Below, one piece after another: positions 1 through 64,000 of a stretch of DNA of 64,000 bases. The notes under the pieces are model-generated. The model saw nothing but the letters and a program-made list of their open reading frames with translations. It was not told the DNA's origin and ran no database searches. The stretch comes from Escherichia phage vB_EcoP_SU7. The stretch lies in the sequence record NC_070980.1; one strand, written 5' to 3'. Both the position numbers and the translations under genes were made by a program. Numbering within the stretch: the first letter of the stretch is position 1; the number at the start of each line of letters is the position of its first letter.

Positions 1-59
1 AGCCTTTCATCCCTTCTCAACATGAGTAAGAGAAATACGGGTAGGAAATCACTGGTTAG

Positions 60-630
60 ATATACATGGGTAAATAATCAATGTGTAATATCAATGGGTA
101 GGGTATTTATGGGTAAGTATGCCACTGAACGCAGGTAGGGCAAGGCTTAGAGCTTAAAGGCGGTTTGATTTCCTAAAGGCAATTGCATTGGTAATAACCT
201 TTTTTTAAATGAGGACTCCCCCTTTTTAGGAAACGCGCTCGGAGAGGCTAGGTCCATCCGGTCAAATTGAAATTTTAAACTCTTATATATAACTATATGC
301 CCCAACGTTAGTTGTGGATTTAAGCATAAGGAACAACTTAATGTGGAAATTGAAGATGATTATTCGACAGATTAAATGTAATCACGAGTACTATCCAATC
401 CGGATATCGAGAGGTGATGAACGGTTACATGCTTATTACAAGAGTACATGGAGGTGTGCAGACTGTGGTAAGGTGAGGAATAGTAAATGGGTGGATAGGC
501 CTTAACATGACATGGCCTTTATGGGTATGCCTTAATGTGGGGTAGCCTTTATGAAGTCCCCTTTACATCAGCGTACATGGGTTTATACATGGGTGGGCCT
601 TTAGATGAGTACGCCTTTATGGGTTGATCA
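60..630. repeat. Array of short degenerate direct repeats: ATGGGT core (about 8 copies) and GCCTTTATG (4 copies)
   Basis: ATGGGT at about 66, 94, 109, 487, 521, 577, 589, 618; GCCTTTATG-like at about 514, 545, 598, 612. Far above chance for a hexamer in 640 bp. Lies upstream of the terminase genes. Confidence 0.5.
341..505 (+). CDS. Hypothetical small Cys/His-containing protein (possible Zn-ribbon)
   Basis: ATG at 341 preceded by AAGGA; C-x-H...C-x2-C spacing in the translation. Overlaps the repeat array, so coding status is uncertain. Confidence 0.3.
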   Translation: MWKLKMIIRQIKCNHEYYPIRISRGDERLHAYYKSTWRCADCGKVRNSKWVDRP

Positions 631-656
631 CTCTCGTTTATCAGAGGAGAACAAAT

Positions 657-905
657 ATGTTTCTAGACTTTTTATCAGAGGTACTTCCCTACTTCCGCAC
701 TGAGAAATGTGCATTTGTATTTGATGAAGGGGAGGAGTCAGTGACTTGTTTGGGTAGATTAGTAGACCTAGACGATGATGAAGATTTTGATGCTACGATG
801 GACATTAGTTCATTGGGCTGGTTGTACATGAGATGCTTTGTAAGTTACAAGGCTGAAACGTTTAAAGATTATCGCTATAGCGCTGAAGGAGAGAATGATG
901 AATAA
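657..905 (+). CDS. Hypothetical acidic protein
   Basis: ATG at 657 with GAGGAGA SD 6 nt upstream; the track ORF begins at an upstream TTG. Confidence 0.4.
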   Translation: MFLDFLSEVLPYFRTEKCAFVFDEGEESVTCLGRLVDLDDDEDFDATMDISSLGWLYMRCFVSYKAETFKDYRYSAEGENDE

Positions 906-1551
906 TATGACAGGAACTAATACACTGAACGCAATCTATGAGAACATGGGATGTAAAGGCGAGGTTGTTTACAATGGTGGTCTCCGTCCTTTATCAGAGG
1001 ACACTTTCTATCTGAATCGTGTTCACGAAACTGCTGGAGGTAAATCCCGAGTTGAGATGGTAAAACAACTGGCTCATGGTTCTGTGTACGGTTATGCTCC
1101 TTCAACCCGTGAAATATGGGAAGGTTTGATTCCTCGTACAGAAGCTAAAGATGTGAAAGACTATTTCACTGTAGCAAAAGAAATTAAACGTAAGTGTCCA
1201 TCCAATTTAGAAGTTGTTCCGTATGTAGCTGACAAACATTCACACCTACCGGACTATGCCCGTGAGATGATTGAGATGATTGAAGAAGCCGAGTATGAAG
1301 CTCTGAATAATTATTTAAATTCAAAAGATCAATGGTCACGTAATGTAGTAATTGATGAAGAAGGTAATGAAGTAGTTACGTGGGTACATGCTAGTGAACA
1401 AGCTCTGGACCCCGAGCTTGAAGAATACAAAAAATTTTTGGCGTCCTCTTCTTTTGAGGTAGAGAATGACAAATCTATTCCAGTTGGCTGGGAAGGTGAA
1501 ACTGTAGCTCTCCAGACTTTGTTCAACCTACACGTAGGTGATGTAGATTAA
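895..1551 (+). CDS. Hypothetical protein
   Basis: 218-aa ORF with GAAGGAGAG SD; no recognisable motif. Confidence 0.5.
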   Translation: MMNNMTGTNTLNAIYENMGCKGEVVYNGGLRPLSEDTFYLNRVHETAGGKSRVEMVKQLAHGSVYGYAPSTREIWEGLIPRTEAKDVKDYFTVAKEIKRKCPSNLEVVPYVADKHSHLPDYAREMIEMIEEAEYEALNNYLNSKDQWSRNVVIDEEGNEVVTWVHASEQALDPELEEYKKFLASSSFEVENDKSIPVGWEGETVALQTLFNLHVGDVD

Positions 1552-1562
1552 TAAAAGGTGTT

Positions 1563-1586
1563 GCCTCCTCTCGTGGGAGGCTTTTT
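1563..1586 (+). terminator. Rho-independent terminator-like hairpin
   Basis: GCCTCCT/GGGAGGC stem followed by TTTTT directly after the 895-1551 ORF. Confidence 0.5.
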
Positions 1587-1616
1587 GTTATAACGATAAT
1601 GTAGAAGGAGTATAAG

Positions 1617-2084
1617 ATGTTTGGAGAAAAAGGAGAACTCACGCCTGCACAGGTAGCTGAGATTACAGGAAGACTGCCCGGAGTAACGGAAGAACTTGAA
1701 TCCAAGGGCATGGAACCAAGCACAGGGAGGTTCACTAAAGGTAATAAATTTGGACGTCCCAAAGGTAGTAGAGGTAAATTGACACAGCTCATGCTCGATC
1801 GTGTTGCTGCTAGTCATCTGTCTCCCGATGAAGTGTTGATTCAGATTTATGAAGATCCAAGTATTCCACCCGATCTTAGATTCAAGGCTGCAAGTAAAGT
1901 CGCTGATCTGGTATATCCTAAGGCAGCTTCTGTTGAGGTTAAGATTGAGGAAGAGAATGTAATCAATGAAGAATCACTGAACGCACAGATTCGAGACTTC
2001 TTGACTGGTGCACTGAAAGTGGATGTGCTACCTCCAGAGGACTCTGAGGACGCTGAAAAGGAGGAGGAAGCGGACGAGAGTTAA
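1617..2084 (+). CDS. Putative terminase small subunit / DNA-binding protein
   Basis: Immediately upstream of the large terminase; basic GRPKGSRGK segment and acidic C-terminus; AAGGAG SD. Assignment is by position. Confidence 0.4.
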   Translation: MFGEKGELTPAQVAEITGRLPGVTEELESKGMEPSTGRFTKGNKFGRPKGSRGKLTQLMLDRVAASHLSPDEVLIQIYEDPSIPPDLRFKAASKVADLVYPKAASVEVKIEEENVINEESLNAQIRDFLTGALKVDVLPPEDSEDAEKEEEADES

Positions 2085-2150
2085 TAGGAATAAAGGGGAG
2101 GGTTCTTTTCGCGAGGGATCTCTCCCTTTCTTATTTTATTGGAGGAATAT

Positions 2151-3692
2151 ATGTCGTTAGATAAAGAAATCTATGAAGCTCTAACTGGAGACAAGTTGAG
2201 TATAGAGGAAAAGAAAGCTTTGCTCAATATGTTAAAAGAAAGGGACCAGTGGAGAAAATATAACAAGATGTTGGCTTTTAAAGCCTACGACTTTCAGAAG
2301 AAATTCTATGCAGCAGGGTTGAAGCATCGCTTTCGATTCCTGTGCGCAGCTAACCGTGTTGGTAAATCTTACAGCGAGGCATACGAGTTTGCTTGTCATG
2401 TCACAGGTCGCTATCCAACTTGGTGGACAGGTTACAGATTTAATCGACCCATATTGGCTTGGGCAGTAGGGATTACAGGGGACTCTACAAGAAAGGTATT
2501 GCAAAAGGAGTTGTTTGGAACACCTATCGGAAAGGATATGAATCTAATAGGAACAGGTGTTATTCCTCGTGATGCTATCGTATTGGACACGATAGAACGA
2601 GATGGGAACAAATTACAGATTGTACAAATTAAGCATCAAAACGCGAGAGGCGAGTTTGACGGTCTAAGTACGCTGGAGTTCCGTTCTACCCAACAGGGTG
2701 AACATACATTGATGGGTGCTACGGTTGATTACATTTGGCTGGACGAAGAAGATCCATACGAATCTATGGCAATCTTCTCTCAGTGCGTAACACGTACACT
2801 TACAACTAAAGGTTTAGTTACTATTACAGCTACACCAGAGAACGGTTTAACAGAGCTGGTGGATAAGTTTATGAAAGGTGAAGGAGATGAGAACACAGGT
2901 TCTCTGTATTTCCAGAATGCTTCTTGGTGGGATGCTCATGTAGATTTAGGTGGACATATCACTGACCAAGATATTAAAGACATGACTGAAGGTATTCCAA
3001 CATGGCAGTTAGAGATGCGTTCAAAAGGTATGCCGTTGCTTGGTTCTGGTTTGATTTATGATGTATCAGATGACATGATTAAGTGTGATCCCTTTGAGAT
3101 ACCTGATACGTGGAAACGTGTTTGTGCTATTGATATTGGTATCGATCACCCGACAGCCGCTGTTTGGACAGCATATGATGCTAACACTGATACGATTTAT
3201 GTTTATGACTGCTATAAAGAAGGTGGGTTTACTCCGGTGTACCATGCACCAGCTATTAATGGTCGTGGTCAGTGGATTCCAGTTATTCTTCCTCACGATG
3301 CCGATAATATTGAGAAGGGAAGTGGTTCGTCTGTTGCTCAATTCTATAAGAATGCAGGGGTTAATGTACAGAGTGAGACCTTCTACAACAAGATTGGAAT
3401 GGATGGTAAGAAGAACTTCTTTGTAGAGCCGGGAATTACTGATATTCGTGAACGTATGATGTCAGGTCGTTTTAAAATCTTTAACATTGCTTCGTGTGCT
3501 AAACTCTTTGAAGAGAAAGCTCGCTATCACCGTAAGGTTGGCAAGATTGTTAAGGAACATGATGACTTGATGGATGCTATGCGATATTCAGCTTGTTCTG
3601 TAACACATCGTGGACGTAGTAAGCATGATGCTAGTTATGGTAGTTCATCGCTTTATCAAGACAATATTAACAGATGGAATCAGACCTACTAA
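2151..3692 (+). CDS. terL: Terminase large subunit (ATPase + nuclease)
   Basis: Walker A-like CAANRVGKS, Walker B-like IWLDEED, C-terminal acidic nuclease region; ATG at 2151 with GGAGGA SD (track ORF starts at upstream TTG 2139). Confidence 0.85.
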   Translation: MSLDKEIYEALTGDKLSIEEKKALLNMLKERDQWRKYNKMLAFKAYDFQKKFYAAGLKHRFRFLCAANRVGKSYSEAYEFACHVTGRYPTWWTGYRFNRPILAWAVGITGDSTRKVLQKELFGTPIGKDMNLIGTGVIPRDAIVLDTIERDGNKLQIVQIKHQNARGEFDGLSTLEFRSTQQGEHTLMGATVDYIWLDEEDPYESMAIFSQCVTRTLTTKGLVTITATPENGLTELVDKFMKGEGDENTGSLYFQNASWWDAHVDLGGHITDQDIKDMTEGIPTWQLEMRSKGMPLLGSGLIYDVSDDMIKCDPFEIPDTWKRVCAIDIGIDHPTAAVWTAYDANTDTIYVYDCYKEGGFTPVYHAPAINGRGQWIPVILPHDADNIEKGSGSSVAQFYKNAGVNVQSETFYNKIGMDGKKNFFVEPGITDIRERMMSGRFKIFNIASCAKLFEEKARYHRKVGKIVKEHDDLMDAMRYSACSVTHRGRSKHDASYGSSSLYQDNINRWNQTY

Positions 3693-3697
3693 AAATA

Positions 3698-3720
3698 GGG
3701 GAGGCTTTGTCCTCCCTTTA
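3698..3720 (+). terminator. Terminator-like hairpin
   Basis: GGGGAGG-CTTTGT-CCTCCC stem-loop after the terminase stop; weak T-run. Confidence 0.35.
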
Positions 3721-3757
3721 GTAGTTCCTTCCAAGCTATCACCGAGGGAGAGATTAG

Positions 3758-6001
3758 ATGGCTAAGAAGAAATTTAGTGAAGATGTTTTGGATGAATTAC
3801 GCGTTGACCTTCAACGTCGATTCAATTATGCTCAAGGTTATGTAGACTTAGCTGTAAAAGGCTATGCTCGTGAGGCTTGGGAATACTTCTATGGGAACCT
3901 TCCTGCTCCAGTTACTGCTGGTAGCTCTAGTTGGGTAGACCGTACGGTATGGGAATCAGTGAATGGTACGCTCCAAGATATCATTAATGTGTTCTGTTCT
4001 GGTGACGAAGCGGTAACTTTCGTAGCCGATAACCAAGAAGATAGTGATGCTGCTGACGTAGCCACTAAACTTGTCAACCAAATTTTGTTACGTGATAATC
4101 CGGGATACAATATTATCTCTTCAGCGGCACAAGAGTGTCTGGTTACACGTAACTCTTTTATTAAATATTATTGGGATGAACAAACTTCTACCCAAACAGA
4201 AGAAGCAGAGGGTGTTCCTCCGGAAGCTTTGGCTGCATATGTCCAAGGTTTAGAAGCTGGTGGGCTTCAAGATTTAGAAATCTTTACCACTGACAACGAA
4301 GATGGTACAGTGGATGTTAAAGTAACTTACAAACAAACAGTAAAACGCGTTAAAGTAGAATATGTTCCTTCAGAACAGATTTTTGTTGACGAACATGCTA
4401 CCTCTTTTGCAGATGCTCAGTATTTCTGTCATCGCACACGTAAATCTAAAGAAGATCTGGTTGCTATGGGCTTCCCTAAAGATGAAATTGAAGCTTTTAA
4501 TGACTGGACTGATACAATGGACACCACTCAATCTACTGTTGCATGGTCACGTACTGACTGGCGTCAGGATATAGATTCAGATATCGGTGTAGACACTGAT
4601 GATATCGCTTCTATGGTTTGGGTTTACGAGCATTACATCCGTACTGGTGTACTGGATAAGAATAAAGAAGCAAAACTCTATCAAGTTATTCAAGCAGGTG
4701 AGCATATTCTCAGTTGTGAAGAAGTAACTAGCATTCCTTTTGTAACATTCTGCCCTTATCCTATTCCGGGTTCATTCTATGGACAATCTGTTTATGATAT
4801 CACCAAAGATATTCAGGATTTGCGTACCGCTTTGGTTCGTGGTTATATCGATAACGTAAACAATGCTAACTATGGTCGTTATAAGGCTCTTGTAGGTGCT
4901 TATGACCGTCGTTCTCTACTGGATAACCGTCCGGGTGGTGTAGTAGAAATGGAGCGTCAGGATGCGATTGATCTCTTCCCATACCATAATCTACCTCAAG
5001 GTATCGATGGCTTGCTGGGAATGTCTGATGAGTTGAAAGAAACTCGTACTGGTGTTACTAAACTCGGTATGGGTATTAACCCTGATGTGTTTAAGAATGA
5101 TAACGCATATGCAACTGTTGGATTGATGATGAATGCTGCTCAGAACCGTCTCCGTATGGTCTGTCGTAACATTGCTCACAACGGTATGGTTGAATTGATG
5201 CGTGGTATTTATAATTTAGTCCGAGAAAATGGTGAGGTTCCTTTACAAGTACAAACCCCTCGTGGTATGGTTCAGGTTCATCCTAAACAACTGCCTGCTC
5301 GTCACAATCTACAAGTTGTTGTAGCTATCTCTCCTAGCGAGAAATCAGAACGTGCCCAGAAACTAATCAGCCTGAAGCAATTGATTGCTGCTGATGCTCA
5401 GTTAGCACCTCTGTTCACTCTGGAGCAAGATCGTTATATGACTGCACAGATCTTCGAGTTGATGGGAATTAAAGACACTCACAAATACTTAATGCCTCTG
5501 GAACAGTATCAACCGCCAGAACCTTCTCCGATGGAAATCCTCCAGCTTGAGATGACTAAAGCACAGGTTGAGAACGTACAGGCTTCTTCTCAGAAGATGA
5601 TTGCTGATGCATTCGACCAGCGTGAACGTACTACGTTTGAACAGCAGAAAGCTGCGGATGAGTTCAGCTTGCGTCAAGAAGAACTGCAATTTAAGCAAGA
5701 GAATGCTGCTGATCAGATGACTTTGGAGAATCGTAAAGAAGACAACAGTGCTACACTTGAACAAGCTAAGCATAAGTTGGCTCTGCTCCAGCAACAGGTC
5801 CGTCAGTACGAATCTGTACTTAAAGAATTGCAGATGACTCTTAACCATCAGGTTGATGTTGAGAAAGTTGCAAATCAGGCTAAAATTCAAGATAAGACTT
5901 TGGAACTCCAAAAGAAAGAAGCAAATGAAACTAAGAAAGAACAGCAAAGTTCAATCAAAGATTCACGGATTCCTAACCGTCGTCTTGGTAGTAGAAAATA
6001 A
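3758..6001 (+). CDS. Portal protein
   Basis: 747-aa ORF directly after the large terminase, strong SD, C-terminal coiled-coil/charged tail; assignment by position and size. Confidence 0.65.
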   Translation: MAKKKFSEDVLDELRVDLQRRFNYAQGYVDLAVKGYAREAWEYFYGNLPAPVTAGSSSWVDRTVWESVNGTLQDIINVFCSGDEAVTFVADNQEDSDAADVATKLVNQILLRDNPGYNIISSAAQECLVTRNSFIKYYWDEQTSTQTEEAEGVPPEALAAYVQGLEAGGLQDLEIFTTDNEDGTVDVKVTYKQTVKRVKVEYVPSEQIFVDEHATSFADAQYFCHRTRKSKEDLVAMGFPKDEIEAFNDWTDTMDTTQSTVAWSRTDWRQDIDSDIGVDTDDIASMVWVYEHYIRTGVLDKNKEAKLYQVIQAGEHILSCEEVTSIPFVTFCPYPIPGSFYGQSVYDITKDIQDLRTALVRGYIDNVNNANYGRYKALVGAYDRRSLLDNRPGGVVEMERQDAIDLFPYHNLPQGIDGLLGMSDELKETRTGVTKLGMGINPDVFKNDNAYATVGLMMNAAQNRLRMVCRNIAHNGMVELMRGIYNLVRENGEVPLQVQTPRGMVQVHPKQLPARHNLQVVVAISPSEKSERAQKLISLKQLIAADAQLAPLFTLEQDRYMTAQIFELMGIKDTHKYLMPLEQYQPPEPSPMEILQLEMTKAQVENVQASSQKMIADAFDQRERTTFEQQKAADEFSLRQEELQFKQENAADQMTLENRKEDNSATLEQAKHKLALLQQQVRQYESVLKELQMTLNHQVDVEKVANQAKIQDKTLELQKKEANETKKEQQSSIKDSRIPNRRLGSRK

Positions 6002-6010
6002 GGATACTGA

Positions 6011-6247
6011 ATGAATACAAGACAGCAATTCAATAAAGAGCACGCCGCCGCTTTGGCGGCTCTCAATCACAACGGCATTCTTGACGCAGCATTAGAGGCA
6101 TTAAAAGAAACCCTCATGAGAGATATCGTATTAACCGAGGCTCATGAGAATAAGAAACGCGAAGAGTGTTATCAAAAGTATAAAATGGTTGGTAGCTTAA
6201 AAGAGGTCATAAAAGCTGCTATCAATAATGCAGGAGATATTTCCTAA
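6011..6247 (+). CDS. Hypothetical small protein
   Basis: 78-aa ORF with AAGGA SD between portal and scaffold. Confidence 0.4.
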   Translation: MNTRQQFNKEHAAALAALNHNGILDAALEALKETLMRDIVLTEAHENKKREECYQKYKMVGSLKEVIKAAINNAGDIS

Positions 6248-7332
6248 TGGCAAATGATTATATTGACCCGAACGATTTTAAATCTTTCCTCCAACTAGAC
6301 GACTTAAAAGGCTCCTTCAAAGAAGAGCTTAGTCAATTAGAATCAGAACGTGAACCAGAAGTGAACATTGATGATGAATTCCCAGAACAGTCTGAGACTT
6401 TTGATCTTGATGCTTCCGACCTTCTCGGTGATGACGATACGTTAGCGTTCGAAGATGAAGATGGTTGGGAAGATCGTGAAGAGGAAGGCGAAGAAGAAGA
6501 AGAGGAAGAGTCTGAGTTCTCTGATGAAGAAGATGAAGAAGATGATTCCGGTGAAGCAGATCACGATGAAGCTGCTAACAGCGACGAAGATGGCGAAGAA
6601 GGTGAAGTCTTTGACGTAGATTATGAAACTGTTATCACCCTTCCTGATGGTCGTGAGATGACTATTGAAGAGTTGTCTAATGGCTATTTGACTGGTGCAG
6701 AAATGTCCGAACGTGAGACTACTTTGCAGCGTCATGTTGAAGCTTTTGAAGAACGTGTTGCTGGCTTGGGGGATGTATTAGAACTAGCTGCCCTAGAAGC
6801 AGACCGAGTAATTGAAGATTACAATGGTTTTGATTGGGACAAACTCGCACAAGAAGATCCTCAAGCTTATGTAGAAAACAAACGTTTCTTAGAAAAATAT
6901 ACAGCTCGTCGCCAACAGCTTGAACAAGCTCAGCTTAAGATCAAGCAGGAAGCACAAGCAAAAGAACAACAGCTCTTCCAAGCTAAATGCACTGAGTGTG
7001 TAAGCGTACTTAAACGTGAGATTCCTAATTGGGATGACAACTTGTATCAGAACCTGATGCAGTATGCAATCGACTTAGGTGCTACAGAAGAAGAAGTGCT
7101 GAAAGAGAACCGTCCGTCAATCTTCCTAGCTCTACACAAAGCATACCAGTTTGATAAAGGTAAGCAGCAGGTGATGGCTAAGATTAAACGTCCCGGCTCT
7201 CCACGCAAGGTTGTGAAGTCCGATGCTTCTAAGTCTCGTTCTTCCAATACGCCAGACAACGCTAAGGTTGCCAAGGCATTCTCAGAGGGTCGTATTCGTC
7301 ACGAAGACGCATTTAAGTATCTCGTAGATTAA
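6247..7332 (+). CDS. Scaffolding protein (putative)
   Basis: Extremely acidic N-terminal half (EEEEEEESEFSDEEDEEDD), helical C-terminal half, located between portal and capsid. Confidence 0.55.
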   Translation: MANDYIDPNDFKSFLQLDDLKGSFKEELSQLESEREPEVNIDDEFPEQSETFDLDASDLLGDDDTLAFEDEDGWEDREEEGEEEEEEESEFSDEEDEEDDSGEADHDEAANSDEDGEEGEVFDVDYETVITLPDGREMTIEELSNGYLTGAEMSERETTLQRHVEAFEERVAGLGDVLELAALEADRVIEDYNGFDWDKLAQEDPQAYVENKRFLEKYTARRQQLEQAQLKIKQEAQAKEQQLFQAKCTECVSVLKREIPNWDDNLYQNLMQYAIDLGATEEEVLKENRPSIFLALHKAYQFDKGKQQVMAKIKRPGSPRKVVKSDASKSRSSNTPDNAKVAKAFSEGRIRHEDAFKYLVD

Positions 7333-7372
7333 TCGACAAATTTATTTTTAATAGTATAGGAGCTAATATAAC

Positions 7373-8428
7373 ATGGCAAATCCAACTTTATTTGTATCTT
7401 ACGACCAGAATGGTAAAAAACTTTCTTTTGCTAACTGGATTTCTGTCCTGTCTCCGCAAGACACTCCGTTTGTGTCTATGACTGGTAAAGAGTCTATCAA
7501 TCAGACTATTTTCAGCTGGCAGACCGATGCTCTGGCGAGCGTAGATGCTAACAACGCCCACGTCGAAGGCTCTCGTGCTGAAGACGGCGAAATGAAACCG
7601 ACTGTAATCAAGTCCAACGTTACTCAGATCCTGCGTAAAGTTGTTCGTGTTTCTGATACTGCTAACACCACCGCTAACTACGGTCGTGGTCGTGAACTGA
7701 TGTATCAGCTGGAGAAGAAAGGTAAAGAGATTAAACGTGACCTCGAGAAAATCTTGCTGTCCGGTCAGGCTCGTACCGATATTCTGGCAGACCAGTATCT
7801 GACCAACTCTGCAACTGATCCTGCTGTTGTAGGTCAGAATGATACCTCAGCTGCTCGTAAGACTGGTGCTTTCCAGTTCCTGTGTGCACACAATGGTGTT
7901 GCTGGTGGTGTTGTTAAGAAAGAAGATGGTCCTGCTGACCCGGATACTGGTGCAGTAACTGTTAAAGTTGCACAGAATGCTTCTAACCCGACTACTAACA
8001 TCGGTTTTGATGAAGCTGATATCTTTGATATGACTCTGCAATTGTATACCGCTGGTTCTGAAGCAGACATCATCATGATTAACCCTGCTCACGCTAGTAT
8101 CTTTGCTAAGCTTCAGGAAAACTCTGTTGGTTCTCGTCAGCGTATCTTTGAGAACACCAAACAGTTCATCTATGAAGTTAACAGCATCACTGACCCGCTG
8201 GGCCAGAGCTATAAAATCATCGTTAACCGTTGGATGCCTGCTGATGCAGTTTACTTCTTCCGCAGCTCTGACTGGACTCAGATGGTTCTTCGTGCTCCGA
8301 AACGTACTGAACTGGCGAAAGATGGTTCTTACGAGAAATGGATGATCGAAATGGAAGTTGGTCTGCGTCACCGCAACCCGTATGCCTCCGGCGTTCTGTT
8401 CACTGCTGCGGGAAAGGTGGTGGCGTAA
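7373..8428 (+). CDS. Major capsid protein (zero-frame product)
   Basis: 351-aa ORF after scaffold with AGGAG SD, followed by a strong terminator; typical capsid position. Confidence 0.75.
   Translation: MANPTLFVSYDQNGKKLSFANWISVLSPQDTPFVSMTGKESINQTIFSWQTDALASVDANNAHVEGSRAEDGEMKPTVIKSNVTQILRKVVRVSDTANTTANYGRGRELMYQLEKKGKEIKRDLEKILLSGQARTDILADQYLTNSATDPAVVGQNDTSAARKTGAFQFLCAHNGVAGGVVKKEDGPADPDTGAVTVKVAQNASNPTTNIGFDEADIFDMTLQLYTAGSEADIIMINPAHASIFAKLQENSVGSRQRIFENTKQFIYEVNSITDPLGQSYKIIVNRWMPADAVYFFRSSDWTQMVLRAPKRTELAKDGSYEKWMIEMEVGLRHRNPYASGVLFTAAGKVVA
8410..8416 (+). promoter_or_regulatory. -1 programmed ribosomal frameshift slippery heptamer G GGA AAG
   Basis: X XXY YYZ heptamer 10 nt before the capsid stop; the -1 frame is open to 8952. 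A possible hairpin (8427-8432 pairing 8443-8448) lies 10 nt downstream. Confidence 0.55.
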
Positions 8429-8952
8429 CAGTAGACAGTGTGACTGTTAGCCCTGCGTCTTTAGCAAGTCTAGAGACAGGGGCTACTCGGCAGTTCACTG
8501 CAAGCGCGGAGAAAAGTGATGGTTCTACCGAAACAACTGGCTTTACTTGGTCAGTGACAGGAGGTGGTTCTATCACTCAGTCGGGTTTGTATACTGCTCC
8601 GAGTGCGTCTCAATCCACTGATGTATCCATTACTGCAACTTTAGAAGGTGTTTCTGGTACAGCAACAATTTCAGAAATTGTTGCTCCTGCTCCTACTATT
8701 GTAGCTAAGGGTCCAATTACGGGTAAAACTGGTGGTTCCTCCACTAATTTCACTACCATGTTTACTGTAACTAATTCTGCTGCTGCGGATTACACGTTTG
8801 TTGTAACTCCTACAGAAGCTGGTACAGTAAGCGCCGCTGGTGCGTTAACCTTAGATGCTGCTGCAAGTGGCGAAGTTACTGTTCAAGCAAGTTTGACAGC
8901 TGACCCGTCCATCAATGCAACATGCACTTTTACTGGTGTAACACCTGCTTAA
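8410..8952 (+). CDS. Capsid C-terminal extension made by -1 frameshift; contains an Ig-like (Big_2-type) domain
   Basis: -1 frame ORF (track 8338-8952) with no independent start/SD; Ig-like segment VTVSPASLASLETGATRQFTA...TATI. Confidence 0.55.
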   Translation, partial: GKGGGVTVDSVTVSPASLASLETGATRQFTASAEKSDGSTETTGFTWSVTGGGSITQSGLYTAPSASQSTDVSITATLEGVSGTATISEIVAPAPTIVAKGPITGKTGGSSTNFTTMFTVTNSAAADYTFVVTPTEAGTVSAAGALTLDAAASGEVTVQASLTADPSINATCTFTGVTPA

Positions 8953-8960
8953 AAACTAGA

Positions 8961-8990
8961 CCCTGCCTTCGGGCGGGGTTTTTTCGTTTT
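8961..8990 (+). terminator. Rho-independent terminator (UUCG tetraloop)
   Basis: CCCTGCC-TTCG-GGCGGGG stem-loop followed by TTTTTT, directly after the capsid/extension ORFs. Confidence 0.8.
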
Positions 8991-9054
8991 AAGACCTATA
9001 CAAGCTAGTGTGTAATGTATATTCTTTGTCTACATACAACTAGGAGGACAATCT

Positions 9055-9807
9055 ATGGCGATGCCAGACGTTCAAAACCCAATTAATACCTACGGATGGC
9101 TTAAGAAGGCTGTGTCCCTCTGGGCTGACCGTGATGACCCTGAATTTGTTAATCAAATTCCAAACTTTATTAACTTTGCAGAAAAGGAAATCTATCGTAA
9201 CTTACGTATTCCTCCTCTGGAAAAAGAAGTGTATTTAGATATTAAAGATGGAGTAGCTTACATTCCTCCTGATTACTTAGAAGCTCAATGGATGATGAGA
9301 GCCAAAGATGGCACAATCTTCCAAGTAACCTCTCCTGAAGAGATTAGCTATCGTAGACAGCATGGAACAATTAACCCATCTCACTGGAATAACCAACCTG
9401 TCAACTTTGCTCGTTTCGGTAGTCGTTTCATTTTCTACCCTAGCATCGAAGCAGATACTCCGTACTACCCTGATGATGGAAGCCCTTTGATTCCAGCAGA
9501 AAACTCAGTGATTCTTAGCTATTATGCAGACCCACCGGAATTCCATGAAGATACAGATACTAGTACTATTCTTACTATAGCACCGGAACTTCTTCTGTAC
9601 TTCACCCTACGTCATGCTTGTCTCTTTGTTCAAGATGATAATGGTGTTCAGAAATGGTCAGCATTAGGAAAAGCTATCCTTGATGAAATGGTAGAACAGA
9701 ATAAGAAACAAGAGTACTCAGGTTCACCTATCGCAATTCCGAATAACATGACTCGACTTCAGAGCAGCTTGCCTGATATTTATGGTATTCGTACTTCTCG
9801 TGTATAA
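9055..9807 (+). CDS. Virion structural protein (putative adaptor/tail protein)
   Basis: 250-aa ORF with AGGAGG SD after the capsid terminator; role by position only. Confidence 0.4.
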   Translation: MAMPDVQNPINTYGWLKKAVSLWADRDDPEFVNQIPNFINFAEKEIYRNLRIPPLEKEVYLDIKDGVAYIPPDYLEAQWMMRAKDGTIFQVTSPEEISYRRQHGTINPSHWNNQPVNFARFGSRFIFYPSIEADTPYYPDDGSPLIPAENSVILSYYADPPEFHEDTDTSTILTIAPELLLYFTLRHACLFVQDDNGVQKWSALGKAILDEMVEQNKKQEYSGSPIAIPNNMTRLQSSLPDIYGIRTSRV

Positions 9808-9816
9808 GGAGATAAT

Positions 9817-12459
9817 ATGATCGTTTATAATAACCAAGCACCTGATGCAGTGAATAACGTTGGGCAGTTTGGTGCTACTGAAGGCTCTATTGGAGCTTAT
9901 AAGCAAGCCGCAGAATATGCAGCTGACTCCAAATATTGGGCACTGTTAGCAGAGTCTAAGTTTGGTACAATTGATGACCTGATCGCTGAAGTAGAACGTT
10001 TGTATCAGCAAGGTGTTCTGATGAAGCAGGATATCGAAGATCTTAAGCAGGACTTTAAAGATCAAGATGCTCGTCTGATGAGTTTGATTGCTCAAACTAA
10101 CGCAGCGGTATCAGATGCGAATAATGCTGTAGCTCTAATTAATCAGAAACTTATTGAAGTCCAGAACCAGCTTGACGTTCTGTTAGGAATGTCCGTTGAT
10201 GTAACCACACTTCCTCCGGGAACTCCGGCTACTGGTTCTTTTAATCCTAACACTGGTGTAATTTCTTTAGGTATCCCAGAAGGCGAACCCGGAAAGGATG
10301 GTTCTGTTAAGGATTTAGACACAGCTCCTACTGGTGTTCCAGAGCTAGGTGACTTGGGTTTCTATGTTGATAAAGATGACAATACCGTCCATAAAACTAC
10401 TCTAGAGAATATTGCTAACTTAATCCCATCTGTTCGTTCTGTTTCTGTTAATGGGGGACCAGCTCTTGATGGAGAGGTTGCTCTAACAATCAACAAAGAG
10501 ACAGTAGGTTTAGGAAATGTTCTGAATGTTGCTCAGTACAGTCGTCAAGAGATTAATGACAAATTTGACAAGACTACCAAGACATACCAATCAAAAGCAG
10601 AAGCTGATGCTGATGCTCAGTATCGTCAAGTAGGTGAGAAAGTTTTAGTTTGGGAAGCTACTAAGTATGAATTCTATACTGTTGCTGCTAACAAAACATT
10701 GACTCCAGTTAAAACTGAAGGTAGAATTCTTACCGTTAACTCCCGTTCTCCAGATTCCAGTGGTAACATTGACATTACCATTCCAACAGGAAACCCTTCT
10801 CTGTATCTTGGTGAGATGGTGATGTTCCCTTACGACCCATCTAAGAATATCTCCTACCCAGGAGTTCTTCCTGCTGATGGTCGTCTGGTATCAAAAGAAT
10901 CTGCTTCAGATTTAGGCCCATCCCTTGTCAGCGGACAGCTCCCTGTTGTTTCAGAAACTGAATGGCAATCGGGGGCTAAACAGTACTTCTCTTGGGGCAA
11001 GTTAGCAGACGGTATTACCGATGCGGATTCTACTAATTTTATCAACATTCGACTCCCTGATTGGACTGGAGGGGAGGCAATAAGAGCACCAGATTCTGAT
11101 AAAGACTCTCAGTACAATGGGTCTGTACAGGCTCAGAAACCTTATGTTGTTACTGTAAATAACCAAGCTCCTGATGAGATTACTGGTAATGTGAACATCT
11201 CCAGATCAATTTTAGGTGCTGCTTCTTCTGGAGCAAACTCTGACATTACATCTTTATCTGGACTCACAACACCGCTATCCATCTCTCAAGGCGGTACTGG
11301 AGCTAAAAATGCTGCTAGTGCTCGTTCTAATTTAGGTCTAGGTTCAACAGCTACCCTCAACACAATACCTGTAGCCAATGGTGGCACAGGAGCAACTACT
11401 GTTGATGTTGCTCGTTCCAATTTATCCATAGACCGAATAGATCAAGCCTCCGGGGAGAGTAAATTATTATCCCCTAACAAAGAAACCTACCTCTTTGTGG
11501 ATAACAATGGGTGGGGCTGTTATAGTACCTCAGCTGGAAGGGTTGGTGATGTGGCTCTTTCTGTTGAAAGAGGTGGTACTGGAGCTAAAGATGCTGCTGG
11601 TGCTCGTTCTAACTTGGGGTTGGGGAGTGTTTCCACTCTAGATAACGTTCCTATCGCTAGTGGTGGGACAGGGGCTGGAGATGCTGCTGGTGCAAGGTTT
11701 AATCTTGGGTTAGGTAACTCAGCCACAATGAATACCGGAACTAACAGTGATAATGTTCTTAAGGTTGGTGATTTTGGAATTGGAAGACCTGATGGTGCTC
11801 TTGTTTTTGATACTACTTCACAAGACCAACTTCTTGCTGGACTTGACACTTATGGGCTGTGTGTGTTTAGGAATAACCAACAAATAGCAGCACCTTGGGA
11901 CATATGGAACTACTCCTCAAACCTTTTCTTTAGGGCGGGTGACACATACAGTATGATAAGTATTCCGTTTGAGTCTGCTGGTAAGATAAAAGTTTTTGGT
12001 GGTGCATCAGGCAGTGGGTGGAAAACCTCAAGGACGGTATATGATACTGTAAATACAACTGTTGACGTCAATGGCTTTATCAAAGCAGCGTCACCAATAG
12101 TTAAGGTATTCCATGACGGAAGTTTTGAAACAAATGAACAATCTGATGGAGTTAGTGTTAAGAAAATCTCCACCGGGGTTTATTTAATTTCAGGGTGTCT
12201 TGGTCTTAATTCTGATGCAGGATGGGGTGGGGTAGATGGAGGTTTTGAAATCCCAATAGACCGAAACAAACAACCTAGAGTCTGGCTGGATTATGAGATT
12301 AAAGAAGATGGTTCTATTTTAGTTAAAACTTATCACAGAATCCATCCAACCTCTCCGGTTTTTGCTAGAAATGAGATAGAAGGTTTCTCTGACGGCGATC
12401 CTATTGATATCCCGAGTGATGCTTTTATCTCAGTTCGTGTTGAAATGCCATCCAAATAA
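9817..12459 (+). CDS. Tail fibre protein with phage-fibre repeats
   Basis: Repeated GGTGA(K/T)xAAxARSNLGLG motifs at least 3 times, characteristic of phage tail-fibre repeat domains; 880 aa. Confidence 0.65.
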   Translation: MIVYNNQAPDAVNNVGQFGATEGSIGAYKQAAEYAADSKYWALLAESKFGTIDDLIAEVERLYQQGVLMKQDIEDLKQDFKDQDARLMSLIAQTNAAVSDANNAVALINQKLIEVQNQLDVLLGMSVDVTTLPPGTPATGSFNPNTGVISLGIPEGEPGKDGSVKDLDTAPTGVPELGDLGFYVDKDDNTVHKTTLENIANLIPSVRSVSVNGGPALDGEVALTINKETVGLGNVLNVAQYSRQEINDKFDKTTKTYQSKAEADADAQYRQVGEKVLVWEATKYEFYTVAANKTLTPVKTEGRILTVNSRSPDSSGNIDITIPTGNPSLYLGEMVMFPYDPSKNISYPGVLPADGRLVSKESASDLGPSLVSGQLPVVSETEWQSGAKQYFSWGKLADGITDADSTNFINIRLPDWTGGEAIRAPDSDKDSQYNGSVQAQKPYVVTVNNQAPDEITGNVNISRSILGAASSGANSDITSLSGLTTPLSISQGGTGAKNAASARSNLGLGSTATLNTIPVANGGTGATTVDVARSNLSIDRIDQASGESKLLSPNKETYLFVDNNGWGCYSTSAGRVGDVALSVERGGTGAKDAAGARSNLGLGSVSTLDNVPIASGGTGAGDAAGARFNLGLGNSATMNTGTNSDNVLKVGDFGIGRPDGALVFDTTSQDQLLAGLDTYGLCVFRNNQQIAAPWDIWNYSSNLFFRAGDTYSMISIPFESAGKIKVFGGASGSGWKTSRTVYDTVNTTVDVNGFIKAASPIVKVFHDGSFETNEQSDGVSVKKISTGVYLISGCLGLNSDAGWGGVDGGFEIPIDRNKQPRVWLDYEIKEDGSILVKTYHRIHPTSPVFARNEIEGFSDGDPIDIPSDAFISVRVEMPSK

Positions 12460-12469
12460 ATTTAAGGAT

Positions 12470-12490
12470 GCCCTCTTCGGAGGGCTTTAT
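12470..12490 (+). terminator. Terminator-like hairpin (UUCG tetraloop)
   Basis: GCCCTC-TTCG-GAGGGC then TTTAT after the tail fibre stop. Confidence 0.5.
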
Positions 12491-12502
12491 GGAGGATTAT
12501 AA

Positions 12503-14650
12503 ATGTCTAGAGAATTAATGCCCAAATCTGGGATAATGATGCCTCACGTGGTAGTTACTAGAGATGCCGCAGTTGTGGGTGTGTCTACAGTTGATGGCGT
12601 GGCAGGTGCTGTTAATTTAACAGATAAATATCTACAAAAGTCTGATGCTGAAGCAACATATCAAACGAAAGCAGAAGGGGCTACTAAGCAATATGTAACC
12701 GATGCTATTAACCCTATTATGACAAATGCTCTGTTTAAAGATGACCCTTTTGTCAATAATGATACACCTATCCGCTCTGGTGGTGGTAACGGTGTTGAAT
12801 CGGTAGACATGATTAAAGTCACTCCTGAGAATAATATCAAACTGGGGAGCTATGCTTCTTCTGTTCAGGGGGTTGAGATTCATTCTGCTGGTCGTCTTCA
12901 GGTTGTTGATCAGAACGATTCTGGAGTCGAAACTAAATACCCGATATACTCCAAAAGGTATCGCCCGGAAGTTGAGGATTTACCTTTCGCTTCAATCGGT
13001 TCCTACGTCAAAGATTCCAAAGGACGCACTATTGGTGTAACTCGTACTGGTATCAACTCTGATATCAAACAACTTACCCAGAAGGTAACTTTCACTCAAC
13101 CCGTTACTGTTCCTGATGCAGTTGGTGATTATGATGCGGTTACTTTGAGACAGCTTCGAAACAGCGGTGGTGGTTCTGGTGGTCCTACAATGAGTGGAAT
13201 TTCTAACTTTGGGATTGGGGATTTTCATTTACGTGACAGCCGTGCTTTCATCCCAGCTTTTGAGGTAGTGTCTGATGGTCAGCTTTTGAATCGTGCTGAT
13301 TATCCAGATTTGTGGGCTTATGCTCAACTGCTATCTCCAATCGAGGATTCTCTTTGGTTATCTAACATCTACCAGAGGGGTAAATACTCTACGGGTAACG
13401 GTACAACGACTTTCCGTGTTCCTGACCGAAATGGTATTCAAGAAGGGTCTCTGAAAGCTCTGTATGGTCGTGGTGATGGTGGAGATTCGGCTGCTAATGG
13501 TCAAATATTTGATTCTGCTGCTCCTAACATTTATGGAGATATTGGTGGTGTTGTTGCTTATGGCCAGACTGGAGCTATTCTACGAGGTCAAGAGGAACAA
13601 CCTCTCGCCCCTCAACCTTCAACTGGAAATGGTGTCTTGAGAGTTAGTTTAGACGCCTCAAAAGCAAGTCCTGTATATGGTCGTTCCACCGATGAAATCC
13701 TAACCCGTAACTTTGTCGGTGTGTGGACTATTCGTGCGCATGGTGGTTTTACTGCTGCTAATACTTCTTGGTCAGTTATTAACAGTGATGCAAACCGTCC
13801 TGCTGGTGGAACTAGGGTAACTAGCGGTTCAGTTGTTTCTGAATATAAAATAGGTTCAGAAGTAGAAGCCTCTACTACGCTCCAAACTGATGCTTATATC
13901 GACGGAGCTTATTATGGGATTATCAATGTTTATAATAAAACCAAAGGAGTTACCAAGCAATTAGCTTTTGACGATTCTGGAACCCTGAACTCTGATAGAT
14001 ATGTTGCTCGGTCTAGAACATTGATGTCTTGGAGTGAAACAGGAAGTCGCAGAGGGACGTTTTCTATAGACAACCAAGGGGTTGGTGCTAACTACTCTTT
14101 TAACTCTATACTGAGTGCTTCCCAAGCATCCCAAGGTGGATACAAAACTACTACCCATGTAGGGATGATTCACAATGATGCTGGATCTTTTGCTGATTCC
14201 TGTTGGCATGTTTCGGGAGATGAAGACAACAAATATGGTTGTCGTTTAACTCTCCGACCAAACAGGAACGAGATTTACTACTACACTTGGCAGCCAAGTT
14301 CAACCGGAACTTATACTCTTGCTATGAATCCTGTATCTGATGAAAAGTTGAAACATAACATCCAAGATATCTCTCCTGATGAAGCAATTCGTGCGATAAA
14401 AGGTTTGGATTTCAAATCGTTTGTGTACAACAATGATAATCAAGGAAGAACTCGTCGTGGTATCATTGCACAGCAGGCAGAGAAAGTTGAACCTCTTTAT
14501 GTTAAAACTCGTAAATTCCATGACAACGATGGGGTAGAGCAGGAACAGAAAGAGTTGGATGCAACTCCAATGCTTTTAGATACCATGCAGGTTGTTCAAG
14601 ATCTGCTGAAGCGTATTGAAGTTCTAGAAGCGAAGTTAGCAGAGAAGTGA
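12503..14650 (+). CDS. Tail fibre/spike with C-terminal intramolecular chaperone (peptidase S74-like) domain
   Basis: C-terminal segment ...NPVSDEKLKHNIQDISPDEAIRAIKGLDF...RRGIIAQQAEKVEP... matches the self-cleaving chaperone domain of endosialidase-type fibres. Confidence 0.65.
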   Translation: MSRELMPKSGIMMPHVVVTRDAAVVGVSTVDGVAGAVNLTDKYLQKSDAEATYQTKAEGATKQYVTDAINPIMTNALFKDDPFVNNDTPIRSGGGNGVESVDMIKVTPENNIKLGSYASSVQGVEIHSAGRLQVVDQNDSGVETKYPIYSKRYRPEVEDLPFASIGSYVKDSKGRTIGVTRTGINSDIKQLTQKVTFTQPVTVPDAVGDYDAVTLRQLRNSGGGSGGPTMSGISNFGIGDFHLRDSRAFIPAFEVVSDGQLLNRADYPDLWAYAQLLSPIEDSLWLSNIYQRGKYSTGNGTTTFRVPDRNGIQEGSLKALYGRGDGGDSAANGQIFDSAAPNIYGDIGGVVAYGQTGAILRGQEEQPLAPQPSTGNGVLRVSLDASKASPVYGRSTDEILTRNFVGVWTIRAHGGFTAANTSWSVINSDANRPAGGTRVTSGSVVSEYKIGSEVEASTTLQTDAYIDGAYYGIINVYNKTKGVTKQLAFDDSGTLNSDRYVARSRTLMSWSETGSRRGTFSIDNQGVGANYSFNSILSASQASQGGYKTTTHVGMIHNDAGSFADSCWHVSGDEDNKYGCRLTLRPNRNEIYYYTWQPSSTGTYTLAMNPVSDEKLKHNIQDISPDEAIRAIKGLDFKSFVYNNDNQGRTRRGIIAQQAEKVEPLYVKTRKFHDNDGVEQEQKELDATPMLLDTMQVVQDLLKRIEVLEAKLAEK

Positions 14651-14654
14651 GATA

Positions 14655-14676
14655 AGCCCCTTCGGGGGCTTTTAGG
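14655..14676 (+). terminator. Terminator-like hairpin (UUCG tetraloop)
   Basis: AGCCCC-TTCG-GGGGCT followed by TTTTA. Confidence 0.5.
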
Positions 14677-14739
14677 AGTGAAACTTGTGAATAAGTAATG
14701 AAACTACTATATCCAAAAGGAAAATGAAAGGAGAAGAAA

Positions 14740-14958
14740 ATGAAAATGATGAAACAGGTAACTTATGGTCTAGCTTGCTTAGGGACAGGTTTTGTGATTT
14801 CCACAGCAGTACCTGTAAATGCAGTAGGCTCTCATTCTATTATAGAAGCTCCTGTAGAGAAGCTTAGTTCTCAATGTAAACAAAGGACCATTCAAAATAA
14901 TTTGGTTGTTATTTGCCCAGACGCTCAATCTTCAGCTCTGAGAAAAATTCTTCCTTAA
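14740..14958 (+). CDS. Small membrane/secreted protein (possible holin-like)
   Basis: 72 aa, one hydrophobic N-terminal segment, strong SD, immediately upstream of the endolysin. Confidence 0.3.
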   Translation: MKMMKQVTYGLACLGTGFVISTAVPVNAVGSHSIIEAPVEKLSSQCKQRTIQNNLVVICPDAQSSALRKILP

Positions 14959-14991
14959 TTGACCTAAAATAACAACAAAAGGAGGTCAAAG

Positions 14992-15483
14992 ATGGACGCT
15001 ATCGCATTGCCGCCTGTACAGATGAGCCTAAGTCCGGCTGGTATGGAGTTTATCATGAAGCATGAAGGCATGAGAACTAAAGCCTATAAAGACTCCGCTG
15101 GAATCTGGACTATATGTGTAGGGGCTACGCGCGATATGAATGGGTATCCAGTAAGACAAGGATTAACGTATTCTATAGAGGATTGTCTAGCTCTGCTAGA
15201 TAGAGACACACAAGACTCTGTTCGTGCTACTCAGAAAAACATAAGAGTTCCTATGCTAGCTCATGAATTTGATGCTGTCACTTCTTTCAACTTTAATGTT
15301 GGTGGTGGTGCTTTGTCAGCTTCAAAACTTAGGAAAGTGATCAACGGAGATGTGAAGGGTGATGTTTACTCAGAGTTCTTACGTTGGGATAAGATAACTG
15401 TTAAAGGTGTAAAGCAGCGGAGTCCGGGACTTCACAATCGCAGGGTTGCAGAAGCAAATCTATACACTACAGGAAAATATTAA
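14992..15483 (+). CDS. Endolysin, GH24 (T4-lysozyme-like) lysozyme
   Basis: N-terminal HEGxxxxAYxDxxGxxTICVGAT catalytic signature; AAAGGAGG SD. Confidence 0.8.
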   Translation: MDAIALPPVQMSLSPAGMEFIMKHEGMRTKAYKDSAGIWTICVGATRDMNGYPVRQGLTYSIEDCLALLDRDTQDSVRATQKNIRVPMLAHEFDAVTSFNFNVGGGALSASKLRKVINGDVKGDVYSEFLRWDKITVKGVKQRSPGLHNRRVAEANLYTTGKY

Positions 15484-15495
15484 TGGAGGTGCCTT

Positions 15496-16299
15496 TTGGC
15501 TATCGAAACAACTGCGGTAGTTACTACCGATTTAAACCCCCTATACCCACGGGACAGGGATTATCTTTATGAAGGGGCTGCCCAGATACGACTGGTCAAA
15601 CAAGTATTAATTAACACCTTTCCTAACATCACAGAGCCAGTTCAACTTGACTCAGATTCTTTCAACATCTTAGCAAACAAGGTTTCCTTTACTGGAGATT
15701 CTATGGATGTTGGAGGTTTGATGATCAAAAACTTAACTCCGGGAACTGGTGATAAAGATGCTGTAACCAAAGGTCAGATGGAAGCTTTCATGTTAAACTG
15801 GATGCAGAATAAACTCTATCGTATTGGGGCTTACTATATCACTGAAGAAGATATCAACCCCGGAGATTCTAGCTCTCTTGGTTTTGGTTCTTGGGCTAAA
15901 GTAACTGGTGTTGTTATGGGTACTGGTGTTGTTAACCCTGATGGCTCTGTTCCTAATGCTCAGCGTGTAGAGTTCCAAGCAGGTGGTACTGGTGGTCGTG
16001 TATTTAACACAATTCGTGCTGACAACATGCCTCTGACTACAATCAATGGTTCTAGTTTTCAAGTTAGTTCTTATTCTCACTCACATAATATCACAATGGG
16101 TCGTGGAGATGCTAGTGGTCACAACAGCAGTCCTAATTGGTATAGTCCGGGTGGTGGTTATACTCAGGTAACTGACACTAACACCCACTCTCACTCAATT
16201 ACAGGTTCTGTTAGTTTTGGACGTGATGATGTATCAAGACAACCTATTAACACTTTGCCGCCTTTCAGAGCAGCGCATATCTGGAGACGTATTAGCTAA
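15496..16299 (+). CDS. Tail fibre-like structural protein (TTG start)
   Basis: ORF starts at TTG 15496 with GGAGG 5 nt upstream; Gly/Ser-rich beta-type sequence. Confidence 0.4.
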   Translation: MAIETTAVVTTDLNPLYPRDRDYLYEGAAQIRLVKQVLINTFPNITEPVQLDSDSFNILANKVSFTGDSMDVGGLMIKNLTPGTGDKDAVTKGQMEAFMLNWMQNKLYRIGAYYITEEDINPGDSSSLGFGSWAKVTGVVMGTGVVNPDGSVPNAQRVEFQAGGTGGRVFNTIRADNMPLTTINGSSFQVSSYSHSHNITMGRGDASGHNSSPNWYSPGGGYTQVTDTNTHSHSITGSVSFGRDDVSRQPINTLPPFRAAHIWRRIS

Positions 16300-16308
16300 G
16301 GAGGAATT

Positions 16309-19300
16309 ATGGCGCTTTATCCAATAAAATCTTTAGGGGCTGTAGGGGTTATTGCTGACCAAGCTCCGACTGATTTAGCACCTAATGCTTTCACTAATGC
16401 TATCAATGCCCGCTTTGTAGAGCAAAGAGTTTTTAAGACGGGGGGCAATGCCCCTCTTTCTTATGTAGAAGAAGATAAAGAGATTACACCACTTTCTTTT
16501 ATATCAATGCCTTTTGACTACTACAGTGCAGGTAATAGCTTTCTGATTGTTGGTACAGACAAAAAGCTATACAAGCTAACAGATGAAAGTTTGACAGATA
16601 TTAGCCGAAAGGTTGCTACTGTCACAAAAAGAGCTTCCGCTTCTATTAAGATATATCCAGTTGTTTCTCAGATTGTTCCTAAAGAAACTTCTATTTCAAT
16701 GAATTTCAATCAAACTAAAACCTTGGAAGTTTCTATTCTTCCTGAAGATGCTAACAACACAGCTTTAGTTTGGGAGGTTAGTAATTCTTCTTATGGTAAA
16801 GTAGAAGCTGACACCGAGAACCCTAAAACTGCAACCTTGACGTCTTATGAAAAAGAAGGGAATTTAGTAGTTACTGTATCAACAGCTGATAAATCTATTA
16901 GTGCTCAGATTGCAGTAAACATCATAGACGGTGATTCTGGTATCTTCTTAAGTCAGGATACAATAACTGTCCGCAAAGGTGGTAACACAACGCTAACTGC
17001 TGTTACTGGAAAAACTCCTGTAACTTGGGTCTCTAGTAATGCTTCTGTTGTGTCTGTAACACCTAATGCTAATACACTGACAGCTACTTTGTCTGCTAAT
17101 GGTGAGGGTACTGTAACAATAACTGCTGATAACGGAACTAAGAGTGCTTCTTGTCAAATTACTGTTATATCTCAGATAGACAGTATCACTCTGAGTCAGA
17201 CAAGCGTTCAAATGAGCAGGGGTACTCAGTATGTTTTAACTGCTACGGTTAATCCTTCAGATGCTCCCAATAAAAACATAACTTGGACTTCCTCTAATCC
17301 TGCCATTGCCACAGTTTCTGGAAATAGTACAGAAGCGGTAATAACAGGGTTACTAGCTGGGTTTACTGAAATCACAGCTGTTACTCAAGAGGGTGATAGA
17401 TCAGCAACCTGTACAGTGAGAGTTGATTTAGCTGGGAGAATGATGCGAACTTCTGCAATGTCTTTATCAGAACCTGTTGTAGATTCTATACAAGAAGAAG
17501 AAACCAATAATACTCCTATCGAATCAGAAGAGGTTTTATATTTTGTTAATGAGCCATCTGGAGTTGATACCTCAGGGATGTATGAAGGTAACAACTTCTA
17601 TGATTACTCAAACGTCAATGATATGGAAGGTTTTGCACGAGCTGCACTTATGTCCAGCGATACTCCGTTGCAATCTTTATCACTAGATATCATCGATGCC
17701 TCTCTTGATGTTGGGGAAGATATTGTAATTACAGCCAATGCTTTGCCTGAGGGAGAGTATTTCTATCAGTGGACAGTGGACAAAGCAGGATATGTTTCAA
17801 CCACATCTACTACCGGGAAATCTCTAAAACTGACAGCTATTCGTAAAGGTGAGATCAAAGTTACTTGTACTGCTAGTCAAATGACTCAGAAAGATTATGA
17901 TGCTTTTGACGACTATCCTTGGTATCACACCATAATCTCTAACTGTGCAGTGGCTACCACTCACTATGAAACACCACAGGTCAAAGAATTTGAATCTGAG
18001 TATTTCGTAGATCTTCCGGGATGGGGTGAGCAAACAGTCGTTGATAATGATGGCAACCCTTCTGTTAAGAAATTTAACTGGAAGTGTGAGCGTATTCGTG
18101 CATTCAACAACAGACTTTTTGCTCTGAATATGAGGGAATCTAATGCATCTGGTGTAACTACTCACTACCCTCTAAGACTTCGGTGGTCGAATTTCGCTAA
18201 CGAAAACAAAGCTCCATCTCTTTGGGATGATTATGCTTATGATCGTTTAACAACTTCAGACCTATCAGCAAACATTGTTGGTCAAACTGAGGCTTTGGAA
18301 AATGGGTACGCTGGGTATATAGATTTAGCAGATTCTAACGGAAGCTTGATTGATGTACTTCCTCTGAAAGATTACCTTTTTGTTTACACGGAGTTCGAAA
18401 CCTACATTGGTTCTCCAACCAATAACACATATCAGCCTCTTATGTTTAAGAAGCTGTTTAATGACTCTGGCATACTTGCTCCTGAGTGTGCAGTTGAAGT
18501 CGAAGGTGGACACTTCGTAGTAACTCAAAATGATGTGATCTTACACAATGGTGCATCTAAAAAATCTATAGCATCTAACCGAGTCAAGAATCTTCTCATT
18601 AATGAGATCTGTCTAGTAAACCCTCTAGCTACTAGAGTTCACCTACACCAAGACAAGAAAGAGGTTTGGGTTTTATATGTAGGTCCGGGAGAGCCTAAAG
18701 AGAGTTTTGCTTGTAATAAAGCCGCTGTTTGGAATTATGAGTTTGACACTTGGTCTTTCCGTACAATACCATATGCTCAGTGTATTGGGTTAGTCGATCC
18801 ACCAGTTCTTGAGAGAGGTCCAATCTGGGCAGATTTTCAAGAGATCACTTGGGATGATCCCTCTATTAACCAATTAGTCTGGAGAAAGGATGCTAATAAT
18901 TTCCGTCAAAGGATTACAATAGTTGGCTCTTTCCTGAAGGGATTCTATCAAGTGGATGTTGGTGCTCTGGACTACATCTATGACAGAACCAATGATAGGA
19001 TTATAGAAAAACCTTTAGAAATGAGGCTAGAAAGAACTGGTATTGATTTTGATAGTGTCACTAACGAGTGGAATCAAAAACATATTAATAGATTTAGACC
19101 TCAAGTCACTGGTACGGGTACTTATACTTTTGAAGTCGGTGGAAGTCAATTCTCAAACGAGTATGGACACAATCACTCAACTAAAGAGTTTAGGGTAGGC
19201 TCAGATCGTCATGTATCCGTGAGACTGAACCATCCATACCTATTCTATAATGTTATAGATAATGATGTTAACAGTAATGCTTCTATGAATGGTTTAACCA

Positions 19301-19329
19301 TAGAGTTTAGTGTTGGCGGTCGAAGATAA
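16309..19329 (+). CDS. Large structural protein with three tandem Ig-like (Big_2-type) domains
   Basis: Three about 80-aa repeats each ending ...ITV/ITA (aa about 110-200, 215-290, 290-370); 1006 aa. Confidence 0.55.
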   Translation: MALYPIKSLGAVGVIADQAPTDLAPNAFTNAINARFVEQRVFKTGGNAPLSYVEEDKEITPLSFISMPFDYYSAGNSFLIVGTDKKLYKLTDESLTDISRKVATVTKRASASIKIYPVVSQIVPKETSISMNFNQTKTLEVSILPEDANNTALVWEVSNSSYGKVEADTENPKTATLTSYEKEGNLVVTVSTADKSISAQIAVNIIDGDSGIFLSQDTITVRKGGNTTLTAVTGKTPVTWVSSNASVVSVTPNANTLTATLSANGEGTVTITADNGTKSASCQITVISQIDSITLSQTSVQMSRGTQYVLTATVNPSDAPNKNITWTSSNPAIATVSGNSTEAVITGLLAGFTEITAVTQEGDRSATCTVRVDLAGRMMRTSAMSLSEPVVDSIQEEETNNTPIESEEVLYFVNEPSGVDTSGMYEGNNFYDYSNVNDMEGFARAALMSSDTPLQSLSLDIIDASLDVGEDIVITANALPEGEYFYQWTVDKAGYVSTTSTTGKSLKLTAIRKGEIKVTCTASQMTQKDYDAFDDYPWYHTIISNCAVATTHYETPQVKEFESEYFVDLPGWGEQTVVDNDGNPSVKKFNWKCERIRAFNNRLFALNMRESNASGVTTHYPLRLRWSNFANENKAPSLWDDYAYDRLTTSDLSANIVGQTEALENGYAGYIDLADSNGSLIDVLPLKDYLFVYTEFETYIGSPTNNTYQPLMFKKLFNDSGILAPECAVEVEGGHFVVTQNDVILHNGASKKSIASNRVKNLLINEICLVNPLATRVHLHQDKKEVWVLYVGPGEPKESFACNKAAVWNYEFDTWSFRTIPYAQCIGLVDPPVLERGPIWADFQEITWDDPSINQLVWRKDANNFRQRITIVGSFLKGFYQVDVGALDYIYDRTNDRIIEKPLEMRLERTGIDFDSVTNEWNQKHINRFRPQVTGTGTYTFEVGGSQFSNEYGHNHSTKEFRVGSDRHVSVRLNHPYLFYNVIDNDVNSNASMNGLTIEFSVGGRR

Positions 19330-19335
19330 CAAATA

Positions 19336-19360
19336 GGGGCTTCGGCCCCTTTTATTGTTT
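19336..19360 (+). terminator. Rho-independent terminator (UUCG tetraloop)
   Basis: GGGGC-TTCG-GCCCC followed by TTTTATTGTTTTT. Confidence 0.65.
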
Positions 19361-19376
19361 TTAATTGGAGGTACTT

Positions 19377-20345
19377 ATGGGTGCTGGAGGTTTTCGAAAG
19401 AATACTGGTAGAAACAACACCACACTTCCGTACAATGTTGGTTTTCTAAACAATGTGCAGGATACAGAAACTTACAACGTTGCCGTCTATGATGAACTAC
19501 AAAAAGTTAGTACAGCAACTAATCAGATGTTTCAAGCCATTGATGAAATACATGAAGAAATTGATGTTAGGATTAAAGCTCTTAATGCAATGAATCTTCA
19601 ATTTGATGAACTTGAAAACAGAATTACTACAGAGATCGAAACAGCTATTGCTGATATTCAAACACAGATGGGCAATCTGTCCACTGAAGATATTTGGGAT
19701 AATTCAGTACAACCGCCAGTTAAGCTAGAAAGTTCTATGGCAGGGTTTAAAACTTCTATAGAAGGTAATGAGGTTAAGATACAGTCTGTTGAGGGAATCG
19801 TAAACCAGCAGGGAGAGGAAATTGGCTTAGTTCAAACAGAGATCTCCAACATTAACAGCAGTCTATCTTCTTATATGAAGCTATCTGACTACGAAGCTAC
19901 GTGGGGAATTAACTCAAACGTCAACGGCAGGTATGCTGGTGTCAAACTAACTAACAACGGCACGAATAGTCAGTTCCAAGTTACAGCTGATAAGTTTGTT
20001 GTAGGTGATGGTAACTCGGGTAATACACCTTTTGTGTTTGAAGGAGGTCGAGCTAAGATAGAGTTTGCTGATATTAAGAACGTCAATATCACAACTGCTC
20101 AAATTGCTAATGCTCGTATTCAGTTTGCTCAAATAGATAACGTGTGGATTACTGATGGTCAGATTGCCAATCTTACAGCTAACAAGATCACTGCTGGCTC
20201 TATGAGTGGTTCAAACTGGAGACTTACTGTTGGTGGGGATTTTGTGATGGGTGGCACAGGTGGAGCACAGCTCTGGATGAATGGTAATAGAATTGATTTC
20301 TATGATGGGAGCGGTGCACTGAGAATCAGAATAGGGAGTTGGTAA
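19377..20345 (+). CDS. Virion/tail protein (hypothetical)
   Basis: ATG 19377 with GGAGG SD (track ORF starts at upstream TTG); coiled-coil N-terminus. Confidence 0.4.
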   Translation: MGAGGFRKNTGRNNTTLPYNVGFLNNVQDTETYNVAVYDELQKVSTATNQMFQAIDEIHEEIDVRIKALNAMNLQFDELENRITTEIETAIADIQTQMGNLSTEDIWDNSVQPPVKLESSMAGFKTSIEGNEVKIQSVEGIVNQQGEEIGLVQTEISNINSSLSSYMKLSDYEATWGINSNVNGRYAGVKLTNNGTNSQFQVTADKFVVGDGNSGNTPFVFEGGRAKIEFADIKNVNITTAQIANARIQFAQIDNVWITDGQIANLTANKITAGSMSGSNWRLTVGGDFVMGGTGGAQLWMNGNRIDFYDGSGALRIRIGSW

Positions 20346-20346
20346 T

Positions 20347-21378
20347 ATGGCTTATGGAATATGGTGTCAACCTGTAGGACCGGGACCAGCTTCCCCAGCT
20401 CCTCTCTTTATTGATAGCGGAAGCACTTTTCCTCAAATAAAAAATTCAATAAGTGGGAGTTTCAACTTTAACGGGGCTGGAAGATCTTTTCCTATTAGTG
20501 GGTGGGATGGGAGTGGTCAAATAGTGATTGTACCAACAGGCTCTCTTTGTTGGCAATGGGAGGTTCCTCCTAATTTAGTTCCTGATGTATATTGTGTCAA
20601 CAATATCTATGTAGAGAATAACACATCATTCAGGGTTACATTAAACCAAAACCCGGGAAGCAACCCCTTGTTTGACTGTGGTTTCAATGTATATCAAATC
20701 TACCCAAGAGCTGATAGGAACTATGGAATAACCTTCTCTAATACAGCTGATTACTTCTCTATCTCAGATGCTGGGATTGTGGGTCAATGTATCTGGGCTT
20801 GGCAAGGAACTATAAACAACGCTCTACAGATACCTGATATTGGTGGTTTCTATATGCCTAATGCTGTAGTTTTTGCTAACTGGTCTGATGGTGGTGTTGG
20901 TTTATCTTATACGTCAGGAGATAGGGTGATTCGAGTTTATCAAAACAGGTCTTATAACAATGGCAACACTAATGAAGGTGGTTCTGTGTTTGCTAGGGTT
21001 GCTGTATTTTGTAATGGTGCTGGGGTTCCTGAACACAACGGCGGTTTAAATATATACTCTCCCGGAACTACTCAGTGCGTATTCTCTACTTATAGGTCTC
21101 CTTTTACAGTAGACACTTTCGTAGGCTCAGCAGGTGGAAATACTGGCTTAGCTTATCCTATGATTCCTCTGTCTTCTGGAGTTGGAGCTATCAGAGGAAG
21201 TGGGAGTGGTTGGTATTATCAACAAATGCGTTCTCATACCATGTCAGGGTCTTCAATAGGAACTGGATATGGTAGATATATGTTCCAATGGTCTAACAGT
21301 TATGACTTAGGTTCTAATGCTGCTGTTAATATCTCCATCCCTGTAATCAACGCTGCTAAGATTTTTGCAGGTTTATGA
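20347..21378 (+). CDS. Virion/tail protein (hypothetical)
   Basis: 343-aa Gly/Asn-rich ORF coupled to the upstream gene. Confidence 0.4.
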   Translation: MAYGIWCQPVGPGPASPAPLFIDSGSTFPQIKNSISGSFNFNGAGRSFPISGWDGSGQIVIVPTGSLCWQWEVPPNLVPDVYCVNNIYVENNTSFRVTLNQNPGSNPLFDCGFNVYQIYPRADRNYGITFSNTADYFSISDAGIVGQCIWAWQGTINNALQIPDIGGFYMPNAVVFANWSDGGVGLSYTSGDRVIRVYQNRSYNNGNTNEGGSVFARVAVFCNGAGVPEHNGGLNIYSPGTTQCVFSTYRSPFTVDTFVGSAGGNTGLAYPMIPLSSGVGAIRGSGSGWYYQQMRSHTMSGSSIGTGYGRYMFQWSNSYDLGSNAAVNISIPVINAAKIFAGL

Positions 21379-21390
21379 TAAGGAGTTTTT

Positions 21391-22188
21391 ATGACAAAAA
21401 TAATGGGAGTGTCAGAGCTTGACCCTTTGGTCCAACAAGCTTCTAAGAAATATGGCATTCCTGCTGCTCTTATACATGCAGTGATTCAGAGAGAGTCTAA
21501 TGGAAGACCTTCTGTTGAATCTGGTACAGGACCAGTAGGTTTAATGCAAATCAGTAAGGGGTTGGCTAAAGATTATGGATATAAACTTGAAGATAGGTTA
21601 GACCCTGCAAAGAATATTGACATGGGTGCTAGATATTTAAGAGATAACCTGAAAGCTTTTGATGGTGATGTGAGGAAGGCTTTGGTGGGGTATTCAGAAG
21701 GAACTGGTGGTGCTAAGCAAATGTTTGCTGGTAAGAGAGGGTTTACACCTCAAGCTTTAGATTCAATGAATAATAAGCTGTTCCTACCATTCTTTGATAA
21801 GAACACAGCAGCGGCACAAGTGGCTAATCCTGTAGGTGCTTTGAAAGCAGTTCAGCCTGTGGACCAGTTTGATTCTAATACGCTGACTAGAGAAGGTGCT
21901 GCAAACGCTCCTACTCAAGCAGAGATAGCTGCAAGCAAGGCTGGAGCTTTAGGTGGTCGTCCTGTAGAGTTTTACTCTGATGAACAACCTACTGGGGAAA
22001 ATCAAAAACCTCAACAGAACTTTGGAAATGCTGTATTGGCAGCTGCTTCTATGCTTGCAGGAAAACAGCCTAACTCTCAAACCGTACAGAGAGCACATGC
22101 CCCTACTCAAGCAGGTTCTCGATACAGTCCACAAACACAAGCCGTGCTGAGACGTTTGTCTAGCATAGGTACTGATATTTACAGATAA
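21391..22188 (+). CDS. Virion-associated lytic transglycosylase (SLT domain)
   Basis: SLT catalytic region AALIHAVIQRESNG...GLMQI near the N-terminus. Confidence 0.65.
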   Translation: MTKIMGVSELDPLVQQASKKYGIPAALIHAVIQRESNGRPSVESGTGPVGLMQISKGLAKDYGYKLEDRLDPAKNIDMGARYLRDNLKAFDGDVRKALVGYSEGTGGAKQMFAGKRGFTPQALDSMNNKLFLPFFDKNTAAAQVANPVGALKAVQPVDQFDSNTLTREGAANAPTQAEIAASKAGALGGRPVEFYSDEQPTGENQKPQQNFGNAVLAAASMLAGKQPNSQTVQRAHAPTQAGSRYSPQTQAVLRRLSSIGTDIYR

Positions 22189-22197
22189 GGAGGACGT

Positions 22198-23250
22198 ATG
22201 TCTCTTTTCGGTTCTGCTCCTAAATCTAAGACTACGGTAGCTCCGTCTTCTCAGGTTGATGCTCTTCTGAAACAGATTGTAGCAAATGCTCAGGCTATGA
22301 ATCAAAACGATCAAGGTTTTATTGGTCGTAACGTAGCGGGTTTTAATGAAAACCAAACAGCAGCTCTTTCTAATTTAGCAAATTCTAACACACTCAACCA
22401 ACTCAGTCAGATGTACACCCCTAGAACTCAACAAGGGTTGGACCAGATGAATGAGTTGGCTCAGAAATATCAAAACCTAGTTAATAAAGGTGGTATCACT
22501 GCTCAGGTTGTTAATAATTTTAGCTCTGGATTGAATAGCTCTGCTTTAGCTAAGTCTACAGGTAAAGCTGCTGCTAATGTATCTCTTGGTAATGGTTCTG
22601 ATTCAGGTTCTCTTAGACGTGCTGCTGCTCAAGGTGCTGCTCTCTCTTCAGCGAATACAAACCTTTCTCGTTCTATTCAAGGTAAAAACATGGGTGTTAG
22701 CAATCTTATGAATAACAACTCCTATCAGCAAGGTTTGCTCAATGCTCAATCGGGTCTAGCAAATCAGAATTTGAATCTAGGAGCTGCTGGGGTACAAGCT
22801 GGTCAACAGGCAATACAGAATCAGCTCACTGCTGGGAATCTTCAACAACAGCAAGATCAACTCCAAGCTAACAACAATTGGGAGAATGCTATTGGCAATC
22901 AGCAGTATGGTTGGAATCGGCTTAACAACCAGCTTAATGTATTAAACTCAGTAAGCCCAATGGCTGGGTACACCATTACTAACAAAGGTGCTGCCCCTAA
23001 TGTTTCACAACAAATCCTTGGTGCTGGGGTTACTGGTCTTGGTATTGCTGGACGTCTAGGTGCTTTTACCCCTAATCAGCAAACTACTAATGCTTGGAAC
23101 TCATACAATGCTTCTGGAGGTCAAGCTGGGATGGCTGGTCCTATGATTGGTGGCTCAAACCTGTCTCAACAGAATGGTCAGAGCAACTGGTTATCTACCG
23201 CAGGAAGTAATATCTTAGGTGGTGTTCTAGGAGCCTTTGGAGCAAATTAA
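22198..23250 (+). CDS. Gln/Asn/Gly-rich virion protein (paralogue 1)
   Basis: N-terminus MSLFGSAPKSKTT... and Q/N-rich body; paralogous to 23260-24228. Confidence 0.4.
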   Translation: MSLFGSAPKSKTTVAPSSQVDALLKQIVANAQAMNQNDQGFIGRNVAGFNENQTAALSNLANSNTLNQLSQMYTPRTQQGLDQMNELAQKYQNLVNKGGITAQVVNNFSSGLNSSALAKSTGKAAANVSLGNGSDSGSLRRAAAQGAALSSANTNLSRSIQGKNMGVSNLMNNNSYQQGLLNAQSGLANQNLNLGAAGVQAGQQAIQNQLTAGNLQQQQDQLQANNNWENAIGNQQYGWNRLNNQLNVLNSVSPMAGYTITNKGAAPNVSQQILGAGVTGLGIAGRLGAFTPNQQTTNAWNSYNASGGQAGMAGPMIGGSNLSQQNGQSNWLSTAGSNILGGVLGAFGAN

Positions 23251-23259
23251 GGAGGAGCT

Positions 23260-24228
23260 ATGGCTTTATTCGGTGGTGGGAGTAGCAAGACTACTTCTAA
23301 AATGACAAGACCTGACTACATTCAGTCCTATATTGATCAGTTGGTCAATCAGGTTAATAGCACTAGTTCAGGCGATTATGTGTATCGAGAAAATGTTGGA
23401 CTTAATCAAAACCAGCAAGAAGCTCTGAACAATCTATCACAATCTGGTGCATTAGGTGCACTTTCTTCTCAGTATATGGATGCTGCTCAATCTGGCTTAG
23501 GTTATCTAGATAATGCATACTCTGGATATAACAACCTGTCTAACTCTGGTCAAATCACTGGGGAACAGATTGGTGCTCTTGCAGGCCAGCTCTATGACGA
23601 TGAGGCTGTGCAAGCAGCTATTGCAGCGAATAATGAACAAACCCAACAGAGTTTGGCTAGGAATGCACTTCCTCAAATCTCTCAGCAGTTTGCTGGTCAG
23701 CAAGGTTCTGGTGCACGTATGGCTAAATCTTTTGCTCAAGGTGATGCTCTGAACCAGATGCAGAACACAGCAACCAATATTACTAATAGTGCTTATGACT
23801 CCGCTCTAACTCAAGCACAGAACATTCTTTCTGGTAATAGACAAACACAAGCATCTGCTTTGGGTGGTTTATCTAACATTGGCTCCAATCTTGCTAATCT
23901 AGGAAACCAAGCTGGTCAGTTATCACAACAGCAAATGATGAATCAGTGGAATGCAGGACTGCAACAGCAGCAACAACAGCAGTCTGATTTGAACAATGCT
24001 TATGAGAATGCTCAGAATGCCGCTAATTGGGGTTGGCAGGATATTAACAATCAACTAGGTGCTGCCGGGGTTCTTAATGGAGCTTTAGGGACAACCACAA
24101 CTACTAAAACATCTGGTGGTAGTGGAGGCTTCCTAGGTGGTGCTGCTAGCGGTGCTGCTGCTGGCTCAGCTTTTGGCCCTTGGGGTGCTTTAGCTGGCGG
24201 TGTTATCGGTGGCTTAGCTAGCTCTTAA
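23260..24228 (+). CDS. Gln/Asn/Gly-rich virion protein (paralogue 2)
   Basis: N-terminus MALFGGGSSKTTSK... parallels the upstream ORF; tandem duplication. Confidence 0.4.
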   Translation: MALFGGGSSKTTSKMTRPDYIQSYIDQLVNQVNSTSSGDYVYRENVGLNQNQQEALNNLSQSGALGALSSQYMDAAQSGLGYLDNAYSGYNNLSNSGQITGEQIGALAGQLYDDEAVQAAIAANNEQTQQSLARNALPQISQQFAGQQGSGARMAKSFAQGDALNQMQNTATNITNSAYDSALTQAQNILSGNRQTQASALGGLSNIGSNLANLGNQAGQLSQQQMMNQWNAGLQQQQQQQSDLNNAYENAQNAANWGWQDINNQLGAAGVLNGALGTTTTTKTSGGSGGFLGGAASGAAAGSAFGPWGALAGGVIGGLASS

Positions 24229-24242
24229 TTAGGAGAATAATT

Positions 24243-25910
24243 ATGCAACAAACTTCTTATGCGTATCTTCGCAGTCAAGACCCAAGAAATCAGATTTATG
24301 GTGTTAAACAAGGGGCCGCTTCGGCCTCTCCATACATGGCAAGACCTGCTTACCCAGCTGCTGATGTTTCAATGTATAGTCAGAGACCTCCTGCCTCTCC
24401 TGTAGGTTTATCCTCTCTTGTTGCTACTGCTCAAGAAGACCAAGAAGCTATGTTAAATCCGGGATTTAGGCAGCGCCTTATGGAAGCAGAGAATCAAGGG
24501 ACTCCTACAAGCCTTCAGGGTATTGATATTGGCGAACCAGCTCCTGCTATGAATAACCCAGATCTATCCTCTGATGAGGGTCTACAAGCTGCTGGGTTGA
24601 TGCCTAGTGACCCACTTCCTGTTACTCCTCCTCGTAAACCTCTGGAAGAAACAGATAAAGAGTTCTCTCCAGTTCAGGTGGAACAGGCTCAGAATGTTAT
24701 TAACACTTTAGCTAATAGTAATCCAGCTCCTGAAGGTATGGCTGGTGCAACTCGTGCTAAAGACCAAGAACGTATTAATAATGATATTATGGAAGTAGCT
24801 AAAGCTAAAGATCCAGCACAAGCTTGGAATGAGCTTCAGAAGCAACCGTTCTACCAGAAGTCTAGTTTCTATACTGGCTTAATGGGTGTTGGTCTTTCTA
24901 TCATGTCAGGTAAATCCCCTATTGAAGCTTTCCAGATTGGTTCTGGCTTAGCTGCTCAGGATGAAACTAAACAACAACTAGAAGCCAACCGTGATGCTCT
25001 GTTAGAACAAGGCTATTCTCAAGATTCAGTTGCTGCTGCAATTGCTTCGGGAGATCCCTCCCTTCTCAAAATGCGTCAGATTAGTCCTCAGGAGAAGATG
25101 GCTCTTGCTGCTCAGGATGAAGAACGTGCTAATCGTGAGTGGGATAGACGTCAACAGATTCAAGAGAATTCGATGCGGGAACGTGCTGCTGAAACTCGTC
25201 GTGCTGCTGAAGAACGTGCTAATGCTCAGTTCGAGAAACAGAAAGAACTTATTGGATATCGTGATCAAGTTAAAGCAGAGCGTGCAGAGAAGGCTGCTCA
25301 GAGCTTTACTTTCAACCCTAAAGAAGTTCGTCTGGCTCAGAACACAGCAGAAGGTACAGTTGCTAAGCAGTGGGCAGAGAAAGCAGGTCTGTTCAACCAG
25401 TCTCATAAGGACTTGGATTTAGCAGACAAAGCTGTTAAGGATAAGGATTACCAAACTGCTCGTTCTGCTTACATGCAGGCTATTATGAACTCCGCAAGGG
25501 CAGAAATTGGTGCTAACCGTTCTCTCCAAGCTGATGACTTGGCTCACTTTGCAGAAGACCCGTCAATCTTCGTTAAGGTTGGTAATACTTGGTCCCTTAA
25601 AGCAGGCTATCGTCCTTCTGATGCTGCTCTGTCATATGCTCGTAAGCAGGCAACTGTTGGTGCTACTTCCGCTGAGAAAGGTGTGAAGGATGCTAAGAAA
25701 GCAACAATTGAGGCATATATCGGTTCTGGTATGGATAAGAAAAGAGCTACAGCTCTTGTCAACCGTGCTATCCCATCTGCTGGTTTCTATGACCCATTCG
25801 GTACGTTTGAGAGTGAAGCTGAAGCAGCTGTTGGTGGAGATACTACAAATCCTCGCTTAACAGGTGCTCTTTCTTCTTCAGCGGCAGATACGAGTTGGAT
25901 GTTCCAGTAA
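24243..25910 (+). CDS. Internal virion protein (hypothetical)
   Basis: 555-aa ORF in the run of large late genes; coiled-coil/charged central region. Confidence 0.4.
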   Translation: MQQTSYAYLRSQDPRNQIYGVKQGAASASPYMARPAYPAADVSMYSQRPPASPVGLSSLVATAQEDQEAMLNPGFRQRLMEAENQGTPTSLQGIDIGEPAPAMNNPDLSSDEGLQAAGLMPSDPLPVTPPRKPLEETDKEFSPVQVEQAQNVINTLANSNPAPEGMAGATRAKDQERINNDIMEVAKAKDPAQAWNELQKQPFYQKSSFYTGLMGVGLSIMSGKSPIEAFQIGSGLAAQDETKQQLEANRDALLEQGYSQDSVAAAIASGDPSLLKMRQISPQEKMALAAQDEERANREWDRRQQIQENSMRERAAETRRAAEERANAQFEKQKELIGYRDQVKAERAEKAAQSFTFNPKEVRLAQNTAEGTVAKQWAEKAGLFNQSHKDLDLADKAVKDKDYQTARSAYMQAIMNSARAEIGANRSLQADDLAHFAEDPSIFVKVGNTWSLKAGYRPSDAALSYARKQATVGATSAEKGVKDAKKATIEAYIGSGMDKKRATALVNRAIPSAGFYDPFGTFESEAEAAVGGDTTNPRLTGALSSSAADTSWMFQ

Positions 25911-25980
25911 TCTAAGACCTAAGTCCTATCTCTTATAATGTATATAGGAGGTAGGACATTTTTATTTATAAGGAGACGTT

Positions 25981-28900
25981 ATGGCTAATTTAAAATCGTG
26001 GGAAGAAGCTTCCAAAGCTCCTGCGTATCTGAATGCCTCTCCAGAGCAACAGGCTCAAATGAGAGAACAATACAAGGCAGCAGGGGGCACTATTCCTGAG
26101 ACTCAACCACAAGAGCAACCACAACAAGAAGAACGAGGTGTTATTGGGGAGTTTGCTCAAGGTGTGTCTAACGCTCTTCAATCAGGTGGTGCTAACATTG
26201 CAGCTAGTGCTGCTAAAGGTTTAGGTGGGCTGGTAGAGATTGGTGAAAACCTAACTGGTTCGGAAACAAGCTATGGTAAGCGCATTCAAGAGAACTCTAA
26301 GCAATTGCTGGAAGAACGCTTATCCAAGATAGGAGATGGTTTTGGTAAAACAGCTGGTCAGTATGCTGGTGTTGCTGCTGATATTGGTTTGACAGTTGCA
26401 AACCCTGCTGTTGCTGCTGCTGTTATCACAGCTCGTGAAACAGGTCGTGCTTATGCTGATCAAACTCCTAAAGAAGATGAAGATAAGTCAATCTTAGATG
26501 CTGCTCTTGTTGGTGGTGCTAACTACGCTGCTCAGAAGATACTTCCGGGCATGACTGGTACAGCTTCTACTACTCTAGGTCGTGTAGGACAAAGCGTAGC
26601 CTCTAACGCGGTTGCTGGTGCTAAGGGTGGTGCTATTGTTGGTGCTGCTGAAGCTCAGAACAAATATGGAGATGATACTACTCTAGCTAATGTCTTAGAA
26701 GGGGCTATTGAAGAAGGTGCACTCGGTGCCGCTTATGGTGGGGCGATTGGTGGGGTTCATGGGTTAATAAGTCGTCCTAGTCCTCAAGTGTTTGATCGTA
26801 CTCCTGAGCATGTTAAGACTGACATTGCTGCTGAAGATGAGGCTATTCGTAAAGCTGCTAACGCTGATGAACTTCGTGAAGCCTATGCTAAAGCTGAGAA
26901 TGCTAATGCTGCCTCTGCTTTAAACCTTCTGGATGAAAATGGTTTCCGAATCACAGATGCAGTTGCTATGGACTCTCCTGCTGTTCAACGTATATTAAAT
27001 ACAGATCAAAGTCGTGCAGAGAAGGCTGCTACGGTTCAGAAAGATAGTTCTAACGTTCCCGGTCTTAATCCTTTAGCTTCTCCTAAGAAGACTCAAGGTA
27101 AAGCTTTTGCTGACAATGAGTACAACCAGAAACAAGCTGTGGCAATGAAAGATGCAATGGCTGACTACACTAAAGATAACACCAAAGCCCTTACTGATGT
27201 TCTAGACAATCTAGACCGAGAGTTAGTAGCTCTGAGAGCAAGTGGTGATTTTACTGGTAGTGCTATTGACATTAAAAACCGTACTCAAGCTGATCGTGAT
27301 TTTATTGATGCTTATAAAACTTTTTACAGTGAAGCTAATCGTTTCAAAGCTCGTGATGGTGAAGACCTAAACAACTTCATTGATAAAGCTACTCAGTTGC
27401 AGAAGCTCTCTGAAAATGTTTCTCCAGAAATGAAGAAGGCCATTGGTGGATTAAAGAAACTAAAAGGTATGCCTGAAGGTTTTAACCCTATCCAAGATGC
27501 TTTCACTCTGAATAATACAGCTAAGTTCATGAGTAACCAAGACCGTGGTTGGACCTCTCTGACTGATGACGGTTTTCGTGAAGCTCCGGCTCCTGTGTTA
27601 GTTAAGAACCCCCTCGGTGCAGCCAAGTATGTACTTAACCGCTTTACTTCCGATCGTGCTCGTGCTCAACGTGAGAAGCAACAGTCAGCTAATAGTGAAG
27701 CTATCCGCTCTTTGGCTAGGGCTGATTTAGAAGTACAACGAGCTAGGACTCAGGCTGAAGAAGCAAGAGCAAAAATGGAAGAAGAACCAACCACAGAAGA
27801 CATCAAATTCCGTACTCAAAATGATGCACCTTCCGAACCGGTTCGTGAGGAGCCTTCTGCTACTACTGTGACGGAAGAAATTCCTTCCTCTCCAGCTCCA
27901 ACTGAAACACCTCTTACTGCGAGGGATTTGGTTGCTCAAAGACGTGCTCTACAACAAGCAGAACTTAGACGTCAAGAAGCGGAAGCTGCTCAGGCTCAAG
28001 AAAGCACTACTCCAGAACCTGAACCACAGCAAGAAGCATTGACAGCGAGAGAGCTAGTAGCTCAGCGCAGGGCTGTAGCAGAAGCGAAGAAACGTCAAGA
28101 AGCAGAGGAGGCAGAACGTGCCAAAGAAGCTCCTGAGAAGACCGTAGAGGAACCTCAAGAGAAACCTGAGCCATTACCTGCTCGTGCGCCTAAAGCTCCT
28201 GAGAAGGCTCCTGAGCCTGTTAAACCATCACTCGGTGTAGAGCGTCTGGCTTCCATGTCAACTGCTGCCCGTCAGGCAACAAAAGATCGTGCTGACCGAT
28301 TTGCTCGTTCTTTGTATTCGGCTGCTGCTAAAGCTAAAGCTACTGCGGAAAACTTCCTTTCTTATAAAGGAGACCCTAAAGAGCTTATGCGTCGTATCCG
28401 TCAGGAAGACCAAGCAAACAACACACAGCGTCATGAAGAGATGGCTAGAAACCAGCTAGCTTCACAGCAAGGTATTGCTTCTGCTAAGTCTCAACATGTT
28501 CGTTCTTCTTTTGCTGATTGGGTAAAAGAGCGTGGATTGCCTTCTGATATTGCTACTAAGGCTTTACGTGCTGAAGAGAAGGGTTTGGGTGGAAACGTCA
28601 CAAGTCTAGACTCACTGAAACGAAGAGCTGAGCGTTTATATCAGAAACAGAGAGATGATGAATTTGACCGTCTCTATCGAGAGGCTCTGGAAGAGAATAA
28701 AGCTTTTGACAAGAAAGATGCTCCTAAACTGGTAGATCAGAAGAAAGAGCTTCAGGATGAAATTGGTACACTGCTTGATGCAGAACCGTTACGTCCTGCT
28801 CAGAAAGATGCTATGCGTAGGATTATGGAAGACTTCGTGGAGAGTAAGTTTAAATCTTCAGAGAGAGCTGGAAGGGTTGAGGCTTTGGAAGTTGGTCAGA

Positions 28901-30426
28901 TGAAGGATGTGTGGGATGGGTTTATTAATACCTATAACCGAGAAGTTAACATGTTCAACAAGGCTAACAAGAATTCTCAATACGAAGCAGCAGCTAAACA
29001 CTTGCAAGCACGTCAAGAACGTCTTGAGACGCTCCGTAACAGAGCTAAAGCTCGCAGTGATGCTAAGGCAGCCATGGAGGCTGAGAAGCAGTCCTTGGAG
29101 GCTATAGCGGCTCAGAAATCCGAGATGGAGAAGATGTTCAAAGAGTTGCCTGAAAGTGTCAGAGAAGCTCAGGAAGGTCGTACTTTGAAGCAGCTTGCTG
29201 CTCACCACGATAAAAACTCTCCAGTACCACCAGAGCGTTTCCGTAGTATTATTGAACGTATTCACAACGCTGAGAGTGATTACCTCGATCGCAAACGTCG
29301 TTTGACCGAAGCAGAGGAAGATGCTCGTGAGGCTAAGTGGAACAGGATGTATGAACAGGCTGAGGAAATGAACCGTAGGTTTGATATTGATTCTAGAGTG
29401 AAGAGAGATAAGGCTCTGAAAGAAGCTCAGGAACGGGAGAATGACCTAATGGCAGTTCAACGTCAACGTGACGACATTCATAAGCGTTTAGTCAACACTC
29501 TGGAAGAGAAGGGGGTTTCTAGGGAGGATGCTGAAGCGTATGCTGGTTCTTATATGGACAATCGGTATGCTTTGTTAGAGAAACCTATGACTCCAGTGGA
29601 ACATCAGAATGCTCGTGCTCGTATCGAATCTGACGTAGAGAAGTTTGTTAAGAAGTATGAAACAGCTACTCCAATCGAAAGAGAGATTGCTAAGGCAACT
29701 GGTGATGCAGATGGGAAAGCTTCTGACCTTGATGCAGAAACAGCAAAAGCTATCGAAGATGCTCGTAAAGTTGATTCTGATTTTAAGAAACTTTTAGATG
29801 AAGAGAAAGAAATGGAGAAGATTCGTTCGGCTCTACCTGAGGATGAAAGATCTCAGGCTAACTCTGATATTCTTGAAAGTATTAAGAAGCAGGAAGATGA
29901 CTTTGCTAACAAAGCAGAGAAAGCTTTTATTGAAGGGAAAGACTTGCAGGAGTTGGCGAGTGTTGCAGAGGTTCTAGATAGGGTTCATGGTGCAGATAAG
30001 GCTGGTAACAACCGTCGATTTGTGCGTGCTCTACAGACTGCTGCTGAGAACAAGAAACGTTATGGAGATAATCCAGTGGCTTGGTTTAGTGCTGATGATT
30101 ATTCTGCTATTGCGAAACTTGGTGCTGCTTCGGCAGGTGGTAACAAATCTCGAGCACTTGAGAAGATCTTTGGTTCTACAGCAGAACAAGCTAAAGGGAA
30201 ACTTTTAGGGAGGGATGATGTAGCTAAGATTAGACGTGTGATTGAAGCGAATCCTAATGCTAAGATTCCTTCTTACAAGACAACTACTCGACAAGAGTAT
30301 TTACAGTTCTTGGAGAAGTATAATGACGAGGGAGAGTTGAAAGTCAAACGTGGTTCTCTGTCTGACAAGTTGGAGAGAAGTAAGCGTCAAGCTAAACTTC
30401 GTGTTAGAGTTCGAGCTAAGGAGTAA
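25981..30426 (+). CDS. Large internal virion/ejection protein (or tape-measure-like protein)
   Basis: 1481 aa, Ala/Glu/Lys/Arg-rich coiled coil with Gly-rich N-terminal segment; no tail tube/sheath genes recognised, so internal-protein role is favoured. Confidence 0.45.
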   Translation: MANLKSWEEASKAPAYLNASPEQQAQMREQYKAAGGTIPETQPQEQPQQEERGVIGEFAQGVSNALQSGGANIAASAAKGLGGLVEIGENLTGSETSYGKRIQENSKQLLEERLSKIGDGFGKTAGQYAGVAADIGLTVANPAVAAAVITARETGRAYADQTPKEDEDKSILDAALVGGANYAAQKILPGMTGTASTTLGRVGQSVASNAVAGAKGGAIVGAAEAQNKYGDDTTLANVLEGAIEEGALGAAYGGAIGGVHGLISRPSPQVFDRTPEHVKTDIAAEDEAIRKAANADELREAYAKAENANAASALNLLDENGFRITDAVAMDSPAVQRILNTDQSRAEKAATVQKDSSNVPGLNPLASPKKTQGKAFADNEYNQKQAVAMKDAMADYTKDNTKALTDVLDNLDRELVALRASGDFTGSAIDIKNRTQADRDFIDAYKTFYSEANRFKARDGEDLNNFIDKATQLQKLSENVSPEMKKAIGGLKKLKGMPEGFNPIQDAFTLNNTAKFMSNQDRGWTSLTDDGFREAPAPVLVKNPLGAAKYVLNRFTSDRARAQREKQQSANSEAIRSLARADLEVQRARTQAEEARAKMEEEPTTEDIKFRTQNDAPSEPVREEPSATTVTEEIPSSPAPTETPLTARDLVAQRRALQQAELRRQEAEAAQAQESTTPEPEPQQEALTARELVAQRRAVAEAKKRQEAEEAERAKEAPEKTVEEPQEKPEPLPARAPKAPEKAPEPVKPSLGVERLASMSTAARQATKDRADRFARSLYSAAAKAKATAENFLSYKGDPKELMRRIRQEDQANNTQRHEEMARNQLASQQGIASAKSQHVRSSFADWVKERGLPSDIATKALRAEEKGLGGNVTSLDSLKRRAERLYQKQRDDEFDRLYREALEENKAFDKKDAPKLVDQKKELQDEIGTLLDAEPLRPAQKDAMRRIMEDFVESKFKSSERAGRVEALEVGQMKDVWDGFINTYNREVNMFNKANKNSQYEAAAKHLQARQERLETLRNRAKARSDAKAAMEAEKQSLEAIAAQKSEMEKMFKELPESVREAQEGRTLKQLAAHHDKNSPVPPERFRSIIERIHNAESDYLDRKRRLTEAEEDAREAKWNRMYEQAEEMNRRFDIDSRVKRDKALKEAQERENDLMAVQRQRDDIHKRLVNTLEEKGVSREDAEAYAGSYMDNRYALLEKPMTPVEHQNARARIESDVEKFVKKYETATPIEREIAKATGDADGKASDLDAETAKAIEDARKVDSDFKKLLDEEKEMEKIRSALPEDERSQANSDILESIKKQEDDFANKAEKAFIEGKDLQELASVAEVLDRVHGADKAGNNRRFVRALQTAAENKKRYGDNPVAWFSADDYSAIAKLGAASAGGNKSRALEKIFGSTAEQAKGKLLGRDDVAKIRRVIEANPNAKIPSYKTTTRQEYLQFLEKYNDEGELKVKRGSLSDKLERSKRQAKLRVRVRAKE

Positions 30427-30433
30427 ACAAGAA

Positions 30434-30465
30434 AAGCCCCCAACCTGTAAAAAGGAAGGGGGCTT
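30434..30465. terminator. Bidirectional terminator-like hairpin in the convergent region
   Basis: AAGCCCCC...GGGGGCTT stem with T-runs on both strands, between the last plus-strand and first minus-strand gene. Confidence 0.5.
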
Positions 30466-30654
30466 CTTTATTTCTAGATACAGGTTCGACGTTTTATATC
30501 AAACCTTTATCACTTCTCTTGCCATATCTACTGTACAGTAGGGGTGTGTCCTTACTCTTAATAGGAACTATTAGAACAAAGAGAAAACCCAAGGCTACTA
30601 GAATCCATCAAATTCGTCATACATCCCAATTTTATTCTTCAATCATAAAATCTC

Positions 30655-30954
30655 CTAGATTAAATCATAATACTTAATAATATCAGAGAGTTTGAACTCT
30701 CGAATGTCGTTCTTGTCGTTGTCCCAAGCGGTCATTATCCAACAAGGTTTGCCCCCATTATGATAACGGGAAGAAGCAACTGAGGTTCGTAAAGGAATAA
30801 CGGAGCGGTCTGCAATCTCGCCTCTCCAATTACGATAGCTAAAGCGAAGAACTTGTTTCGTAGATACTTGATCATGTGTGTTTTCCTTATTCATAGATTC
30901 AAAGACTTCCTTCTCTTCAGGAGTCTCTAGATTTTTTAAATTCGCGTCTTGCAT
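30655..30954 (-). CDS. Hypothetical protein
   Basis: Track ORF 30655-31023 trimmed to internal Met (MQDANLK...) to limit overlap with the upstream HNH gene. Confidence 0.35.
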   Translation of the reverse strand: MQDANLKNLETPEEKEVFESMNKENTHDQVSTKQVLRFSYRNWRGEIADRSVIPLRTSVASSRYHNGGKPCWIMTAWDNDKNDIREFKLSDIIKYYDLI

Positions 30955-31321
30955 CGTTTTCCTCTTTAGTCTTAATCTTATGGCAAGACTCTTTACATAA
31001 GACTTGAAAACCATCTTTCTCAACTAAAGCCCTCTCGATGATTTCATCCCAAGTAGCTTCATGGTCCACTGGAACAATAGGCTCGATGTGGTCGACAGCC
31101 ACCTCTTTCAGAGGAGAGTCATTACCGCACATGGCACACTTGTAGTGCATTGCCAGCTTGCCAGTCTTAGGGTTGATTTTACGTTCTGTCTGAGCTTCTT
31201 TGAGAGCATCAAACATAGGCTTCCACTTTCTAGTCAGAGAACGAATCCCTGACTTAATGAAGGAGTTATAACGTGCTTCAGTCCACTGACCAGAGCATCT
31301 TGTCTTCTCAGCTTTCGCCAT
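30917..31321 (-). CDS. HNH endonuclease
   Basis: CAMCG...VDHIEPI...LCKESCHKIK HNH/Zn motif. Confidence 0.7.
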   Translation of the reverse strand: MAKAEKTRCSGQWTEARYNSFIKSGIRSLTRKWKPMFDALKEAQTERKINPKTGKLAMHYKCAMCGNDSPLKEVAVDHIEPIVPVDHEATWDEIIERALVEKDGFQVLCKESCHKIKTKEENDARREFKKSRDS

Positions 31322-31499
31322 AACCTACATCCATATCAGCGTCTTCCCAAATGCGTTTATTGACTCGGTGTGATTCTTTATCAGCACGAGGGATACGACC
31401 TGTGCGACGATCAAATGCTTGGTGCTTAATCTTTTGATCTTTACGAGATTCACGAGTAGAGGAGTTTTCATCATACGAACGATAGTCAAATTTACCCAT
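31308..31499 (-). CDS. Hypothetical small basic protein
   Basis: 63-aa ORF, no motif. Confidence 0.3.
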   Translation of the reverse strand: MGKFDYRSYDENSSTRESRKDQKIKHQAFDRRTGRIPRADKESHRVNKRIWEDADMDVGYGES

Positions 31500-31512
31500 T
31501 ATAATATCCTTA

Positions 31513-32355
31513 TTACCAAGTTTTATCTAACCATGACCAATCAAAGAGGTCACCTTCAGCTTGTCCAACGAAGAGCAATCGAGCATTTTCTAACATCTTA
31601 GCTTCTGCTTCTTCCTCGAACCTTTTATAGTATTCCATTCGTATAATATGATAAAGAGTCCACTTATCGAATACCTTCTCAATAAGTTTGATTGCAGCCT
31701 TACTACCAATGCCTTTACGACGCATTACTAGATTGCCACCCCACATCATTTCAACCTTCTCACCACATCCGGGAATGTTATCTGTGCTATCCCCGATCAG
31801 CATTTGGTAGAAGAAGTTCTGCCATGCTACTTCCTCTGATACATAATGAGGGGGTACTTCTTTCTGTCTCTCCCCGCAAGCCCAACGGTAATGCCATCCG
31901 GGGGTGATTAACAAATCTTTATCACGGGTGCAAATGATAGTGTTCTTATCACGTCTCTGTCTTTCAGCTAAGGCATCATCTGCCTCTCTCCCAAAAACTT
32001 CTACGTATTCGTAATTCTCTTTAATGTAGTCACTAACATTTTGCCAGTGGTGAGGTCTTTCTCCCGGTGGTCGATTAGCTTTATAGCCTTGCTGCTTAGC
32101 AATATCAAACCGAAAATTACCACCTTCGCTGAAGTAAAAGATTGTTTTCTCGCAACCAGACCTTGCAATGATTACATCTATTTTATGTTGAAGTCGTTCA
32201 ATCAAGAATCCATAATCAACTGGAACACGACCTGTGTCTAGAAAAGGATGCTCTTGTGTAAGAGCACCGACTTCATATCGCAGAACATCTCCGTCCACAA
32301 TTGCTACTTCAGGATAGATTACATCAGACATAGAGACCTCTCCGTGTCTCTTCAA
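31513..32355 (-). CDS. 5'-3' exonuclease / flap endonuclease (T7 gp6-like)
   Basis: GDSTDNIPGCGEK helix-hairpin-helix/metal-binding signature of the FEN family. Confidence 0.7.
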   Translation of the reverse strand: MKRHGEVSMSDVIYPEVAIVDGDVLRYEVGALTQEHPFLDTGRVPVDYGFLIERLQHKIDVIIARSGCEKTIFYFSEGGNFRFDIAKQQGYKANRPPGERPHHWQNVSDYIKENYEYVEVFGREADDALAERQRRDKNTIICTRDKDLLITPGWHYRWACGERQKEVPPHYVSEEVAWQNFFYQMLIGDSTDNIPGCGEKVEMMWGGNLVMRRKGIGSKAAIKLIEKVFDKWTLYHIIRMEYYKRFEEEAEAKMLENARLLFVGQAEGDLFDWSWLDKTW

Positions 32356-32920
32356 TAATCCACTCTAAATCCTCAACTGCCTCTTCTACAGAACGGTCAT
32401 TAAAGAGGAGGTAGGTTGGTAGGTTTGTTCCTTCAATATAAGAACGGGAGTCCCCTTCAAAGGAGCAGCCATCGCGGAGAACCTGAACCACTCGAACATG
32501 GAAGTGTTTCTCTAGTTCTTCAACTTCTGCTTTAAAACCACCATCAGAGAAGACGATAACATCATTCTGTGATGGGATATGTTGTTGGATACTGCTAACA
32601 GCAAGTTTACCCATGCAGGTCTCACCAAACATAGGCTTCAGGTAATTCTCGCTAGTTGCAATCATCAAGTCTCGAACTGACTTACCGCCCCATTCAGGAC
32701 GGACAAGTTCTTTCCACTCACGGTCGTTGTACAGCTCCATGAACTCGTAAAGAGGTAGACCTAATGCAGCAGCAGCCACTCGATACATAGGCTCCTTAAA
32801 AGCCCTTACATGCGGCCTAAACTCAGTGTTACCAGTGGTCTTCTCTAACCAAGCACTGGCGATTGTATCTTTACCGCAACCCGGAGGTCCATTTAGAATT
32901 ACTACTAATGGTTTACTCAT
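32324..32920 (-). CDS. P-loop nucleotide/nucleic-acid kinase (possibly dNMP kinase)
   Basis: Walker A LNGPPGCGKDT at the N-terminus; substrate not determinable from sequence. Confidence 0.5.
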   Translation of the reverse strand: MSKPLVVILNGPPGCGKDTIASAWLEKTTGNTEFRPHVRAFKEPMYRVAAAALGLPLYEFMELYNDREWKELVRPEWGGKSVRDLMIATSENYLKPMFGETCMGKLAVSSIQQHIPSQNDVIVFSDGGFKAEVEELEKHFHVRVVQVLRDGCSFEGDSRSYIEGTNLPTYLLFNDRSVEEAVEDLEWIIEETRRGLYV

Positions 32921-33570
32921 TATTGAATCATCCCTTGAAGATCTTCTTTATCAAAGTGCTTCTCTACTACCGCTTCATACAGATCACGATTCTCCGAATA
33001 ACGGCGATAGAAGGTTCCGTGTGAAATTCCCAGCTCTTGCTGGATGTGATCATGAGGTATACCGAGGAAGAGCATTGAGAACATACTTGCCATCTTGCGG
33101 TTTTCCATAATATCACTTAGGTCCTGGAAGAAGAAAAAGATTCTAGATTCCAAGAATGGGTCTCCAGTAGAATCATGCTTATCCATAGCAATCTCTAAAG
33201 GACTTTCCCATGAATTCATCTCGGGAGGTCTAAACATATCAGCCTCTGGAATAGAATAGATACGTCTGTCTCCAACTGTCTGACGATTAGAACGAATCGA
33301 CCAGATGATATTCTTCACACGATAAGTCATGTGTTCAATATCTTTTTCATCGGTAAGCAATAGTTCTTCTTGCTTTGCAAATACAAAACGCCAAGAGTTC
33401 AGTAACACTTCCTGAGCAACATCCTCTGCTTCGTGATAATCTTTAATGTCGTACATAAAATACTTATGCACAACTTTCCAATTCTCTCGATAGAATTCAT
33501 CGAAGGTTGGGTAGTACTTAATAGGTATGCCATGAATACGATAGCGTGTGGGTGTTGTCTTTTTCTTCAT
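32920..33570 (-). CDS. Phage-encoded sigma factor (ECF/sigma-70 family-like)
   Basis: Region-2-like [13 protein letters not shown] and C-terminal HTH-like segment [12 protein letters not shown]. Confidence 0.55.
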
Positions 33571-33594
33571 AAGTCATCCTTAACTTACTTTACA

Positions 33595-33819
33595 TTAAAC
33601 TACACAGAATAAATACATTGCTGTTTCAGGGGAAGGTATGTGGTCACTAGGATATCTAACCCTAATCCACTCATCATCTTCTGCTACATAATAAGCCCAA
33701 TAAGACCCATTTTCATTAATAAAGAACTTGAAGGTACAACCAAAGATTTGGTTATTGTGTTCCCATACTGCATGAAACTGAGTAACACCTTCTGGTATTG
33801 TAAGTTCCGCTCTGATCAT
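33595..33819 (-). CDS. Hypothetical protein
   Basis: 74-aa ORF, no motif. Confidence 0.35.
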   Translation of the reverse strand: MIRAELTIPEGVTQFHAVWEHNNQIFGCTFKFFINENGSYWAYYVAEDDEWIRVRYPSDHIPSPETAMYLFCVV

Positions 33820-34082
33820 TGTATTCCTCTCTCCTTTAGAGCTTTAAGCAAACCGTTGTGGTTAGCGGCACAGGTTGTATAAGTGTCCTGATACCACTCG
33901 AGTGTTGTTGCAAGTGCTACTCCCTGTCCACTCTGAAGTAAAGGGAGGTCTACATCACATTCAGCTTTTAGGTTTGTTGGTAAGGGCATTAGCTGCCTGC
34001 TGTTGTCGCTCGTTGAACAAGCCATCAAACTAGAAGCGAGAAAAATCACCAAACAACTCTTTTGCTTTTTCTTTGTAAGCAT
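33816..34082 (-). CDS. Putative o-spanin (outer-membrane lipoprotein)
   Basis: Signal peptide with lipobox-like LMAC, Pro-rich mature region, conserved Cys; start overlaps the 3' end of the HNH gene. Confidence 0.4.
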   Translation of the reverse strand: MLTKKKQKSCLVIFLASSLMACSTSDNSRQLMPLPTNLKAECDVDLPLLQSGQGVALATTLEWYQDTYTTCAANHNGLLKALKERGIQ

Positions 34083-34416
34083 TTTCTGCACCCTCTTGAG
34101 TGCTGTGATAACCAAGCCAAATTACTTTGTTTTGATATCCGATGCGAGCACTCCATTTGTTAATATCCGACCTGTACCCTACACCTTTTATTCCAGTTAA
34201 AGAGTTCTTTTGAACTATTTTGTTGGCATTATTAAGGACAGGTGTTGCTCTTCTTAGATTGCTCCAAGAATTATTAGATTTGTCTAAATCTTTATGGTCT
34301 ATTTGAAAATCAGGAATCTCTCCAGTTTTGATATACCAAGCAATTCTATGAGCTTTGTACTGTTTATATTGATAGGTAATCACTGTATAGCCATCTGTGG
34401 CTTTACAACCTGCCAC
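34030..34416 (-). CDS. HNH-AP2 homing endonuclease
   Basis: HNH_3-type motif HRIAWYIKTGEIPDFQIDHKDLDKSNNSWSNLR plus C-terminal AP2-like DNA-binding domain. Confidence 0.7.
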   Translation of the reverse strand: MAGCKATDGYTVITYQYKQYKAHRIAWYIKTGEIPDFQIDHKDLDKSNNSWSNLRRATPVLNNANKIVQKNSLTGIKGVGYRSDINKWSARIGYQNKVIWLGYHSTQEGAENAYKEKAKELFGDFSRF

Positions 34417-34511
34417 CTTTCCAGCGAATCTTGAATTCCACTGAGCGCTCTTATCCTCAGAATGTTTCCAGTAGAGAAGACCAGAAACCTCATCGTAAGA
34501 TAGATATTTAA

Positions 34512-34853
34512 CTAATTCTTTAATTTCAGTGCCTCCGCTGCTTGTTGCTGTCGTTCATTGAAAAGTCCTACATACTCATCACTAGCACACACATTGTAAA
34601 AAACTGGCTTAGTCTTTTCATAATGCATCTCTTTGTAAATAGTTTCCGTGTTCTTCTTCCAGTTAGATAAACCAGTCAGAACTTTCTGAGCCACTTCATC
34701 AGCAGCCTTAGCTCTCTCAACCTCAATCTCTTGCTGTTTCTTCTCATGGTCAAGAGCATTACTATTACTTCTGTATTGCTCAAACTTGACACCACCAAAG
34801 AAAATAATAGCTGTGAAAATAAGAAAGCCTATATTGTTTTGAAGCTTTTCCAT
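34512..34853 (-). CDS. Putative i-spanin (type II membrane protein with coiled coil)
   Basis: ATG 34853 with GGAG SD; N-terminal TM helix then charged coiled coil; C-terminal about 20 aa duplicated, recoded, at 33961-34020. Confidence 0.4.
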   Translation of the reverse strand: MEKLQNNIGFLIFTAIIFFGGVKFEQYRSNSNALDHEKKQQEIEVERAKAADEVAQKVLTGLSNWKKNTETIYKEMHYEKTKPVFYNVCASDEYVGLFNERQQQAAEALKLKN

Positions 34854-34865
34854 TTTAACTCCAAC

Positions 34866-34888
34866 GAAAAAAGCCACCCGAAGGTGGC
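34866..34888 (-). terminator. Rho-independent terminator (UUCG tetraloop)
   Basis: On the minus strand GCCACC-UUCG-GGUGGC followed by UUUUUU, just downstream of the SSB stop. Confidence 0.75.
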
Positions 34889-34912
34889 TAAGCTATTACA
34901 AGGAGAGATTCA

Positions 34913-35653
34913 TTAGAAAGGGCTGTCATCTTCTTCAAAGGTAGACTGCGGCTCTTCGTTAATAGTAGGGATACTTGGAGTAGCATCTTTCTGTTCAATA
35001 TCAGAAGCTTTAGTAACTTCACGACCAGCCAGAGGGATGTTCTTAGCATCATTAGCTTGGGTCAGAAGATTACGTTGGAATGGGAAGATTGCTTGATAAG
35101 CAGCCAAGTTAGCATCAGTCTCAGCATATGGTTCGAAGAAGATCAACTCACTACGAGGGGCACCTACAGAATCACGATATTTGGTAGGGATTGGAGTGAT
35201 ACTCTTAATGGAGTTTTTCTTCTCACCAGCTTTGTTTACATAGGAATTAACCAGAATGTTAACAGGCTGACCTAGCAGCATATCTTTAAACCAACCCAAA
35301 TCACCTTTCAGTGCTTGAACACTTGGGTCGATCATTTTGATCAGATTCAGAATACCAGAGTTCTTAGCTCGTGGGTTTACGTCGAAAGTTTTAAACTGGC
35401 AAGCAGGACGAGGGTCCAGAGGTTTGCCTTCATTATCAGTCCCTGTTGCATCCACGCCAATCAGTTCAAAAGCCAAGTCCATACGGAAAGCTGGGTTCTT
35501 AGGAGTAACTGCTTTAGTCTTAGGGTCAATCCAAGGGTCACGATTGTGAACACCTAAACCTACAACACGAACAATACGTGCTTCGTACTCACCATCAGGG
35601 ATTACATCGTAGTTGGATTTACGGGATACAGACAGTTCAGGGATCATAGACAT
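34913..35653 (-). CDS. ssDNA-binding protein (T7 gp2.5-like)
   Basis: About 246 aa with acidic C-terminal tail ending ...FEEDDSPF (terminal Phe), sitting with the replication genes. Confidence 0.6.
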   Translation of the reverse strand: MSMIPELSVSRKSNYDVIPDGEYEARIVRVVGLGVHNRDPWIDPKTKAVTPKNPAFRMDLAFELIGVDATGTDNEGKPLDPRPACQFKTFDVNPRAKNSGILNLIKMIDPSVQALKGDLGWFKDMLLGQPVNILVNSYVNKAGEKKNSIKSITPIPTKYRDSVGAPRSELIFFEPYAETDANLAAYQAIFPFQRNLLTQANDAKNIPLAGREVTKASDIEQKDATPSIPTINEEPQSTFEEDDSPF

Positions 35654-36068
35654 ATTAATATTTCCTTATATAAATTTAAGATTGTTGCTCTCTTTGAGCG
35701 GTTTGTATACTATATACATTACACTTATACAGATAAGGTTCTATTATACTATAACCTTTTTGGTAGTAGATAATGACAAGTAGTAATGTATATATGGTAT
35801 AGCTAGTAAAGCTATTGCAGGCTTGTATATTGGGCAATCATTGTAACCCTTGCAAGTACCGAAGGGCAGGAGACACCTGCGAGATAAAAATAGAGAATTA
35901 AGGAAATCCTTGATTTAGGTTGTAGGGACTCCTAGGGACTTTGATTCTCTATTTAAAAGAATATTAATTACTTACTACCTAAATAATTAACTAACTTACT
36001 TAAACCAAACTCAAGAATAATAGATAAAAAGATTATTCCTAAGAAAGCTAAAAAGTAAAGGATATAAG
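35654..36068. promoter_or_regulatory. Long AT-rich intergenic region (candidate promoter/origin region)
   Basis: 415 bp without ORFs upstream of SSB; direct repeat TAGGGACTCC-TAGGGACTTT around 35921-35940; TTGCAA palindrome. Confidence 0.4.
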
Positions 36069-36233
36069 TTACCATTCAAGTAAACCTTTAAAGTTAGTTT
36101 GTTCTACTATCCTCTGATAACGAAGATTAGAATCAGCTTGTTTCTTTAACATCTCATTATATTTATCTCTGATAGGGTCTTTATAAACTACAGGTTCTTT
36201 AAATAACGAGATCTTGTTCTTTTCTTCTTTCAT
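36069..36233 (-). CDS. Hypothetical small protein
   Basis: Track ORF trimmed to internal Met (MKEEKNK...). Confidence 0.3.
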   Translation of the reverse strand: MKEEKNKISLFKEPVVYKDPIRDKYNEMLKKQADSNLRYQRIVEQTNFKGLLEW

Positions 36234-36720
36234 CGAAAACCTTCCTAATCTCTTGCAGAGAAACAGCTTTATAATTAATTTGCTCCATTGATGTACAGAA
36301 ATATCTCCAATCATCAATTACATGATTATGGGTATGAGCATAAATATTAAACTTCCCTCTCATTTCATCAGTGTGAATAGGAATATGAGTTACCCAAAAC
36401 TCTTTATATTTATAATCACCAGAGATTCTACGGAAGACTTTCATCATATCAGGGAGAAGTTCTAACCTGTCATGGTTTCCTAAGACTAGATGCTTCTCTC
36501 CTTTTACTTCAGCGATGATATCAAGGGCATACTTTTCAAACACCCAATCACCGGTAAAGAAAGTTTTATCACGTTTAGTAACATGGTCAAACGCTGCTAA
36601 GATAGCTTTGTCGTGTTCTTCAATACTACTAAACCTCTTCCTAAAGCTACAGATGTTACGATGGCCTAGGTGACCATCACCTGCAAAATAAACTTCAGCC
36701 ATTCTCGTATGTGTCCTCAT
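36199..36720 (-). CDS. Calcineurin-like metallophosphoesterase
   Basis: Motifs GDGHLGH, LVLGNHD and HTHNH in order. Confidence 0.6.
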   Translation of the reverse strand: MRTHTRMAEVYFAGDGHLGHRNICSFRKRFSSIEEHDKAILAAFDHVTKRDKTFFTGDWVFEKYALDIIAEVKGEKHLVLGNHDRLELLPDMMKVFRRISGDYKYKEFWVTHIPIHTDEMRGKFNIYAHTHNHVIDDWRYFCTSMEQINYKAVSLQEIRKVFDERRKEQDLVI

Positions 36721-36845
36721 AATATGAGTAGTTGAAGGATTCAGCTTTCGTTTCAGCCTCCTCCATATCGTCTGTTTCCAGAATCACTCTCCAGCCAGAA
36801 CCGTTAGGATATTCAGCTCCCTCATCTAGCCAGACTTTGTATCGT

Positions 36846-37049
36846 TTAGATTGTGCAACCATCGCAGATGTAATCTCCGCTTAGAGACTCTTGCAAGAGC
36901 CGGGATTGTTCATCTGATACCAACTTGTCAACCTCTTCTTTCAGAGCCATAAGATCAACAAAGGTTAGTAGCTCGTGTCGGTCAGCAATCACTTGGTATT
37001 TGTAGTCATTAATATGTGGTGCGCTTTGTACGACGTAAATATTAGACAT
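36846..37049 (-). CDS. Hypothetical small protein
   Basis: 67-aa ORF in a run of tightly packed small minus-strand ORFs. Confidence 0.3.
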   Translation of the reverse strand: MSNIYVVQSAPHINDYKYQVIADRHELLTFVDLMALKEEVDKLVSDEQSRLLQESLSGDYICDGCTI

Positions 37050-37273
37050 TATAAGATCTCCCTTTGTTTAGCGTTAATGACTGACATTGCTGTGATTGGG
37101 TTGTTTGTTCCAAGATATTCCAGAACAGGGACACCCTTAGTCGGTTTATCAGCCTCTGTGTAATTCTTAACCTTGCCACCAAGAACCGCTAGAGAAGCCT
37201 GAGCTTCCGCTTCATCATAGTGAATTCGGTCAACTGTTTTCTTTCCAATCCTATAAGTGTGAACGTAAATCAT
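37049..37273 (-). CDS. Hypothetical small protein
   Basis: 74-aa ORF, coupled to neighbours. Confidence 0.3.
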   Translation of the reverse strand: MIYVHTYRIGKKTVDRIHYDEAEAQASLAVLGGKVKNYTEADKPTKGVPVLEYLGTNNPITAMSVINAKQREIL

Positions 37274-37476
37274 TTAACTTCCTCAATATCAACTAATTCA
37301 AAACTTCCTATTTCTTCAAGCTTAATAATCTCTTTAACCTTCTCAACAGCTTTAATAGGGTTTTCTTCTTCTACAACTTTACACCCTGATACTTCAAGAC
37401 TGCCTGTTCCACGAAGGTATAAATTCAACTTATAAACTACTTTGTAGTATTTCATCGTGCTCCCAATTTCTTTCAT
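37270..37476 (-). CDS. Hypothetical small protein
   Basis: 68-aa ORF. Confidence 0.3.
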   Translation of the reverse strand: MKEIGSTMKYYKVVYKLNLYLRGTGSLEVSGCKVVEEENPIKAVEKVKEIIKLEEIGSFELVDIEEVK

Positions 37477-37645
37477 AATATCCAGAGTTGTAGTTTAGGG
37501 CGCATTTCTCGGCCTCTTCTATGTCGTCTGTGTTTAGGATATTAACCCAACCACCAACTTCATCAAAACCCTCTTCTACCTCATTGAACCACACGCTGTA
37601 TTTCTTCATCTTGATAAGACCCTTCCCCAATCCTTGATGTAACAT
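37430..37645 (-). CDS. Hypothetical small protein
   Basis: 71-aa ORF. Confidence 0.3.
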   Translation of the reverse strand: MLHQGLGKGLIKMKKYSVWFNEVEEGFDEVGGWVNILNTDDIEEAEKCALNYNSGYYERNWEHDEILQSSL

Positions 37646-37781
37646 CGACCATCAACCCACTTGGTCTCTGATTTAAACTCTTGAGAGATTCTTGTTTCAC
37701 AGTCTTCTTTACTGTAATCACCAAGAGCATCCATCACCCAAAGAAACAGAGCAATTACAATAGACCAGATTAGAAACTTCT

Positions 37782-38174
37782 TCATCGTATCACCAGAGGC
37801 TCTTCAGAGTACACAGGAGAGGTTATTTCTACCGGAGGTGCTGCTCTAAGGTCATTAAGCCTTACGCCCTTCAGCATACCATCTAGGTGGTCCATTTTAG
37901 GGATACCTACAGGGAAGTCATCAATCCAAACATCCACAAAGAAACCCAAGCTCTGAGTGACGGAATCCTTCTGAACACCATTGCAAAAGATAACAGGAAT
38001 ATCTAGACTTGCTGCATCTGCTAGAAGCTCCTCATTTGAATACCCATTAGGTTGAGCAAAACGATAGGTGACAATACGTACATCATGTCCACGAGATTTC
38101 ATAAGACCTACAATGTGGGTCCACATCTCTTTGTCCACTGTAAAAGTGTCATCATAATCTAAACCAATATTCAT
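37782..38174 (-). CDS. Putative HAD-like phosphatase
   Basis: N-terminal IGLDYDDTFT fits HAD motif I (DxDxT); short protein, weak call. Confidence 0.35.
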   Translation of the reverse strand: MNIGLDYDDTFTVDKEMWTHIVGLMKSRGHDVRIVTYRFAQPNGYSNEELLADAASLDIPVIFCNGVQKDSVTQSLGFFVDVWIDDFPVGIPKMDHLDGMLKGVRLNDLRAAPPVEITSPVYSEEPLVIR

Positions 38175-38190
38175 ATTAGCCTCTTAGACA

Positions 38191-38212
38191 AGAAAAGCCA
38201 CCCGAAGGTAGC
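38191..38212 (-). terminator. Terminator-like hairpin (same family as 34866-34888)
   Basis: Minus strand GCUACC-UUCG-GGUGGC followed by UUUUCUU. Confidence 0.5.
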
Positions 38213-38458
38213 TTATTTATTCTGTGTTTCCAGTTCGCTGATACGAACTTTCAAACCGTTAATCTCAGCCTGAGCAGCTTCTAGTTTAATTAGAGCTTCT
38301 TCAGCGTCAGCTTCTGTTTGAAGAACCGCAGTGGTTAGTTCGTATAAAGCTTGGCGGAGAGAATCTTTTCCCATAGCATGAATCTGTGCAACAAAGAATT
38401 GCTTACCTTCCGTGGTTTCCAAAGTCTCTTTTAATTCTTTAGATGTTAAAGTCATCAT
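38213..38458 (-). CDS. Hypothetical coiled-coil protein
   Basis: 81-aa helical ORF. Confidence 0.35.
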   Translation of the reverse strand: MMTLTSKELKETLETTEGKQFFVAQIHAMGKDSLRQALYELTTAVLQTEADAEEALIKLEAAQAEINGLKVRISELETQNK

Positions 38459-38838
38459 TACTCCCTTTCATAAATTTTAAGAACTGTACCGCCATCTGCT
38501 TCAATCTGAGCAACTACTTCATCGCGCTCTTCATCAGAATAAACCAGTTGGTTGTGAAATTTGCCTGTACTATCTTGGAAATACACATTCCATTTTGGAG
38601 CAGGTTTACGAATCAAATCCATCATTGATCTCTCTCCTCTCGTTCAACCCATGTATGGAAAAGCTCCCCATACACTTTGGCATCATCAAAACGTCCTTCT
38701 TCCTGTGCGAGTTTTTGTTGCTTCAAGCACCATTCAGAACTTTTTACTTCTTCCACTTCCTTGTCTCCTTAAAAAAGAACTAATCAATAAGACTAGTTCA
38801 TTTCATAATACGATTCAGCTCTTCCACTGAACTAATCA

Positions 38839-39150
38839 CTACTTCTCCACCACAAAGAGGTTAACTTCAATGAAAGTTTCGTATTGTGTTGACTCCTGCT
38901 TACGGGTGTAGTAGAAATGACGACCTTCTAATGCACCTCCGTACTGAGTGGCACATCTTTTAACCATCTCTTTTATCACATCTACAACTGATTCGCCTTT
39001 CCACGGACGTAACCCCTGAGTTGGGACTTTTGCTGTACAGGTTACTTGTGTGTAACCTACATCTTGTAGAGATATCTCAAGAATCAGCTTTGCCCAAGCA
39101 TCAAAATTAAGCTTGGGGTTATATTTAACTTCAGTTTTGATATCAATCAT
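38839..39150 (-). CDS. Hypothetical protein
   Basis: 103-aa ORF whose ATG overlaps the stop of the polymerase C-terminal segment (TAATG). Confidence 0.4.
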   Translation of the reverse strand: MIDIKTEVKYNPKLNFDAWAKLILEISLQDVGYTQVTCTAKVPTQGLRPWKGESVVDVIKEMVKRCATQYGGALEGRHFYYTRKQESTQYETFIEVNLFVVEK

Positions 39151-39302
39151 TAGTGAGTATGATTCCAGTTTAATCCAATCTTACAATCTGATGCAAGAGG
39201 ACATTCCATCTTGAGGTATTCCCCTGCTTTACGAACACATTCTTCAGTGAGGGTACGAAGTTTGTTAACATCATCACGATGTACAGTGAACTGACCTTCA
39301 TC
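39150..39302 (-). CDS. DNA polymerase A C-terminal segment (putative exon 2)
   Basis: Encodes DEGQFTVHRDDVNKL...KIGLNWNHTH*, matching the family A polymerase C-terminus (post-motif-C region and terminal NW..H). Under 60 aa, so absent from the ORF track. Confidence 0.6.
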   Translation of the reverse strand, partial: DEGQFTVHRDDVNKLRTLTEECVRKAGEYLKMECPLASDCKIGLNWNHTH

Positions 39303-39909
39303 CATTCAGTTATTCCCAAATTACTTCGGGTGTCGGACTATATCATAACAGCATAGCTAATTTGCTGTTGTTGGCGCTTCGAGGGTTTCCCTGTTAACCC
39401 CCTACTCCCTTAGGATAGTCTCTACACTTTCCACTTCCGAATCCATCTACAACCGATTCCGAAGCTCACACCAAACTTCTCTGCAAGATGTACACCAGAG
39501 CATTCTGTTTCTAGCCAATAAAGCCTTGCAGCTTCTTGTCTATCTCCATTTCTTCCAGTGTTTGATTCTATTGCATGTTCTGAACCTTCAAGCATTTCTA
39601 AGTGCTCAAGATTGGAACAAGCCCTATTCTTGCATTTGTGATTTATTTCATAACCATCAGGAATAGAACCAAAAGATTCTTCCCAAACATATCTATGATA
39701 CATGACCCATTTGCCATCTATTACTTTTCTGAAATAACCATCTTTGTTAAGTTTGTGTGAGATAGGGATGATACACCCTGTTTCGGTTGTTTCCAAAACA
39801 AGAGTTTTCTTAGCCATATCATCTCCTAATAGCTTAGCTCGGTATTGCCCCCAACTTAATGGTAGGGTTTCACCGAGTTCACCAACTTTTACATGCACAA
39901 TGAAAGTTT
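39303..39909 (-). mobile_element. Intron-like insertion (candidate group I intron) carrying an HNH gene, splitting polA at motif C
   Basis: Upstream segment ends ...ATG CAT (U at the 5' junction); insertion ends ...TGAATG (terminal G); joining gives ...IDMH|DEGQF, restoring an HDE motif C. Core intron structure not verified. Confidence 0.45.
39422..39817 (-). CDS. HNH homing endonuclease (within the polA insertion)
   Basis: ATG 39817 with AGGAG SD; motif YEINHKCKNRACSNLEHLE. Confidence 0.7.
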   Translation of the reverse strand: MAKKTLVLETTETGCIIPISHKLNKDGYFRKVIDGKWVMYHRYVWEESFGSIPDGYEINHKCKNRACSNLEHLEMLEGSEHAIESNTGRNGDRQEAARLYWLETECSGVHLAEKFGVSFGIGCRWIRKWKV

Positions 39910-41604
39910 ATGCATGTCAATAACCTTCGCACAACGAACACCATCCCGCTCAATCCATTTATTGAGGAATAGCATTGCATACTTCATAACAATCGCCCCA
40001 GCGCTCTGTAAGAGTGTATTTAAGGCTTTATGGACCATAACCTTTCCAGTTGCATCTCTTCTCATTGTAATACGACGTCCATCCACACCGTAGATATATC
40101 CACTTTGCGCTTTCTCTGTCATACGTTCAATAAGGATTGCAATACAAGGGTTCTCTGCTAAGAATCTTGCTCTCATGATAGCCCCTTCGTCAGAGCCACC
40201 ACCTACAATACTTCCTAACTTAGCGTCACCTGCCCCATAGTTAAAGGCATAGATAAACGTTTTAGCATTATCACGAGTAGGAAGGCCAGCAAGTTTTTGG
40301 TTATGTGAGTGAATATCTCCTTCTAAAAGAATATCTCTATACATAACAGCAGAAGCTAGACCACGTTCAGCTTCTCGTTTCTTAGCCGGGTTGTTTTCTC
40401 GCTCTGCTTCAGCGAGCATCTCACGACATTCTTTAATAAGGTAGTGAGCTAGCATCCTCAGCTCAAGACCAGAGCCATCGTAACCTAAGAAGATTTCACG
40501 ACCAGCAGGAACATAGAACTTATAGGCACCTACAGGTTTGTCTTTCTTGCCCGGTTTTCCCACTTCGTAGATAATGTTAGTACCCTTTCGTACGTAACAC
40601 CCATCAGGGATATGGTTGGTAATGATGAAAGGATGGTTATGACTATCGTCTGAGGAATAGTCAGATTGAAAAAGACTGCGGCACTCGTGACCAAACAAAC
40701 CGCGAGAAGGAATATTAACAACAATGCGATGTTTAAAACGAAATGTCGGAGTAGCGCAGCTATTAGCTTCGGCGGACAACTTACCATCTTTACGTTCCTT
40801 GTCGATAAGCCCGCTAATCAAACCTAGCCTGTGAGCCGCTACAACGCGTCTCTTAAGCAAACTTCCTACACCCCCTAGCTCACCCCCAAGCCCCTCTTCA
40901 AGAGTCTCCTCAAGGTTTGTAGGGGCTGTGGGCCACTTGTTTGATGTAGCCAAAGCTTTTTTGATTTCATCAAAGGTTACAGGTTTCTTCCTATTCGGAT
41001 TAAGACCTAAACCACTGACGTAGGCTTTCATGTAGTTGACAGTGTGATAACGGAAATGTTTATCCAAAAATCTTCGGATATCAGCATCTATCATCTCCGC
41101 TGTCTGTTTCTCTTTAGCATTACCTCGAATCCAAGCAGAATACCATGCAGAGTATGTACCATACTTCTTCATAGCTCTACGGATTTCAAATGTATTCCAA
41201 GGTTTCTTAGAATAATTCCACTCTGGAGGTATGAAGCCTTCGTCCATCAAGGCTTCTTTGATACGTGCATCTTTCGATGGGTCGAAGTCTACATACTCAA
41301 CGCAAGTAAACGCCCCACCGATATCTTCTCTTTTAAGACCAACTCTGTCACAATAGAGCTGAGGCCACTTCTGTAAAGCACCTGACTTCTTAAAAGGTTT
41401 CGAATAAGTTGAACCATCCACCCGCATTTTGGGGAGGAGAGGAATCAGTTCTTTATCAATATTGACAATAATCTCTTTGAGAAGGTGAACAAACCACCGA
41501 GCGTTTCTTCTGTTGAAGTTGACTCCATGCTTCGCTTGTTTTGAGATTATATCAGCGACTGTCATCTCCGTTATGAAAGGTAACTTATCAGGGTTATCCA
41601 TCAC
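39889..41604 (-). CDS. DNA polymerase A, polymerase domain (T7 gp5-like; putative exon 1)
   Basis: Motif B region RDNAKTFIYAFNYGAGDAKLG and downstream LLQSAGAIVMKYAM; ORF stops 5 codons after DMH, immediately before motif C. Confidence 0.85.
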   Translation of the reverse strand: MMDNPDKLPFITEMTVADIISKQAKHGVNFNRRNARWFVHLLKEIIVNIDKELIPLLPKMRVDGSTYSKPFKKSGALQKWPQLYCDRVGLKREDIGGAFTCVEYVDFDPSKDARIKEALMDEGFIPPEWNYSKKPWNTFEIRRAMKKYGTYSAWYSAWIRGNAKEKQTAEMIDADIRRFLDKHFRYHTVNYMKAYVSGLGLNPNRKKPVTFDEIKKALATSNKWPTAPTNLEETLEEGLGGELGGVGSLLKRRVVAAHRLGLISGLIDKERKDGKLSAEANSCATPTFRFKHRIVVNIPSRGLFGHECRSLFQSDYSSDDSHNHPFIITNHIPDGCYVRKGTNIIYEVGKPGKKDKPVGAYKFYVPAGREIFLGYDGSGLELRMLAHYLIKECREMLAEAERENNPAKKREAERGLASAVMYRDILLEGDIHSHNQKLAGLPTRDNAKTFIYAFNYGAGDAKLGSIVGGGSDEGAIMRARFLAENPCIAILIERMTEKAQSGYIYGVDGRRITMRRDATGKVMVHKALNTLLQSAGAIVMKYAMLFLNKWIERDGVRCAKVIDMHKLSLCM

Positions 41605-41617
41605 CCACTCCTTATAG

Positions 41618-41971
41618 TTATTGGTATATTAAGTCTGTGAATGCTTGGTTGTCTTCAACAATATCTAAAGCTTCATATGAATCAGCCAATTCATCCACAT
41701 AAAAGACTGCTGGAATATCTTCTGCTCGCTGTCTACGAGATTCCCTTTGTTCATTGATATTTCTTTGAACCTGTGCAAGTTTCATACCCCACACCTGCTC
41801 ATACAACTCTGGATATTTGTCACTAACCACTACATAATTTCGAGCTGGTTGGTTTCTATTAATCTTCGCTGTCAACTCAATAAACTGGCGAAACTCTTGA
41901 ATAGAGAGGTTGTCATGAATATTATCCCATTTGAGAACGCAGTGACGTTCTAGGCGTTGAGGTACTGGCAT
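41618..41971 (-). CDS. Hypothetical protein
   Basis: 117-aa ORF. Confidence 0.4.
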   Translation of the reverse strand: MPVPQRLERHCVLKWDNIHDNLSIQEFRQFIELTAKINRNQPARNYVVVSDKYPELYEQVWGMKLAQVQRNINEQRESRRQRAEDIPAVFYVDELADSYEALDIVEDNQAFTDLIYQ

Positions 41972-41974
41972 AAC

Positions 41975-42244
41975 TTACTCCACTGTCGGGAATGGTTTTA
42001 GGTTGTTCATGGCTGTACGAACATCAGCACAGATTTCAGGATCACGATAAGAGAGGAATTTACCATCCTTACCACGAATCATTACATTAGTCCGTGCTGT
42101 TTTATTAGGCAATAAAGAAATCCCTCCAATAAGATGGTTGGTAGGGTGTTGTCCTTGATTAACCTTGTAGTCATGAGTCTGAGCGTCACCATTAAAGAGA
42201 TGATCACGAATTTGGATTAAGCTAATCTTCATATTATGCACCAA
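41975..42244 (-). CDS. Hypothetical small protein (paralogue of 42234-42485)
   Basis: Shares KTARTNV(M/A)(I/L)RG(K/P)DGKF(L/I)S(Y/F)RD...NLKPFP with the adjacent ORF. Confidence 0.4.
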   Translation of the reverse strand: MVHNMKISLIQIRDHLFNGDAQTHDYKVNQGQHPTNHLIGGISLLPNKTARTNVMIRGKDGKFLSYRDPEICADVRTAMNNLKPFPTVE

Positions 42245-42485
42245 AATTAGGGAAAGGTTTCAGATTTTCAATAGACTTAGCAATACGCTTAGGAACAGCC
42301 TTATCACGGAAGGAGATGAACTTTCCATCAGGACCACGAAGGGCTACATTAGTACGAGCTGTTGTTTTGTTAAACTGAATCATCTCAACAGAGCTTGTAA
42401 CATTTTCTACAGGAAAAGTATAGCTCTCAGTTGTGTTCAGAGAAGGGAGGAAATCAGTTACAGTGATGTAAGTTACTTTAGACAT
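42234..42485 (-). CDS. Hypothetical small protein (paralogue of 41975-42244)
   Basis: ATG 42485 preferred; the track's GTG start at 42521 lies inside a terminator hairpin. Confidence 0.4.
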   Translation of the reverse strand: MSKVTYITVTDFLPSLNTTESYTFPVENVTSSVEMIQFNKTTARTNVALRGPDGKFISFRDKAVPKRIAKSIENLKPFPNFGA

Positions 42486-42515
42486 ATTTATTACCTTAGG
42501 TTCTATAAAAGAAAA

Positions 42516-42540
42516 GGCCACCCGAAATGGGTAGCCTTAT
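42516..42540 (-). terminator. Terminator-like hairpin (same family)
   Basis: GGCCACCC...GGGTAGCC stem (one mismatch) followed by T-run on the minus strand. Confidence 0.45.
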
Positions 42541-42541
42541 A

Positions 42542-42859
42542 TCAACTTGAGCTTAAAGCTCCTTTGCGACCGCCTGCTGATTTTCCAGCACGATCTCCAC
42601 TTTTGCCGCCGTTCGAGCGATTTCGAGAGACTGATTCAACACGTAAGTTACTTGACGCATTAGAACCTCCCGACTTGATTGATCGTTTGTGTCCAACATC
42701 TTTACCTCGGACAGCAGCTTTTCCATCGCGCTTTTCAACGATGCGACGTGCACGGTGGCGCTGAGCATCTCCGCTCTTGCTCCCAATTCCCGTTTCACCG
42801 CGCTTGATCGCAGTCCTTCTTTCTTGAGCATAGTCTCTTTTTCCTACATGATCTGCCAT
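42542..42859 (-). CDS. Hypothetical basic Gly/Ser/Lys/Arg-rich protein
   Basis: 105-aa low-complexity basic ORF; an alternative helical ORF (42553-42831) occupies the same DNA in another frame, so the true frame is unresolved. Confidence 0.3.
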   Translation of the reverse strand: MADHVGKRDYAQERRTAIKRGETGIGSKSGDAQRHRARRIVEKRDGKAAVRGKDVGHKRSIKSGGSNASSNLRVESVSRNRSNGGKSGDRAGKSAGGRKGALSSS

Positions 42860-43188
42860 TAGATTTCTCCTGATTCTCTTTGGTTAAAGGTGTGGATGGC
42901 GTGGCAATTAGCACACAATATCCTGCACTTCCTCATCTCTTCTTTTATTTGAGATAAAGATCTGGTGTGCCCTTTGGAGAGTTCGAATGACTTAGTTAAT
43001 GGATTTAAATGATCAAACTGAAGAGCAGATGCGTGGCCTTTAAAACCACATTCAGAGCACCCGTAGAATGTTTTAACTCTACGAATAAAAGCTAGTTGCC
43101 TAAACCTTCTTCTCTCATTGTCTGCTTTTCTCTTATCTCTATTTCCTGGGTCGGCCCATCTACACGAGTCATTGCAAAACCTCTGCAT
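42859..43188 (-). CDS. HNH endonuclease
   Basis: CSECGF...QFDHLNP...LCANCH motif. Confidence 0.65.
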   Translation of the reverse strand: MQRFCNDSCRWADPGNRDKRKADNERRRFRQLAFIRRVKTFYGCSECGFKGHASALQFDHLNPLTKSFELSKGHTRSLSQIKEEMRKCRILCANCHAIHTFNQRESGEI

Positions 43189-43421
43189 TATATACTTCGT
43201 TACAAATGGTACCTTACAGGTTTCACATTCCTTGTGGTATGTTGCTATTTTGACCCCCTACTCAGTGTAAACAAAACCTTCTTTATCGGCTGACTCTTTT
43301 GCAAAAGTTTTTGCATCTTCAAGAGTGTCAAAAGTCTCAGTGATATAAACTTCTCGAGGCCCGTTTTTGTATACTACAGAAAACTTACCACCCTTAAGTT
43401 CTATTGGTTTCACAACAGTAC

Positions 43422-44162
43422 TCATTGAGACCCCTTCTCCATTGCTTTAACAATCGCCTTACAGAAACCAGAACGAACAATGTCATCTGATTCACCATCT
43501 ACAATCTCAGCGAACTCATACAGATCATGTTCATCAATAAAGTTAGTAGCCCAAGTAAGACCACTCTCACGACCACGCATATCATGCTGGTTAGTATCAC
43601 CCATGCAGAACAGCTGAGAGGTTTCTCCCAATCGGGTCATGATTGAGAAGGCTTCATCCTTAGTTGTGTTCTGGAACTCATCTACGATAACAATAGCATC
43701 ATTGAAAGAACGACCACGGAGATATTCCAGAGGTACGAACTCAATGTTACTGTTACCGAGCTGGCATTCATAGAACCCCTTACCATATCGCTGAGTAATA
43801 ACATCAATGATGGGCATCAGGTAAGGTTCAAACTTCTCACGCATTCCTCCCGGAAGTAACCCAAGAGAGTTGCCCATGCCAACTGAAGGTCGACTCAGAA
43901 TGATCTTCTGAATCTTACCGCTCTTCAGTGCATCAATAACTGTGGAAGTGATTACAAAGGTCTTACCACAGCCCGCAGGAGCGTCTGTGAACACAACTTG
44001 TTTAGTCTTAATAGCATTGAGTAGCTCAGACTGAAACTGGTTCTGAGGGACTACAGGCTTTGCTAAAACCACCTCTTCATACTCTCGCTTACCCTTATGA
44101 GTAACAAGTGCTTCCCGACGAAGGTCTTTCCGTGATTCTTTCCGTGATTGACGACGACTCAT
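43422..44162 (-). CDS. phoH: PhoH-like ATPase
   Basis: Walker A VVFTDAPAGCGKTF and Walker B AIVIVDEFQN. Confidence 0.8.
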   Translation of the reverse strand: MSRRQSRKESRKDLRREALVTHKGKREYEEVVLAKPVVPQNQFQSELLNAIKTKQVVFTDAPAGCGKTFVITSTVIDALKSGKIQKIILSRPSVGMGNSLGLLPGGMREKFEPYLMPIIDVITQRYGKGFYECQLGNSNIEFVPLEYLRGRSFNDAIVIVDEFQNTTKDEAFSIMTRLGETSQLFCMGDTNQHDMRGRESGLTWATNFIDEHDLYEFAEIVDGESDDIVRSGFCKAIVKAMEKGSQ

Positions 44163-44344
44163 TTACGCTCTCCAATTTCTTCGTAATGACACTCAGTAGT
44201 TAAGCAATCTTTACAGATTGCTGTATAAACCCTGACGTTAGTAAATCGTTTGTTCTTCCCTTTGGTTGGAGAGCCTTTAGCAAGCTCTCTGATAACCTTG
44301 TTACTTAAATGAAGGTTTGTTCCTTCACATCTAGAGCACTTCAT
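44159..44344 (-). CDS. Hypothetical small Zn-ribbon protein
   Basis: CSRC...CKDC pairs. Confidence 0.35.
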   Translation of the reverse strand: MKCSRCEGTNLHLSNKVIRELAKGSPTKGKNKRFTNVRVYTAICKDCLTTECHYEEIGERK

Positions 44345-44660
44345 GGTTCATGTCTTTATGAATCCTGTAAACAGCTGTCGCCATACAAGCAACAGCCTCG
44401 TTGTGTGGGAGATGCATTCCTGTAGAACCATCCCAATCTTTGAACTCAGCGTCAAAGACTCCGGTAGGCTCTGGATACAGAGCTTGCAGCTCCACTAGAT
44501 CATTAGCAACTTGTTGCCATTTATCATCAGACCAGATAGGGTCATCCAACCAGTAATACAAATAGGAATGGATGATCAATTGCCTTCTGTGCCGATTTAT
44601 TACTTCAGCGGGACTTATCTCACTTCCATTTGAAGTCCTAAATGTATTACTGTCAATCAT
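44331..44660 (-). CDS. Small protein resembling the N-terminal Ia domain of NAD-dependent DNA ligase
   Basis: LIIHSYLYYWLDDPIWSDDKWQQVANDLVELQALYPEP parallels the LigA N-terminal H.YLY..D.P.I.D..YD.L..EL...PE pattern; only 109 aa, no adenylation domain. Confidence 0.35.
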   Translation of the reverse strand: MIDSNTFRTSNGSEISPAEVINRHRRQLIIHSYLYYWLDDPIWSDDKWQQVANDLVELQALYPEPTGVFDAEFKDWDGSTGMHLPHNEAVACMATAVYRIHKDMNHEVL

Positions 44661-44842
44661 TTCACAACCTTAAATTTGAATGTTGTTGGGTGATAATAGT
44701 GCAACCTGTTAATGGTGTGCTTTGTTTCAAGGTATAACCTGCAAGAGTGACACATGACATGAGTCAAACCGGTTACAGGATTAGGTTTAAAGTTGGCGAC
44801 AGTCTTCTCTTTCTTACAGAAGCTACAGACTTTCTTTTCCAT
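44657..44842 (-). CDS. Hypothetical Zn-finger protein
   Basis: CSFCKK...CHSCR motif; start set at internal Met. Confidence 0.35.
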   Translation of the reverse strand: MEKKVCSFCKKEKTVANFKPNPVTGLTHVMCHSCRLYLETKHTINRLHYYHPTTFKFKVVK

Positions 44843-45056
44843 CTTTTCTCCAGTGGTCAACGAATTGCTGAAACACTTTATGGTCGAAGGTGAAACCGCG
44901 AGCAATCCCACACTCTACGAAAGTAGAAGGCATATAATCTACATCACCTTCAGATGTATGACCATAGATTTGAATAAGCTTCTTAATCTTATCCTTCTCT
45001 CTTCGAGGAAGCATTCTAAATGCCTCCTGAATATCTGTAATATGTTTTATCTTCAT
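44823..45056 (-). CDS. Hypothetical protein
   Basis: 77-aa ORF. Confidence 0.3.
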   Translation of the reverse strand: MKIKHITDIQEAFRMLPRREKDKIKKLIQIYGHTSEGDVDYMPSTFVECGIARGFTFDHKVFQQFVDHWRKDGKESL

Positions 45057-45202
45057 AAGAAATTCCTGCTAATCCTCTGAGTTGTGGGAACAGCAATATT
45101 CACATACTCCACAACAAGGGCAGATTTCTACACTTGGGTCATATGCATCATCAACTGTCATCCCACACTTGGTGCAGAACACGTCATCATCTTCTTCCAA
45201 TA

Positions 45203-45850
45203 TTAACTCTCCAAAGTTTTCTTCAGGGCTGCCCACGAGATTGGGTAGAGTTTAGCCATCTCTTCGTCTAGAGATTGGGCAAACACTCGAACTTCATATT
45301 GAGCGTGAGATGAGAGTCGCTGACGACACAACTCAAACCAGCCATACAAAGAACCAGTCCAGTACCAAGTAGTTATCATACCTTGAGGCAAAACAAATCT
45401 AGCCTGTTCCGGAGCAATAAATTTAATCAATTCATCATAACTAGCAAGAGATGCTTCATACGCAGAGTTAAACAAAGCCAAAGCTTTTGCCTCCTCTTCC
45501 CCTTCAAGAAGCGCTCCAGAACCAGAGTGTAAATCATCTGGACGAGAGAAAATTTCTTTAGGTATGAAAATATCCACTGCTCCGTCTTTGTATCTACGAC
45601 TCATCTCATTCCAAGAGAATCCAACTTGATGTTTTTGTAGCTGTCGTGCGATTGCTATCGGGGCTTCACACCGGAAGCTTGCTTGTGGGTGACGAAAAGG
45701 GCTTACATGGCGTTCTCGAGCTAAGAAGTTAATAAGCCGAGTATCATTTTCTTTCAGCTCCTCCCTTTCTACTCCCATAGTTACACGAGCGGCATTTACC
45801 ACAGTAAGGTCTGATCCGAAGTTATCAATTAGTGAAGCTTTGATTGTCAT
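45203..45850 (-). CDS. thyX: Flavin-dependent thymidylate synthase (ThyX-like)
   Basis: ThyX-like ...FRHPQASFRCEAPIAIARQLQKHQVGFSWNEMSRRY; the usual RHR triad appears as KHQ here, but the alignment is by eye. Confidence 0.7.
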   Translation of the reverse strand: MTIKASLIDNFGSDLTVVNAARVTMGVEREELKENDTRLINFLARERHVSPFRHPQASFRCEAPIAIARQLQKHQVGFSWNEMSRRYKDGAVDIFIPKEIFSRPDDLHSGSGALLEGEEEAKALALFNSAYEASLASYDELIKFIAPEQARFVLPQGMITTWYWTGSLYGWFELCRQRLSSHAQYEVRVFAQSLDEEMAKLYPISWAALKKTLES

Positions 45851-46316
45851 TTATATAAATCTCCTTGACTTTATTATATTCCCTAGAGGCCTCTTCTACG
45901 GTTGAGAAGAGTCCTATATGCTTAGATTTAAATACAGCCCGATAAGCAATAGAACCACTTTTCCTTTTATGAACAGTTACTCCAATTACTCCAGTGGATA
46001 AGTTATTACTCTGTGCTACCCTATTAAGACTGTTTCCTGCTTTAGTAGTCCCTCTAAGATTCTCTCTTTTGTTGTTCAACCTGTTGCGGTCCAAGTGGTC
46101 TACCTCTTCAGGAAGCGAACCAGTGTCCCACCAGTAAGCAAGACGGTGAGCGTAATACTTAACACCTTTATAGATGATTCTCAAATACCCATTGGTATTT
46201 ACAGAACCAGCTATAGATCCTTTGTGTCCTTTTCCATAAGTTTTAACCCATCGGAAATCTCCAGTCAAAGGGTCGTAATCAAGAGCTTCTTTTATTGATA
46301 GGTCAATGTCATTCAT
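45825..46316 (-). CDS. HNH-AP2 homing endonuclease
   Basis: HNH_3 motif YAHRLAYWW...VDHLDRNRLNNKRENLR plus AP2-like C-terminal domain; overlaps the thyX start. Confidence 0.7.
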   Translation of the reverse strand: MNDIDLSIKEALDYDPLTGDFRWVKTYGKGHKGSIAGSVNTNGYLRIIYKGVKYYAHRLAYWWDTGSLPEEVDHLDRNRLNNKRENLRGTTKAGNSLNRVAQSNNLSTGVIGVTVHKRKSGSIAYRAVFKSKHIGLFSTVEEASREYNKVKEIYINDNQSFTN

Positions 46317-46331
46317 CCGTGAACTTCCTTA

Positions 46332-46607
46332 TTACTTTTTGTTCAGAGCTGTATCCAAAAAGGCTTTCAGGTTTGCTTCAGTTTGCATACCGGACAAGCT
46401 GTAATGAGCACCACTGTTCTTATCAGGGATGACAAAGGCTGGGATACTGCGAACACCATATTCAATGGCTCGCTCTCGACCATCACCTTCGGTGATATTT
46501 ACTTCTTCAACTTCTACGTTGTAATCATCTACAACCTTCTTAAACACAGGAGCCATAGCTGCACAAGGTGCACATGAATTACTATAAAACTTAATCACTT
46601 TACTCAT
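46332..46607 (-). CDS. Thioredoxin/glutaredoxin-fold protein
   Basis: ATG 46607; active-site SCAPC (CxxC) near the N-terminus, about 91 aa. Confidence 0.6.
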   Translation of the reverse strand: MSKVIKFYSNSCAPCAAMAPVFKKVVDDYNVEVEEVNITEGDGRERAIEYGVRSIPAFVIPDKNSGAHYSLSGMQTEANLKAFLDTALNKK

Positions 46608-46797
46608 TCTATTCCTTGTTAATAAACAGGTTGATATGACGCTGGGTAGCAGGAACAACAATAAAAGATTTATACTGACCTTTTGCTAAGTCATGAGCAA
46701 TCTTCTTTGTCTGACCAAGACCCATCACACAGCCACTAACGATAATGGCATGTGCTTGTAATTCTTCAGGTAGGTTTAGTTTCACTCTTTGGGTTCC

Positions 46798-46983
46798 TTA
46801 TAGCATACAAAGAATAATAACAAGAGGTAGTGTTATAGCAAAATGTACCAGAACAACACTACCTAGCTTGATAGCTTTAACATCCTCTTCTGCTGGGTTT
46901 TCTTTAATTGCTAAATTTCGAGCTTTATATATAACAGTACCAACTATTAACGACCACACGGCCCACACAATCAGTGAAATCAT
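46798..46983 (-). CDS. Small membrane protein (paralogue A)
   Basis: Two hydrophobic helices flanking ...KENPAEEDVKAIKLGS...; paralogous to 46993-47214. Confidence 0.4.
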   Translation of the reverse strand: MISLIVWAVWSLIVGTVIYKARNLAIKENPAEEDVKAIKLGSVVLVHFAITLPLVIILCML

Positions 46984-46992
46984 ATCAAACCC

Positions 46993-47214
46993 TTATGCAG
47001 TCAACAGGTGGAGAAGGAAAGGAATCACAATAGTACAAACTACCAGAGCGATGCTGCCATGTTTAATAGCTTTAGCTTCACTTGGATTTTCTTTAAGCAT
47101 CTGCTTCTGGGCCAGATAGACGATACCACCAATAATGATTGCCCAAAAAGACCATACGATTGCTGAAAACATATTCACATCCTTATAAAGAAGTTCGCCC
47201 CACCTCTTAAACAA
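46993..47214 (-). CDS. Small membrane protein (paralogue B)
   Basis: Same architecture (...KENPSEAKAIKHGS...). Confidence 0.4.
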   Translation of the reverse strand: MFKRWGELLYKDVNMFSAIVWSFWAIIIGGIVYLAQKQMLKENPSEAKAIKHGSIALVVCTIVIPFLLHLLTA

Positions 47215-47235
47215 AGAGACAGGGCGGAGGTTTGA

Positions 47236-47811
47236 TTAGTAAGACACATCACCACTAGAGTGGGACATGTTGCTCTTGACGAAGTAACAGAACTTGCCAA
47301 GACCTTCATTAATTTCTTGAAGCATACTCTGGTCCACTGGATAGGTGCACAAGTCTGAATCAAACTCATCCATCTTCTCAATGATACACATAAGAGTCAT
47401 GCACATGTCGGAAAGCATACCGTCCATGTCAAGATCAGCGTTACCTTCTCGGAACCAAGCATGACCTAAATAATTACTAGCAGTAGCATCCACCTTAACA
47501 CAATGAAAGCGCATACGCTCTGCTATTCGGTCGCCTGCCTCACGAGCATAATCTTCTAGTTCATCGAACATACCATGAACACCTTGGAAACCAGCTCCAG
47601 AGACGTTCCAGTGGTAGTTCTTTGCTTTGATGTGTAGAAGTTCAAGGTTAGCTTGCACACCACACAAGATGTGTTCTAAGCTGTTACCGCTAATCAGTTT
47701 ATTCATTCCCTCAAGACGAGAGATAGAAGAGTCAGTAGTAGAGAATGGGTTGCTAGAACCCACTCGTGTTAGTTCTGGTAAGTCGAAGACATTATTATGC
47801 ATTAGGTGCAT
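47236..47811 (-). CDS. Dps-like ferritin (DNA-protection/ferroxidase family)
   Basis: HWNVSGAGFQGVHGMFDELEDYAREAGDRIAERM matches the Dps ferroxidase-centre pattern. Confidence 0.65.
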   Translation of the reverse strand: MHLMHNNVFDLPELTRVGSSNPFSTTDSSISRLEGMNKLISGNSLEHILCGVQANLELLHIKAKNYHWNVSGAGFQGVHGMFDELEDYAREAGDRIAERMRFHCVKVDATASNYLGHAWFREGNADLDMDGMLSDMCMTLMCIIEKMDEFDSDLCTYPVDQSMLQEINEGLGKFCYFVKSNMSHSSGDVSY

Positions 47812-48142
47812 CCCCTTCTAAGTTAGTTGAATTAGCTACATTACGAGCAATGTTATCCATGACCTGCTGTGTAATAACAATGCAATTCTGAGGGTCTACT
47901 GATTTAGAACGCCCCATCTCAGGGTCATAGACTTTGACTCGCTTGGCTGTTGAGCCAGTAACTTGCAACACTTTGAGAAGATAGCCTTGGTTTCCAATAG
48001 ACCATGCAACAACATCACGATTCTTGATATAACGACCAAGCATGTCACGATGATAGAACTGCTGCATAACTTTAGCTTTGCTAATCTCTTCAGATGGCGG
48101 GGCCACTTTACTCAAATCTAACATAACTCTCTCCTGTTTCAT
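47795..48142 (-). CDS. Hypothetical protein
   Basis: 115-aa ORF. Confidence 0.4.
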   Translation of the reverse strand: MKQERVMLDLSKVAPPSEEISKAKVMQQFYHRDMLGRYIKNRDVVAWSIGNQGYLLKVLQVTGSTAKRVKVYDPEMGRSKSVDPQNCIVITQQVMDNIARNVANSTNLEGDAPNA

Positions 48143-48194
48143 ACAATATTCTTATACTGTATATACATTTGAGAGTTATCATATCTACTACCAA

Positions 48195-48401
48195 CTAGTA
48201 ATAAACCTTGCTGGATATGAATCCAGCACTGTTATGGATATTTTCAATCCAACGATGAATCTCCACCTTTTCAGCGAGACCTAAAGCTTTTGTAGCTTTC
48301 TTAGCAAGACGAGCTTCTTGTCGAGTGTCGAATAATTTAAGACAATCACCACCAAGGTCTTTGTTAGCCCATTTAACGCGAACTGCCCATAATTTAGCCA
48401 T
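48195..48401 (-). CDS. Hypothetical small protein (paralogue)
   Basis: W.VRVKW...TRQEAR..KK pattern shared with 48401-48613. Confidence 0.35.
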   Translation of the reverse strand: MAKLWAVRVKWANKDLGGDCLKLFDTRQEARLAKKATKALGLAEKVEIHRWIENIHNSAGFISSKVYY

Positions 48402-48613
48402 TAGTAATGTACCTTTCCGCTGATATAGAAACGACCTGATTTAAAGTCTTGAGCTTTGTGGATAGTGATCTTATTAATTGTGCTTTCACAACTTAACAAG
48501 AACTTCTTATGAGCGCGAGCTTCTTGACGGGTGTTTCTAATACCCATCGACTCTGCACCACTACTCCAGCGAATACGAACTACCCAACGTCTTTTCATTG
48601 TTCCAAACTCCAT
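48401..48613 (-). CDS. Hypothetical small protein (paralogue)
   Basis: Tandem paralogue of the downstream ORF. Confidence 0.35.
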   Translation of the reverse strand: MEFGTMKRRWVVRIRWSSGAESMGIRNTRQEARAHKKFLLSCESTINKITIHKAQDFKSGRFYISGKVHY

Positions 48614-48616
48614 CAG

Positions 48617-49150
48617 TTATACGCCTTTAGAAGCAACTACACCATTACTACCGTTATAACGACCCTTCACTGCATAGGAATCATCACCAGCGTGAGAGTG
48701 TTCAAACATAACCATTTGACCAACACGCATCCCAGCACGAACTCGTAAGCTGTGATTGTGGGTAACGTTATGGAACTCAAAGGTTAGCTTACTGCTATTA
48801 AACCCTGCATCAGCCCAACCAGCATGTAAGTGGTTCAAACCACAACGAGCCATAGAGGAGCGAAGTACAAACAGACTTGAGATGTTATCTGGAAGGTTAA
48901 ACTCTTCCATTGAGTGAGCTAAGAAGAACTGTCCCGGAGTGATGACAATGCCATCTTCAGGGATTTTCACTTCTTTCCACTTGAGGTTTTCTTTAGCATC
49001 AATGTCAACAATACCATCAGCCTGTTCTTCAACAAGGATAGTATCACCAATACGGATATCCACGCTAGCAGCGTTAACATATTTATGCTCCGCATCTAAA
49101 AAGCCATTATCAATAACGCTGTGTAATTCTTGAGAACCTAAAAGACTCAT
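48617..49150 (-). CDS. dcd: dCTP deaminase (dUTPase fold)
   Basis: 177 aa; N-terminal ...DNGFLDAEHKYVNAASVDIRIGD... typical of dCTP deaminase/dUTPase-fold enzymes. Confidence 0.7.
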   Translation of the reverse strand: MSLLGSQELHSVIDNGFLDAEHKYVNAASVDIRIGDTILVEEQADGIVDIDAKENLKWKEVKIPEDGIVITPGQFFLAHSMEEFNLPDNISSLFVLRSSMARCGLNHLHAGWADAGFNSSKLTFEFHNVTHNHSLRVRAGMRVGQMVMFEHSHAGDDSYAVKGRYNGSNGVVASKGV

Positions 49151-50634
49151 GAGTTTCTGTTTCCTTGTACAGATGATGCCAAATTATTAATCATATTACG
49201 AGCTGTTTCACGAGATAGTGTAACACCTGCTAGGTTGTTGTGAAGCTCACCAGATAGCTCACGAGCTGCTGCTCGTAGTTCTGCACCAAGTGCAGTGTCA
49301 GAGTGAGCTAGACCATTACGACGACCAACAGGTCGAGGAGCTTCGTTAGCGTCATTAGCTAATGATGCAAAACCAATATGAGCAGCTTCACGAGCCGCTA
49401 TAGCTGATACTCGATCTTCTGTAGGGGTTGGCAAATCACCAACTTCTACACGTTCAATATCACTAGCACGTAGACCCTGAACAACAGAGCTTACTGTTTC
49501 CCATGAACGACGAGAACGCTGCAAATCATCCATTGACGGAGATGGAATAGGACGAGCAGTTCCTCCTTGGACATGCCATGTACGAGTATCCATTCCAGAA
49601 GAGTGTGCACTACCAAAACTACCAGTGAAAGTATCACGAGGTCTTTCATGAGGTTGTACGTTATACCCTACAACACCCCCTCGAACAGTTCGAGAAGTTT
49701 CTTCATTAAAAGCTTGAAGATCTCGTCTGTTAGTTCCCGGAGTCCAAGGTCGTGTAATTGCTTCAGCACCTATAGTGGTTAATCCACTAGACCATTCTGT
49801 CTGTAGGTTAACTTCCTCGTCCAGATAACTACGACCCCTTTCCTGAGGAATGTTTAATGTAGTTTCCATCATCTTCAGGGTATAATGACGACGCTGATTC
49901 TGATATAAATTTACACCAGCCATAGGCCCAACTAAATCACTGATCAGATGAACTTCTGGTTCACCAAAAGCTCCCATTGCAAGGTGCATGTACTCAGTAG
50001 AACTGCTGTAAACTGCAACTGTTGCTTCAGGCCACTTTTTGTGGACATACTTCATGTCACGACTTGTCACCACAGGGATATCATTAGTATATGCCATTGC
50101 AAACATACCTTCGTTCGACACATACATATCATCGAGAGTCATAAACCCTTGACAAATCATAGGGAAGCGACCGCTCAGAGTATCCATATCCAGAGGGAGG
50201 TTAATCATCATCTGAATCTTCACTTCGTCAATCTCCACTTCCAAAATCTCTTGGAAAGTGAAAAGTGCTTCAGCGTAGGTTGTTCCACTGATAGGCTGAA
50301 CTAGTCGAGATGTAACTTGAAGCCCCTTACTCTCTGTCCAAGACAAGAAGTTGTCAAGGAACAGTGCAGCATTACTTACGTTAGCAGGGCTGTTTTCCTG
50401 ACGAGTGTTCCAACGGAATCCTCCTTGAACTAGGAAGATATCAACATCATTCGGAGTTCGATTTTGGAAGAACGTATCACGGATAGCACCACCTGCAATG
50501 ACAGGATAGATACCATCAGGGACTACGTTATCTCTGATCAGATTGCGAATCAGATCAAGCCCTACGCTGAGGGCTTCTCCTTCTTGAAGGTTTAATTCAG
50601 ACAATGGAATCTTAATCATTTCTACATTTTCCAA
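49147..50634 (-). CDS. Putative Pol-beta superfamily nucleotidyltransferase
   Basis: IAGGAIRD...(13 aa)...DVDIFL fits the hG[GS]...DxD minimal nucleotidyltransferase pattern (CCA-adding-like head); C-terminal about 150 aa low-complexity Ser/Arg/Ala-rich. Confidence 0.4.
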
Positions 50635-51170
50635 TTTAGAGATGGGGGATTCTTATAATCAAATCCAGCCATTTGACAAAGACACATGTAAACTTTAACT
50701 GTCAAGTTAACGTCTTGCTCACAATAGGTGAACATGTCTTCAGTGAATGCGTCCCATGCCTCCTCCTGTTCTCCATAATCTCCTTTCAGCTCCCCAAGAA
50801 ACTCGCCCCATTGTTTGAGGCCGTGACCACGAGGGCCATGTCTAGGGTCGCCTTTGGGGTATTCTGGACTATCACCAATACGGTCAGGCTTGAGATATCT
50901 ACTCAGGCACAAAGTATCGAAGACGTTAAAGCGAAAAGGTATCACATGAGAATAAAACTTAAACAAAGCAGGAAGGTCAAAATCAATAATATTGTGACCT
51001 ATTACTACATCAGCTTCTTTCAGTTTGTGTAGTGCTTCTTCAATTTGGTGAGGGCGATACCCCCACCGCTCTCCAGATAATACATCAAATATCCAGATAC
51101 ACCAGACATTCTGAATACCATCATAGAGATTATCCCCCTCGATATCAAACGCATACAGTTTCTTTACCAC
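50622..51170 (-). CDS. 3'-5' exonuclease domain protein (T7 gp5 N-terminal domain-like), separate from the polymerase ORF
   Basis: Exo I FDIEGDN, Exo [16 protein letters not shown], Exo III YCEQD; ends with a stop, about 9 kb from the polymerase-domain ORF. Confidence 0.7.
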
Positions 51171-52954
51171 GGACGTGCCTCCCCTTCTTGTGCAAGTAAG
51201 GAAGCTGCATCCTCTCCATTGGTAACGGTAAAAGGATGCTCTTCATCAACTTCATGATCTTCTCGTTCTACAAGACGACCTGTTTCATTGATGTATTTGG
51301 TATAGCAAACCCCTGTCTGTCCATAGTTACGCTCTTTGAGCAGTCGTATGATTGACAAGTTTTTACCTAACCCATCCGCTTGTTTGTTACGTTCAAAACC
51401 AATAATACACTGACACCAGCGCATCAATGAACGTGAACCAGTAAACTGTACTTCTTTAACCTGACCACCTTCTTCGTGGGGTGCACCACCTGCCGGAGCG
51501 TTCAAGTGAGATAATACAAAAGCAGTGAAGTCTAATTCCTTACACATACCAGCAAGCTCTGAAGCAATCTTGCTGATTTCTGTGTTTACCTCAGATGGGG
51601 TTAAGTGAGATACCAATGCAGTGATGTTATCAAGAATGATAAATTTACACTGATTCTCAACTACCCAAAAGCGAATACACTGCTTAATGTCTTCCCACTC
51701 GTTCTGCCCAAAGTTGTCATACAAGAAAAACTTATCAGCGTATCGAAGTGCTTCATCTCGTAGCTGGCTTTCTTCGTACTCAACATCTGGTCGGTGGAAT
51801 GGAATAGATGCAGATTTACCTGCAATGTTCTTAACAGACATGCCTACCTTCTCTTCCAAGAAGAAGCCACCACCATTAAAACCATGCTCAAGGCAAAGCC
51901 ATGCTACTAGTTCGTGTGCGATTAAGGTTTTACCTGAACCAACACCACCGCCGATTGCAACCATCTCTCCCCAACGAATACCAAAGGTCATGTCGTTAAG
52001 AGTTTTCCACGGATAAGGAATACCCCATTCCGCTTTCTTCAGAGCATCTTCGAGGCAATCAAAAACTGTAACAGCTCCAGCAGGAGATTCCCGCTTAGCT
52101 GAATATTTCAGATTGTTGAAAAGCTCTTGACCTCTCCCTGCAAGTAACATGTCGTTTGCATCTTTGATTTCCTTTTCTTGTCCGTTATAAGTGAACGTAC
52201 CTTTTGGAATCCTTGCAAACTTAACATGCGGGTACAGAGAACGACCCTTAGTTAAAGCAATCTCACCTGCATCATCATTGTCCATGCAGAGTACAATCTC
52301 CTCGAAACCATTAATAAAATCACGGTTTCTTGATAATACAGAAGAGATTGAACCTGCACCGAACGGAAGAGAGACGCAAGCAGGTTTGATGTTAGTTGCG
52401 TTTGTAAACGCGGTAAGTACGTGGAACCCAGACATACAAGAGAGAGGGTCTTCAAAGATGAAGAGTTTCTTGTTGTATACGTCACCACGTTGTGCTTGAG
52501 CCATACCAAACAAGTCGGCTTCTTTCACATTACCTACATAATAGAACTTCTTGCTGTCTAGAAGTTTTACTTCATATCCAACAATGTTCCCATCACGTTC
52601 ACGAGGGAAGAAGTAGCTGTCAGGAGTTTGACCATCTGTTTGGCTTAAACCGATACGGCATCCATAACGTTCAGATACAGCTTTAGGAATTAAGCGACGA
52701 GTCAACTCTCCCTGAGGAAGCTCTAAGCAATCGTCTAAGACTTCTCGGAGTTCTTCAGGGGACAGCTCTTTCTTTTCATTAGGAGTGGGCGTCGTTCCTT
52801 TCTCGAAGATTTCATACGCACCACATCTGTTACATGAACCCCACTCCTCACCGGACTCTTCATTTCGGAAGAGAATCATGTGATTGCGGGTCTTATCACG
52901 ACCATGAGAGATACACTCTTTACAGCCCGTGTCTCCCAAAATGATCTTTGACAT
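51164..52954 (-). CDS. Primase-helicase (T7 gp4-like)
   Basis: N-terminal Zn-binding CKEC...CNRCG, helicase Walker [10 protein letters not shown]; 596 aa. Confidence 0.85.
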
Positions 52955-52989
52955 GCTCTATCCTCCTTGGAATTCCTTGAGCAATCTTC

Positions 52990-53195
52990 TTAGTAAAACG
53001 ATCGTATTTCTTCCCACACATCATCTTGCAAGTTTCTAAAACCCTGCAAGGTTTGCTTTGTTCTGTGAATAAATTCTTCAGAGTGCTTATCAGGTGTGAG
53101 CATACTGACAAACTTTTCATAGCGATTAATCTTCCACCGCATCTTTAAGTAGTCAGATTCAAGCTTTCTTAACTTCTGCCTGTCAGTTACTGTCA
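52990..53195 (-). CDS. Hypothetical small protein
   Basis: Track ORF trimmed to internal Met after the upstream gene's stop. Confidence 0.3.
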
Positions 53196-53614
53196 TCCTT
53201 CTCACCTGCCAGATATGCTGTCCAGTCACCCGATTCAACCAGAACATCTTGTTCTTCGTCGATGTGATAAATCCACGCTTCCACAGTTTCACCGCTGTCC
53301 AATAATACTGGAATCAGCGTACGCTTGTAAAAGGTGTATGGGTTATCATTACCACGATGACCTTCCAGACCGTCATACGGACCTTCCAGACCAGCTTGGG
53401 TTGTTTCAAAGACTTCTACACGAACAGGCTTACCATTGCTGTCATGCTCCAAAGATACACTTGGGAAGTATGCTGTGCAATATTGATACAGGTTACAGTT
53501 GTTTACTGTCCACCCTTCACCAATAGACACACCACCGGCACGAGCATTGATAGCGTGGTTGTGTTGACCTTTTCTCAAGCTTCCGTAAGTTGCAACTAGT
53601 ACTTTATCAGACAT
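53183..53614 (-). CDS. Gamma-glutamyl cyclotransferase-like (AIG2/GGCT fold) protein
   Basis: N-terminal VATYGSLRKGQHNH (YGSL motif) and 143-aa size. Confidence 0.55.
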   Translation of the reverse strand: MSDKVLVATYGSLRKGQHNHAINARAGGVSIGEGWTVNNCNLYQYCTAYFPSVSLEHDSNGKPVRVEVFETTQAGLEGPYDGLEGHRGNDNPYTFYKRTLIPVLLDSGETVEAWIYHIDEEQDVLVESGDWTAYLAGEKDDSN

Positions 53615-53680
53615 TATATTACCTTTTAGTGTTTCAGTTAAATTCGAACTAGCCTCCTCTTTCGAAGAGGCTAAAGCAAA

Positions 53681-53866
53681 TTATTCTACTTCGAAGTGTT
53701 TGATCACACCAGTCAGTACATCAGATTGGAATGTACCCACTAGCTCTGTACCTCGGAAGAAGTTGACATTTGTTCCAAGTGATTCAAAGCGATCTGCTTG
53801 AATGTCCAGAGATTGAATATTTCCTTCTGCTGACATTGTACGAAACATGATTGTGTATTTATTCAC
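53681..53866 (-). CDS. Hypothetical small protein
   Basis: 61-aa ORF inside the modification-enzyme cluster. Confidence 0.3.
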   Translation of the reverse strand: MNKYTIMFRTMSAEGNIQSLDIQADRFESLGTNVNFFRGTELVGTFQSDVLTGVIKHFEVE

Positions 53867-54105
53867 AGACTTGTTACTCCCTTATCTGCTTGTGCAATTG
53901 CGATGATACGCTCAGCACATTCCATTGAATATTTATCACCTCGTTTGAGGAAGGTGATGATTGCAGAGAACTGATTACCAATCATTCTCTTATTTGTGAT
54001 ACCGAACTCTTCACAGAGTTGGTTGATAGCTTTACGAGAGCCTACAATAAGAGGCTCTTTTTCTTCGGTCATTCCACGGCTGATCAAATCTTCGATAGAC
54101 AACAT
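53863..54105 (-). CDS. Hypothetical small protein
   Basis: 80-aa ORF coupled to neighbours. Confidence 0.3.
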   Translation of the reverse strand: MLSIEDLISRGMTEEKEPLIVGSRKAINQLCEEFGITNKRMIGNQFSAIITFLKRGDKYSMECAERIIAIAQADKGVTSL

Positions 54106-54131
54106 TACAAATTCCTTTTTGTTTAATTTAA

Positions 54132-55367
54132 TTACAGAGTTACTGCTACTTCGCTACCTTCAACATTGACAGACTCTAACTTGCGAGGGTTATGAATCTG
54201 GACTGGATTGACCGGAACGTTCCAACCACTGCGGTAGAAGTTACGACCATCACAGAACAGGATGACATTGGCAGACATTGCATTCGGTTGCAGGTTGTTG
54301 TGGACATGACGGATATTTGCAATCCAGTAGCCACGAGACAAAGTGTAGCCAGTAGGTGCATTACGAATAGTTTGAGTATTCATCTGACCTTCCAGTTGCA
54401 TTTCTTCAGGAACCACATCAACTGAATCAATCGGCTGTGCTACTTGTCCTTCCAGTGCAAAGTTTTCATCATCAGCACTTTCACTGTCAGCAACCAATTC
54501 ACCGTCCCCGTCTTCAATCGGAGTCTGGTAAACCACTTTATACTGAGGGGTATAGAGAGGGTTCTGAGCTTTAACAAACTCAAGAATGTTGTGACGATAA
54601 GTATCCAGAGTCGTACCAGTCAGTCCCGGTGCTGTGTTAACTTCCAGTACCCATGCTTCTTGACCTTTGGTGATAATATCAACTGCACCGAAATCCAGAC
54701 CCATTGATTCAACAGCTTTCACCGCATTGATCAGAGAGGCATCATTCGGAGCATCTGTGAAGGAGCTTGAGTAAACCCAGCCAGTGTGGTGATTACGAAT
54801 ATCTTCACGATAGTTAGGGTCTTCGCGATAACCATTGCGACGAATCTTCTTCTGAACATAGGTGATTACACCTTTGAACACATGGACACGCCATTCACGA
54901 CGTGGGCCTTGAATACCTTTAGTGTACAGCTCAGCCTGATCAACTGTAGTGTTAGGCTCTACAACAACAATACCTGAACCAGAGTGACCAGTCAGCTCGT
55001 GACGCTCATACACAATGTTGCCAGCGTTTGACCACTCCTGAGCAGTCTCTTGAACATCTGTGTATTCCACAGTTTTAACACCTGCTTGGTCCATCACACT
55101 GAAAGCACGACGTTTGTTCGCTGCCATATGTAAGGCTGCGGTACGGTTAAGGACGGTTGCAGAACCAAAGAATGATTCAGGATAGCGACGGTTCCCGTAG
55201 TTAACAACCACATCATCTTCACGAGAACGCCAGCGGCTATTCTCTGAAAGAAGCCCCATCACGTTAGCATTGATGCGTTCATCACGGATAGTATCACTGA
55301 TAGCAGATACCAGAGCGTTAACAGAATCAGACGGGCCATACGGAAGAACACGGATACGAGTAGTCAT
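54132..55367 (-). CDS. ATP-grasp ligase (RimK/glutathione-synthetase-like)
   Basis: ATP-grasp pattern: ...HSGSGIVVV..., ...WRVHVF..., ...EAWVLEVNTAPGL... Confidence 0.6.
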   Translation of the reverse strand: MTTRIRVLPYGPSDSVNALVSAISDTIRDERINANVMGLLSENSRWRSREDDVVVNYGNRRYPESFFGSATVLNRTAALHMAANKRRAFSVMDQAGVKTVEYTDVQETAQEWSNAGNIVYERHELTGHSGSGIVVVEPNTTVDQAELYTKGIQGPRREWRVHVFKGVITYVQKKIRRNGYREDPNYREDIRNHHTGWVYSSSFTDAPNDASLINAVKAVESMGLDFGAVDIITKGQEAWVLEVNTAPGLTGTTLDTYRHNILEFVKAQNPLYTPQYKVVYQTPIEDGDGELVADSESADDENFALEGQVAQPIDSVDVVPEEMQLEGQMNTQTIRNAPTGYTLSRGYWIANIRHVHNNLQPNAMSANVILFCDGRNFYRSGWNVPVNPVQIHNPRKLESVNVEGSEVAVTL

Positions 55368-55369
55368 TT

Positions 55370-55600
55370 TTAGATACCTTTTAGTTTAAGAATTTCGTTA
55401 CGACAGGATTGAATTTTAGCTTCGATTGCCCAATACTCAGCGAACATTTCGTCTTCTTGGGCATCGCTTGGAGAGTCGATTAAGTTAAAAGCAAACGGAT
55501 ACAGCTTTCGCTGCTCCGTTACCAGTTGTTGAAGTCGGAGTTGTTGATACTCCAGCATTGTCAGGTGAGGCTTAGCTCCCTTGCTTGACATGAGGCTCAA
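55370..55600 (-). CDS. Hypothetical small protein
   Basis: 76-aa ORF. Confidence 0.3.
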   Translation of the reverse strand: MSLMSSKGAKPHLTMLEYQQLRLQQLVTEQRKLYPFAFNLIDSPSDAQEDEMFAEYWAIEAKIQSCRNEILKLKGI

Positions 55601-55805
55601 CTTTAATCCCCTTCATTTTAACATAGTCAGCCAACACGTTGTTGATAACGGTTGGAAAAGGGATTTCTACTGGAGAATCAACCAGCTTCCCAATACCTTC
55701 TTGCATCCACTTCTGAATTGCTCGGAGGTTATCACATCCTGTGCTTGTCATCGGAATACGGCGGGTAGTTACCACGTTATCCAACATCAGTTTACGAACT
55801 TCCAT
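55572..55805 (-). CDS. Hypothetical small protein
   Basis: 77-aa ORF. Confidence 0.3.
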   Translation of the reverse strand: MEVRKLMLDNVVTTRRIPMTSTGCDNLRAIQKWMQEGIGKLVDSPVEIPFPTVINNVLADYVKMKGIKVEPHVKQGS

Positions 55806-55816
55806 AACTATACCTC

Positions 55817-57850
55817 TTAGTGTTTACCTTTACAGTAATCTGAATTACAGATCACCCTGTTTTCTTTGTTCAGTGAGCAAGTTTCTGCATCACGCCACGG
55901 AATTTGTTTATAACAGACTGCACAAAACCCAATTGAAGTCCAGAGGGCTTTTGTGAACTCGGCTGTTCGTTGTCCATCATAGCTGACAACTGTTTTTCGG
56001 AGAGAGGTTGACTTTTTTGGAAATGTCTCCGCTTTCTCAGCGGGTACCTCCTTTGGGGAATTCTTTGGACCATAAACAGAGATGGCATAAGTATCACCAC
56101 CACGTTTTTCCAAATACGAATTAGGAACATCTGCAAGTGTAATATCCCCTGAACGTTTTGCTGAGCTAACCATTACGATCATACGGCTAAGCATACGTTC
56201 ATCAACACGAACAGCTACTTCAGGACGACGTGGGTTGGTTGTGTCTACTGCTTTAGTCCAAATATAACCCTCAGATAGAGTAACATTCTTTACTTTATCT
56301 TTGATTTCTTTGGAGCAGATATAACAAACATCTTCACCACGAAGTTTACTCATTTCGTTGTCAAACTCGAAATCAGTCTTGACTTCACCACAGACAGCAC
56401 ATACGCCCAAAGGCACATCTTCTTCATCTTCAGAGATTTTAGATAACGCTTCGAAGCATTCTGGATGCCAGTATGCTTGATAAGCAAACACAGCCTTACG
56501 AGCATCTTTCCAGTCAATGTGCTTATCACAACCACCACAATCACCATGAGAGTGAGATTCCCAGAACTTACGAGTGACTTCTACACCATTTTTAGTGATG
56601 AAGGAGTCCTCTGCATCAAAAGGGATGTCATCATCAAAATCAGCAGTAGTGCTTTGAGGCTCCTTATCTGTAGCATCAACAAACAGCCCTGAAGTTAGTA
56701 CGAGGCGAATCATACTGTCCACTTCGGAGATACAAGCAATCGTCCCGCGATATACTACCTTTGGGTTTTCAAGAGCCTTAAGATATTCATCTTTGGCTAC
56801 GTTGTGAACATCCCCTTCGACATACTCTTGGGCTTTATCGTCGTAGATGTAACCAATCATCTTACCACGATCTGTGTTGTTATAAGCATGGAACTCGTGA
56901 GGAATAATATCCACACGACCATCACGACGATAAGGAAGACCACGATCGGCAGCCAGTTTGTTCTGGTCTTCAATCGCTTTACGACGACGAATGTCTCCGC
57001 TTGTCACGCCGGGCTTGTCGTCTTTGTTTCCGTAAATGTCGCTTGTGCTGCTGCTTGATTTGTTTGTCTGTTGGTTCTGATATAGAGAGGAGTTCGAGTA
57101 ATAGCCGCCCCAGCGACTCGTTATCGTAAAAACCGGAAGCTTGTGCTCCACCTCTTGAACCAGAGTCATACGACTGTTAGACACATCAAAGATATACTCA
57201 GTTCCCACTTTACATTCGAAGTGGTCATTGATACGGTTCTTGTGGGATTTAGAACGCTCTAAAATCCACATAAGCATAGCTTCTTCAGAAGCCCCAAACC
57301 AATCTAAACCACAACGGGCTAGGTGGAAAGGACGCTCATCATTACGGATAATGTGAAGCGTGTTGTCTTTAGCATCATGCCAAATCAAAGTGAATGCACC
57401 ATCCAGTTTTTGGATAGTCTCTGCTGCTCCAATGGTATTAATTGAGTGGCAGATGTTTTCACTATCAACTTCGAAACGCTTACTGTCAGGAAGGAGATCT
57501 TGATCTAACAGGGTTCCATTATGAACCAGAGTAATATCCCCGTGAGTAAATGGGTGAGCATTTCGAGCATTGACAGCCCCACGAGTGGCATGTCGGCTGT
57601 GACCAACAATCCACGAAGGAGGAACTACGTAGTTCGTAAGCCCTTTGGTAATATTTGTATATTCTGTCTGGAGCATAAAAGCATAAGAAGGAAGAGCTTC
57701 TTTATAAGAGAAGACTTGCTTTTCACCTTTACGCTGACCAAACACACCAGTTGAGTGCTGTCCACGGAAAACACCAGCATACAGAAGTTGGTTGAAAATA
57801 TCCAAATCTGTTGAGGTCATGTTGCCGCCAGCTAATACGATACCACAAAT
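55817..57850 (-). CDS. Class II (Ntn-type) glutamine amidotransferase with C-terminal Cys-rich domain; predicted AUU start
   Basis: In-frame upstream of the track ATG (57820) the sequence reads TAG AAA ATT TGT GGT ATC = stop-K-I-C-G-I-V, i.e. the conserved (M)CGIV nucleophile; the only start placing Cys at position 2 is ATT 57848-57850, with AGGTGG SD 8 nt upstream. Downstream RGQHSTGV, GHSRHATRG, NAHPF, HNG motifs. Confidence 0.6.
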   Translation of the reverse strand: MCGIVLAGGNMTSTDLDIFNQLLYAGVFRGQHSTGVFGQRKGEKQVFSYKEALPSYAFMLQTEYTNITKGLTNYVVPPSWIVGHSRHATRGAVNARNAHPFTHGDITLVHNGTLLDQDLLPDSKRFEVDSENICHSINTIGAAETIQKLDGAFTLIWHDAKDNTLHIIRNDERPFHLARCGLDWFGASEEAMLMWILERSKSHKNRINDHFECKVGTEYIFDVSNSRMTLVQEVEHKLPVFTITSRWGGYYSNSSLYQNQQTNKSSSSTSDIYGNKDDKPGVTSGDIRRRKAIEDQNKLAADRGLPYRRDGRVDIIPHEFHAYNNTDRGKMIGYIYDDKAQEYVEGDVHNVAKDEYLKALENPKVVYRGTIACISEVDSMIRLVLTSGLFVDATDKEPQSTTADFDDDIPFDAEDSFITKNGVEVTRKFWESHSHGDCGGCDKHIDWKDARKAVFAYQAYWHPECFEALSKISEDEEDVPLGVCAVCGEVKTDFEFDNEMSKLRGEDVCYICSKEIKDKVKNVTLSEGYIWTKAVDTTNPRRPEVAVRVDERMLSRMIVMVSSAKRSGDITLADVPNSYLEKRGGDTYAISVYGPKNSPKEVPAEKAETFPKKSTSLRKTVVSYDGQRTAEFTKALWTSIGFCAVCYKQIPWRDAETCSLNKENRVICNSDYCKGKH

Positions 57851-57927
57851 TTTCTAATCCACCTGAAGGGTAAACCCTTTCATCTAATTAACCTTTAAAT
57901 GCGCCCTTTATCAGAGCGCCCATTGTG

Positions 57928-59028
57928 TTACAGCAGTCGTTCTAATTGCATTTCCAGATGGTCTGGAATGTAATCAGTGATGTTATTATCACTGCTACCT
58001 GATTCACGCATCAGAGCAAACATGTGACGAATTTCACGAACCGTTGCGATTCGAGTGCTTTCAATCTGAGGGGTGTAGTAGGTCATGATCTCTTCATAGA
58101 CAGTGTTGGCATTACCGCGCACATATCCCAAGAAACCATAGAAGTCATTCATATCACGTAAGTTGATAAGGACTTCACCATCAGGGCCAGTCTGTTGCAC
58201 ACGAACACGACCAACCAAAGTTACAGATTGCTCACGACAGAACAGAATATCACGAGCAAGACGATACCCTTCAGTGAGATCACTGTCTCTTGGAGTATAG
58301 TCTAGGGGTAGATGTTGAATCATAGGAGCGAAGCGCAGCTCATTCAACTTCTCAACATAAGCTTCATTGTCTAAATCTGCATATTCAACAGCCAGTTTCT
58401 TGAGAACCAAGAAGCGGTTGACCAGATTCAGAAGTTGGCTCTTTTTCCACTTCGGCTCTGAGATACGGAACTCAACAGAACCAAATTGAGATAGAGGCAA
58501 AAGATTAAGGGAGGTATATTTATCCCAGCTATTAACAAGAGAGTGGAAGAAAGCTTCCCCGTCTCGGTTGAACGCTGACGAAGCATTCATAACTTGTGCT
58601 TGAACGACAGCAAAAGCTGGACAGAAGTTGCTACGATAGCGATGGTATCCAGAACATTTGAACATCATCTTTTCATAGAACGTCCATCCAAGAATAACTT
58701 TCTTAAGGATATTACTATCAGCGTCACGCATATCCATATGAACGTGAGTGGAACAGCGCCAAGTTCCCTCGGCTCCAGAATCCTGTACTGCTTCACTCAG
58801 ATTGTTAATAGCACGAAGTAATTCTTCACCGTTGTAAGGTCGTGCACATACTAATTCACAACCATCACGAAGAGAGCCATCTTCAGTACAAACCCACATA
58901 TCAGCGTCAATGTTAGTTGTACCTTCGACTTCTAACTCAATACCAACACCACACTGAAAAGCAATACTTGGATGCGGTTCAGATAAGCGAGGGTTACGGT
59001 ATCCAAAAACTTGTGCTACGGTTGTCAT
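57928..59028 (-). CDS. Amidoligase-like (glutamine-synthetase-like carboxylate-amine ligase) protein
   Basis: GVGIELEVEG and CSTHVHMD motifs resembling phage amidoligase families. Confidence 0.45.
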   Translation of the reverse strand: MTTVAQVFGYRNPRLSEPHPSIAFQCGVGIELEVEGTTNIDADMWVCTEDGSLRDGCELVCARPYNGEELLRAINNLSEAVQDSGAEGTWRCSTHVHMDMRDADSNILKKVILGWTFYEKMMFKCSGYHRYRSNFCPAFAVVQAQVMNASSAFNRDGEAFFHSLVNSWDKYTSLNLLPLSQFGSVEFRISEPKWKKSQLLNLVNRFLVLKKLAVEYADLDNEAYVEKLNELRFAPMIQHLPLDYTPRDSDLTEGYRLARDILFCREQSVTLVGRVRVQQTGPDGEVLINLRDMNDFYGFLGYVRGNANTVYEEIMTYYTPQIESTRIATVREIRHMFALMRESGSSDNNITDYIPDHLEMQLERLL

Positions 59029-59651
59029 AATGATTCCACCAACTCTACATTATATGATGACAGGTCTGAAGAAATATGCTTGAACTTCTCCAGAAGGTTT
59101 AAAGATTGACGACCATTGTCGCCATAACCAGCTTCAAGAAGCACGTTTCCAACGTAAGCTCCTTTGTAATAAACTTTTCCATCGACAGGATTGATATAGA
59201 TGAAACGAGTAACCAACCCTTCAAACTCTGGATTAAACAGGTTGTACACCAAATCACCCGGAATCGAACGTCCGAGAGAAGGTGGAGTACCACGAAGTTT
59301 ATTCCCCATCAATCCTTTAGCTCGCTGACGAACAGGGTTGATATGGGTCCAGCTCACCATGTTATTACCATGCTGAAGGTATCCTACATCTGGAGACTCC
59401 AGAATGAGGCTGTGATCAAACACTGGGATATTACTAACAATCTGACGCTCAAACTGACCTTCGGAGTTTTTAGTCCAGCGTTCCGCCTCAAACACTAAAG
59501 ACATTTCAGCGTCGTGTGAGTAGTCGTCGATATCAAAGTTACCTTGCTGACGAACATCAAGCACATATAGAGGGAGGTTTTTACCATCAGGTGATCGCTG
59601 AGCAATCCATGTTCCACAATAATAGTGTTGAAAATCTCTTAACAAGCTCAC
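59025..59651 (-). CDS. Hypothetical protein (within the ligase cluster)
   Basis: 208-aa ORF coupled to the flanking ligase genes. Confidence 0.4.
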   Translation of the reverse strand: MSLLRDFQHYYCGTWIAQRSPDGKNLPLYVLDVRQQGNFDIDDYSHDAEMSLVFEAERWTKNSEGQFERQIVSNIPVFDHSLILESPDVGYLQHGNNMVSWTHINPVRQRAKGLMGNKLRGTPPSLGRSIPGDLVYNLFNPEFEGLVTRFIYINPVDGKVYYKGAYVGNVLLEAGYGDNGRQSLNLLEKFKHISSDLSSYNVELVESL

Positions 59652-59660
59652 AATATCACC

Positions 59661-60470
59661 TTATACAATCTGGAGTTTAGAGGAGAATTTATCCGCTTCT
59701 TTAACATCGTTACTGTTGATGATGTTGTGAAGCTTTTCAATTGGAAGGCGAGAGTGAAGTGACATCAATACTTCCATATCACAGCCTTGAACAACCTTAT
59801 CAACTTGCTCATAAACAAACTTGCGGGTTGACTTCTCGCCAATCCAGAAGTTAGAAAGAGAACGATATTCAATACCGTAATCTTTGTAGCGAATGGCAGA
59901 AGCCTTTCCGTATAACTCTTTACGACGAGTATCTTTATCCATGATCACAGCTGGCAAGGACAGGAAGTAATCACACAACACACCTAACATCATTTGAGTC
60001 TGACGACTAATTTCCAGCGTACCAGTGACGCCAAGGTGAACATGACCACCAGCAGTACGCAGACCTTTGTCTGTCGCTACTGGAGATGGGTTTTTCTGAC
60101 CAGTGAAGGCGTTGAAATCAGGAGTACAACCAAATACAAAGGCTGACGGATGGAAAGATTCCATCTCTTCTGAAGTGAACACATGAGAGCTAATCCCAAG
60201 TGCTGCCTCCATGCCACGTTCATTGAGAACTTTGTTAGTCAGATCAATACCACGCTGAATGTTATCATTAAACGCTTCAAACCCTTTCTGTGGGTTAATA
60301 TCGAACTCGGCCAGAACGTTGTCTTCTTGAAGACGAACATCAGGGGCCAGATCAATTTTGTTGTCTTTAGAGCAGCCCAGCTTACCAGCCACAGAGGTGA
60401 TAATACCAGAAGCAGTACGAACAAACATTTCCGGATCCGACCCTATTAAGAATTTACGTTTAGTAGTCAT
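59661..60470 (-). CDS. Second amidoligase-like / carboxylate-amine ligase protein
   Basis: IGSDPEMFV (acidic ligase-type N-terminal motif) and AGGHVHLGV motif; divergent paralogue-like. Confidence 0.4.
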   Translation of the reverse strand: MTTKRKFLIGSDPEMFVRTASGIITSVAGKLGCSKDNKIDLAPDVRLQEDNVLAEFDINPQKGFEAFNDNIQRGIDLTNKVLNERGMEAALGISSHVFTSEEMESFHPSAFVFGCTPDFNAFTGQKNPSPVATDKGLRTAGGHVHLGVTGTLEISRQTQMMLGVLCDYFLSLPAVIMDKDTRRKELYGKASAIRYKDYGIEYRSLSNFWIGEKSTRKFVYEQVDKVVQGCDMEVLMSLHSRLPIEKLHNIINSNDVKEADKFSSKLQIV

Positions 60471-60937
60471 GCTTTAGTCCAACCTTTATGAGATAGATAG
60501 TTTTTAAATCTGCCACTGTGCACAGCGCCCATGTGGCCTTGATGTAAGTCGTTGCTTCTACAGAAGTCTTTAAGATTGTATATTGTTACAACCTCGCCAT
60601 CTGGAGATCTAAACTTCCAAAATCTAGCATTCCCTTTCACAGCGTTTTCTTCACTGGTCAGAAGTTGGAAATTACTTGGGTGGTTATTAAGTTTATCGCC
60701 ATCGATGTGATCAACAGTCATACCATCCGGAATAGGCCCAATAAACAATTCATACATAAGTCTATGTAATAAAAAGTTCCTTGTTATCTTTTCAGGAGCC
60801 TGAACTGTTGTAAACTTAAGATAACCATCTTTATCAGGAAACAGTTTCCTCTGTTTCCCTGTTCTTGCATGGAATATACTACCGTCTTCGAACACCAAGA
60901 AGGTAGCAACTCCGACTACTAACTCCCTAAATTCCAT
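60467..60937 (-). CDS. HNH endonuclease (inserted within the ligase cluster)
   Basis: VDHIDGDKLNNHPSNFQLLTSEENAVKGN HNH_3 motif. Confidence 0.65.
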   Translation of the reverse strand: MEFRELVVGVATFLVFEDGSIFHARTGKQRKLFPDKDGYLKFTTVQAPEKITRNFLLHRLMYELFIGPIPDGMTVDHIDGDKLNNHPSNFQLLTSEENAVKGNARFWKFRSPDGEVVTIYNLKDFCRSNDLHQGHMGAVHSGRFKNYLSHKGWTKA

Positions 60938-60961
60938 AGAGAACCAATAAGGAAAGCACGC

Positions 60962-61912
60962 TTAGTCATTGTAATACTCCACGAGTTCATCAAAAAGGGA
61001 AACAACACGAGCACCAGCTTCTTCTGGTGTCATTGAGGAAGGTACTGCTTGCATCAGACGTTCGATAAAACTTCGAACAGTAATTCTGTCCATACGCTGA
61101 TCTAATACTTCTCGCTTGTGACCTGCACAAGTTGACCAGAGACGTAACCACTCACTCATACTCTCATAATGGTCAGGGTCTTGGTCACGACGACGTGCCA
61201 TACGACGGAGAACTCCATCATTATGGTTTCGTACATAACCATCTCGGTTGTCATCAACACCGAATACATTCTGAACCCATACGTTTTCAGAAAATTCATC
61301 AGTGGTGCAAATTAATGGCAGAAATGCAATTGCACTCATGTCGCCATCAAAATAAGTCGCTGCTGACTCATCGGTTGAGTCTACGTCATTACTATAACAC
61401 CAGCGACCAAAGAAGTTACGACTTAAACCAGCTAAGCGTAGAGCTAAACCGATTCGTTGTCGCTTAAGCAACTCTTCCTTGTCTTGTACGCCTTCCTGAA
61501 GGAACTCCATTCCATTAAAATCACCATCCAAATAGCTACGGATGGTCATTAGTCCAGTAAACACCTTGTCTGCTGGATGGTTTCGAAGGTTCACGGCAAT
61601 GGAGTTCACCGAAGTGACAGAGAACATATCTTTATAGCAAGACATTGAGTTAAAAATATCTGTTGCTTCAACTAAAGCTCTTTCGATATCTTTAGCTGGC
61701 ACGCCATAAAAATTGTGAGGCCAGAAGTTAATAACTTCAATTTCTGAAGTTCTATCACGAAGGCTTGTTCGGTTACGACTTTCACCGTTAATGTCTGTAA
61801 CAGAATACATGTGCATACAGTTAAAAGTACCAAAGCAAGCTCTTCCTTTGAACACTGACTCACCGAAATCCTCTGCCGGTGTTACCGGAGCAATCGATGC
61901 GGAGATTGACAT
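60962..61912 (-). CDS. Hypothetical protein
   Basis: 316-aa ORF, no recognised motif. Confidence 0.4.
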   Translation of the reverse strand: MSISASIAPVTPAEDFGESVFKGRACFGTFNCMHMYSVTDINGESRNRTSLRDRTSEIEVINFWPHNFYGVPAKDIERALVEATDIFNSMSCYKDMFSVTSVNSIAVNLRNHPADKVFTGLMTIRSYLDGDFNGMEFLQEGVQDKEELLKRQRIGLALRLAGLSRNFFGRWCYSNDVDSTDESAATYFDGDMSAIAFLPLICTTDEFSENVWVQNVFGVDDNRDGYVRNHNDGVLRRMARRRDQDPDHYESMSEWLRLWSTCAGHKREVLDQRMDRITVRSFIERLMQAVPSSMTPEEAGARVVSLFDELVEYYND

Positions 61913-61920
61913 ATTCGCCT

Positions 61921-63138
61921 CTATTTATTAAAGAATAGTTTTTCCATAATGGTTTCCCACTCTTCTGAGGGGAGGGTTGAGAACCCGTTTCCGTGAAGCC
62001 TGTTTGTCATGCAACTAATAATATTGTACATGTTGTAGCTTCGGGTGGATTCTGTTCCATTGTTCCAGTTGTAACCGAAAACAATTTTATCGAAGGAGGT
62101 TTTATCCGTAGTTACTTCTCGGATAAACTCAACCAAGAGCGATTTCTCTGTGATGACCGCACGTTCACCATCTGGCAGATTGCAATACTGAGGAAGAAGG
62201 ATTGGTAAGAACATCGAATTGTTCACTCGACAATCACGAACACCTTCACTGCGATAGATTAGGCTTGAGAAGTCTTCATCACGCAGGTGTCCTTCACCTT
62301 CAGTGTATTCACACTGTCGCCACTTGGTCTGGCGAGGCTCAATCATTGTACTACCAACGCCTACTGTATACAGAGACGCTTGGAAAATACATGAATCGTA
62401 ATCATTCCCTGTTAAAGCAACACGTTCGTTACCGAACACATCCACTGAAGAGTTGATCAGTCGGCTGAATGCAAGAGAGGCTAGTGGAGACCAACCTTTC
62501 TTATACATCTTGTTCAGCATTTCATACACAGCAGATTTTTCATCATCTGTATAGAATGTACGATTCAGCATCAGATAGAACAGAGCGCGATCAGCAGGAC
62601 AACCATCAGTACAAACACCCATGAATCCTACTTCATGCCATACCAGACATGAGTCAGAATCTTTATCCATGAATGCTTCAAAGGCTTCCATTACAGCCCT
62701 GTCAGTAACATCAGGACGGTTGTTTTCTTCTGCCCATGTTTCTACATGAGAAGGGGGACGAGGGTCTCCATTCTCCACCCCTTCGCGGAAATATTGAGTG
62801 GTAATAGGCTTTTTATCACCATAACGTTTTACACCATAAGCGGGAAGGTGTGTACCAGAGTTCCAGATGTACTTGATTTCGGACATAGGCATCATGTTTT
62901 CGAGAACATTCTCTTCAGCAGTGCCTTGACGAACCATCATACCCTCACTCCACACCTTAATACGGATATTCCAGCCAAAATTGCTGTCATATGCGTTGTA
63001 GTAGTCAGGATAACCATCTTCATCTTCATCATAATCACCACCCTGATAGTAACCTGCTTTCAGGAAACCATAACAAGGAGGCCAGACGGTTACAACATCA
63101 TCTGATTCTTTCCAGCTTTGAAGTGTTACAGGGAACAT
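61921..63138 (-). CDS. Hypothetical protein
   Basis: 405-aa ORF with acidic Tyr/Asp-rich N-terminal region; first gene of the long minus-strand run ending in the ligase cluster. Confidence 0.4.
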   Translation of the reverse strand: MFPVTLQSWKESDDVVTVWPPCYGFLKAGYYQGGDYDEDEDGYPDYYNAYDSNFGWNIRIKVWSEGMMVRQGTAEENVLENMMPMSEIKYIWNSGTHLPAYGVKRYGDKKPITTQYFREGVENGDPRPPSHVETWAEENNRPDVTDRAVMEAFEAFMDKDSDSCLVWHEVGFMGVCTDGCPADRALFYLMLNRTFYTDDEKSAVYEMLNKMYKKGWSPLASLAFSRLINSSVDVFGNERVALTGNDYDSCIFQASLYTVGVGSTMIEPRQTKWRQCEYTEGEGHLRDEDFSSLIYRSEGVRDCRVNNSMFLPILLPQYCNLPDGERAVITEKSLLVEFIREVTTDKTSFDKIVFGYNWNNGTESTRSYNMYNIISCMTNRLHGNGFSTLPSEEWETIMEKLFFNK

Positions 63139-63149
63139 CTTTTACCTCT

Positions 63150-63512
63150 TTACTCTGCTACCAAAAGGCTCAGAGATTTGCGAATGTAGTCAATACTACG
63201 GAAGTTTCGATAGTTCTCTTGGAAGCGCATTTTTTCAAACTCTGCTTCCTGAAGCTCTACCTCTGCTGCTTTATATCCTGATAAAGCTAAACTTACCACA
63301 TCCTGAGGTAAGGTATTACGACGGCGAATAAGATATTTATTCGCTTTTAGTTTACCTTGTGCACGAGCCATTTTGGCCTTTGCCGCCTTGATACCATGAG
63401 AAATCCAAAGCAGTTGCTGTTTCAGATCTTCCTCATCCATACCACCTAAATCATTTGCTACTTTATGAAGCGTAGACAGGTTCACATGGCCTTTAATGGG
63501 GCGTAGGTTCAT
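63150..63512 (-). CDS. Hypothetical protein
   Basis: 120-aa helical basic ORF. Confidence 0.4.
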   Translation of the reverse strand: MNLRPIKGHVNLSTLHKVANDLGGMDEEDLKQQLLWISHGIKAAKAKMARAQGKLKANKYLIRRRNTLPQDVVSLALSGYKAAEVELQEAEFEKMRFQENYRNFRSIDYIRKSLSLLVAE

Positions 63513-63676
63513 AACTTCTCCTGTTTATCACATTGATTGGTCAGCCAGTTGTAAGCCCCTCTGTTGTTCTTGCTTAACTCACAAGATGCAAAAGAATAGG
63601 TTCTGACAAACCCTACGGTGGCTAAGCAAATAAAGATTGCTGCCAATAAGAACTTAACTTTCAACTTATTATCCAT
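63509..63676 (-). CDS. Hypothetical small membrane/secreted protein
   Basis: 55-aa ORF (below the track cutoff): MDNKLKVKFLLAAIFICLATVGF...; GAGG SD; stop overlaps the ATG of the downstream gene (ATGA). Confidence 0.25.
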   Translation of the reverse strand: MDNKLKVKFLLAAIFICLATVGFVRTYSFASCELSKNNRGAYNWLTNQCDKQEKL

Positions 63677-64000
63677 ACAACCTCTTCTTTGAACTTAAAA
63701 AAGGACTCTCCTAAGAGAGCCAAGCTTTAAGGCCAATTAAATAGATATCACCCAATATCTGTGGATAACCTGCTCTTAAAATATTCTATCCGACGGATGT
63801 TCGAGGATTACTCCTCTCCCTAGCATCGGCCCCATACGGGTAAGATTAAATTAAGATTAGGTTAGTTGAGCCAGAATAGCTCACATAGCCCTCTGATACT
63901 CACAAGGGCTATAGATGTTACTCTGTGGCTCCGTCGAAGCGGAGGATTGCTGCTGGGGCAGGGTATACTTCCAGATCTTCATCCAGTCGGTACAGGTGCC

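Follow-up and report, generated by a model that had tools for sequence, protein, structure and literature searches.

A diverged Dps-type mini-ferritin, probably serving iron and peroxide removal, encoded behind a middle promoter of the phiEco32-like coliphage SU7

A protein of the Dps family has been on record in phiEco32-like phages since the GenBank entry of phiEco32 itself (EU330206), in which gp67 (ABY52868) is described as a ‘DNA-binding protein, member of the Dps family’. The study of phage SU10 subsequently placed Dps, thioredoxin and gp68 among the few middle genes common to all five C3 phages then known, and its Dps orthologue was seen by mass spectrometry with 35.8% coverage (PMC4281155). 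The phiEco32 promoter P68 is a gp36/gp79-dependent middle promoter that has served for transcription in vitro and to obtain the cryo-EM structure of an open complex (PMC12276001), and motifs of this type are recognised by the phage sigma factor gp36 (PMC4281155, PMC8948821, PMC12276001). For Lactobacillus phages and gut ‘Gratiaviridae’ phages, which belong to other groups and infect other hosts, a protective role of Dps against oxidative and iron stress has been suggested (PMC6669764, PMC8008677). A literature search for experimental work on any phage Dps found none.

The window analysed here is a 64,000-nucleotide stretch of Escherichia phage vB_EcoP_SU7 (NC_070980.1), a phiEco32-like (Kuravirus-type, Gordonclarkvirinae) coliphage. 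An earlier note, made from the letters of this window alone, had proposed that one of its open reading frames encodes a Dps-like ferritin with an intact ferroxidase centre. The identification is correct and is also already known, given the EU330206 label and the listing of the gene as core in later papers; the gp67 orthologue was thus annotated long ago. The names phiEco32 gp67, SU10 CDS67, Bas87_0063 and PHROG 3636 all refer to the same gene as SU7 Dps. At the protein level SU7 Dps is the same as its counterparts in phages Bas87 and HC-25922 (100% identity) and shares 84% identity with phiEco32 gp67, which occupies the syntenic position with conserved flanks, while phage PAS59 is 93% identical across the Dps region. 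The features of the locus, in window coordinates, are as follows.

48209..48228, minus strand: terminator-like hairpin at the end of the upstream (early-side) unit; the P68-type promoter follows shortly after it.
48160..48170, minus strand: AAATGTATATA, equal to the phiEco32 middle promoter P68 element, with one mismatch to the tAATGTATAtA consensus.
47795..48124, minus strand: gp68 homologue, 109 aa, basic; its stop overlaps the Dps start (phrog_10984, E=2e-62).
47236..47802, minus strand: Dps-family mini-ferritin gene, phiEco32 gp67 orthologue, 188 aa from the second ATG.
47668..47802, minus strand: N-terminal extension of Dps, about 45 residues, specific by alignment to the phiEco32-like and intermediate lineages.
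47515..47613, minus strand: codons of the ferroxidase motif HWNV...H...D...D...ER, with H64, W65, H76, D80, D91 and E95 (188-aa numbering).
47196..47226, minus strand: hairpin with a 13-bp stem, directly after the Dps stop codon.
46993..47172, minus strand: small two-segment membrane protein, paralogue b (phrog_9296).
46798..46983, minus strand: small two-segment membrane protein, paralogue a (phrog_9296).
46609..46785: further small ORF (phrog_19504).
46332..46607, minus strand: thioredoxin with a CAPC active site, phiEco32 gp65 orthologue (Pfam Thioredoxin, E=3e-13).
45825..46316, minus strand: HNH homing-type endonuclease between ThyX and the thioredoxin region, overlapping the ThyX start.

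The mechanically defined ORF spans 47236..47811 on the minus strand and would encode 191 aa. Its first ATG, however, abuts the GGGG of a GAAGGGG ribosome-binding sequence, whereas the second ATG, at 47802, lies 9 nt past GAAGGGG and shares bases with the preceding gene's stop codon (ATGCATAA). Database homologues are 186–191 aa long and begin MH(N/K)N at the position of the second ATG. Because the spacing of the ribosome-binding sequence, the ATGCATAA overlap and the homologue starts agree, the annotated position 47802 is the most plausible true start, yielding a protein of 188 aa.

The Dps ferroxidase-centre signature reported for this ORF is present as HWNVSGAGFQGVHGMFDELEDYAREAGDRIAER, at residues 67–99 of the 191-aa frame. 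The pattern as originally written does not match literally, one of its spacers being three residues short, but a corrected version with nine wildcards instead of six before ‘D.IAER’ does. Careful alignment to E. coli Dps (from MG1655) and to some 25 homologues showed that all six residues of the centre are kept. H64, W65, H76, D80, D91 and E95 correspond to H51, W52, H63, D67, D78 and E82 of the E. coli protein with identical spacing; across 25 homologues, the most distant with 25% identity, five of the six never vary and D80 is conserved at 90% or above.

Profile searches returned the same family. The Pfam Ferritin model (PF00210) scored 32.9 bits against a cut-off of 24.5 (E=7e-8), with an alignment covering residues 59–102 only, and PHROG 3636 (phrog_3636) matched residues 40–184 with E=1e-52. 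PF00210 is also precomputed on 38 of 38 homologues. A sequence search of the PDB gave matches that are almost all Dps, with about 50 Dps or Dps-like entries at E<1 and M. smegmatis Dps2 as the best (E ~1e-9). Scores to the NCBIfam Dps equivalog models were, without exception, far under their cut-offs; for NF006975, which describes the E. coli-type DNA-binding Dps, the value was 34.7 bits against a cut-off of 114. The C-terminal half of the phage protein is divergent.

An AlphaFold (AF2) single-chain model, built on 25 homologues, recovered the Dps-type four-helix bundle, as did Foldseek comparison of that model. The mean pLDDT is 82, with a core at or above 90, and the helices span residues 42–66 (A), 72–99 (B), 108–113 (BC), 126–146 (C) and 155–178 (D). 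The short BC helix sits in the long crossover loop, and the model is without the fifth E helix of ferritins. Every one of the 50 top-ranking Foldseek hits in the PDB is a Dps or Dps-like protein, and the best of them superpose with a target-normalised TM of about 0.8 and an rmsd of 1.2–2.3 Å over 134–143 columns. We also considered a classical ferritin or bacterioferritin and rejected it, since the top sequence and structure matches are Dps and the model has no fifth helix. The two outcomes that the earlier note had named as refuting its reading, a predicted structure lacking the ferritin-like four-helix bundle and a loss of ferroxidase ligands on alignment, were both looked for, and neither was seen.

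Judged by profiles, ligands and predicted fold together, the ORF is a genuine Dps-type mini-ferritin, for which iron oxidation is predicted from family and ligands. It shares with cellular Dps proteins (M. smegmatis Dps2, 2z90; B. subtilis MrgA, 2chp; B. anthracis Dlp-2, 1jig; E. coli Dps, 1dps) the four-helix bundle, the BC helix and the complete inter-subunit set of ferroxidase ligands at identical spacing. Unlike them, it lacks a lysine-rich tail and carries an acidic 45-residue N-terminal extension and six cysteines, both atypical for Dps, as well as an extra C-terminal tail ending in Y. Its identity to these cellular proteins is only 19–26%, and it scores under every NCBIfam Dps equivalog cut-off.

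To place the protein among phages, 50,697 phage records were searched by tblastn (E≤1e-5), and a homologue was detectable in 132 of them. Ninety-six of the 132, each a phage of the phiEco32 group, match over nearly the full length with identities of 80% or more. The statement that Dps is uncommon in phage genomes therefore holds overall but misleads here, because essentially every phiEco32-like phage carries the gene. A search of 1.84 billion representatives found only 12 clusters at E≤1e-10 and 554 at E≤1e-3. This scarcity of close clusters, together with the low equivalog scores, indicates from sequence comparison that the protein belongs to a small, diverged phage clade within the Dps family. 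Recent capture of the host dps was rejected: E. coli Dps shares 19% overall identity with the phage protein and a single local match of 41 residues, and the top-scoring Dps entries of the PDB come from actinobacteria and Firmicutes.

The short-form Dps proteins of Grimontviridae (7-11, Privateer) and Lahexavirus are homologous at 30–43% identity. As in SU7, their genes have replication and nucleotide-metabolism functions around them and a gp68-like gene in the vicinity; they differ in having short basic N-termini in place of the N-terminal extension. A viral structure search (BFVD) recovered SU10 gp67 and also Dps-like proteins from crAss-like phages, Bacillus phage G and Lactobacillus phages, the last of which resemble SU7 Dps in fold but are only 18–22% identical to it in structural alignment.

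The gene is under strong purifying selection. Relative to phiEco32, the core has a pN/pS of 0.086, its synonymous sites being close to saturated (pS 0.69), whereas the ratio for the N-terminal extension is 0.34. A decaying or non-functional gene was rejected on the core ratio and on the presence of the gene in essentially all relatives. A strictly lytic lineage thus keeps a diverged mini-ferritin under strong selection, and does so behind its best-studied middle promoter.

The 35 bases around AAATGTATATA are identical to those of phiEco32, and, as read from the sequence, Dps is the second gene of the unit behind this P68-type promoter. Together, AAATGTATATA and the terminator-like hairpin upstream of it mark the early/middle boundary of the genome. 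The hairpin after the Dps stop codon has a predicted RNA folding energy of −18.6 kcal/mol (z = −2.6); compared with phiEco32, the stem is identical and the loop differs. This element may act as an attenuator, a terminator or an RNA-stabilising structure, and may set off gp68–Dps as a separately regulated or stabilised segment of the transcript.

The genes beside Dps are as the earlier note had described them, namely a thioredoxin-fold protein and two paralogous small proteins, which are 45% identical to each other (E=4e-16) and have two strongly hydrophobic segments each. As in phiEco32, Dps lies between gp68 and the small membrane protein and thioredoxin genes, with the same P68 sequence upstream and the hairpin downstream. 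The differences are minor: the interval between Dps and thioredoxin holds one ORF in phiEco32 (gp66) and three in the SU7 lineage, including the tandem membrane-protein pair. The SU7 lineage differs further in the HNH endonuclease by ThyX, which is missing at the same place in phiEco32 and present in Bas87, and which can thus be regarded as a mobile insertion that varies among relatives.

We propose that the gp67 orthologue forms a mini-ferritin cage that lowers Fe2+ and peroxide during phage DNA replication, a reading to which we assign a probability of about 0.65. On family knowledge, the protein would assemble into the usual hollow shell of 12 subunits, and Fe2+ would be bound at the dimer interface by H64 and H76 from one chain and by D91 and E95 from the chain related to it by the two-fold axis. 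The bound Fe2+ would be oxidised with H2O2 or O2 and the Fe3+ deposited in the shell cavity. Dps would be made in the middle phase along with the replication and nucleotide-metabolism enzymes, which in this phage comprise primase/helicase, polymerase, dCTP deaminase, ThyX and thioredoxin. Lower levels of free Fe2+ and peroxide would in turn reduce the Fenton damage suffered by phage DNA during its replication and by redox-sensitive enzymes, and the neighbouring phage thioredoxin is a plausible companion in this role.

Gene context is consistent with such a function. In every lineage examined, Dps is found among replication and nucleotide genes, with dCTP deaminase or an anaerobic ribonucleotide reductase nearby and usually also ThyX, thioredoxin and PhoH. 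The closest cellular-type homologue that we found adjoins AhpC, an AhpD-like gene and a LysR-family regulator, a peroxide-defence setting.

The annotation carried by most records implies a different function, in which the cage, like that of E. coli Dps, attaches to DNA, compacting the host nucleoid or coating and protecting phage DNA, with iron chemistry being secondary. The 7-11, Privateer and LAh_8 short forms do have basic N-termini (3–5 K/R in the first 25 residues) that recall the E. coli Dps tail, and the co-expressed gp68 is basic and of a fold class that is often nucleic-acid-binding. The SU7 protein itself, however, has a pI of 4.8, and its first 45 residues hold 3 K/R against 5 D/E; a search of this N-terminus for a lysine cluster or lysine-rich tail found none. 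The extension is acidic and lysine-poor, with a conserved S-x-x-R-L-E/D-x-M helix, and is modelled at a pLDDT of 39–59 with a helix predicted at residues 26–38. Since the protein is acidic and its N-terminus has no lysine-rich tail, the ‘DNA-binding protein’ label is not supported by sequence for the phiEco32-like lineage, where the phage Dps alone is probably not a DNA binder. The label derives from the family name and from no test. DNA binding is absent from several cellular Dps proteins, and the strict conservation of the ferroxidase ligands argues that iron chemistry is the selected activity. We therefore regard a primary role in DNA binding as unlikely.

The orthologues carry a second label that deserves correction. 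Many GenBank records of phiEco32-like genomes name this protein an ‘integrase’, for which searches against Pfam, PHROG and NCBIfam profiles give no support. The term is a mis-annotation propagated through numerous phiEco32-like genomes and could wrongly flag these lytic phages as temperate.

The same nucleotide-metabolism surroundings could also be taken to mean that the cage buffers or supplies iron for enzymes of dNTP synthesis, either the host class Ia reductase or, in relatives, phage NrdD/NrdG. Dps sits in a cluster with ThyX, dCTP deaminase, thioredoxin and PhoH, relatives have anaerobic ribonucleotide reductase genes near Dps, and in 7-11, Privateer and LAh_8 the gene directly downstream of Dps encodes a small conserved protein, about 95 aa long, that carries an ATP-cone or NrdD-like annotation, at the following positions in the respective contigs.

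L003:3908-4207: ATP-cone/NrdD-like-annotated gene of 7-11.
L004:3898-4194: ATP-cone/NrdD-like-annotated gene of Privateer.
L005:3929-4201: ATP-cone/NrdD-like-annotated gene of LAh_8.

LAh_8 has anaerobic ribonucleotide reductase genes nearby, whereas phiEco32-like phages are without these and without the ATP-cone/NrdD-like gene. Indeed, phiEco32-like phages encode no ribonucleotide reductase, so that a tie to a reductase of the phage's own was rejected for this group. Dps proteins are mainly known as detoxifiers rather than iron donors, and the adjacency may only mirror shared timing in the middle phase. Iron supply to dNTP synthesis is accordingly, in our judgement, quite improbable as the principal role.

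The partner gene upstream of Dps bears on a further possibility. The gp68 homologue has a pI of 9.1, and profile searches with Pfam and NCBIfam gave no match for it. Its AF2 model (pLDDT 66) places a small barrel of five strands after an N-terminal helix, and its Foldseek matches are Tudor, KOW, PWWP and SH3 barrels, all weak (E>0.001). An SH3/Tudor/KOW-like small beta-barrel is thus predicted, at the level of fold class only. Among five phage lineages examined, four have a gp68-like gene directly upstream of Dps and overlapping it. Homologues directly upstream of Dps were found in Privateer, in LAh_8 and in two metagenomic phage contigs, while in phage 7-11 the gp68-like gene is four genes away from Dps. 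The gp68-like genes located, of about 90–110 aa, are listed below.

L004:3139-3423: gp68-like gene of Privateer.
L005:3178-3462: gp68-like gene of LAh_8.
L003:1894-2160: gp68-like gene of 7-11.
L008:3679-4011: a further gp68-like gene.

Between some lineages gp68 is better conserved than Dps: the metagenomic copies share 82% identity with SU7 gp68, against only 48% for Dps. A Dps-carrying contig fragment (L010) showed no gp68-like gene in its roughly 600 bases upstream. Basic, SH3-like and apparently translationally coupled to Dps, gp68 is a candidate partner of the mini-ferritin.

Dps might also be a component of the particle. In this reading the cage, or single subunits of it, would be packaged inside the prolate capsid or bound to it, and would function in head filling or else at, or ahead of, the entry of DNA. 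Privateer Dps was found by mass spectrometry in virions purified on CsCl step and equilibrium gradients, in work that verified ten predicted virion proteins (PMC7881722), and the Dps gene is core to the C3 prolate podophages. BFVD in addition holds Dps-like folds in long phage proteins: these lie inside proteins of 290–763 aa from uncultured tailed phages (A0A6J7XDU5, A0A6J7WPK9, A0A6J7WIS1 and others), some of which are named ‘prohead protease’. The predicted folds are hints that mini-ferritin domains may be delivered into phage heads; the long Dps-containing proteins that came out of the search of representatives showed no protease or head domain.

Against a place in the virion, the gene is part of the middle (replication) cluster downstream of P68 and stands outside the late structural operon. 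The SU10 sample in which Dps was detected had been PEG-precipitated only, and polymerase, thioredoxin and terminase were detected in it too, whereas the SU10 cryo-EM paper, in which mass spectrometry covered the major gel bands only, makes no mention of Dps. A large and possibly iron-loaded cage might, moreover, co-purify with particles. Taken together, these points make carriage of Dps by the virion very unlikely.

A more elaborate version treats gp68-like, Dps and thioredoxin as a module of C3 podophages, in which gp68 would tether the acidic Dps cage to DNA or capsid and so associate it with the virion or the packaged genome. The adjacency of gp68 and Dps in four of five lineages, the Dps in Privateer virions and the Dps-like folds in proteins named prohead protease make this compatible with the data, and, if true, a gp68-tethered Dps would be a phage counterpart of ferritin-loaded encapsulins; we nevertheless hold it to be a long shot beside the removal of iron and peroxide by the cage itself.

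Elsewhere in the window, the early region contains a cluster at about 54100..63200 on the minus strand that appears as an unusual peptide-ligase or modification gene set. In the annotation of the near-identical phage Bas87, its members are a RimK-like ligase, a GlmS-like amidotransferase, an amidoligase, a COOH-NH2 ligase and a gamma-glutamyl cyclotransferase.

Follow-up and report, generated by a model that had tools for sequence, protein, structure and literature searches.

A split T7 gp5-type replicase in Escherichia phage SU7: a stand-alone exonuclease gene 9 kb from a DNA polymerase gene with a group I intron

Introduction

Family A DNA polymerases are usually taken to need their exonuclease domain in the same polypeptide chain. 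A division of labor between two chains is familiar from other replicases, such as Pol III of Escherichia coli (alpha and epsilon, the latter being DnaQ) and archaeal PolD (DP1 and DP2), in which the polymerase and the 3'-5' exonuclease are separate polypeptides of one complex; these enzymes belong to families C and D, and their origin is unrelated to the family A fission described here. In bacteriophage T7, gene 4 precedes gene 5. The product of the latter, gp5 (PDB 1T7P, 2AJQ, and 6N7W), is one chain of 704 aa that joins the exonuclease and polymerase domains.

Several phage groups depart from this arrangement. In every phage belonging to the LUZ24 group the polymerase and the proofreading exonuclease are encoded in separate genes (PMC3517423, 2012), and the same paper credits Savalia et al. 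2008 with a report of a similar organization in phiEco32. A later paper ascribes the separation to the Kuravirus-like phages as a whole and to related phages that it names (PMC9965538, 2023), and the product name “DNA polymerase exonuclease subunit” is given to the ortholog in RefSeq records (ECBP2, KBNP1711, and SU10) and in those of the BASEL collection. A further case is an S-SBP1-like cyanopodovirus, whose T7-like PolA is split into exonuclease and polymerase at the domain boundary; the two genes are adjacent, the split arose from a 1-nt deletion, and the AF2 complex of the two proteins matches an unsplit homolog on superposition (Czernecki et al., NAR 2023, PMC10201439). That survey calls the S-SBP1 split the first in PolAs, with phiEco32 and LUZ24 unmentioned, draws the comparison with PolD, and holds that phage PolAs all seem to keep exonuclease activity and that the structural stability of PolAs depends on the exonuclease domain (PMC10201439).

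Here we describe the replication genes of Escherichia phage vB_EcoP_SU7 from a window of 64,000 nt (sequence record NC_070980.1), starting from a preliminary description of an exonuclease open reading frame (ORF) lying apart from the polymerase. The split itself is already known, in papers and in public annotation, for this phiEco32/Kuravirus-group (Gordonclarkvirinae) coliphage; we compare the locus with its closest relatives and with T7 gp5, and we find that the polymerase gene is itself interrupted by a group I intron.

Results

The exonuclease gene

The ORF at 50622..51170, on the minus strand, encodes a 182-aa homolog of the N-terminal domain of T7 gp5, predicted to be a stand-alone 3'-5' proofreading exonuclease. 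It begins with a GTG codon preceded by GGGGAGG. The match to the Pfam family DNA_pol_A_exo1 (PF01612) is barely above the cut-off (24.2 bits against 23.6; E 3.2e-5); the more convincing evidence from sequence comparison is the direct match of T7 gp5 residues 4-142 to the ORF in a phmmer search, which is independent of Pfam (E 4e-8). All 36 homologs recovered by database search are between 105 and 208 aa long, and none is fused to a polymerase domain.

Residue conservation was read from an alignment of 28 stand-alone homologs, reaching down to 35% identity. Exo I (DxE) is represented by D9-I-E11, equivalent to D5 and E7 of T7; Exo II (sought as Nx2-3(F/Y)D) by H59-N60-IIDF-D65, aligned with HNGHKYD of T7; and Exo III (Yx3D) by Y149-CEQ-D153, aligned with YNVQD. 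The Exo I motif, together with H59, N60, D65, Y149, and D153, is invariant in the 28 homologs, suggesting purifying selection on the catalytic residues. Toward the C terminus an NPP motif is nearly invariant in the same alignment, and the NPPS of the SU7 protein is the counterpart of the FPPE linker in T7 gp5.

EK010 (Suseptimavirus, Gordonclarkvirinae) encodes a protein with 100% identity to this exonuclease, about 20 other coliphages have versions 95-99.5% identical to it, and its stop codon is kept in relatives. An ORF at least 60% identical is found in 96 phage records, and the same layout recurs in independent isolates and in metagenomes; together with the invariant catalytic residues, which point to purifying selection, this effectively excludes both an artefact of sequencing or assembly and a decaying pseudogene fragment.

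An AF2 model built on the homolog alignment, with the polymerase absent, has a mean pLDDT of 92.9 and a pTM of 0.89, and according to this model the 182-aa exonuclease folds on its own. In a Foldseek search of the PDB the top 27 matches are all T7 DNA polymerase (E 7e-10), and the RNase H-like/DnaQ fold is superposable on that of gp5 (TMq 0.74-0.76). The next fold matches are about five orders of magnitude worse and comprise exonuclease domains of family B polymerases and stand-alone DnaQ-like nucleases, diDNase and exonuclease I among the weaker matches. Sequence and model together confirm that the ORF encodes a complete exonuclease domain of the T7 gp5 type (DEDDy), with the Exo I-III residues intact and 3'-5' exonuclease activity predicted. 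The preliminary description had taken the ORF for a separate gene carrying the three gp5 motifs, which the Pfam match, the match to gp5, and the invariant residues bear out, and had named an unrelated DnaQ-like nuclease as the contrary outcome; the best matches in both sequence and structure are to the gp5 exonuclease domain.

The upstream primase-helicase and the 9-kb gap

All genes around the exonuclease and polymerase genes lie on the minus strand, and the order of transcription is primase-helicase, exonuclease, about 22 ORFs, polymerase. The first of these genes (51164..52954, minus strand) encodes a gp4-like primase-helicase of 596 aa with matches to Pfam DnaB_C and Toprim_2. Its ORF overlaps that of the exonuclease by 7 nt (GTGGTAA), which hold its stop codon and the GTG start of the exonuclease gene, an arrangement in which the two genes may be translationally coupled.

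From the exonuclease stop to the polymerase start there are 9,020 nt (41602..50621, minus strand) holding about 22 ORFs by the ORF list and Pfam. The separation of about 9 kb given in the preliminary description is thus correct, and its figure of roughly 15 intervening genes is too low: in Bas86, EK010, and ECBP2, 21-22 coding sequences are annotated between the two genes. The products include a nucleotidyltransferase (named from annotated relatives, and without a Pfam match), dCTP deaminase, a ferritin/Dps-like protein, thioredoxin, two HNH proteins, ThyX, an Nlig-Ia domain protein, PhoH, and small unknowns. The thioredoxin (46332..46661, minus strand; Pfam Thioredoxin, E 3e-13) is a possible processivity partner of the polymerase, a hypothesis put forward for Privateer, a related phage (PMC7881722). 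The 15-kb region as a whole is a mosaic, piecewise 90-97% identical to several Suseptimavirus-like phages.

The polymerase gene and its two exons

The polymerase was originally placed at 39889-41604, and Pfam identifies this ORF as a family A polymerase without an exonuclease domain. That much of the placement stands; its end does not, since the gene continues past an intron into a second exon that reaches 39150. The match of the ORF to Pfam DNA_pol_A is cut short, covering profile positions 144-334 of 381, and its translation ends in ...VIDMH-KLSLCM*, whereas EK010 and Bas86 have an uninterrupted gene for a polymerase of 614 aa reading ...VIDMHDEGQF.... Alignment with the DNA of these two phages delimits exon 1 (39910..41601, minus strand; 564 codons), which ends at the His of motif C (HDE). 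Exon 2 (39150..39302, minus strand; 50 codons and a stop), whose translation runs from DEGQF to NWNHTH, brings the Asp-Glu of motif C and the C terminus of the polymerase. The likely start of the protein is the ATG at 41601, which has its own AAGGAG ahead.

The spliced product of 614 aa matches T7 gp5 with E 4e-33 and is aligned through the last gp5 residue; its C terminus, ...NWNHTH, resembles the ...NWAICH of gp5. The best 120 homologs of the polymerase are all at most 633 aa long and are therefore without an exonuclease domain.

A group I intron in motif C

The 607 nt between the His and the Asp of HDE (39303..39909, minus strand) have the boundaries, the P1 and P10 helices, and the covariation of a group I intron of the PhiI/W31/13a type. 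In P1 the end of the 5' exon, ACAUGCAU, pairs with GUGCAUGU of the intron, a U.G pair lying at the 5' splice site; in P10 the adjoining UUCAUU pairs with GAUGAA, the first six bases of exon 2. The intron ends in ...GAAUG, with G as its last base. Its removal gives the junction MHDEGQF with the frame intact and with the same amino acids as in the intron-less EK010 and Bas86.

At gathering thresholds Rfam finds no match in the whole window, and the match to Intron_gpI (RF00028), at 26.3 bits against a gathering threshold of 50, covers the 3' core only. It is the sole match with E <= 0.05 in the 64-kb window, with an E value of 1.9e-4 in a search of 1 kb and 0.012 over the whole window. This restriction to the 3' part comes from an HNH ORF that splits the intron core. 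This ORF (39422..39817, minus strand; Pfam HNH_3, E 2.4e-12) encodes a putative intron-encoded homing endonuclease of 131 aa counted from its ATG, the open frame reaching up to a GTG at 39898, and in ECBP2 the orthologous gene, 396 nt long, carries the annotation HNH endonuclease. As the intron spans 39303-39909, the HNH gene beside the polymerase sits inside the polymerase gene and not between it and the exonuclease gene.

In an alignment of 8 elements, seven helices with 43 pairs have 97.8% of their cells paired, a value that drops to 30-50% on sliding the partner strand; as the helices were derived from the sequence of the window, this measure favors the unslid register. Fourteen pairs are compensatory; in the long-range helix P3, which reaches across the HNH reading frame, 5 of 7 pairs are so, and others, in P1 and P10, co-vary with the exon sequence. 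Over its full length the intron is 66-68% identical in nucleotides to inserts at the same site in gene 5 of T7-like phages, and the gene 5 of phage 13a that carries the homologous insert is annotated as a join. P1, P10, the terminal G, the Rfam match, the homology to 13a, and the covariation together identify the 607-nt insert as a group I intron, with self-splicing predicted.

Exon 2 happens to begin just past an in-frame ATG, and on this basis the element can be read as a free-standing HNH gene that splits the polymerase into polypeptides of 571 aa and 51 aa. The covariation of P1, P10, and P3 and the homology to the annotated intron of 13a lead us to reject this reading.

PMC3428280 assigns the PhiI and W31 introns of Bonocora & Shub 2004 to site 881 of E. 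coli Pol I, corresponding to the His of HDE. The group IA2 introns with HNH genes in gene 5 of PhiI, W31, and 13a thus share with the SU7 element the same site 881 (H|DE) and the same placement of the HNH ORF; the host gene differs, being in SU7 the exonuclease-less polymerase of a Gordonclarkvirinae phage and not that of a T7-like phage. Among the relatives the intron is present in ECBP2 and a few others and absent from EK010 and Bas86. The ECBP2 and pEC-N1203-2Af.1 records list, in place of an intron, two polymerase coding sequences together with an endonuclease or hypothetical coding sequence.

The break lies at the domain linker of gp5

Placed end to end, the exonuclease and the spliced polymerase align with residues 1-704 of T7 gp5 in the same order. 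The exonuclease ORF ends near gp5 residue 200 and the polymerase begins near residue 205, so that the break falls at the linker between the domains, with only a few residues unaligned at the junction. By this alignment the gene was split cleanly where the two domains meet. Domains, domain order, and catalytic motifs are the same as in gp5, and a gp4-like primase-helicase gene lies upstream in both phages; the differences are that two chains of 182 and 614 aa take the place of one of 704 aa, that the SU7 polymerase has extra insertions, and that its thioredoxin-binding region is partly missing.

A group I intron of a working type in the polymerase gene suggests that splicing takes place in this phage, and one may ask whether the exonuclease and the polymerase are themselves expressed as one polypeptide, by splicing, trans-splicing, frameshifting, or a split intein. 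We give this possibility a negligible probability. Between the two genes lie 9,020 nt with about 22 ORFs, well-conserved enzymes among them, and in relatives the distance can be anything from 2 to 10 kb. The exonuclease has a conserved stop codon, the polymerase has its own AAGGAG and ATG, and an Rfam search of the 3' end of the exonuclease gene and the 5' end of the polymerase gene for intron signals gave none, the one match being a chance snoRNA-like one with E 0.21. Finally, with almost nothing extra at the junction, there is no room for the halves of a split intein. A joining of the two ORFs by splicing or frameshifting, which the preliminary description had named as the finding that would speak against a separate exonuclease subunit, is accordingly not borne out: each gene starts at a codon of its own, with a Shine-Dalgarno sequence of its own before it.

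Gene order in related phages

The order primase-helicase, exonuclease, variable insert, polymerase is found on one strand in the Suseptimavirus-like phages Bas86, EK010, and ECBP2, with a gap of about 9 kb. The same order of replication genes occurs in Aeromonas phage LAh_9 (Lahexavirus), where the gap of about 10 kb includes NrdD/NrdG, PhoH, Dps, and ThyX; in Pseudomonas phage TL (Bruynoghevirus), with a gap of about 2 kb; and in a 44-kb metagenomic contig, with one of 2.3 kb. The exonuclease gene directly follows the primase-helicase gene in Bas86, EK010, ECBP2, and TL, as well as in the 44-kb contig (L008) and in the short contig L009, which continues with the same kind of cargo. The comparison with related phages that had been proposed as a check on the preliminary description supports the arrangement throughout, the exonuclease gene lying upstream of an exonuclease-less T7-type polymerase gene in each of the seven genomes or contigs whose length allowed both to be seen.

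Among the features of the split replicase of the Gordonclarkvirinae and their allies are a stand-alone exonuclease of ~165-210 aa directly downstream of the primase-helicase and an exonuclease-less T7-type polymerase further downstream on the same strand, and SU7 has both features. We find no difference between its split and that of other phiEco32/Kuravirus-like phages: the exonuclease shares 95-100% identity with its counterparts in EK010, Bas86, and ECBP2, the gene order and the 9-kb gap are the same, and some members also carry a group I intron in the polymerase gene. The LUZ24-like Bruynoghevirus phages, in which the proteins are named “DNA polymerase part I / part II”, likewise have a stand-alone exonuclease right after the primase-helicase and an exonuclease-less T7-type polymerase downstream, and TL shares with SU7 an upstream amidoligase/GATase/ATP-grasp/GGACT module. 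They differ from SU7 in their gap of about 2 kb, in sequence (identity of ~32% for the exonuclease and ~40% for the polymerase), and in that the polymerase of some members is interrupted at other sites.

Discussion

The best reading of the locus is that the 182-aa protein is a trans-acting proofreading subunit docked on the polymerase, and we consider such an association, with proofreading in trans, to be probable. The product name used in the RefSeq and BASEL records already expresses this reading. It is suggested by the identity of the domain, by an active site under long-term selection, by the conserved linker motif, and by the strict pairing with an exonuclease-less polymerase. The precedent of S-SBP1, by analogy, points the same way, although the two splits are independent: the genes of S-SBP1 are adjacent, whereas those of SU7 are 9 kb apart and belong to an arrangement common to several virus genera. 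The polymerases of both have a shortened thioredoxin-binding loop. For this phage group our search of the literature returned no report of a physical association or of an activity of the two proteins.

The main rival to a docked subunit is that the 182-aa protein acts as an independent DnaQ-like nuclease, with the polymerase replicating without proofreading. Such a nuclease might, for example, break down host DNA to salvage nucleotides, or act on recombination or primer intermediates, and the separate gene, 9 kb from that of the polymerase and located by genes of nucleotide metabolism (nucleotidyltransferase, dCTP deaminase, and ThyX), would fit these roles, as would the occurrence of the DnaQ fold in the stand-alone diDNase and exonuclease I. 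We nevertheless regard it as unlikely. The protein resembles specifically the exonuclease domain of gp5, with the next folds about five orders of magnitude behind; the break coincides exactly with the boundary between the gp5 domains, and the motif in the linker is conserved; the gene accompanies an exonuclease-less polymerase gene, upstream of it, in every genome or contig of sufficient length; and the structural role of the exonuclease domain in the stability of PolAs (PMC10201439) argues against a polymerase working without one. Apart from proofreading as a docked subunit, the exonuclease may have an added or alternative role, for example with the primase-helicase of the possibly coupled gene.

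What we observe at the locus is the gene fission, the identity of the domains, the intact catalytic residues, the conserved order of the genes, and the structure of the intron, and from these we infer the following course of events. An ancestral gene of the T7 gp5 type would have broken in the linker that joins the two domains. Its exonuclease part would have kept its place immediately downstream of the gp4-like primase-helicase gene, with an overlapping start of its own for translation, while the polymerase half would have gained a ribosome-binding site and a start codon of its own, and the space between them would have filled with genes of nucleotide metabolism and homing endonucleases. A break of this kind, with the exonuclease kept beside gene 4 and cargo gathered at the break, is the simplest history, and it may have happened once. 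In the phage, the exonuclease would dock non-covalently on the polymerase in the position of the fused domain in T7 gp5 and remove misincorporated 3' nucleotides at the primer terminus, making the replicase a two-subunit enzyme. In SU7 the polymerase subunit would in addition need self-splicing of the group I intron RNA for motif C to be restored. Lying 9 kb apart, the two genes could be expressed at different levels or times.

For this phage group the split had been recorded in papers and product names, and it adds no new biology of its own. The 2023 survey of PolAs (PMC10201439) overlooked the split of the phiEco32 group. The group I intron in motif C is under-annotated in the Gordonclarkvirinae records examined (ECBP2 and pEC-N1203-2Af.1), where the interrupted gene is listed as two “DNA polymerase” genes. 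As a naturally split family A polymerase, the replicase of these phages would be a useful model for the communication between proofreading and synthesis.

Interruptions in the Polymerase Gene and Elsewhere

The polymerase gene lies on the minus strand at 39150-41601 and contains a group I intron at 39303-39909, which is 607 nt long, interrupts motif C at the exact boundary between His and Asp, and encodes an HNH homing endonuclease. This intron is homologous to those of the T7-like phages PhiI, W31, and 13a. The Gordonclarkvirinae records examined, those of ECBP2 and pEC-N1203-2Af.1, present the region as two "DNA polymerase" coding sequences plus an endonuclease or hypothetical coding sequence, and in neither is the element annotated as an intron.

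Many of the polymerase homologs of related phages, among the best 120 from the database search, are shortened. Six of them (P0047, P0051-P0053, P0092, and P0094) are about 450 amino acids long and end within motif B (...AKTF|IYAF), and three others (P0067, P0077, and P0083; about 500-566 amino acids) end within motif C (...MH|K...). Because the homologs end in one motif or the other, their sequences point to two recurrent interruption sites in this polymerase lineage, putatively occupied by introns or homing-endonuclease genes.

A further interruption is found in the COOH.NH2 ligase gene of the close relative Bas86 (4202-5510 of its locus), where the annotation joins two pieces on either side of an HNH endonuclease gene. 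The interrupting segment is thus probably an additional intron of this group of phages; the corresponding gene of EK010 is uninterrupted.

Neighboring Genes

Directly upstream of the primase-helicase gene, also on the minus strand, is an amidoligase module (53183-55367 and upstream) comprising genes for a COOH-NH2 ligase, an amidoligase, a glutamine amidotransferase, an ATP-grasp protein, and a gamma-glutamyl cyclotransferase. The module is conserved from this phage to the LUZ24-like and Lahexavirus phages (loci L006 and L007) and is also present on L008, a 44-kb metagenomic contig. On the same strand, a 109-amino acid protein (44331-44660) matches Pfam Nlig-Ia (E = 7e-35), the Ia domain with which NAD-dependent DNA ligase binds NAD+, and contains nothing else; it is labeled "DNA ligase" in relatives despite having no adenylation domain.

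Separate Exonuclease and Polymerase Genes

The separation of exonuclease and polymerase genes in S-SBP1-like phages was put forward as the first among family A polymerases (PMC10201439; NAR 2023). Separate genes had already been described in 2012 for the LUZ24 group (PMC3517423), and that earlier paper mentions a 2008 report of the same split in phiEco32.

In the present phage, the interval between the exonuclease and polymerase genes encodes a thioredoxin (46332-46661, minus strand), and the T7 thioredoxin-binding region is only partly kept in the polymerase. The Privateer paper (PMC7881722) suggests that a phage thioredoxin may serve as a processivity factor, and the thioredoxin encoded here may do so for this polymerase.

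Follow-up and report, generated by a model that had tools for sequence, protein, structure and literature searches.

The window (the whole 64,000-nucleotide stretch analysed here) belongs to a Gordonclarkvirinae (phiEco32-like) coliphage with 97% identity to the BASEL phage Bas86. Five enzyme ORFs, all on the minus strand, were found at the positions given in a preliminary description, which had read them as a co-directional set of amide-bond making and breaking enzymes; Pfam and PHROG matches, along with intact catalytic residues in all five, bear this reading out. The cluster nevertheless exceeds that description, as it also includes X3, X2, and DUF7195, and probably X1 (61921-63138), its likely first gene:

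61921..63138, minus strand: X1, 405 aa, divergent X2 paralog with an N-terminal Cys in PPCYG
60962..61912, minus strand: X2, 316 aa, conserved; in many lineages its gene directly precedes that of the COOH-NH2 ligase
60940..60969, minus strand: relic 5' end of the COOH-NH2 ligase gene (MTKRAFLIGS), matching the IME267 gene start
60467..60937, minus strand: HNH_3 homing endonuclease (Pfam HNH_3, E 2.9e-17)
59661..60470, minus strand: COOH-NH2 ligase type 2, 269 aa (PF14395, COOH-NH2_lig, E 1.6e-8; phrog_3815, E 1e-112)
59025..59651, minus strand: X3, 208 aa, non-enzymatic core member
57928..59028, minus strand: Amidoligase_2, 366 aa (PF12224, E 2.2e-8; phrog_7469, E 3e-142)
55817..57850, minus strand: class II (Ntn) glutamine amidotransferase (GATase), 677 aa (GATase_6, E 2.6e-14)
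55572..55805, minus strand: DUF7195 small protein, 77 aa, accessory member (PF23825, E 3.3e-19)
55370..55600, minus strand: small ORF, about 74-76 aa (phrog_13464; 9 loci)
54132..55367, minus strand: RimK-like ATP-grasp ligase, 411 aa (phrog_2599, E 4e-169; phrog_20552 on the C-terminus)
53863-54105, minus strand: small ORF, 80 aa, lineage-specific (phrog_8339; 9 loci)
53681-53866, minus strand: small ORF, 61 aa, lineage-specific (phrog_8591; 7 loci)
53183..53614, minus strand: GGACT/AIG2-like gamma-glutamyl(amine) cyclotransferase, 143 aa (PF06094, E 8.9e-16; phrog_2520, E 4e-41)

Enzymes and unnamed partners

Profile searches placed the ORFs in the families claimed for them: the COOH-NH2 ligase (34.5 bits against a curated Pfam cut-off of 25), Amidoligase_2 (34.7 against 22), the GATase (53.8 against 27), and the cyclotransferase (59 against 22.8) scored above threshold, while the ATP-grasp fell below it (RimK, 19.7 bits against 21) and was secured by other profiles. 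Catalytic columns were judged on 41-84 homologs per family. The COOH-NH2 ligase has the glutamine synthetase / gamma-glutamylcysteine synthetase (GS/GCS) fold and belongs to the carboxylate-amine ligases, with D12, E14, D50, E55, C115, R138, H143, H145, R183, E201, and R203 invariant across 75 homologs, and Amidoligase_2 is a second ligase of this fold and type (invariant G29, E31, E33, E35, D50, E58, H95, H97, E119, R130, E186, and R188). Since neither has a solved relative detectable by sequence, the carboxylate and amine that they join can only be guessed. The HNH_3 gene is an inserted mobile gene within the span rather than a pathway member, and is missing from most close relatives (query coverage only 94%). 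Its insertion severed the 5' end of the COOH-NH2 ligase gene: the relic is identical to the start of this gene in the HNH-less phage IME267, bar two synonymous third-codon-position differences.

For the ATP-grasp, the NCBIfam MptN profile matched at E 1e-9 (37.8 bits, against an equivalog cut-off of 350), and the family profile matched the RimK structures 7qys, 7qyr, 5zct, and 4iwx at 2e-9 to 5e-8 over residues 40-256, whereas D-Ala-D-Ala ligases matched in the shared C-terminal ATP/Mg motif only. K85, E158, R160, K174, D230, E242, and N244 are invariant, and a lineage-specific domain occupies about residues 336-402 at the C-terminus. The protein is RimK-like, of the alpha-L-glutamate ligase type. 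Its alignment to the RimK family (RimK, LysX, CofF, MptN) extends across the entire catalytic domain and the ATP/Mg residues are retained, but it scores far below equivalog cut-offs, carries the extra C-terminal domain, and lacks RimA/RimB partners.

The GATase start proposed earlier, position 57850, held up as an ATT codon behind an AGGTGG Shine-Dalgarno, yielding an M-C-G-I-V N-terminus in which the Cys1 nucleophile is encoded right after the non-canonical start. An M-C-G-[ILV] N-terminus occurs in 86/91 homologs, and R29, G30, H84, R86, T89, N111, G112, and D129 are conserved. The Ntn domain is followed by a conserved uncharacterised middle domain and by a lineage-specific Cys-rich C-terminus, likewise anticipated; beyond about residue 425 it contains three CxxC-type modules. 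The cyclotransferase keeps the YGSL motif (Y10, G11, L13) and a catalytic-type Glu84 in L-E-G.

Among the unnamed members, X3 contains a pair of small beta-barrels of SH3/Tudor/KOW-like type; the flexible basic loop between them is exposed and bears the family's one conserved motif, R108...G113, and X3 is conserved to the same degree as the cassette enzymes. The sole invariant residue of X2 is Cys26, in an A-C-F-G motif. X1 has no Pfam match; hhalign linked it to an X2-like family (f76) with a probability of 70%, its Cys aligned with the sole invariant column of alignment A3, and its positional equivalents are TL gp13, Aeromonas phage 4_4572 gene 136, and Proteus phage P59 gp109. Neither X1 nor X2 matched a known fold, and transmembrane segments were found in no cassette protein.

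Conservation across phage lineages

We compared 89 loci; complete loci, with 7 kb or more of flanking sequence on either side, numbered 53. In 53/53 of these related phage loci, Amidoligase_2, the GATase, and the ATP-grasp occur together with the COOH-NH2 ligase and in an unchanged order, a clustering far beyond chance, and the universal core of COOH-NH2 ligase, X3, Amidoligase_2, Ntn-glutaminase, and RimK-like ATP-grasp was recovered in 50-53 of the 53. Core synteny spans Gordonclarkvirinae, Bruynoghevirus, Lahexavirus, Grimontviridae, Zobellviridae, one crAss-like phage, and Rhizobium phages, i.e., phage families that differ in hosts and virion types, and this strict five-gene order points to a dedicated multi-step product. 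Other members are more variable: X1/X2 are missing or undetected in 19/53 loci, DUF7195 lies between the GATase and the ATP-grasp in 23 loci (enterobacterial, Aeromonas, and Pseudomonas phages), and the 55370-55600 ORF is confined to Gordonclarkvirinae and close environmental relatives. GGCT and Peptidase_C26 (gamma-glutamyl hydrolase, absent from the window) replace each other between lineages nearly exclusively: 27 loci carry GGCT only, 17 C26 only, and 2 both, or 9, 13, and 2 after dereplication (Fisher p 9e-4), a complementarity that is partly confounded by phylogeny.

What the window carries is the phiEco32/RIO-1 cassette known from the literature as the "amidoligase" or "peptidoglycan modification" cassette, and is both real and already known. 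It was described by comparative genomics in 2009 (Iyer 2009), with later accounts by Hardies 2013 and Duhaime 2017 (PMC5498523); as recovered here, it is larger than these accounts had it. The window has the same gene families, gene order, and phage subfamily as this cassette (PMC5498523), with no substantive difference; it has the HNH insertion in the ligase gene, and it lacks a 138-aa ORF that in IME267 separates the GGCT gene from the 61-aa ORF. The published carriers (phiEco32, 7-11, PA11, tf, MR299-2, LUZ24, PaP3, CW02) agree with the lineages recovered here. A targeted full-text literature search returned predictions only and no biochemical study, in line with the preliminary description, which had however understated how well known the set is: PF14395 is named "Phage phiEco32-like COOH.NH2 ligase-type 2", and GenBank records of close relatives carry functional annotation for the cassette. 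Mass spectrometry has picked up homologs of the ATP-grasp, GATase, and GGCT in preparations of Kuravirus SU10 (PMC4281155).

A candidate glutamate-based assembly line

We consider it probable (roughly 0.6) that the cassette encodes a soluble, cytoplasmic, ATP-driven line of proteins that builds up and trims back an adduct resembling a peptide and based on glutamate. Activating a carboxylate as an acyl-phosphate and coupling it to an amine would be the task of each of the three ligases (the two of GS/GCS fold and the ATP-grasp). Glutamine would be hydrolysed by the Ntn glutaminase, which would pass ammonia to a ligase-activated carboxylate, most plausibly that of the adjacent Amidoligase_2, although it could instead act as a hydrolase, cleaving a gamma-glutamyl amide in an EgtC-like manner. 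The GGACT enzyme may then strip an N-terminal gamma-glutamyl group as 5-oxoproline, in which case gamma-glutamylation would be a transient handle or protecting group, and X3, X1/X2, and DUF7195 would be non-catalytic partners that hold the acceptor or assemble the enzymes.

A removable gamma-glutamyl group is implied by the pairing of an ATP-grasp ligase with a GGACT/AIG2-type cyclotransferase, and an intermediate carrying one is also suggested by GGCT and C26 almost never occurring together. In butirosin biosynthesis, BtrJ, BtrI, and BtrG are an ATP-grasp ligase, an acyl carrier protein, and a GGCT-family cyclotransferase, and the gamma-glutamyl moiety is a protecting group. The cassette shares the ligase and cyclotransferase, with small or adaptor proteins alongside, but a Pfam search detected no phosphopantetheine carrier domain, and two GS-fold ligases and an Ntn glutaminase are added, making this an analogy of logic only and not whole-pathway homology. 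Ergothioneine synthesis offers a comparable pair in EgtA/EgtC, in which a carboxylate-amine ligase of GCS type is combined with an enzyme resembling class II GATases that acts on a gamma-glutamyl amide, yet the EgtC similarity is weak and marginal (E 0.006), and the cassette has no EgtB, EgtD, or EgtE equivalents.

Candidate acceptors

The sequence does not by itself reveal the target, as the preliminary description had stated. Candidates include a cell-wall peptide precursor, a protein, and a polyamine-type amine or cofactor tail, and a non-DNA acceptor is much more likely than DNA.

Remodelling of peptidoglycan stem peptides or their cytoplasmic precursors, by forming or cleaving their unusual gamma-glutamyl and D-amino-acid linkages, which would change the envelope after infection and block superinfection by other phages, is a published hypothesis that citing papers repeat and credit to Iyer 2009 and Hardies 2013. 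The enzyme classes parallel stem-peptide builders, all host groups seen possess peptidoglycan, a cytoplasmic location suits UDP-MurNAc-peptide precursors, and D-Ala-D-Ala ligases give a weak motif match. However, this match is limited to the ATP/Mg motif of a protein that is RimK-like over its whole catalytic domain, the cassette contains no detected Mur-ligase, membrane, or periplasmic component, and three conserved non-enzymatic partners would be unexpected for precursor editing. In addition, the known substrates of GGACT-type enzymes are L-gamma-glutamyl amines whose alpha-amino group is free, and the stem peptide has no such group. We view this reading as possible but unlikely.

Protein tagging or carrier chemistry has precedents in RimK/S6, LysX/LysW, and Pup ligase, the latter a GS-fold enzyme. 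A glutamate-containing tag might be built on a host factor recognised by X3, or on the phage proteins X3, X1/X2, or DUF7195 as substrate or carrier, consistent with the protein-modifying members of the RimK family, the GS fold of Pup ligase, the enzyme-like conservation of X3 with its peptide- or nucleic-acid-binding type of fold and exposed motif, and the single invariant Cys of X1/X2. On the other hand, the Pfam search gave no Pup_ligase, ubiquitin-like, or PP-binding matches, none of the proteins was seen to end in a conserved acidic or Gly-Gly stretch, no fusion of X3 to an enzyme domain was found, and X1/X2 are not universal, leaving tagging a similarly doubtful prospect.

The best-studied GS-type (PuuA/PauA), Peptidase_C26 (PuuD), and GGACT enzymes act on gamma-glutamyl amines. 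As three cassette-associated families have such members, a small amine or cofactor tail could be gamma-glutamylated, extended, and later deprotected, controlling polyamine-type pools for DNA condensation or countering host responses, and the exchangeability of GGCT and C26 would fit. An early LUZ24 protein, gp9, also bound the host gamma-glutamylpolyamine synthetase SpuB in an unconfirmed yeast two-hybrid assay (PMC4635203), but its gene lies outside the cassette. While the Puu/Pau pathway and mammalian GGACT share with the cassette and its variants a GS-fold ligase, Peptidase_C26, and a gamma-glutamylamine cyclotransferase, the cassette ligases are not of the GlnA/PuuA family (no Gln-synt_C match), the window lacks C26, and oxidase/dehydrogenase steps are absent. 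Such metabolism would leave three ligases and several adaptor proteins unexplained, and seems improbable.

Phage DNA hypermodification (5-hmdU-derived thymidine, 7-deazaguanines) relies on multi-enzyme sets in the replication/nucleotide arm, some with amino acids or glutamine amidotransferases. The cassette is likewise a phage-encoded set in this arm, where it directly precedes the primase/helicase and polymerase genes in most lineages, and the preliminary description had called a nucleic-acid target worth testing. On that reading, phage DNA or a nucleotide precursor would receive a group of amino-acid or peptide-like nature, giving a hypermodified base that would counter restriction. Gordonclarkvirinae show unusually high, experimentally observed restriction-modification (RM) resistance, which site loss alone cannot explain given 12 EcoRI and 29 EcoRV sites in the window; together with the position next to replication genes, this leaves some room for a nucleic-acid role. 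Other evidence does not support it. No base-activating enzyme was found: hydroxymethylase, DpdA, TET/JBP, kinase, and glycosyltransferase are absent in or near the cassette across the 89 loci, as are 5-HMUDK kinase, aGPT-Pplase, and QueC/D/E here. The dTMP-supply enzymes to which the set had been linked, dCTP deaminase (48617-49150) and ThyX (45203-45850), are canonical (ThyX being Thy1, 5e-43) and lie 4-7 kb off, beyond primase/helicase, exonuclease, and nucleotidyltransferase. CCWGG, GATC, and many 6-mer palindromes are strongly avoided, suggesting exposure to restriction. RsaI, HpaI, EcoRV, SmaI, and HaeIII all digest virion DNA of phage tf, a carrier of the cassette, and this DNA could be ligated and cloned. 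The BASEL authors point to other genes, and we regard a DNA target as very unlikely.

Generic recycling of host glutamine, glutamate, and peptides for nucleotide and protein synthesis, with no specific product, is the least credible reading, since three ATP-consuming ligases and conserved adaptors would make costly degradation, even though marine phage papers mention "host material recycling" and nitrogen metabolism in passing.

Overall, our analysis adds to the known phiEco32/RIO-1 cassette its universal five-gene core, the fold and conservation of its unnamed members (X3, X1/X2, and DUF7195) and the complementarity of GGCT and C26.

Enzymes and gene order of the cassette

Between 53.1 and 63.2 kb the window has a series of ORFs on the minus strand, and profile searches confirmed here each of the five enzymes that the preliminary description had named, at the coordinates it gave (by Pfam, and for the ATP-grasp protein by phrog, NCBIfam and RimK structures). 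We compared 89 loci, taken from IMG/VR or from phage entries in GenBank, using iterative HMM searches with every window protein, and drew gene-order maps; 53 of the 89 were complete, with a flank of at least 7 kb on either side of the ligase.

Genes of the cassette in the window, with occurrence among the 53 complete loci where counted
53183-53614, minus strand: GGACT, an AIG2-like gamma-glutamyl cyclotransferase (GGCT); Pfam E 8.9e-16, 59 bits against a cut-off of 22.8; 29/53
54132-55367, minus strand: ATP-grasp ligase; Pfam RimK 19.7 bits against a cut-off of 21, phrog_2599 4e-169; 53/53
55572-55805, minus strand: DUF7195 protein; 21/53
55817-57850, minus strand: GATase_6, class II Ntn glutamine amidotransferase; Pfam E 2.6e-14, 53.8 bits; 53/53
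57928-59028, minus strand: Amidoligase_2 (PF12224), the second GS-fold ligase; E 2.2e-8, 34.7 bits against 22; 53/53
59025-59651, minus strand: X3, a 208-aa ORF; 50/53
59661-60470, minus strand: COOH-NH2_lig type 2 (PF14395); E 1.6e-8, 34.5 bits against 25
60962-61912, minus strand: X2, 316 aa; no Pfam match
61921-63138, minus strand: X1, 405 aa; no Pfam match

GGACT, GATase_6, Amidoligase_2 and COOH-NH2_lig each exceeded the curated Pfam cut-off, and the ATP-grasp protein, slightly under the one for RimK, matched the NCBIfam MptN and RimK models. Its family profile aligned with solved RimK structures (2e-9 to 5e-8, residues 40-256); D-Ala-D-Ala ligases matched at the C-terminal ATP/Mg motif only. 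Profile searches of the PDB gave no match for COOH-NH2 ligase, Amidoligase_2 or X3, nor for GGCT searched alone, and no cassette protein contained a transmembrane-like segment.

Catalytic residues were followed in 41-84 homologs of each family and proved conserved. Each of the two GS/GCS-fold ligases has its Glu/Asp/His/Arg catalytic set, with invariant catalytic columns in the COOH-NH2 ligase, and the ATP-grasp protein retains K85, E158, R160, K174, D230, E242 and N244, its ATP/Mg residues being invariant. The glutaminase nucleophile Cys1 is present in 86 of 91 homologs (N-terminus M-C-G) along with the Arg, Asn-Gly and Asp glutamine-binding residues, and GGCT conserves its YGSL motif and Glu84. 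In preparations of Kuravirus SU10, homologs of the ATP-grasp, GATase and GGCT proteins have been seen by mass spectrometry (PMC4281155).

The GATase gene begins at 57850 with a rare ATT codon (57845-57870, minus strand). A Shine-Dalgarno sequence, AGGTGG, precedes this codon by 8 nt, and an in-frame TAG precedes it by two codons; the start yields M-C-G-I-V, i.e., the Ntn Cys1 nucleophile. An ATT start was found in 11/91 GATase homologs, comprising all Gordonclarkvirinae loci and four environmental loci, with ATG in most other lineages, and may hold glutaminase levels down. Separately, in Pseudomonas phage TL (locus L003, 10780-11881) the GATase is annotated as two misc_features for its N- and C-terminal parts, with no CDS, and our ORF call gives only 279 aa; this may be a natural frameshift or a glutaminase knock-out in a viable phage.

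The cassette is larger and more conserved than the preliminary description had indicated. Gene order is near-invariant: a ~300-aa X2-like protein, COOH-NH2 ligase, X3, Amidoligase_2, GATase, in some loci DUF7195, ATP-grasp, and in some loci GGCT, usually followed by primase/helicase and polymerase/exonuclease genes. X3 is the sole gene between the two GS-fold ligases, and the core order from COOH-NH2 ligase to ATP-grasp is repeated in loci L003-L089 and common to phiEco32-, LUZ24-, 7-11- and PA11-type phages. With both GS-fold ligases, the N-terminal-Cys Ntn GATase, ATP-grasp, GGCT and this shared order, the window carries a phiEco32-type cassette. Along its whole length the region shares 97.3% identity with Escherichia phage OliverMaurmann_Bas86, and identity is 88-98% with ~20 other Gordonclarkvirinae (ECBP2, 89%), a group of phiEco32-like podophages with prolate C3 heads. 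A tblastn search with the COOH-NH2 ligase matched 310 of 50,697 GenBank phage records, from hosts including Pseudomonas (121), Escherichia (92), Vibrio, Aeromonas, Proteus, Salmonella and Rhizobium, as well as one crAss-like phage, and metagenomic protein clusters added at least 3,373 ligase homologs. Among the homologs listed, all on phage-sized contigs, none had a non-phage (cellular) context, and the single 189-kb contig with a ligase homolog bears the same cassette. Small-ORF content varies even inside the genus: IME267 (locus L002, 3641-4057) and several relatives have an additional ORF of 138 aa that separates the GGCT gene from a 61-aa ORF and is missing from the window (53615-53680) and from Bas86.

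At 60467-60969 (minus strand), the COOH-NH2 ligase gene is interrupted after 30 nt by an HNH_3 homing endonuclease gene. The former 5' end of the ligase persists as a relic at 60969-60940 (MTKRAFLIGS). A duplicate of this end, recoded (MTTKRKFLIGSDPE, GACCCTGAA -> GATCCGGAA) and overlapping the HNH stop codon, opens the present ligase ORF at 60470. This looks like a free-standing homing-endonuclease insertion carrying a cleavage-resistant copy of its own target. The Bas86 GenBank record annotates the split ligase gene as a two-exon join; we rejected this intron reading, as the duplicated, recoded 5' end suits a free-standing insertion better. Matches to TAATGTATA, which we take to be the phiEco32 middle/late promoter motif, were not enriched in the window (22 versus 18 expected).

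Exchange of gamma-glutamyl-removing enzymes and the proposed chemistry

In many lineages lacking GGCT, a Peptidase_C26 gene adjoins the cassette (E 1e-16 to 3e-12). Peptidase_C26 is of the gamma-glutamyl hydrolase/PuuD type, with a class I GATase fold, and its carriers (loci L006, L007, L008, L009 and 15 others) include Zobellviridae-type, Vibrio, crAss-like and Rhizobium phages. It almost exclusively replaces the GGCT gene in these variants: 27 of the 53 complete loci had GGCT only, 17 had C26 only, two had both and seven had neither. Among the 26 lineages left after dereplication at 60% ligase identity, the corresponding numbers were 9, 13, 2 and 2 (Fisher p 9e-4, with phylogenetic dependence only partly removed). 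Since two unrelated gamma-glutamyl-removing enzymes swap for one another, this points to a pathway intermediate or product bearing a gamma-glutamyl amide, and the combination of a RimK-type ATP-grasp, a glutamine-binding Ntn domain and GCS-fold ligases likewise indicates gamma-glutamyl or glutamate chemistry, which is, on this sequence evidence, the centre of the cassette.

We favor, with a probability of roughly 0.6, a cytoplasmic assembly line, powered by ATP, that builds up and trims an adduct based on glutamate. The three ligases would form acyl-phosphates, the Ntn enzyme would supply glutamine-derived ammonia or hydrolyse a gamma-glutamyl amide, and GGACT would take off the gamma-glutamyl group as the last step, with X3, X1/X2 and DUF7195 as putative non-catalytic partners.

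Known systems offer partial parallels. The catalytic domain of the ATP-grasp protein is closest to RimK, MptN or CofF, although its scores lie below the curated cut-offs (MptN, 37.8 bits versus 350; rimK_fam, 29.5 versus 143.4). The pairing of an ATP-grasp ligase with a GGCT-family cyclotransferase recurs in the butirosin-like gamma-glutamyl protecting-group pathway, whose PP-binding carrier protein, however, has no match among the cassette small ORFs. As for pupylation, neither PafA/Dop (Pup_ligase) nor a Pup-like tag was matched in any cassette protein. In the comparison with the Puu/Pau pathway, Amidoligase_2 and COOH-NH2_lig were the sole matches of the cassette ligases, none being to Gln-synt_C (GlnA-type synthetase), and the Peptidase_C26 hydrolase of that pathway is missing from the window but found in cassette variants of other lineages.

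Candidate acceptors

Cell-wall peptide precursors, the published idea, are a doubtful acceptor for such an adduct, and a protein or carrier protein is doubtful to a similar degree. Small gamma-glutamyl amines such as polyamines appear unlikely; a weak lead here is that LUZ24 gp9 bound the gamma-glutamylpolyamine synthetase of its host in a yeast two-hybrid assay, an unconfirmed result.

A broader proposal, quite unlikely, is that the cassette is a carrier- or adaptor-dependent tagging machine that modifies a macromolecule (phage DNA, or a protein of host or phage) with a glutamate-derived group and so underlies the defence resistance of Gordonclarkvirinae. The covalent carrier or substrate adaptor would be X1/X2, with their single invariant Cys, or X3, whose two SH3-like barrels flank a conserved basic loop. 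The process would make use of a removable gamma-glutamyl group, and the modification would account for the broad resistance to restriction and other defence systems.

X1, X2 and the ligase-upstream proteins of other lineages form one divergent family (profile-profile, hhalign probability up to 97%), in which the sole invariant column among 29 members is a Cys ~25 residues from the N-terminus, within a C-[FY]-[GA] motif. AlphaFold2 gave confident models of two members, with pLDDT 81.8 and pTM 0.83 for X2, and pLDDT 90.9 and pTM 0.81 for X3. With few invariant residues, X3 resembles a scaffold or adaptor more than an enzyme, and might also be a substrate; its family comprises 1,105 clusters at 50% identity, nearly all standalone ~200-aa proteins. 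No informative domain fusion was seen among long X3, Amidoligase_2, GATase and ATP-grasp variants in other loci or long X3 homologs in the representative library. When X3, DUF7195, the small ORFs, the C-termini of the ATP-grasp protein and of Amidoligase_2, and the middle and C-terminal parts of GATase were compared for a common docking domain, none emerged. PADLOC defence-system models gave no match.

DNA or nucleotides are a very unlikely acceptor. In most lineages the cassette does immediately precede the replication genes, and Gordonclarkvirinae have a published resistance to EcoRI and EcoRV, which is not simple site loss because the window contains 12 EcoRI and 29 EcoRV sites. The BASEL phage collection authors, however, report no known DNA modification pathway and name dCTP deaminase and the nucleotidyltransferase, not the cassette, as the possible basis. 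ThyX (45203-45850, canonical Thy1, 5e-43) and dCTP deaminase (DCD 1.6e-34) are ordinary dTMP-supply enzymes, no lineage mapped has a base-activating or base-exchanging enzyme alongside the cassette, and no dUMP/dCMP hydroxymethylase, DpdA or TET/JBP was found among the ORFs scanned at 43-64 kb of the window. Many sites of restriction and methylation are also strongly avoided in the window, a pattern that exposure of the DNA to restriction would lead one to expect. Across positions 1-64000, observed versus expected counts were 3 versus ~101 for CCWGG, 132 versus 297 for GATC, 0 versus 20 for PstI, 0 versus 23 for SacI, 0 versus 10 for SphI, 1 versus 12 for BamHI, 2 versus 14 for KpnI and 633 versus 948 for all 6-mer palindromes. 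Restriction sensitivity, a check proposed in the preliminary description, can be read from published data on phage tf, a carrier of the full cassette (loci L055 and H76) outside Gordonclarkvirinae: its virion DNA is not refractory, having been cut by five type II enzymes (RsaI, HpaI, EcoRV, SmaI and HaeIII), ligated and cloned. Of the amide-bond modification pathway first suggested, the enzyme set thus stands, with its catalytic residues kept, whereas the nucleic-acid target, proposed from the ThyX and dCTP deaminase neighborhood, is poorly supported: both enzymes are canonical and have no base-activating partner, and tf DNA is cut.

Two other proteins of this region may be recorded. A 495-aa protein (49147-50634, minus strand), between the polymerase exonuclease subunit and dCTP deaminase, is a nucleotidyltransferase in the annotation of relatives and a 'class II CCA-adding enzyme domain' protein in that of SU10; it had no match in Pfam, NCBIfam or PADLOC, and the BASEL authors suggest that, with dCTP deaminase, it may underlie DNA modification. 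A 191-aa protein (47236-47811, minus strand) has a ferritin-like (Dps-type) domain (E 7e-8) and is a DNA-binding protein in the Bas86 annotation; six peptides of its SU10 homolog were detected in phage preparations (PMC4281155).

Prior descriptions and significance

Papers citing Iyer 2009 and Hardies 2013 describe exactly this gene set, under the name of a 'peptidoglycan modification cassette' of seven genes, and list as carriers RIO-1-like phages, phiEco32, 7-11, PA11, tf, MR299-2, LUZ24, PaP3 and CW02. They give the hypothesis that it changes the cell wall and so blocks superinfection. The cassette is therefore real but already described, and its existence will not surprise a specialist. 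Targeted full-text literature searches turned up neither biochemical nor genetic work that tests the cassette, in agreement with the initial statement that such gene sets had been predicted computationally, without biochemistry.

The cassette is among the most widespread uncharacterised enzyme sets of virulent podophages. Its cost is high, at three ATP-dependent steps and 8-10 kb out of a genome of 76 kb, and its product has been elusive for 15 years. Because BASEL phages Bas86-93 bear the cassette and plate on engineered E. coli K-12, the question is accessible to genetics and mass spectrometry. An answer would discriminate between the cell-wall hypothesis, a new modification of proteins or metabolites and, with lower likelihood, one of DNA, and would also give functions to two protein families without known fold relatives.

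Follow-up and report, generated by a model that had tools for sequence, protein, structure and literature searches.

AUU start codons are extremely rare, and Escherichia coli has two, those of infC and pcnB (PMC5499595). In these genes the near-cognate AUU or AUC is the sole start, is phylogenetically conserved, is read by the initiator tRNA and is discriminated by IF3 (PMC5499595), AUU/AUC initiation with IF3 discrimination being established for infC (PMC5499595). In reporter assays, initiation at AUU reaches ~1-2% of that at AUG (PMC5499595). Here, the start of a putative glutamine amidotransferase gene was analysed in a stretch of 64,000 nucleotides from Escherichia phage vB_EcoP_SU7 (NC_070980.1), referred to as the window. 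Judged from the sequence, its proposed start, ATT 57850-57848, resembles those of infC and pcnB in being the sole position for a start, in its spacing from a Shine-Dalgarno (SD) sequence and in the phylogenetic conservation of AUU/AUC. The likeness to infC includes the choice of codon, as only ATT and ATC, and never ATA, were found among the non-canonical codons preceding the Cys in the homologue loci. In contrast to infC, the gene encodes a phage metabolic enzyme and not a translation factor, and thus no autoregulatory loop is evident; also unlike infC, AUU/AUC is used by a minority of the amidotransferase family, and changes between it and AUG have been frequent (at least 26 ATG/ATY start switches across the family).

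The start region on the minus strand reads, 5' to 3', AGGTGG-ATTAGAAA-ATT-TGT-GGT-ATC-GTA (Table 1). After the TGT, the sequence continues as GGT ATC GTA TTA GCT GGC GGC AAC, followed by the first in-frame ATG, and the translation across the region is *-K-I-C-G-I-V-L-A-G-G-N-M. The preliminary description had reported C-G-I-V in frame 5' of this ATG and after stop-AAA-ATT, as well as AGGTGG as an SD with an 8-nt spacer to the ATT, and both are present in the sequence at the positions it had given. Its claim that the ATT is the sole codon able to give Cys at position 2 also stands, since only AAA and ATT separate the TAG from the Cys codon, and an N-terminal extension is ruled out because the frame is shut by the TAG that lies two codons 5' of the Cys. 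The duplex of AGGTGG with the anti-SD has an energy of -5.9 kcal/mol, which is moderate only. The same spacer, ATTAGAAA, recurs in an unrelated locus (L151), as AGGAGGATTAGAAA-ATT. Initiation at UUG or GUG inside AUUUGUGG was also considered and was rejected because there are ATC-TGC members of the family without those triplets.

Table 1. Features of the amidotransferase start region and its neighbours in the window
Feature	Coordinates	Strand	Basis and remarks
Predicted amidotransferase CDS from ATT	55817..57850	-	677 codons + stop; ORF list, Pfam, PHROG 4736
ATT (AUU), proposed non-canonical initiation codon	57848..57850	-	Invariant in 13 haplotypes
TGT, predicted catalytic N-terminal Cys (Cys1 once Met is removed)	57845..57847	-	Family alignment and GlmS/PurF structures
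Shine-Dalgarno AGGTGG	57859..57864	-	8 nt 5' of ATT; sequence; invariant
Spacer ATTAGAAA	57851..57858	-	In-frame TAG 57856-57854, then AAA 57853-57851
First in-frame ATG (codon 11), start of ORF callers	57818..57820	-	ORF list; Met in 5/13 haplotypes
Nine-codon uORF ATG AAA GGG TTT ACC CTT CAG GTG GAT TAG (MKGFTLQVD*)	57854..57883	-	In frame with the amidotransferase; sequence
55-nt invariant block, -47 to +7 relative to ATT	57843..57897	-	Most conserved stretch of the locus in phiEco32-like phages
Hairpin AAGGG-UUUA-CCCUU	57866..57879 (extendable 57864-57882)	-	RNA folds; ends 1 nt before the SD
Amidoligase (Amidoligase_2), upstream neighbour	57928..59028	-	Pfam PF12224; PHROG 7469 E=2.9e-142
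phiEco32-type COOH-NH2 ligase	59661..60470	-	Pfam PF14395; PHROG 3815 E=9.8e-113

The product is a predicted class-II (Ntn) glutamine amidotransferase, as indicated by the Cys that follows the Met and by its domain and motifs. The glutaminase domain comprises the N-terminal ~240 aa, with Pfam matches to GATase_6 (E=2.7e-14, 53.7 bits, cutoff 27) and GATase_7 (25.1, cutoff 25), and the Cys-rich C-terminal ~430 aa have no Pfam match above threshold. PHROG 4736 matches with E=1.7e-183, position 2 of the profile being aligned to residue 2. In the family alignment (A2) the Cys is the invariant column C2, the other invariant residues being R29, G30, H84, R86, H110-N111-G112 and D129-S130, and ~40 of 49 protein homologues start with M-C-G-[ILV], which bears out the alignment check proposed in the preliminary description. 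When the family profile was compared with structures, the Cys aligned to Cys1 of mature E. coli GlmS (1xff; E-values of 2e-23 to 3e-22) and PurF (1ecb; ~1e-15); a PDB search with the single sequence gave no matches, the homology appearing with the profile search. The intact glutaminase motifs (R-G, HNG, D-S) argue for a probably active enzyme. The protein shares with GlmS, PurF and AsnB the glutaminase domain with Cys1, Arg, Asn-Gly and Asp motifs; however, it has no isomerase, PRTase or synthetase domain and carries the ~430-aa Cys-rich region at its C-terminus, and there is no justification for the database name 'L-glutamine-D-fructose-6-phosphate aminotransferase'.

It had been anticipated that automated callers would misplace the start, and 12 of 16 GenBank/RefSeq records begin 10-114 codons too late, downstream of the Cys. 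In the program-made ORF list for the window, a 667-aa ORF likewise begins at ATG 57820. Three quarters of the records checked thus encode an N-terminally truncated protein without the nucleophile, and automated pipelines will spread the truncated start, which may wrongly imply an inactive enzyme. As an annotation, the ATT start is not new, because the records of phiEco32 (phi32_83, NC_010324, from 2008), SU10 (SU10_085, KM044272) and, in the BASEL collection, Bas87 (Bas87_0079) and Bas88 (Bas88_0074) already draw the CDS from the same ATT, all four without a note on the start codon. No comment on this codon was found in the literature searched, which did not cover the phiEco32 genome paper (Savalia et al. 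2008), and the family-wide ATT/ATC pattern, including the stronger SDs and the SD-abutting hairpin reported below, appears to be undescribed so far. Production of the protein in SU10 infection is documented by 9 peptides in mass spectrometry (PMC4281155), the search entry being a 63.8 kDa protein, that is, with a start 114 codons downstream, and the supplements containing no peptide lists.

When 11 distinct phiEco32-like phages were aligned over 1.8 kb, the invariant block of 55 nt was the longest unchanged run, the next-longest being 15 nt. No change was found from -47 to +7, including the ATT and the SD, in 13 distinct haplotypes whose surroundings are 72-99% identical, and the 71-nt start region keeps an identity of at least 95% in 95/95 deposited genomes. 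Beyond these phages, ATT or ATC precedes the Cys in 10/80 viral homologue loci (~12%) and in 24/89 further representatives. The arrangement AGGAGG-N8-ATT-TGY was found in the deeply diverged homologues L008 and L010, and SD-N7/8-ATY-TGY with ATT in L042, L059 and L062 and with ATC in L056 and L061, the non-canonical codon being kept within the deep clades L008/L010 and L056/L059/L061. As in the window, L042, L059, L061 and L062 have no canonical in-frame alternative compatible with the mature protein. The SDs of the ATT/ATC members are stronger than those of the ATG members (-8.27 vs -6.62 kcal/mol, p=5e-5).

A hairpin abutting the SD also accompanies the non-canonical starts. It was found in 7/9 ATT/ATC loci vs 4/53 ATG loci of the discovery set and in 12/24 vs 1/58 loci of an independent replication set (p=4e-7), the criterion having been picked after data inspection and then fixed and replicated. 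Over 26 phylogenetically independent contrasts, the hairpin went with the ATT/ATC start in a split of 15:2 (p=0.0012), and in the other 9 neither partner has it. The isolated hairpin of the window has an energy of -4.6 kcal/mol; however, the local fold of the window is thermodynamically unremarkable (z=-0.49, not significant), and the claim for the hairpin is therefore a comparative one only. No match was found with the Rfam covariance models, the best being a sub-threshold chance match on the opposite strand (18.4 bits vs a gathering threshold of 44), and a known Rfam cis-regulatory RNA was dropped as a candidate. For infC, no description of a link with an SD-abutting hairpin was found in the literature searched.

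A start at the first ATG, 57820-57818, would give a product without Cys1, glutaminase-dead and working via its other domains. ORF callers and most of the records pick a downstream canonical start, and ATG initiates with much higher efficiency than ATT (PMC5499595); nevertheless, such a start is very improbable, as codon 11 is Met in just 5 of the 13 haplotypes and Leu in the other 8, that ATG being missing from most genera, and in the records of Kuravirus and Nieuwekanaalvirus one has to go 26-114 codons downstream, into the glutaminase domain, to reach the next canonical start, use of which would remove as many residues of that domain. Moreover, the sequence has no SD 5' of this ATG, the glutaminase motifs are intact, and the nine codons lying after the ATT and before the ATG bear the mark of coding selection, all variation at codons 3, 7, 8 and 9 being synonymous; the ATG is most likely an internal Met codon. 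Known Ntn propeptides are about the size of a 12-residue leader, and that of Bacillus subtilis PurF is self-processed to expose the Cys. A comparable propeptide could arise here from ATG 57883, as the in-frame nine-codon ORF before the TAG would yield a 12-residue leader on read-through, and in L007 and L010 a canonical start is found in frame, 3 and 10 codons upstream respectively, with no stop between. This is still less probable, since it needs amber read-through in ordinary E. coli hosts and the TAG is invariant, leaving no continuous in-frame leader from a canonical start to the Cys. A canonical in-frame start 5' of the Cys is also absent in 5/9 ATT/ATC representatives, the upstream ATG extension drawn by the caller in L008 overlaps the preceding gene by 62 nt, and what all the lineages have in common is SD-N7/8-ATY-TGY and not a leader peptide. 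Only one base change leads from ATG to ATT, and a truncated protein is annotated in many records, as might be expected from the decayed start of a pseudogene or from a sequencing artefact. However, this explanation is effectively refuted by the conservation data, the same ATT being present in all the independently sequenced phages that were read and the region being kept in all 95 records; the 677-codon frame is intact and under strong purifying selection, the SU10 protein was detected by mass spectrometry, and ATT/ATC recurs with strong SDs in distant lineages. The error in the upstream stop that the preliminary description had named as a possible refutation was likewise checked, and TAG-AAA-ATT-TGT is identical in every phiEco32-like locus read.

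Within the ATT start, a different question is how the ribosome arrives there, as the AUU might be used mainly by re-initiation, with translation of the uORF melting the hairpin, ending at the UAG 3 nt short of the AUU and resuming there, so that the uORF and not free 30S binding would drive expression. The uORF has an AAGG 8 nt 5' of its ATG and runs across both hairpin and SD to a stop at -6; it lies wholly within the invariant block, the 5' edge of which is 2 nt upstream of this SD-like AAGG. L008 and L062 show the classic coupled arrangement, with the stop of a long upstream gene at -7. Even so, re-initiation is the less likely main route: a stop codon in the SD-start spacer is no commoner in ATT/ATC than in ATG loci (23/33 vs 79/111) and was dropped as a general feature of the former, in 4/9 lineages (L010, L056, L059 and L061) the 40 nt before the start contain no ORF end, and in L042 the uORF ends farther upstream, at -27 and -35. 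The short in-frame uORF near the start, found only in the window and L062, was also dropped as a general ATT/ATC feature, and its invariant sequence in the phiEco32-like phages offers no variation to gauge coding constraint.

The amidotransferase gene is thus very probably translated from AUU 57850-57848, a reading supported by every prediction that was checked by comparison. From the arrangement we infer the course of AUU initiation and Met removal, the reason for a weak start and the roles of the hairpin and uORF. The AGGUGG would place the 30S subunit, and the near-cognate AUU would pair with initiator fMet-tRNA; the fMet would then be taken off by deformylase and methionine aminopeptidase, Cys being permitted as second residue, and Cys1 would remain as the free N-terminal nucleophile needed by every Ntn glutamine amidotransferase. 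The Cys-first mature protein would yield the peptide CGIVLAGGNMTSTDLDIFNQLLYAGVFR with a free N-terminus. Lying within an ultraconserved initiation region with the SD-abutting hairpin and the uORF, the AUU may be a deliberately kept weak, IF3-discriminated start and not a defect. Given the efficiency of AUU relative to AUG in reporters, the enzyme yield could be very low, and low or IF3-sensitive expression is the likely function of the weak start; most likely, the AUU, hairpin and uORF together would keep the enzyme, in comparison with the amidoligases encoded upstream of it, at a level that is low or depends on the state of the host.

A wider reading is put forward only tentatively and is open to considerable doubt, namely that AUU/AUC, a strong SD and an SD-abutting hairpin form a distinct, recurrently evolved initiation module of phage Ntn-amidotransferase genes. 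This module would be exchanged or toggled with AUG starts, in some cases through a recombination event at precisely the start codon, and would tie enzyme synthesis to the host translational state (IF3 level, ppGpp, temperature) as in infC. The family uses AUU/AUC in about one locus of eight, the coliphages keep it across 95 genomes, and the weak start is paired with stronger SDs and an adjoining hairpin. If functional, the module would be a tractable natural system for the compensation or regulatory use of weak starts and would show how phages dose a potentially costly glutamine-hydrolysing enzyme; if the reading is true, the family would follow infC as the second one to use AUU/AUC systematically and would amount to a natural experiment on weak-start compensation.

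A search of 57600-58100 for sigma-70-like promoters and intrinsic terminators gave neither, and the 23-nt 5' part of the invariant block has one occurrence in the window. The promoter element recognised by the phiEco32 sigma factor gp36 is tAATGTAtA, 6-8 bp upstream of the transcription start (PMC8948821); a middle/late promoter of this type was rejected, as the sequence of the block, TAAAGGTTAATTAG, matches that consensus poorly. The start-codon feature is absent from the descriptions of the phiEco32-type amidoligase/COOH-NH2 ligase/GATase cluster in the literature searched. In gene content the locus does not differ from that cluster, having the COOH-NH2 ligase, a PHROG 4877 protein, the amidoligase and then the GATase. 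In the distant locus L010, a GGACT-family protein is added to the cluster.

The window phage is a phiEco32-like E. coli podophage (Gordonclarkvirinae) with 95 related deposited records; across the start region it shares 99.7% identity with vB_EcoP_PAS59. Upstream of its amidotransferase gene are genes for Amidoligase_2 and for a phiEco32-type COOH-NH2 ligase. The amidotransferase gene codes for a protein in which Pfam recognises a glutamine amidotransferase domain of class II (GATase_6, E=2.7e-14); nothing supports the name 'glutamine-fructose-6-phosphate aminotransferase' given in databases. The protein matches PHROG 4736 (E=1.7e-183), with profile position 2 pairing with residue 2 of the ATT-initiated protein, and C2, G3, R29, G30, H110-N111-G112 and D129-S130 are invariant in the 37-member family profile. 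In Ntn amidotransferases, the nucleophile Cys must be the N-terminal residue. Because the family profile places its Cys on the first residue of mature E. coli GlmS (1xff, E=3e-22), and also on PurF, the Cys codon following ATT is predicted to encode the Ntn nucleophile.

The minus strand at 57883-57818 reads, 5' to 3', ATG AAA GGG TTT ACC CTT CAG GTG GAT TAG AAA ATT TGT GGT ATC GTA TTA GCT GGC GGC AAC ATG. The preliminary description had proposed initiation at AUU, exposing Cys1 after Met removal, and the elements on which it relied (AGGTGG, the 8-nt spacing, stop-AAA-ATT, the Cys codon and the later ATG) are all present where it placed them.

Features of the amidotransferase start region and neighbouring elements
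Feature	Position	Strand	Remarks
AGGTGG (Shine-Dalgarno, SD)	57864-57859	-	sequence
8-nt spacer ATTAGAAA between AGGTGG and ATT	57858-57851	-	sequence
In-frame TAG	57856-57854	-	sequence
ATT	57850-57848	-	sequence
Cys codon TGT	57847-57845	-	sequence
First in-frame ATG	57820-57818	-	sequence; start of a 667-aa ORF in the mechanical ORF list
Invariant 55-nt block	57843-57897	-	constant in all phiEco32-like phages read; flanking genes down to 72% identity
Stem-loop GCGCUCU-GAUAA-AGGGCGC, then AUUU	57901-57919	-	just past the amidoligase stop codon
HNH_3 endonuclease ORF	60467-60937	-	156 aa, E=2.9e-17
C-terminal ~430 residues of the amidotransferase protein	55817-57100	-	several CxxC pairs

Across 21 records of the phiEco32-like group (13 distinct haplotypes, 72-99% identity), ATT is constant in all haplotypes and codons 3, 7, 8 and 9 vary only synonymously. 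Codon 11 encodes Met (the first ATG) in 5/13 and Leu in 8/13; genera without that ATG have no canonical in-frame start until 26-114 codons into the glutaminase domain. By this pattern of substitution and conservation, the stretch 5' of the codon-11 ATG is protein-coding. The 55-nt run from -47 to +7 around ATT is the longest invariant stretch of the 1.8-kb alignment (runner-up, 15 nt), and no promoter, terminator or Rfam match accounts for it. The 71-nt start region is at least 95% identical in 95/95 deposited genomes, although over the whole gene 73 of the 95 are only 60-80% identical. A sequencing error, which the preliminary description had considered for the upstream stop, and a pseudogene are therefore both ruled out.

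In the phiEco32 RefSeq record, the CDS begins at ATT (phi32_83, 54493..56523, complement), as it does in SU10_085, Bas87_0079 and Bas88_0074. Twelve other records (PAS59, EK010, ECBP2, EP335, IME267, HC-25922, 4E8, KBNP1711, ev_rybdy3, Ptacy1532, O18-011 and MN05) place the start 10-114 codons downstream, which, together with the ORF list, agrees with the earlier expectation that automated callers start too late. The ATT-start reading is thus present in some databases and unrecognised in most, and its support here is comparative. No comment on the ATT codon was found in the literature searched, the 2008 phiEco32 genome paper lying outside that search. Proteomics of SU10 placed the protein among the early gene products (9 peptides, 23.7% coverage; PMC4281155), using a 63.8-kDa search entry that starts 114 codons downstream and so does not include the N-terminus.

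About 40 of 49 protein homologues open with M-C-G-[ILV], which puts Cys at position 2, and in each of the three clusters whose called N-termini are extended, Ile directly precedes Cys. Among homologous loci, the start DNA is AGGAGG-ATAAACCC-ATT-TGT in L008, AGGAGG-ATAGTACC-ATT-TGC in L010 and AGGTGA-CTAAA-ATT-TGT in L007; in L008, the caller's upstream-ATG extension runs 62 nt into the preceding gene, whose stop lies 4 nt 5' of ATT. In a census of 80 viral-contig loci, retrieved by an internal peptide pattern that favours no particular start codon, Cys was preceded by ATG in 69, ATT in 8, ATC in 2 and TTG in 1, giving an unbiased ATT/ATC estimate of 10/80. A propeptide, in which a leader from an upstream canonical start is processed to expose Cys, is excluded as a general explanation because 5/9 non-ATG representatives have no canonical in-frame start from the upstream stop to Cys, and in the window because the invariant TAG blocks any continuous leader. 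Termination-reinitiation from a 9-codon upstream ORF (uORF, MKGFTLQVD*) is a credible second, contributing route in the phiEco32 group, since only 2 nt separate the 5' edge of the invariant block from its SD-like AAGG and the uORF covers a hairpin and the SD, ending 3 nt before AUU; this layout is not general across the family. The homologue alignment, the constancy of ATT and the coding pattern before the first ATG uphold the proposed reading, and AUU is very probably the start of the gene. As a single-gene claim, this is one more, partly already annotated, AUU-initiated gene.

Non-ATG starts occupy at least 5 separate lineages in a simple neighbour-joining tree of the first sample, and at least 26 ATG<->ATT/ATC changes are required by Fitch parsimony over the pooled 151 representatives. 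In two metagenomic phages, L149 (ATT) and L148 (ATG), compared over positions 480-720 of each locus, the amidotransferase proteins are 99% identical (N-termini compared) and the upstream DNA is unrelated, with the breakpoint at the start codon; the start codon therefore travels with its upstream region as a module. ATT/ATC loci have stronger SDs than ATG loci (mean anti-SD duplex -8.27 vs -6.62 kcal/mol; Mann-Whitney p=5e-5) and usually have a compact hairpin as well, with a stem of 4-7 bp and a loop of 3-6 nt, that adjoins the SD at its 3' end. Stem sequences vary between lineages (AAGGG/CCCUU in the window, GACGG/CCGUC in L010, GCUGC/GCAGC in L008, GCCCU/AGGGC in L059, AAUGC/GCAUU in L062 and GACUAAU/AUUAGUC in L042). 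With a criterion set after looking at the first sample and frozen before replication (dG -2.5 kcal/mol or lower, 3' end between -22 and -13), the hairpin was found in 7/9 ATT/ATC vs 4/53 ATG loci in the discovery set (Fisher p=2e-5) and in 12/24 vs 1/58 among 89 new representatives (Fisher p=3.6e-7; dG, Mann-Whitney p=3.5e-8); because the replication loci were sought around ATT/ATC clades, the 27% ATT/ATC frequency among them is biased. Across 26 edge-disjoint sister contrasts, drawn from a simple neighbour-joining tree, the hairpin was in the ATT/ATC partner only in 15, the ATG partner only in 2 and neither in 9 (sign test p=0.0012; Wilcoxon p=1.7e-4). No hairpin abuts the SD in a sub-clade with GGAGAUUUUAUY-AUU, the fold at the start region of the window is thermodynamically unexceptional (z=-0.49), and that region has no Rfam family match. 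Recurrent AUU/AUC use, coupled with a hairpin-SD module, seems not to have been described and is the part meriting experimental follow-up.

Bacterial infC genes use AUU and AUC as start codons. IF3 discriminates against both; initiation from them is ~1-2% of that from AUG in reporters and responds to temperature, nutrient state and ppGpp (PMC5499595). In the account with most support, the 30S subunit would bind via the SD, fMet-tRNA would pair with AUU, and fMet removal would then expose Cys1. One T->G substitution would be enough to make the start strong, and ATT is nonetheless unaltered in 95 genomes and kept in deep clades, which points to selection favouring weak or conditional initiation rather than to drift. 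A weak start may plausibly restrict a glutamine-hydrolysing enzyme to catalytic amounts compared with the amidoligases or, alternatively, tie it to host physiology; the strong SD and hairpin may compensate through longer 30S residence or an SD kept unpaired.

Tandem near-cognate codons (ATY-ATY-TGY, Y being T or C, at codons -1 and 0 relative to Cys-1; for example L118, L128, L131, L146, L149, L103 and L100) occur in 12/33 ATT/ATC representatives, with ATY before ATG in 12/111; initiation on the leading ATY would yield Met-Ile-Cys with a buried nucleophile. ATG-starting relatives from 82-92-kb phages (L018-L022) carry TTTAAATGTAAA(A/T)T ~15-25 nt before ATG-TGT, a sequence similar to tAATGTAtA, the gp36 promoter element of phiEco32. 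At the corresponding site the phiEco32 group reads TTTAAAGGTTAATT, which may be a promoter that has decayed or changed. The stem-loop past the amidoligase stop, not called by the terminator scan, has a different sequence at the same position in EP335 (GUGCC...GGCAC), suggesting a conserved structure. The only domain match of the C-terminal ~430 residues is LIM-like and sub-threshold (E=0.02), and homologues beyond the phiEco32 group (~400 aa) likewise end CxxC...CxxC. The HNH_3 ORF lies directly upstream of the window's COOH-NH2 ligase gene, with which it shares 4 nt at the ligase start, and probably encodes a homing endonuclease that has inserted into the amidoligase cluster. The distant ATT-starting locus L010 has a COOH-NH2 ligase gene upstream of its amidotransferase gene and, two genes downstream of the latter, a gene of the GGACT family (gamma-glutamyl cyclotransferase-like; 5631-6014), as would fit a pathway that modifies peptides or gamma-glutamyl groups.
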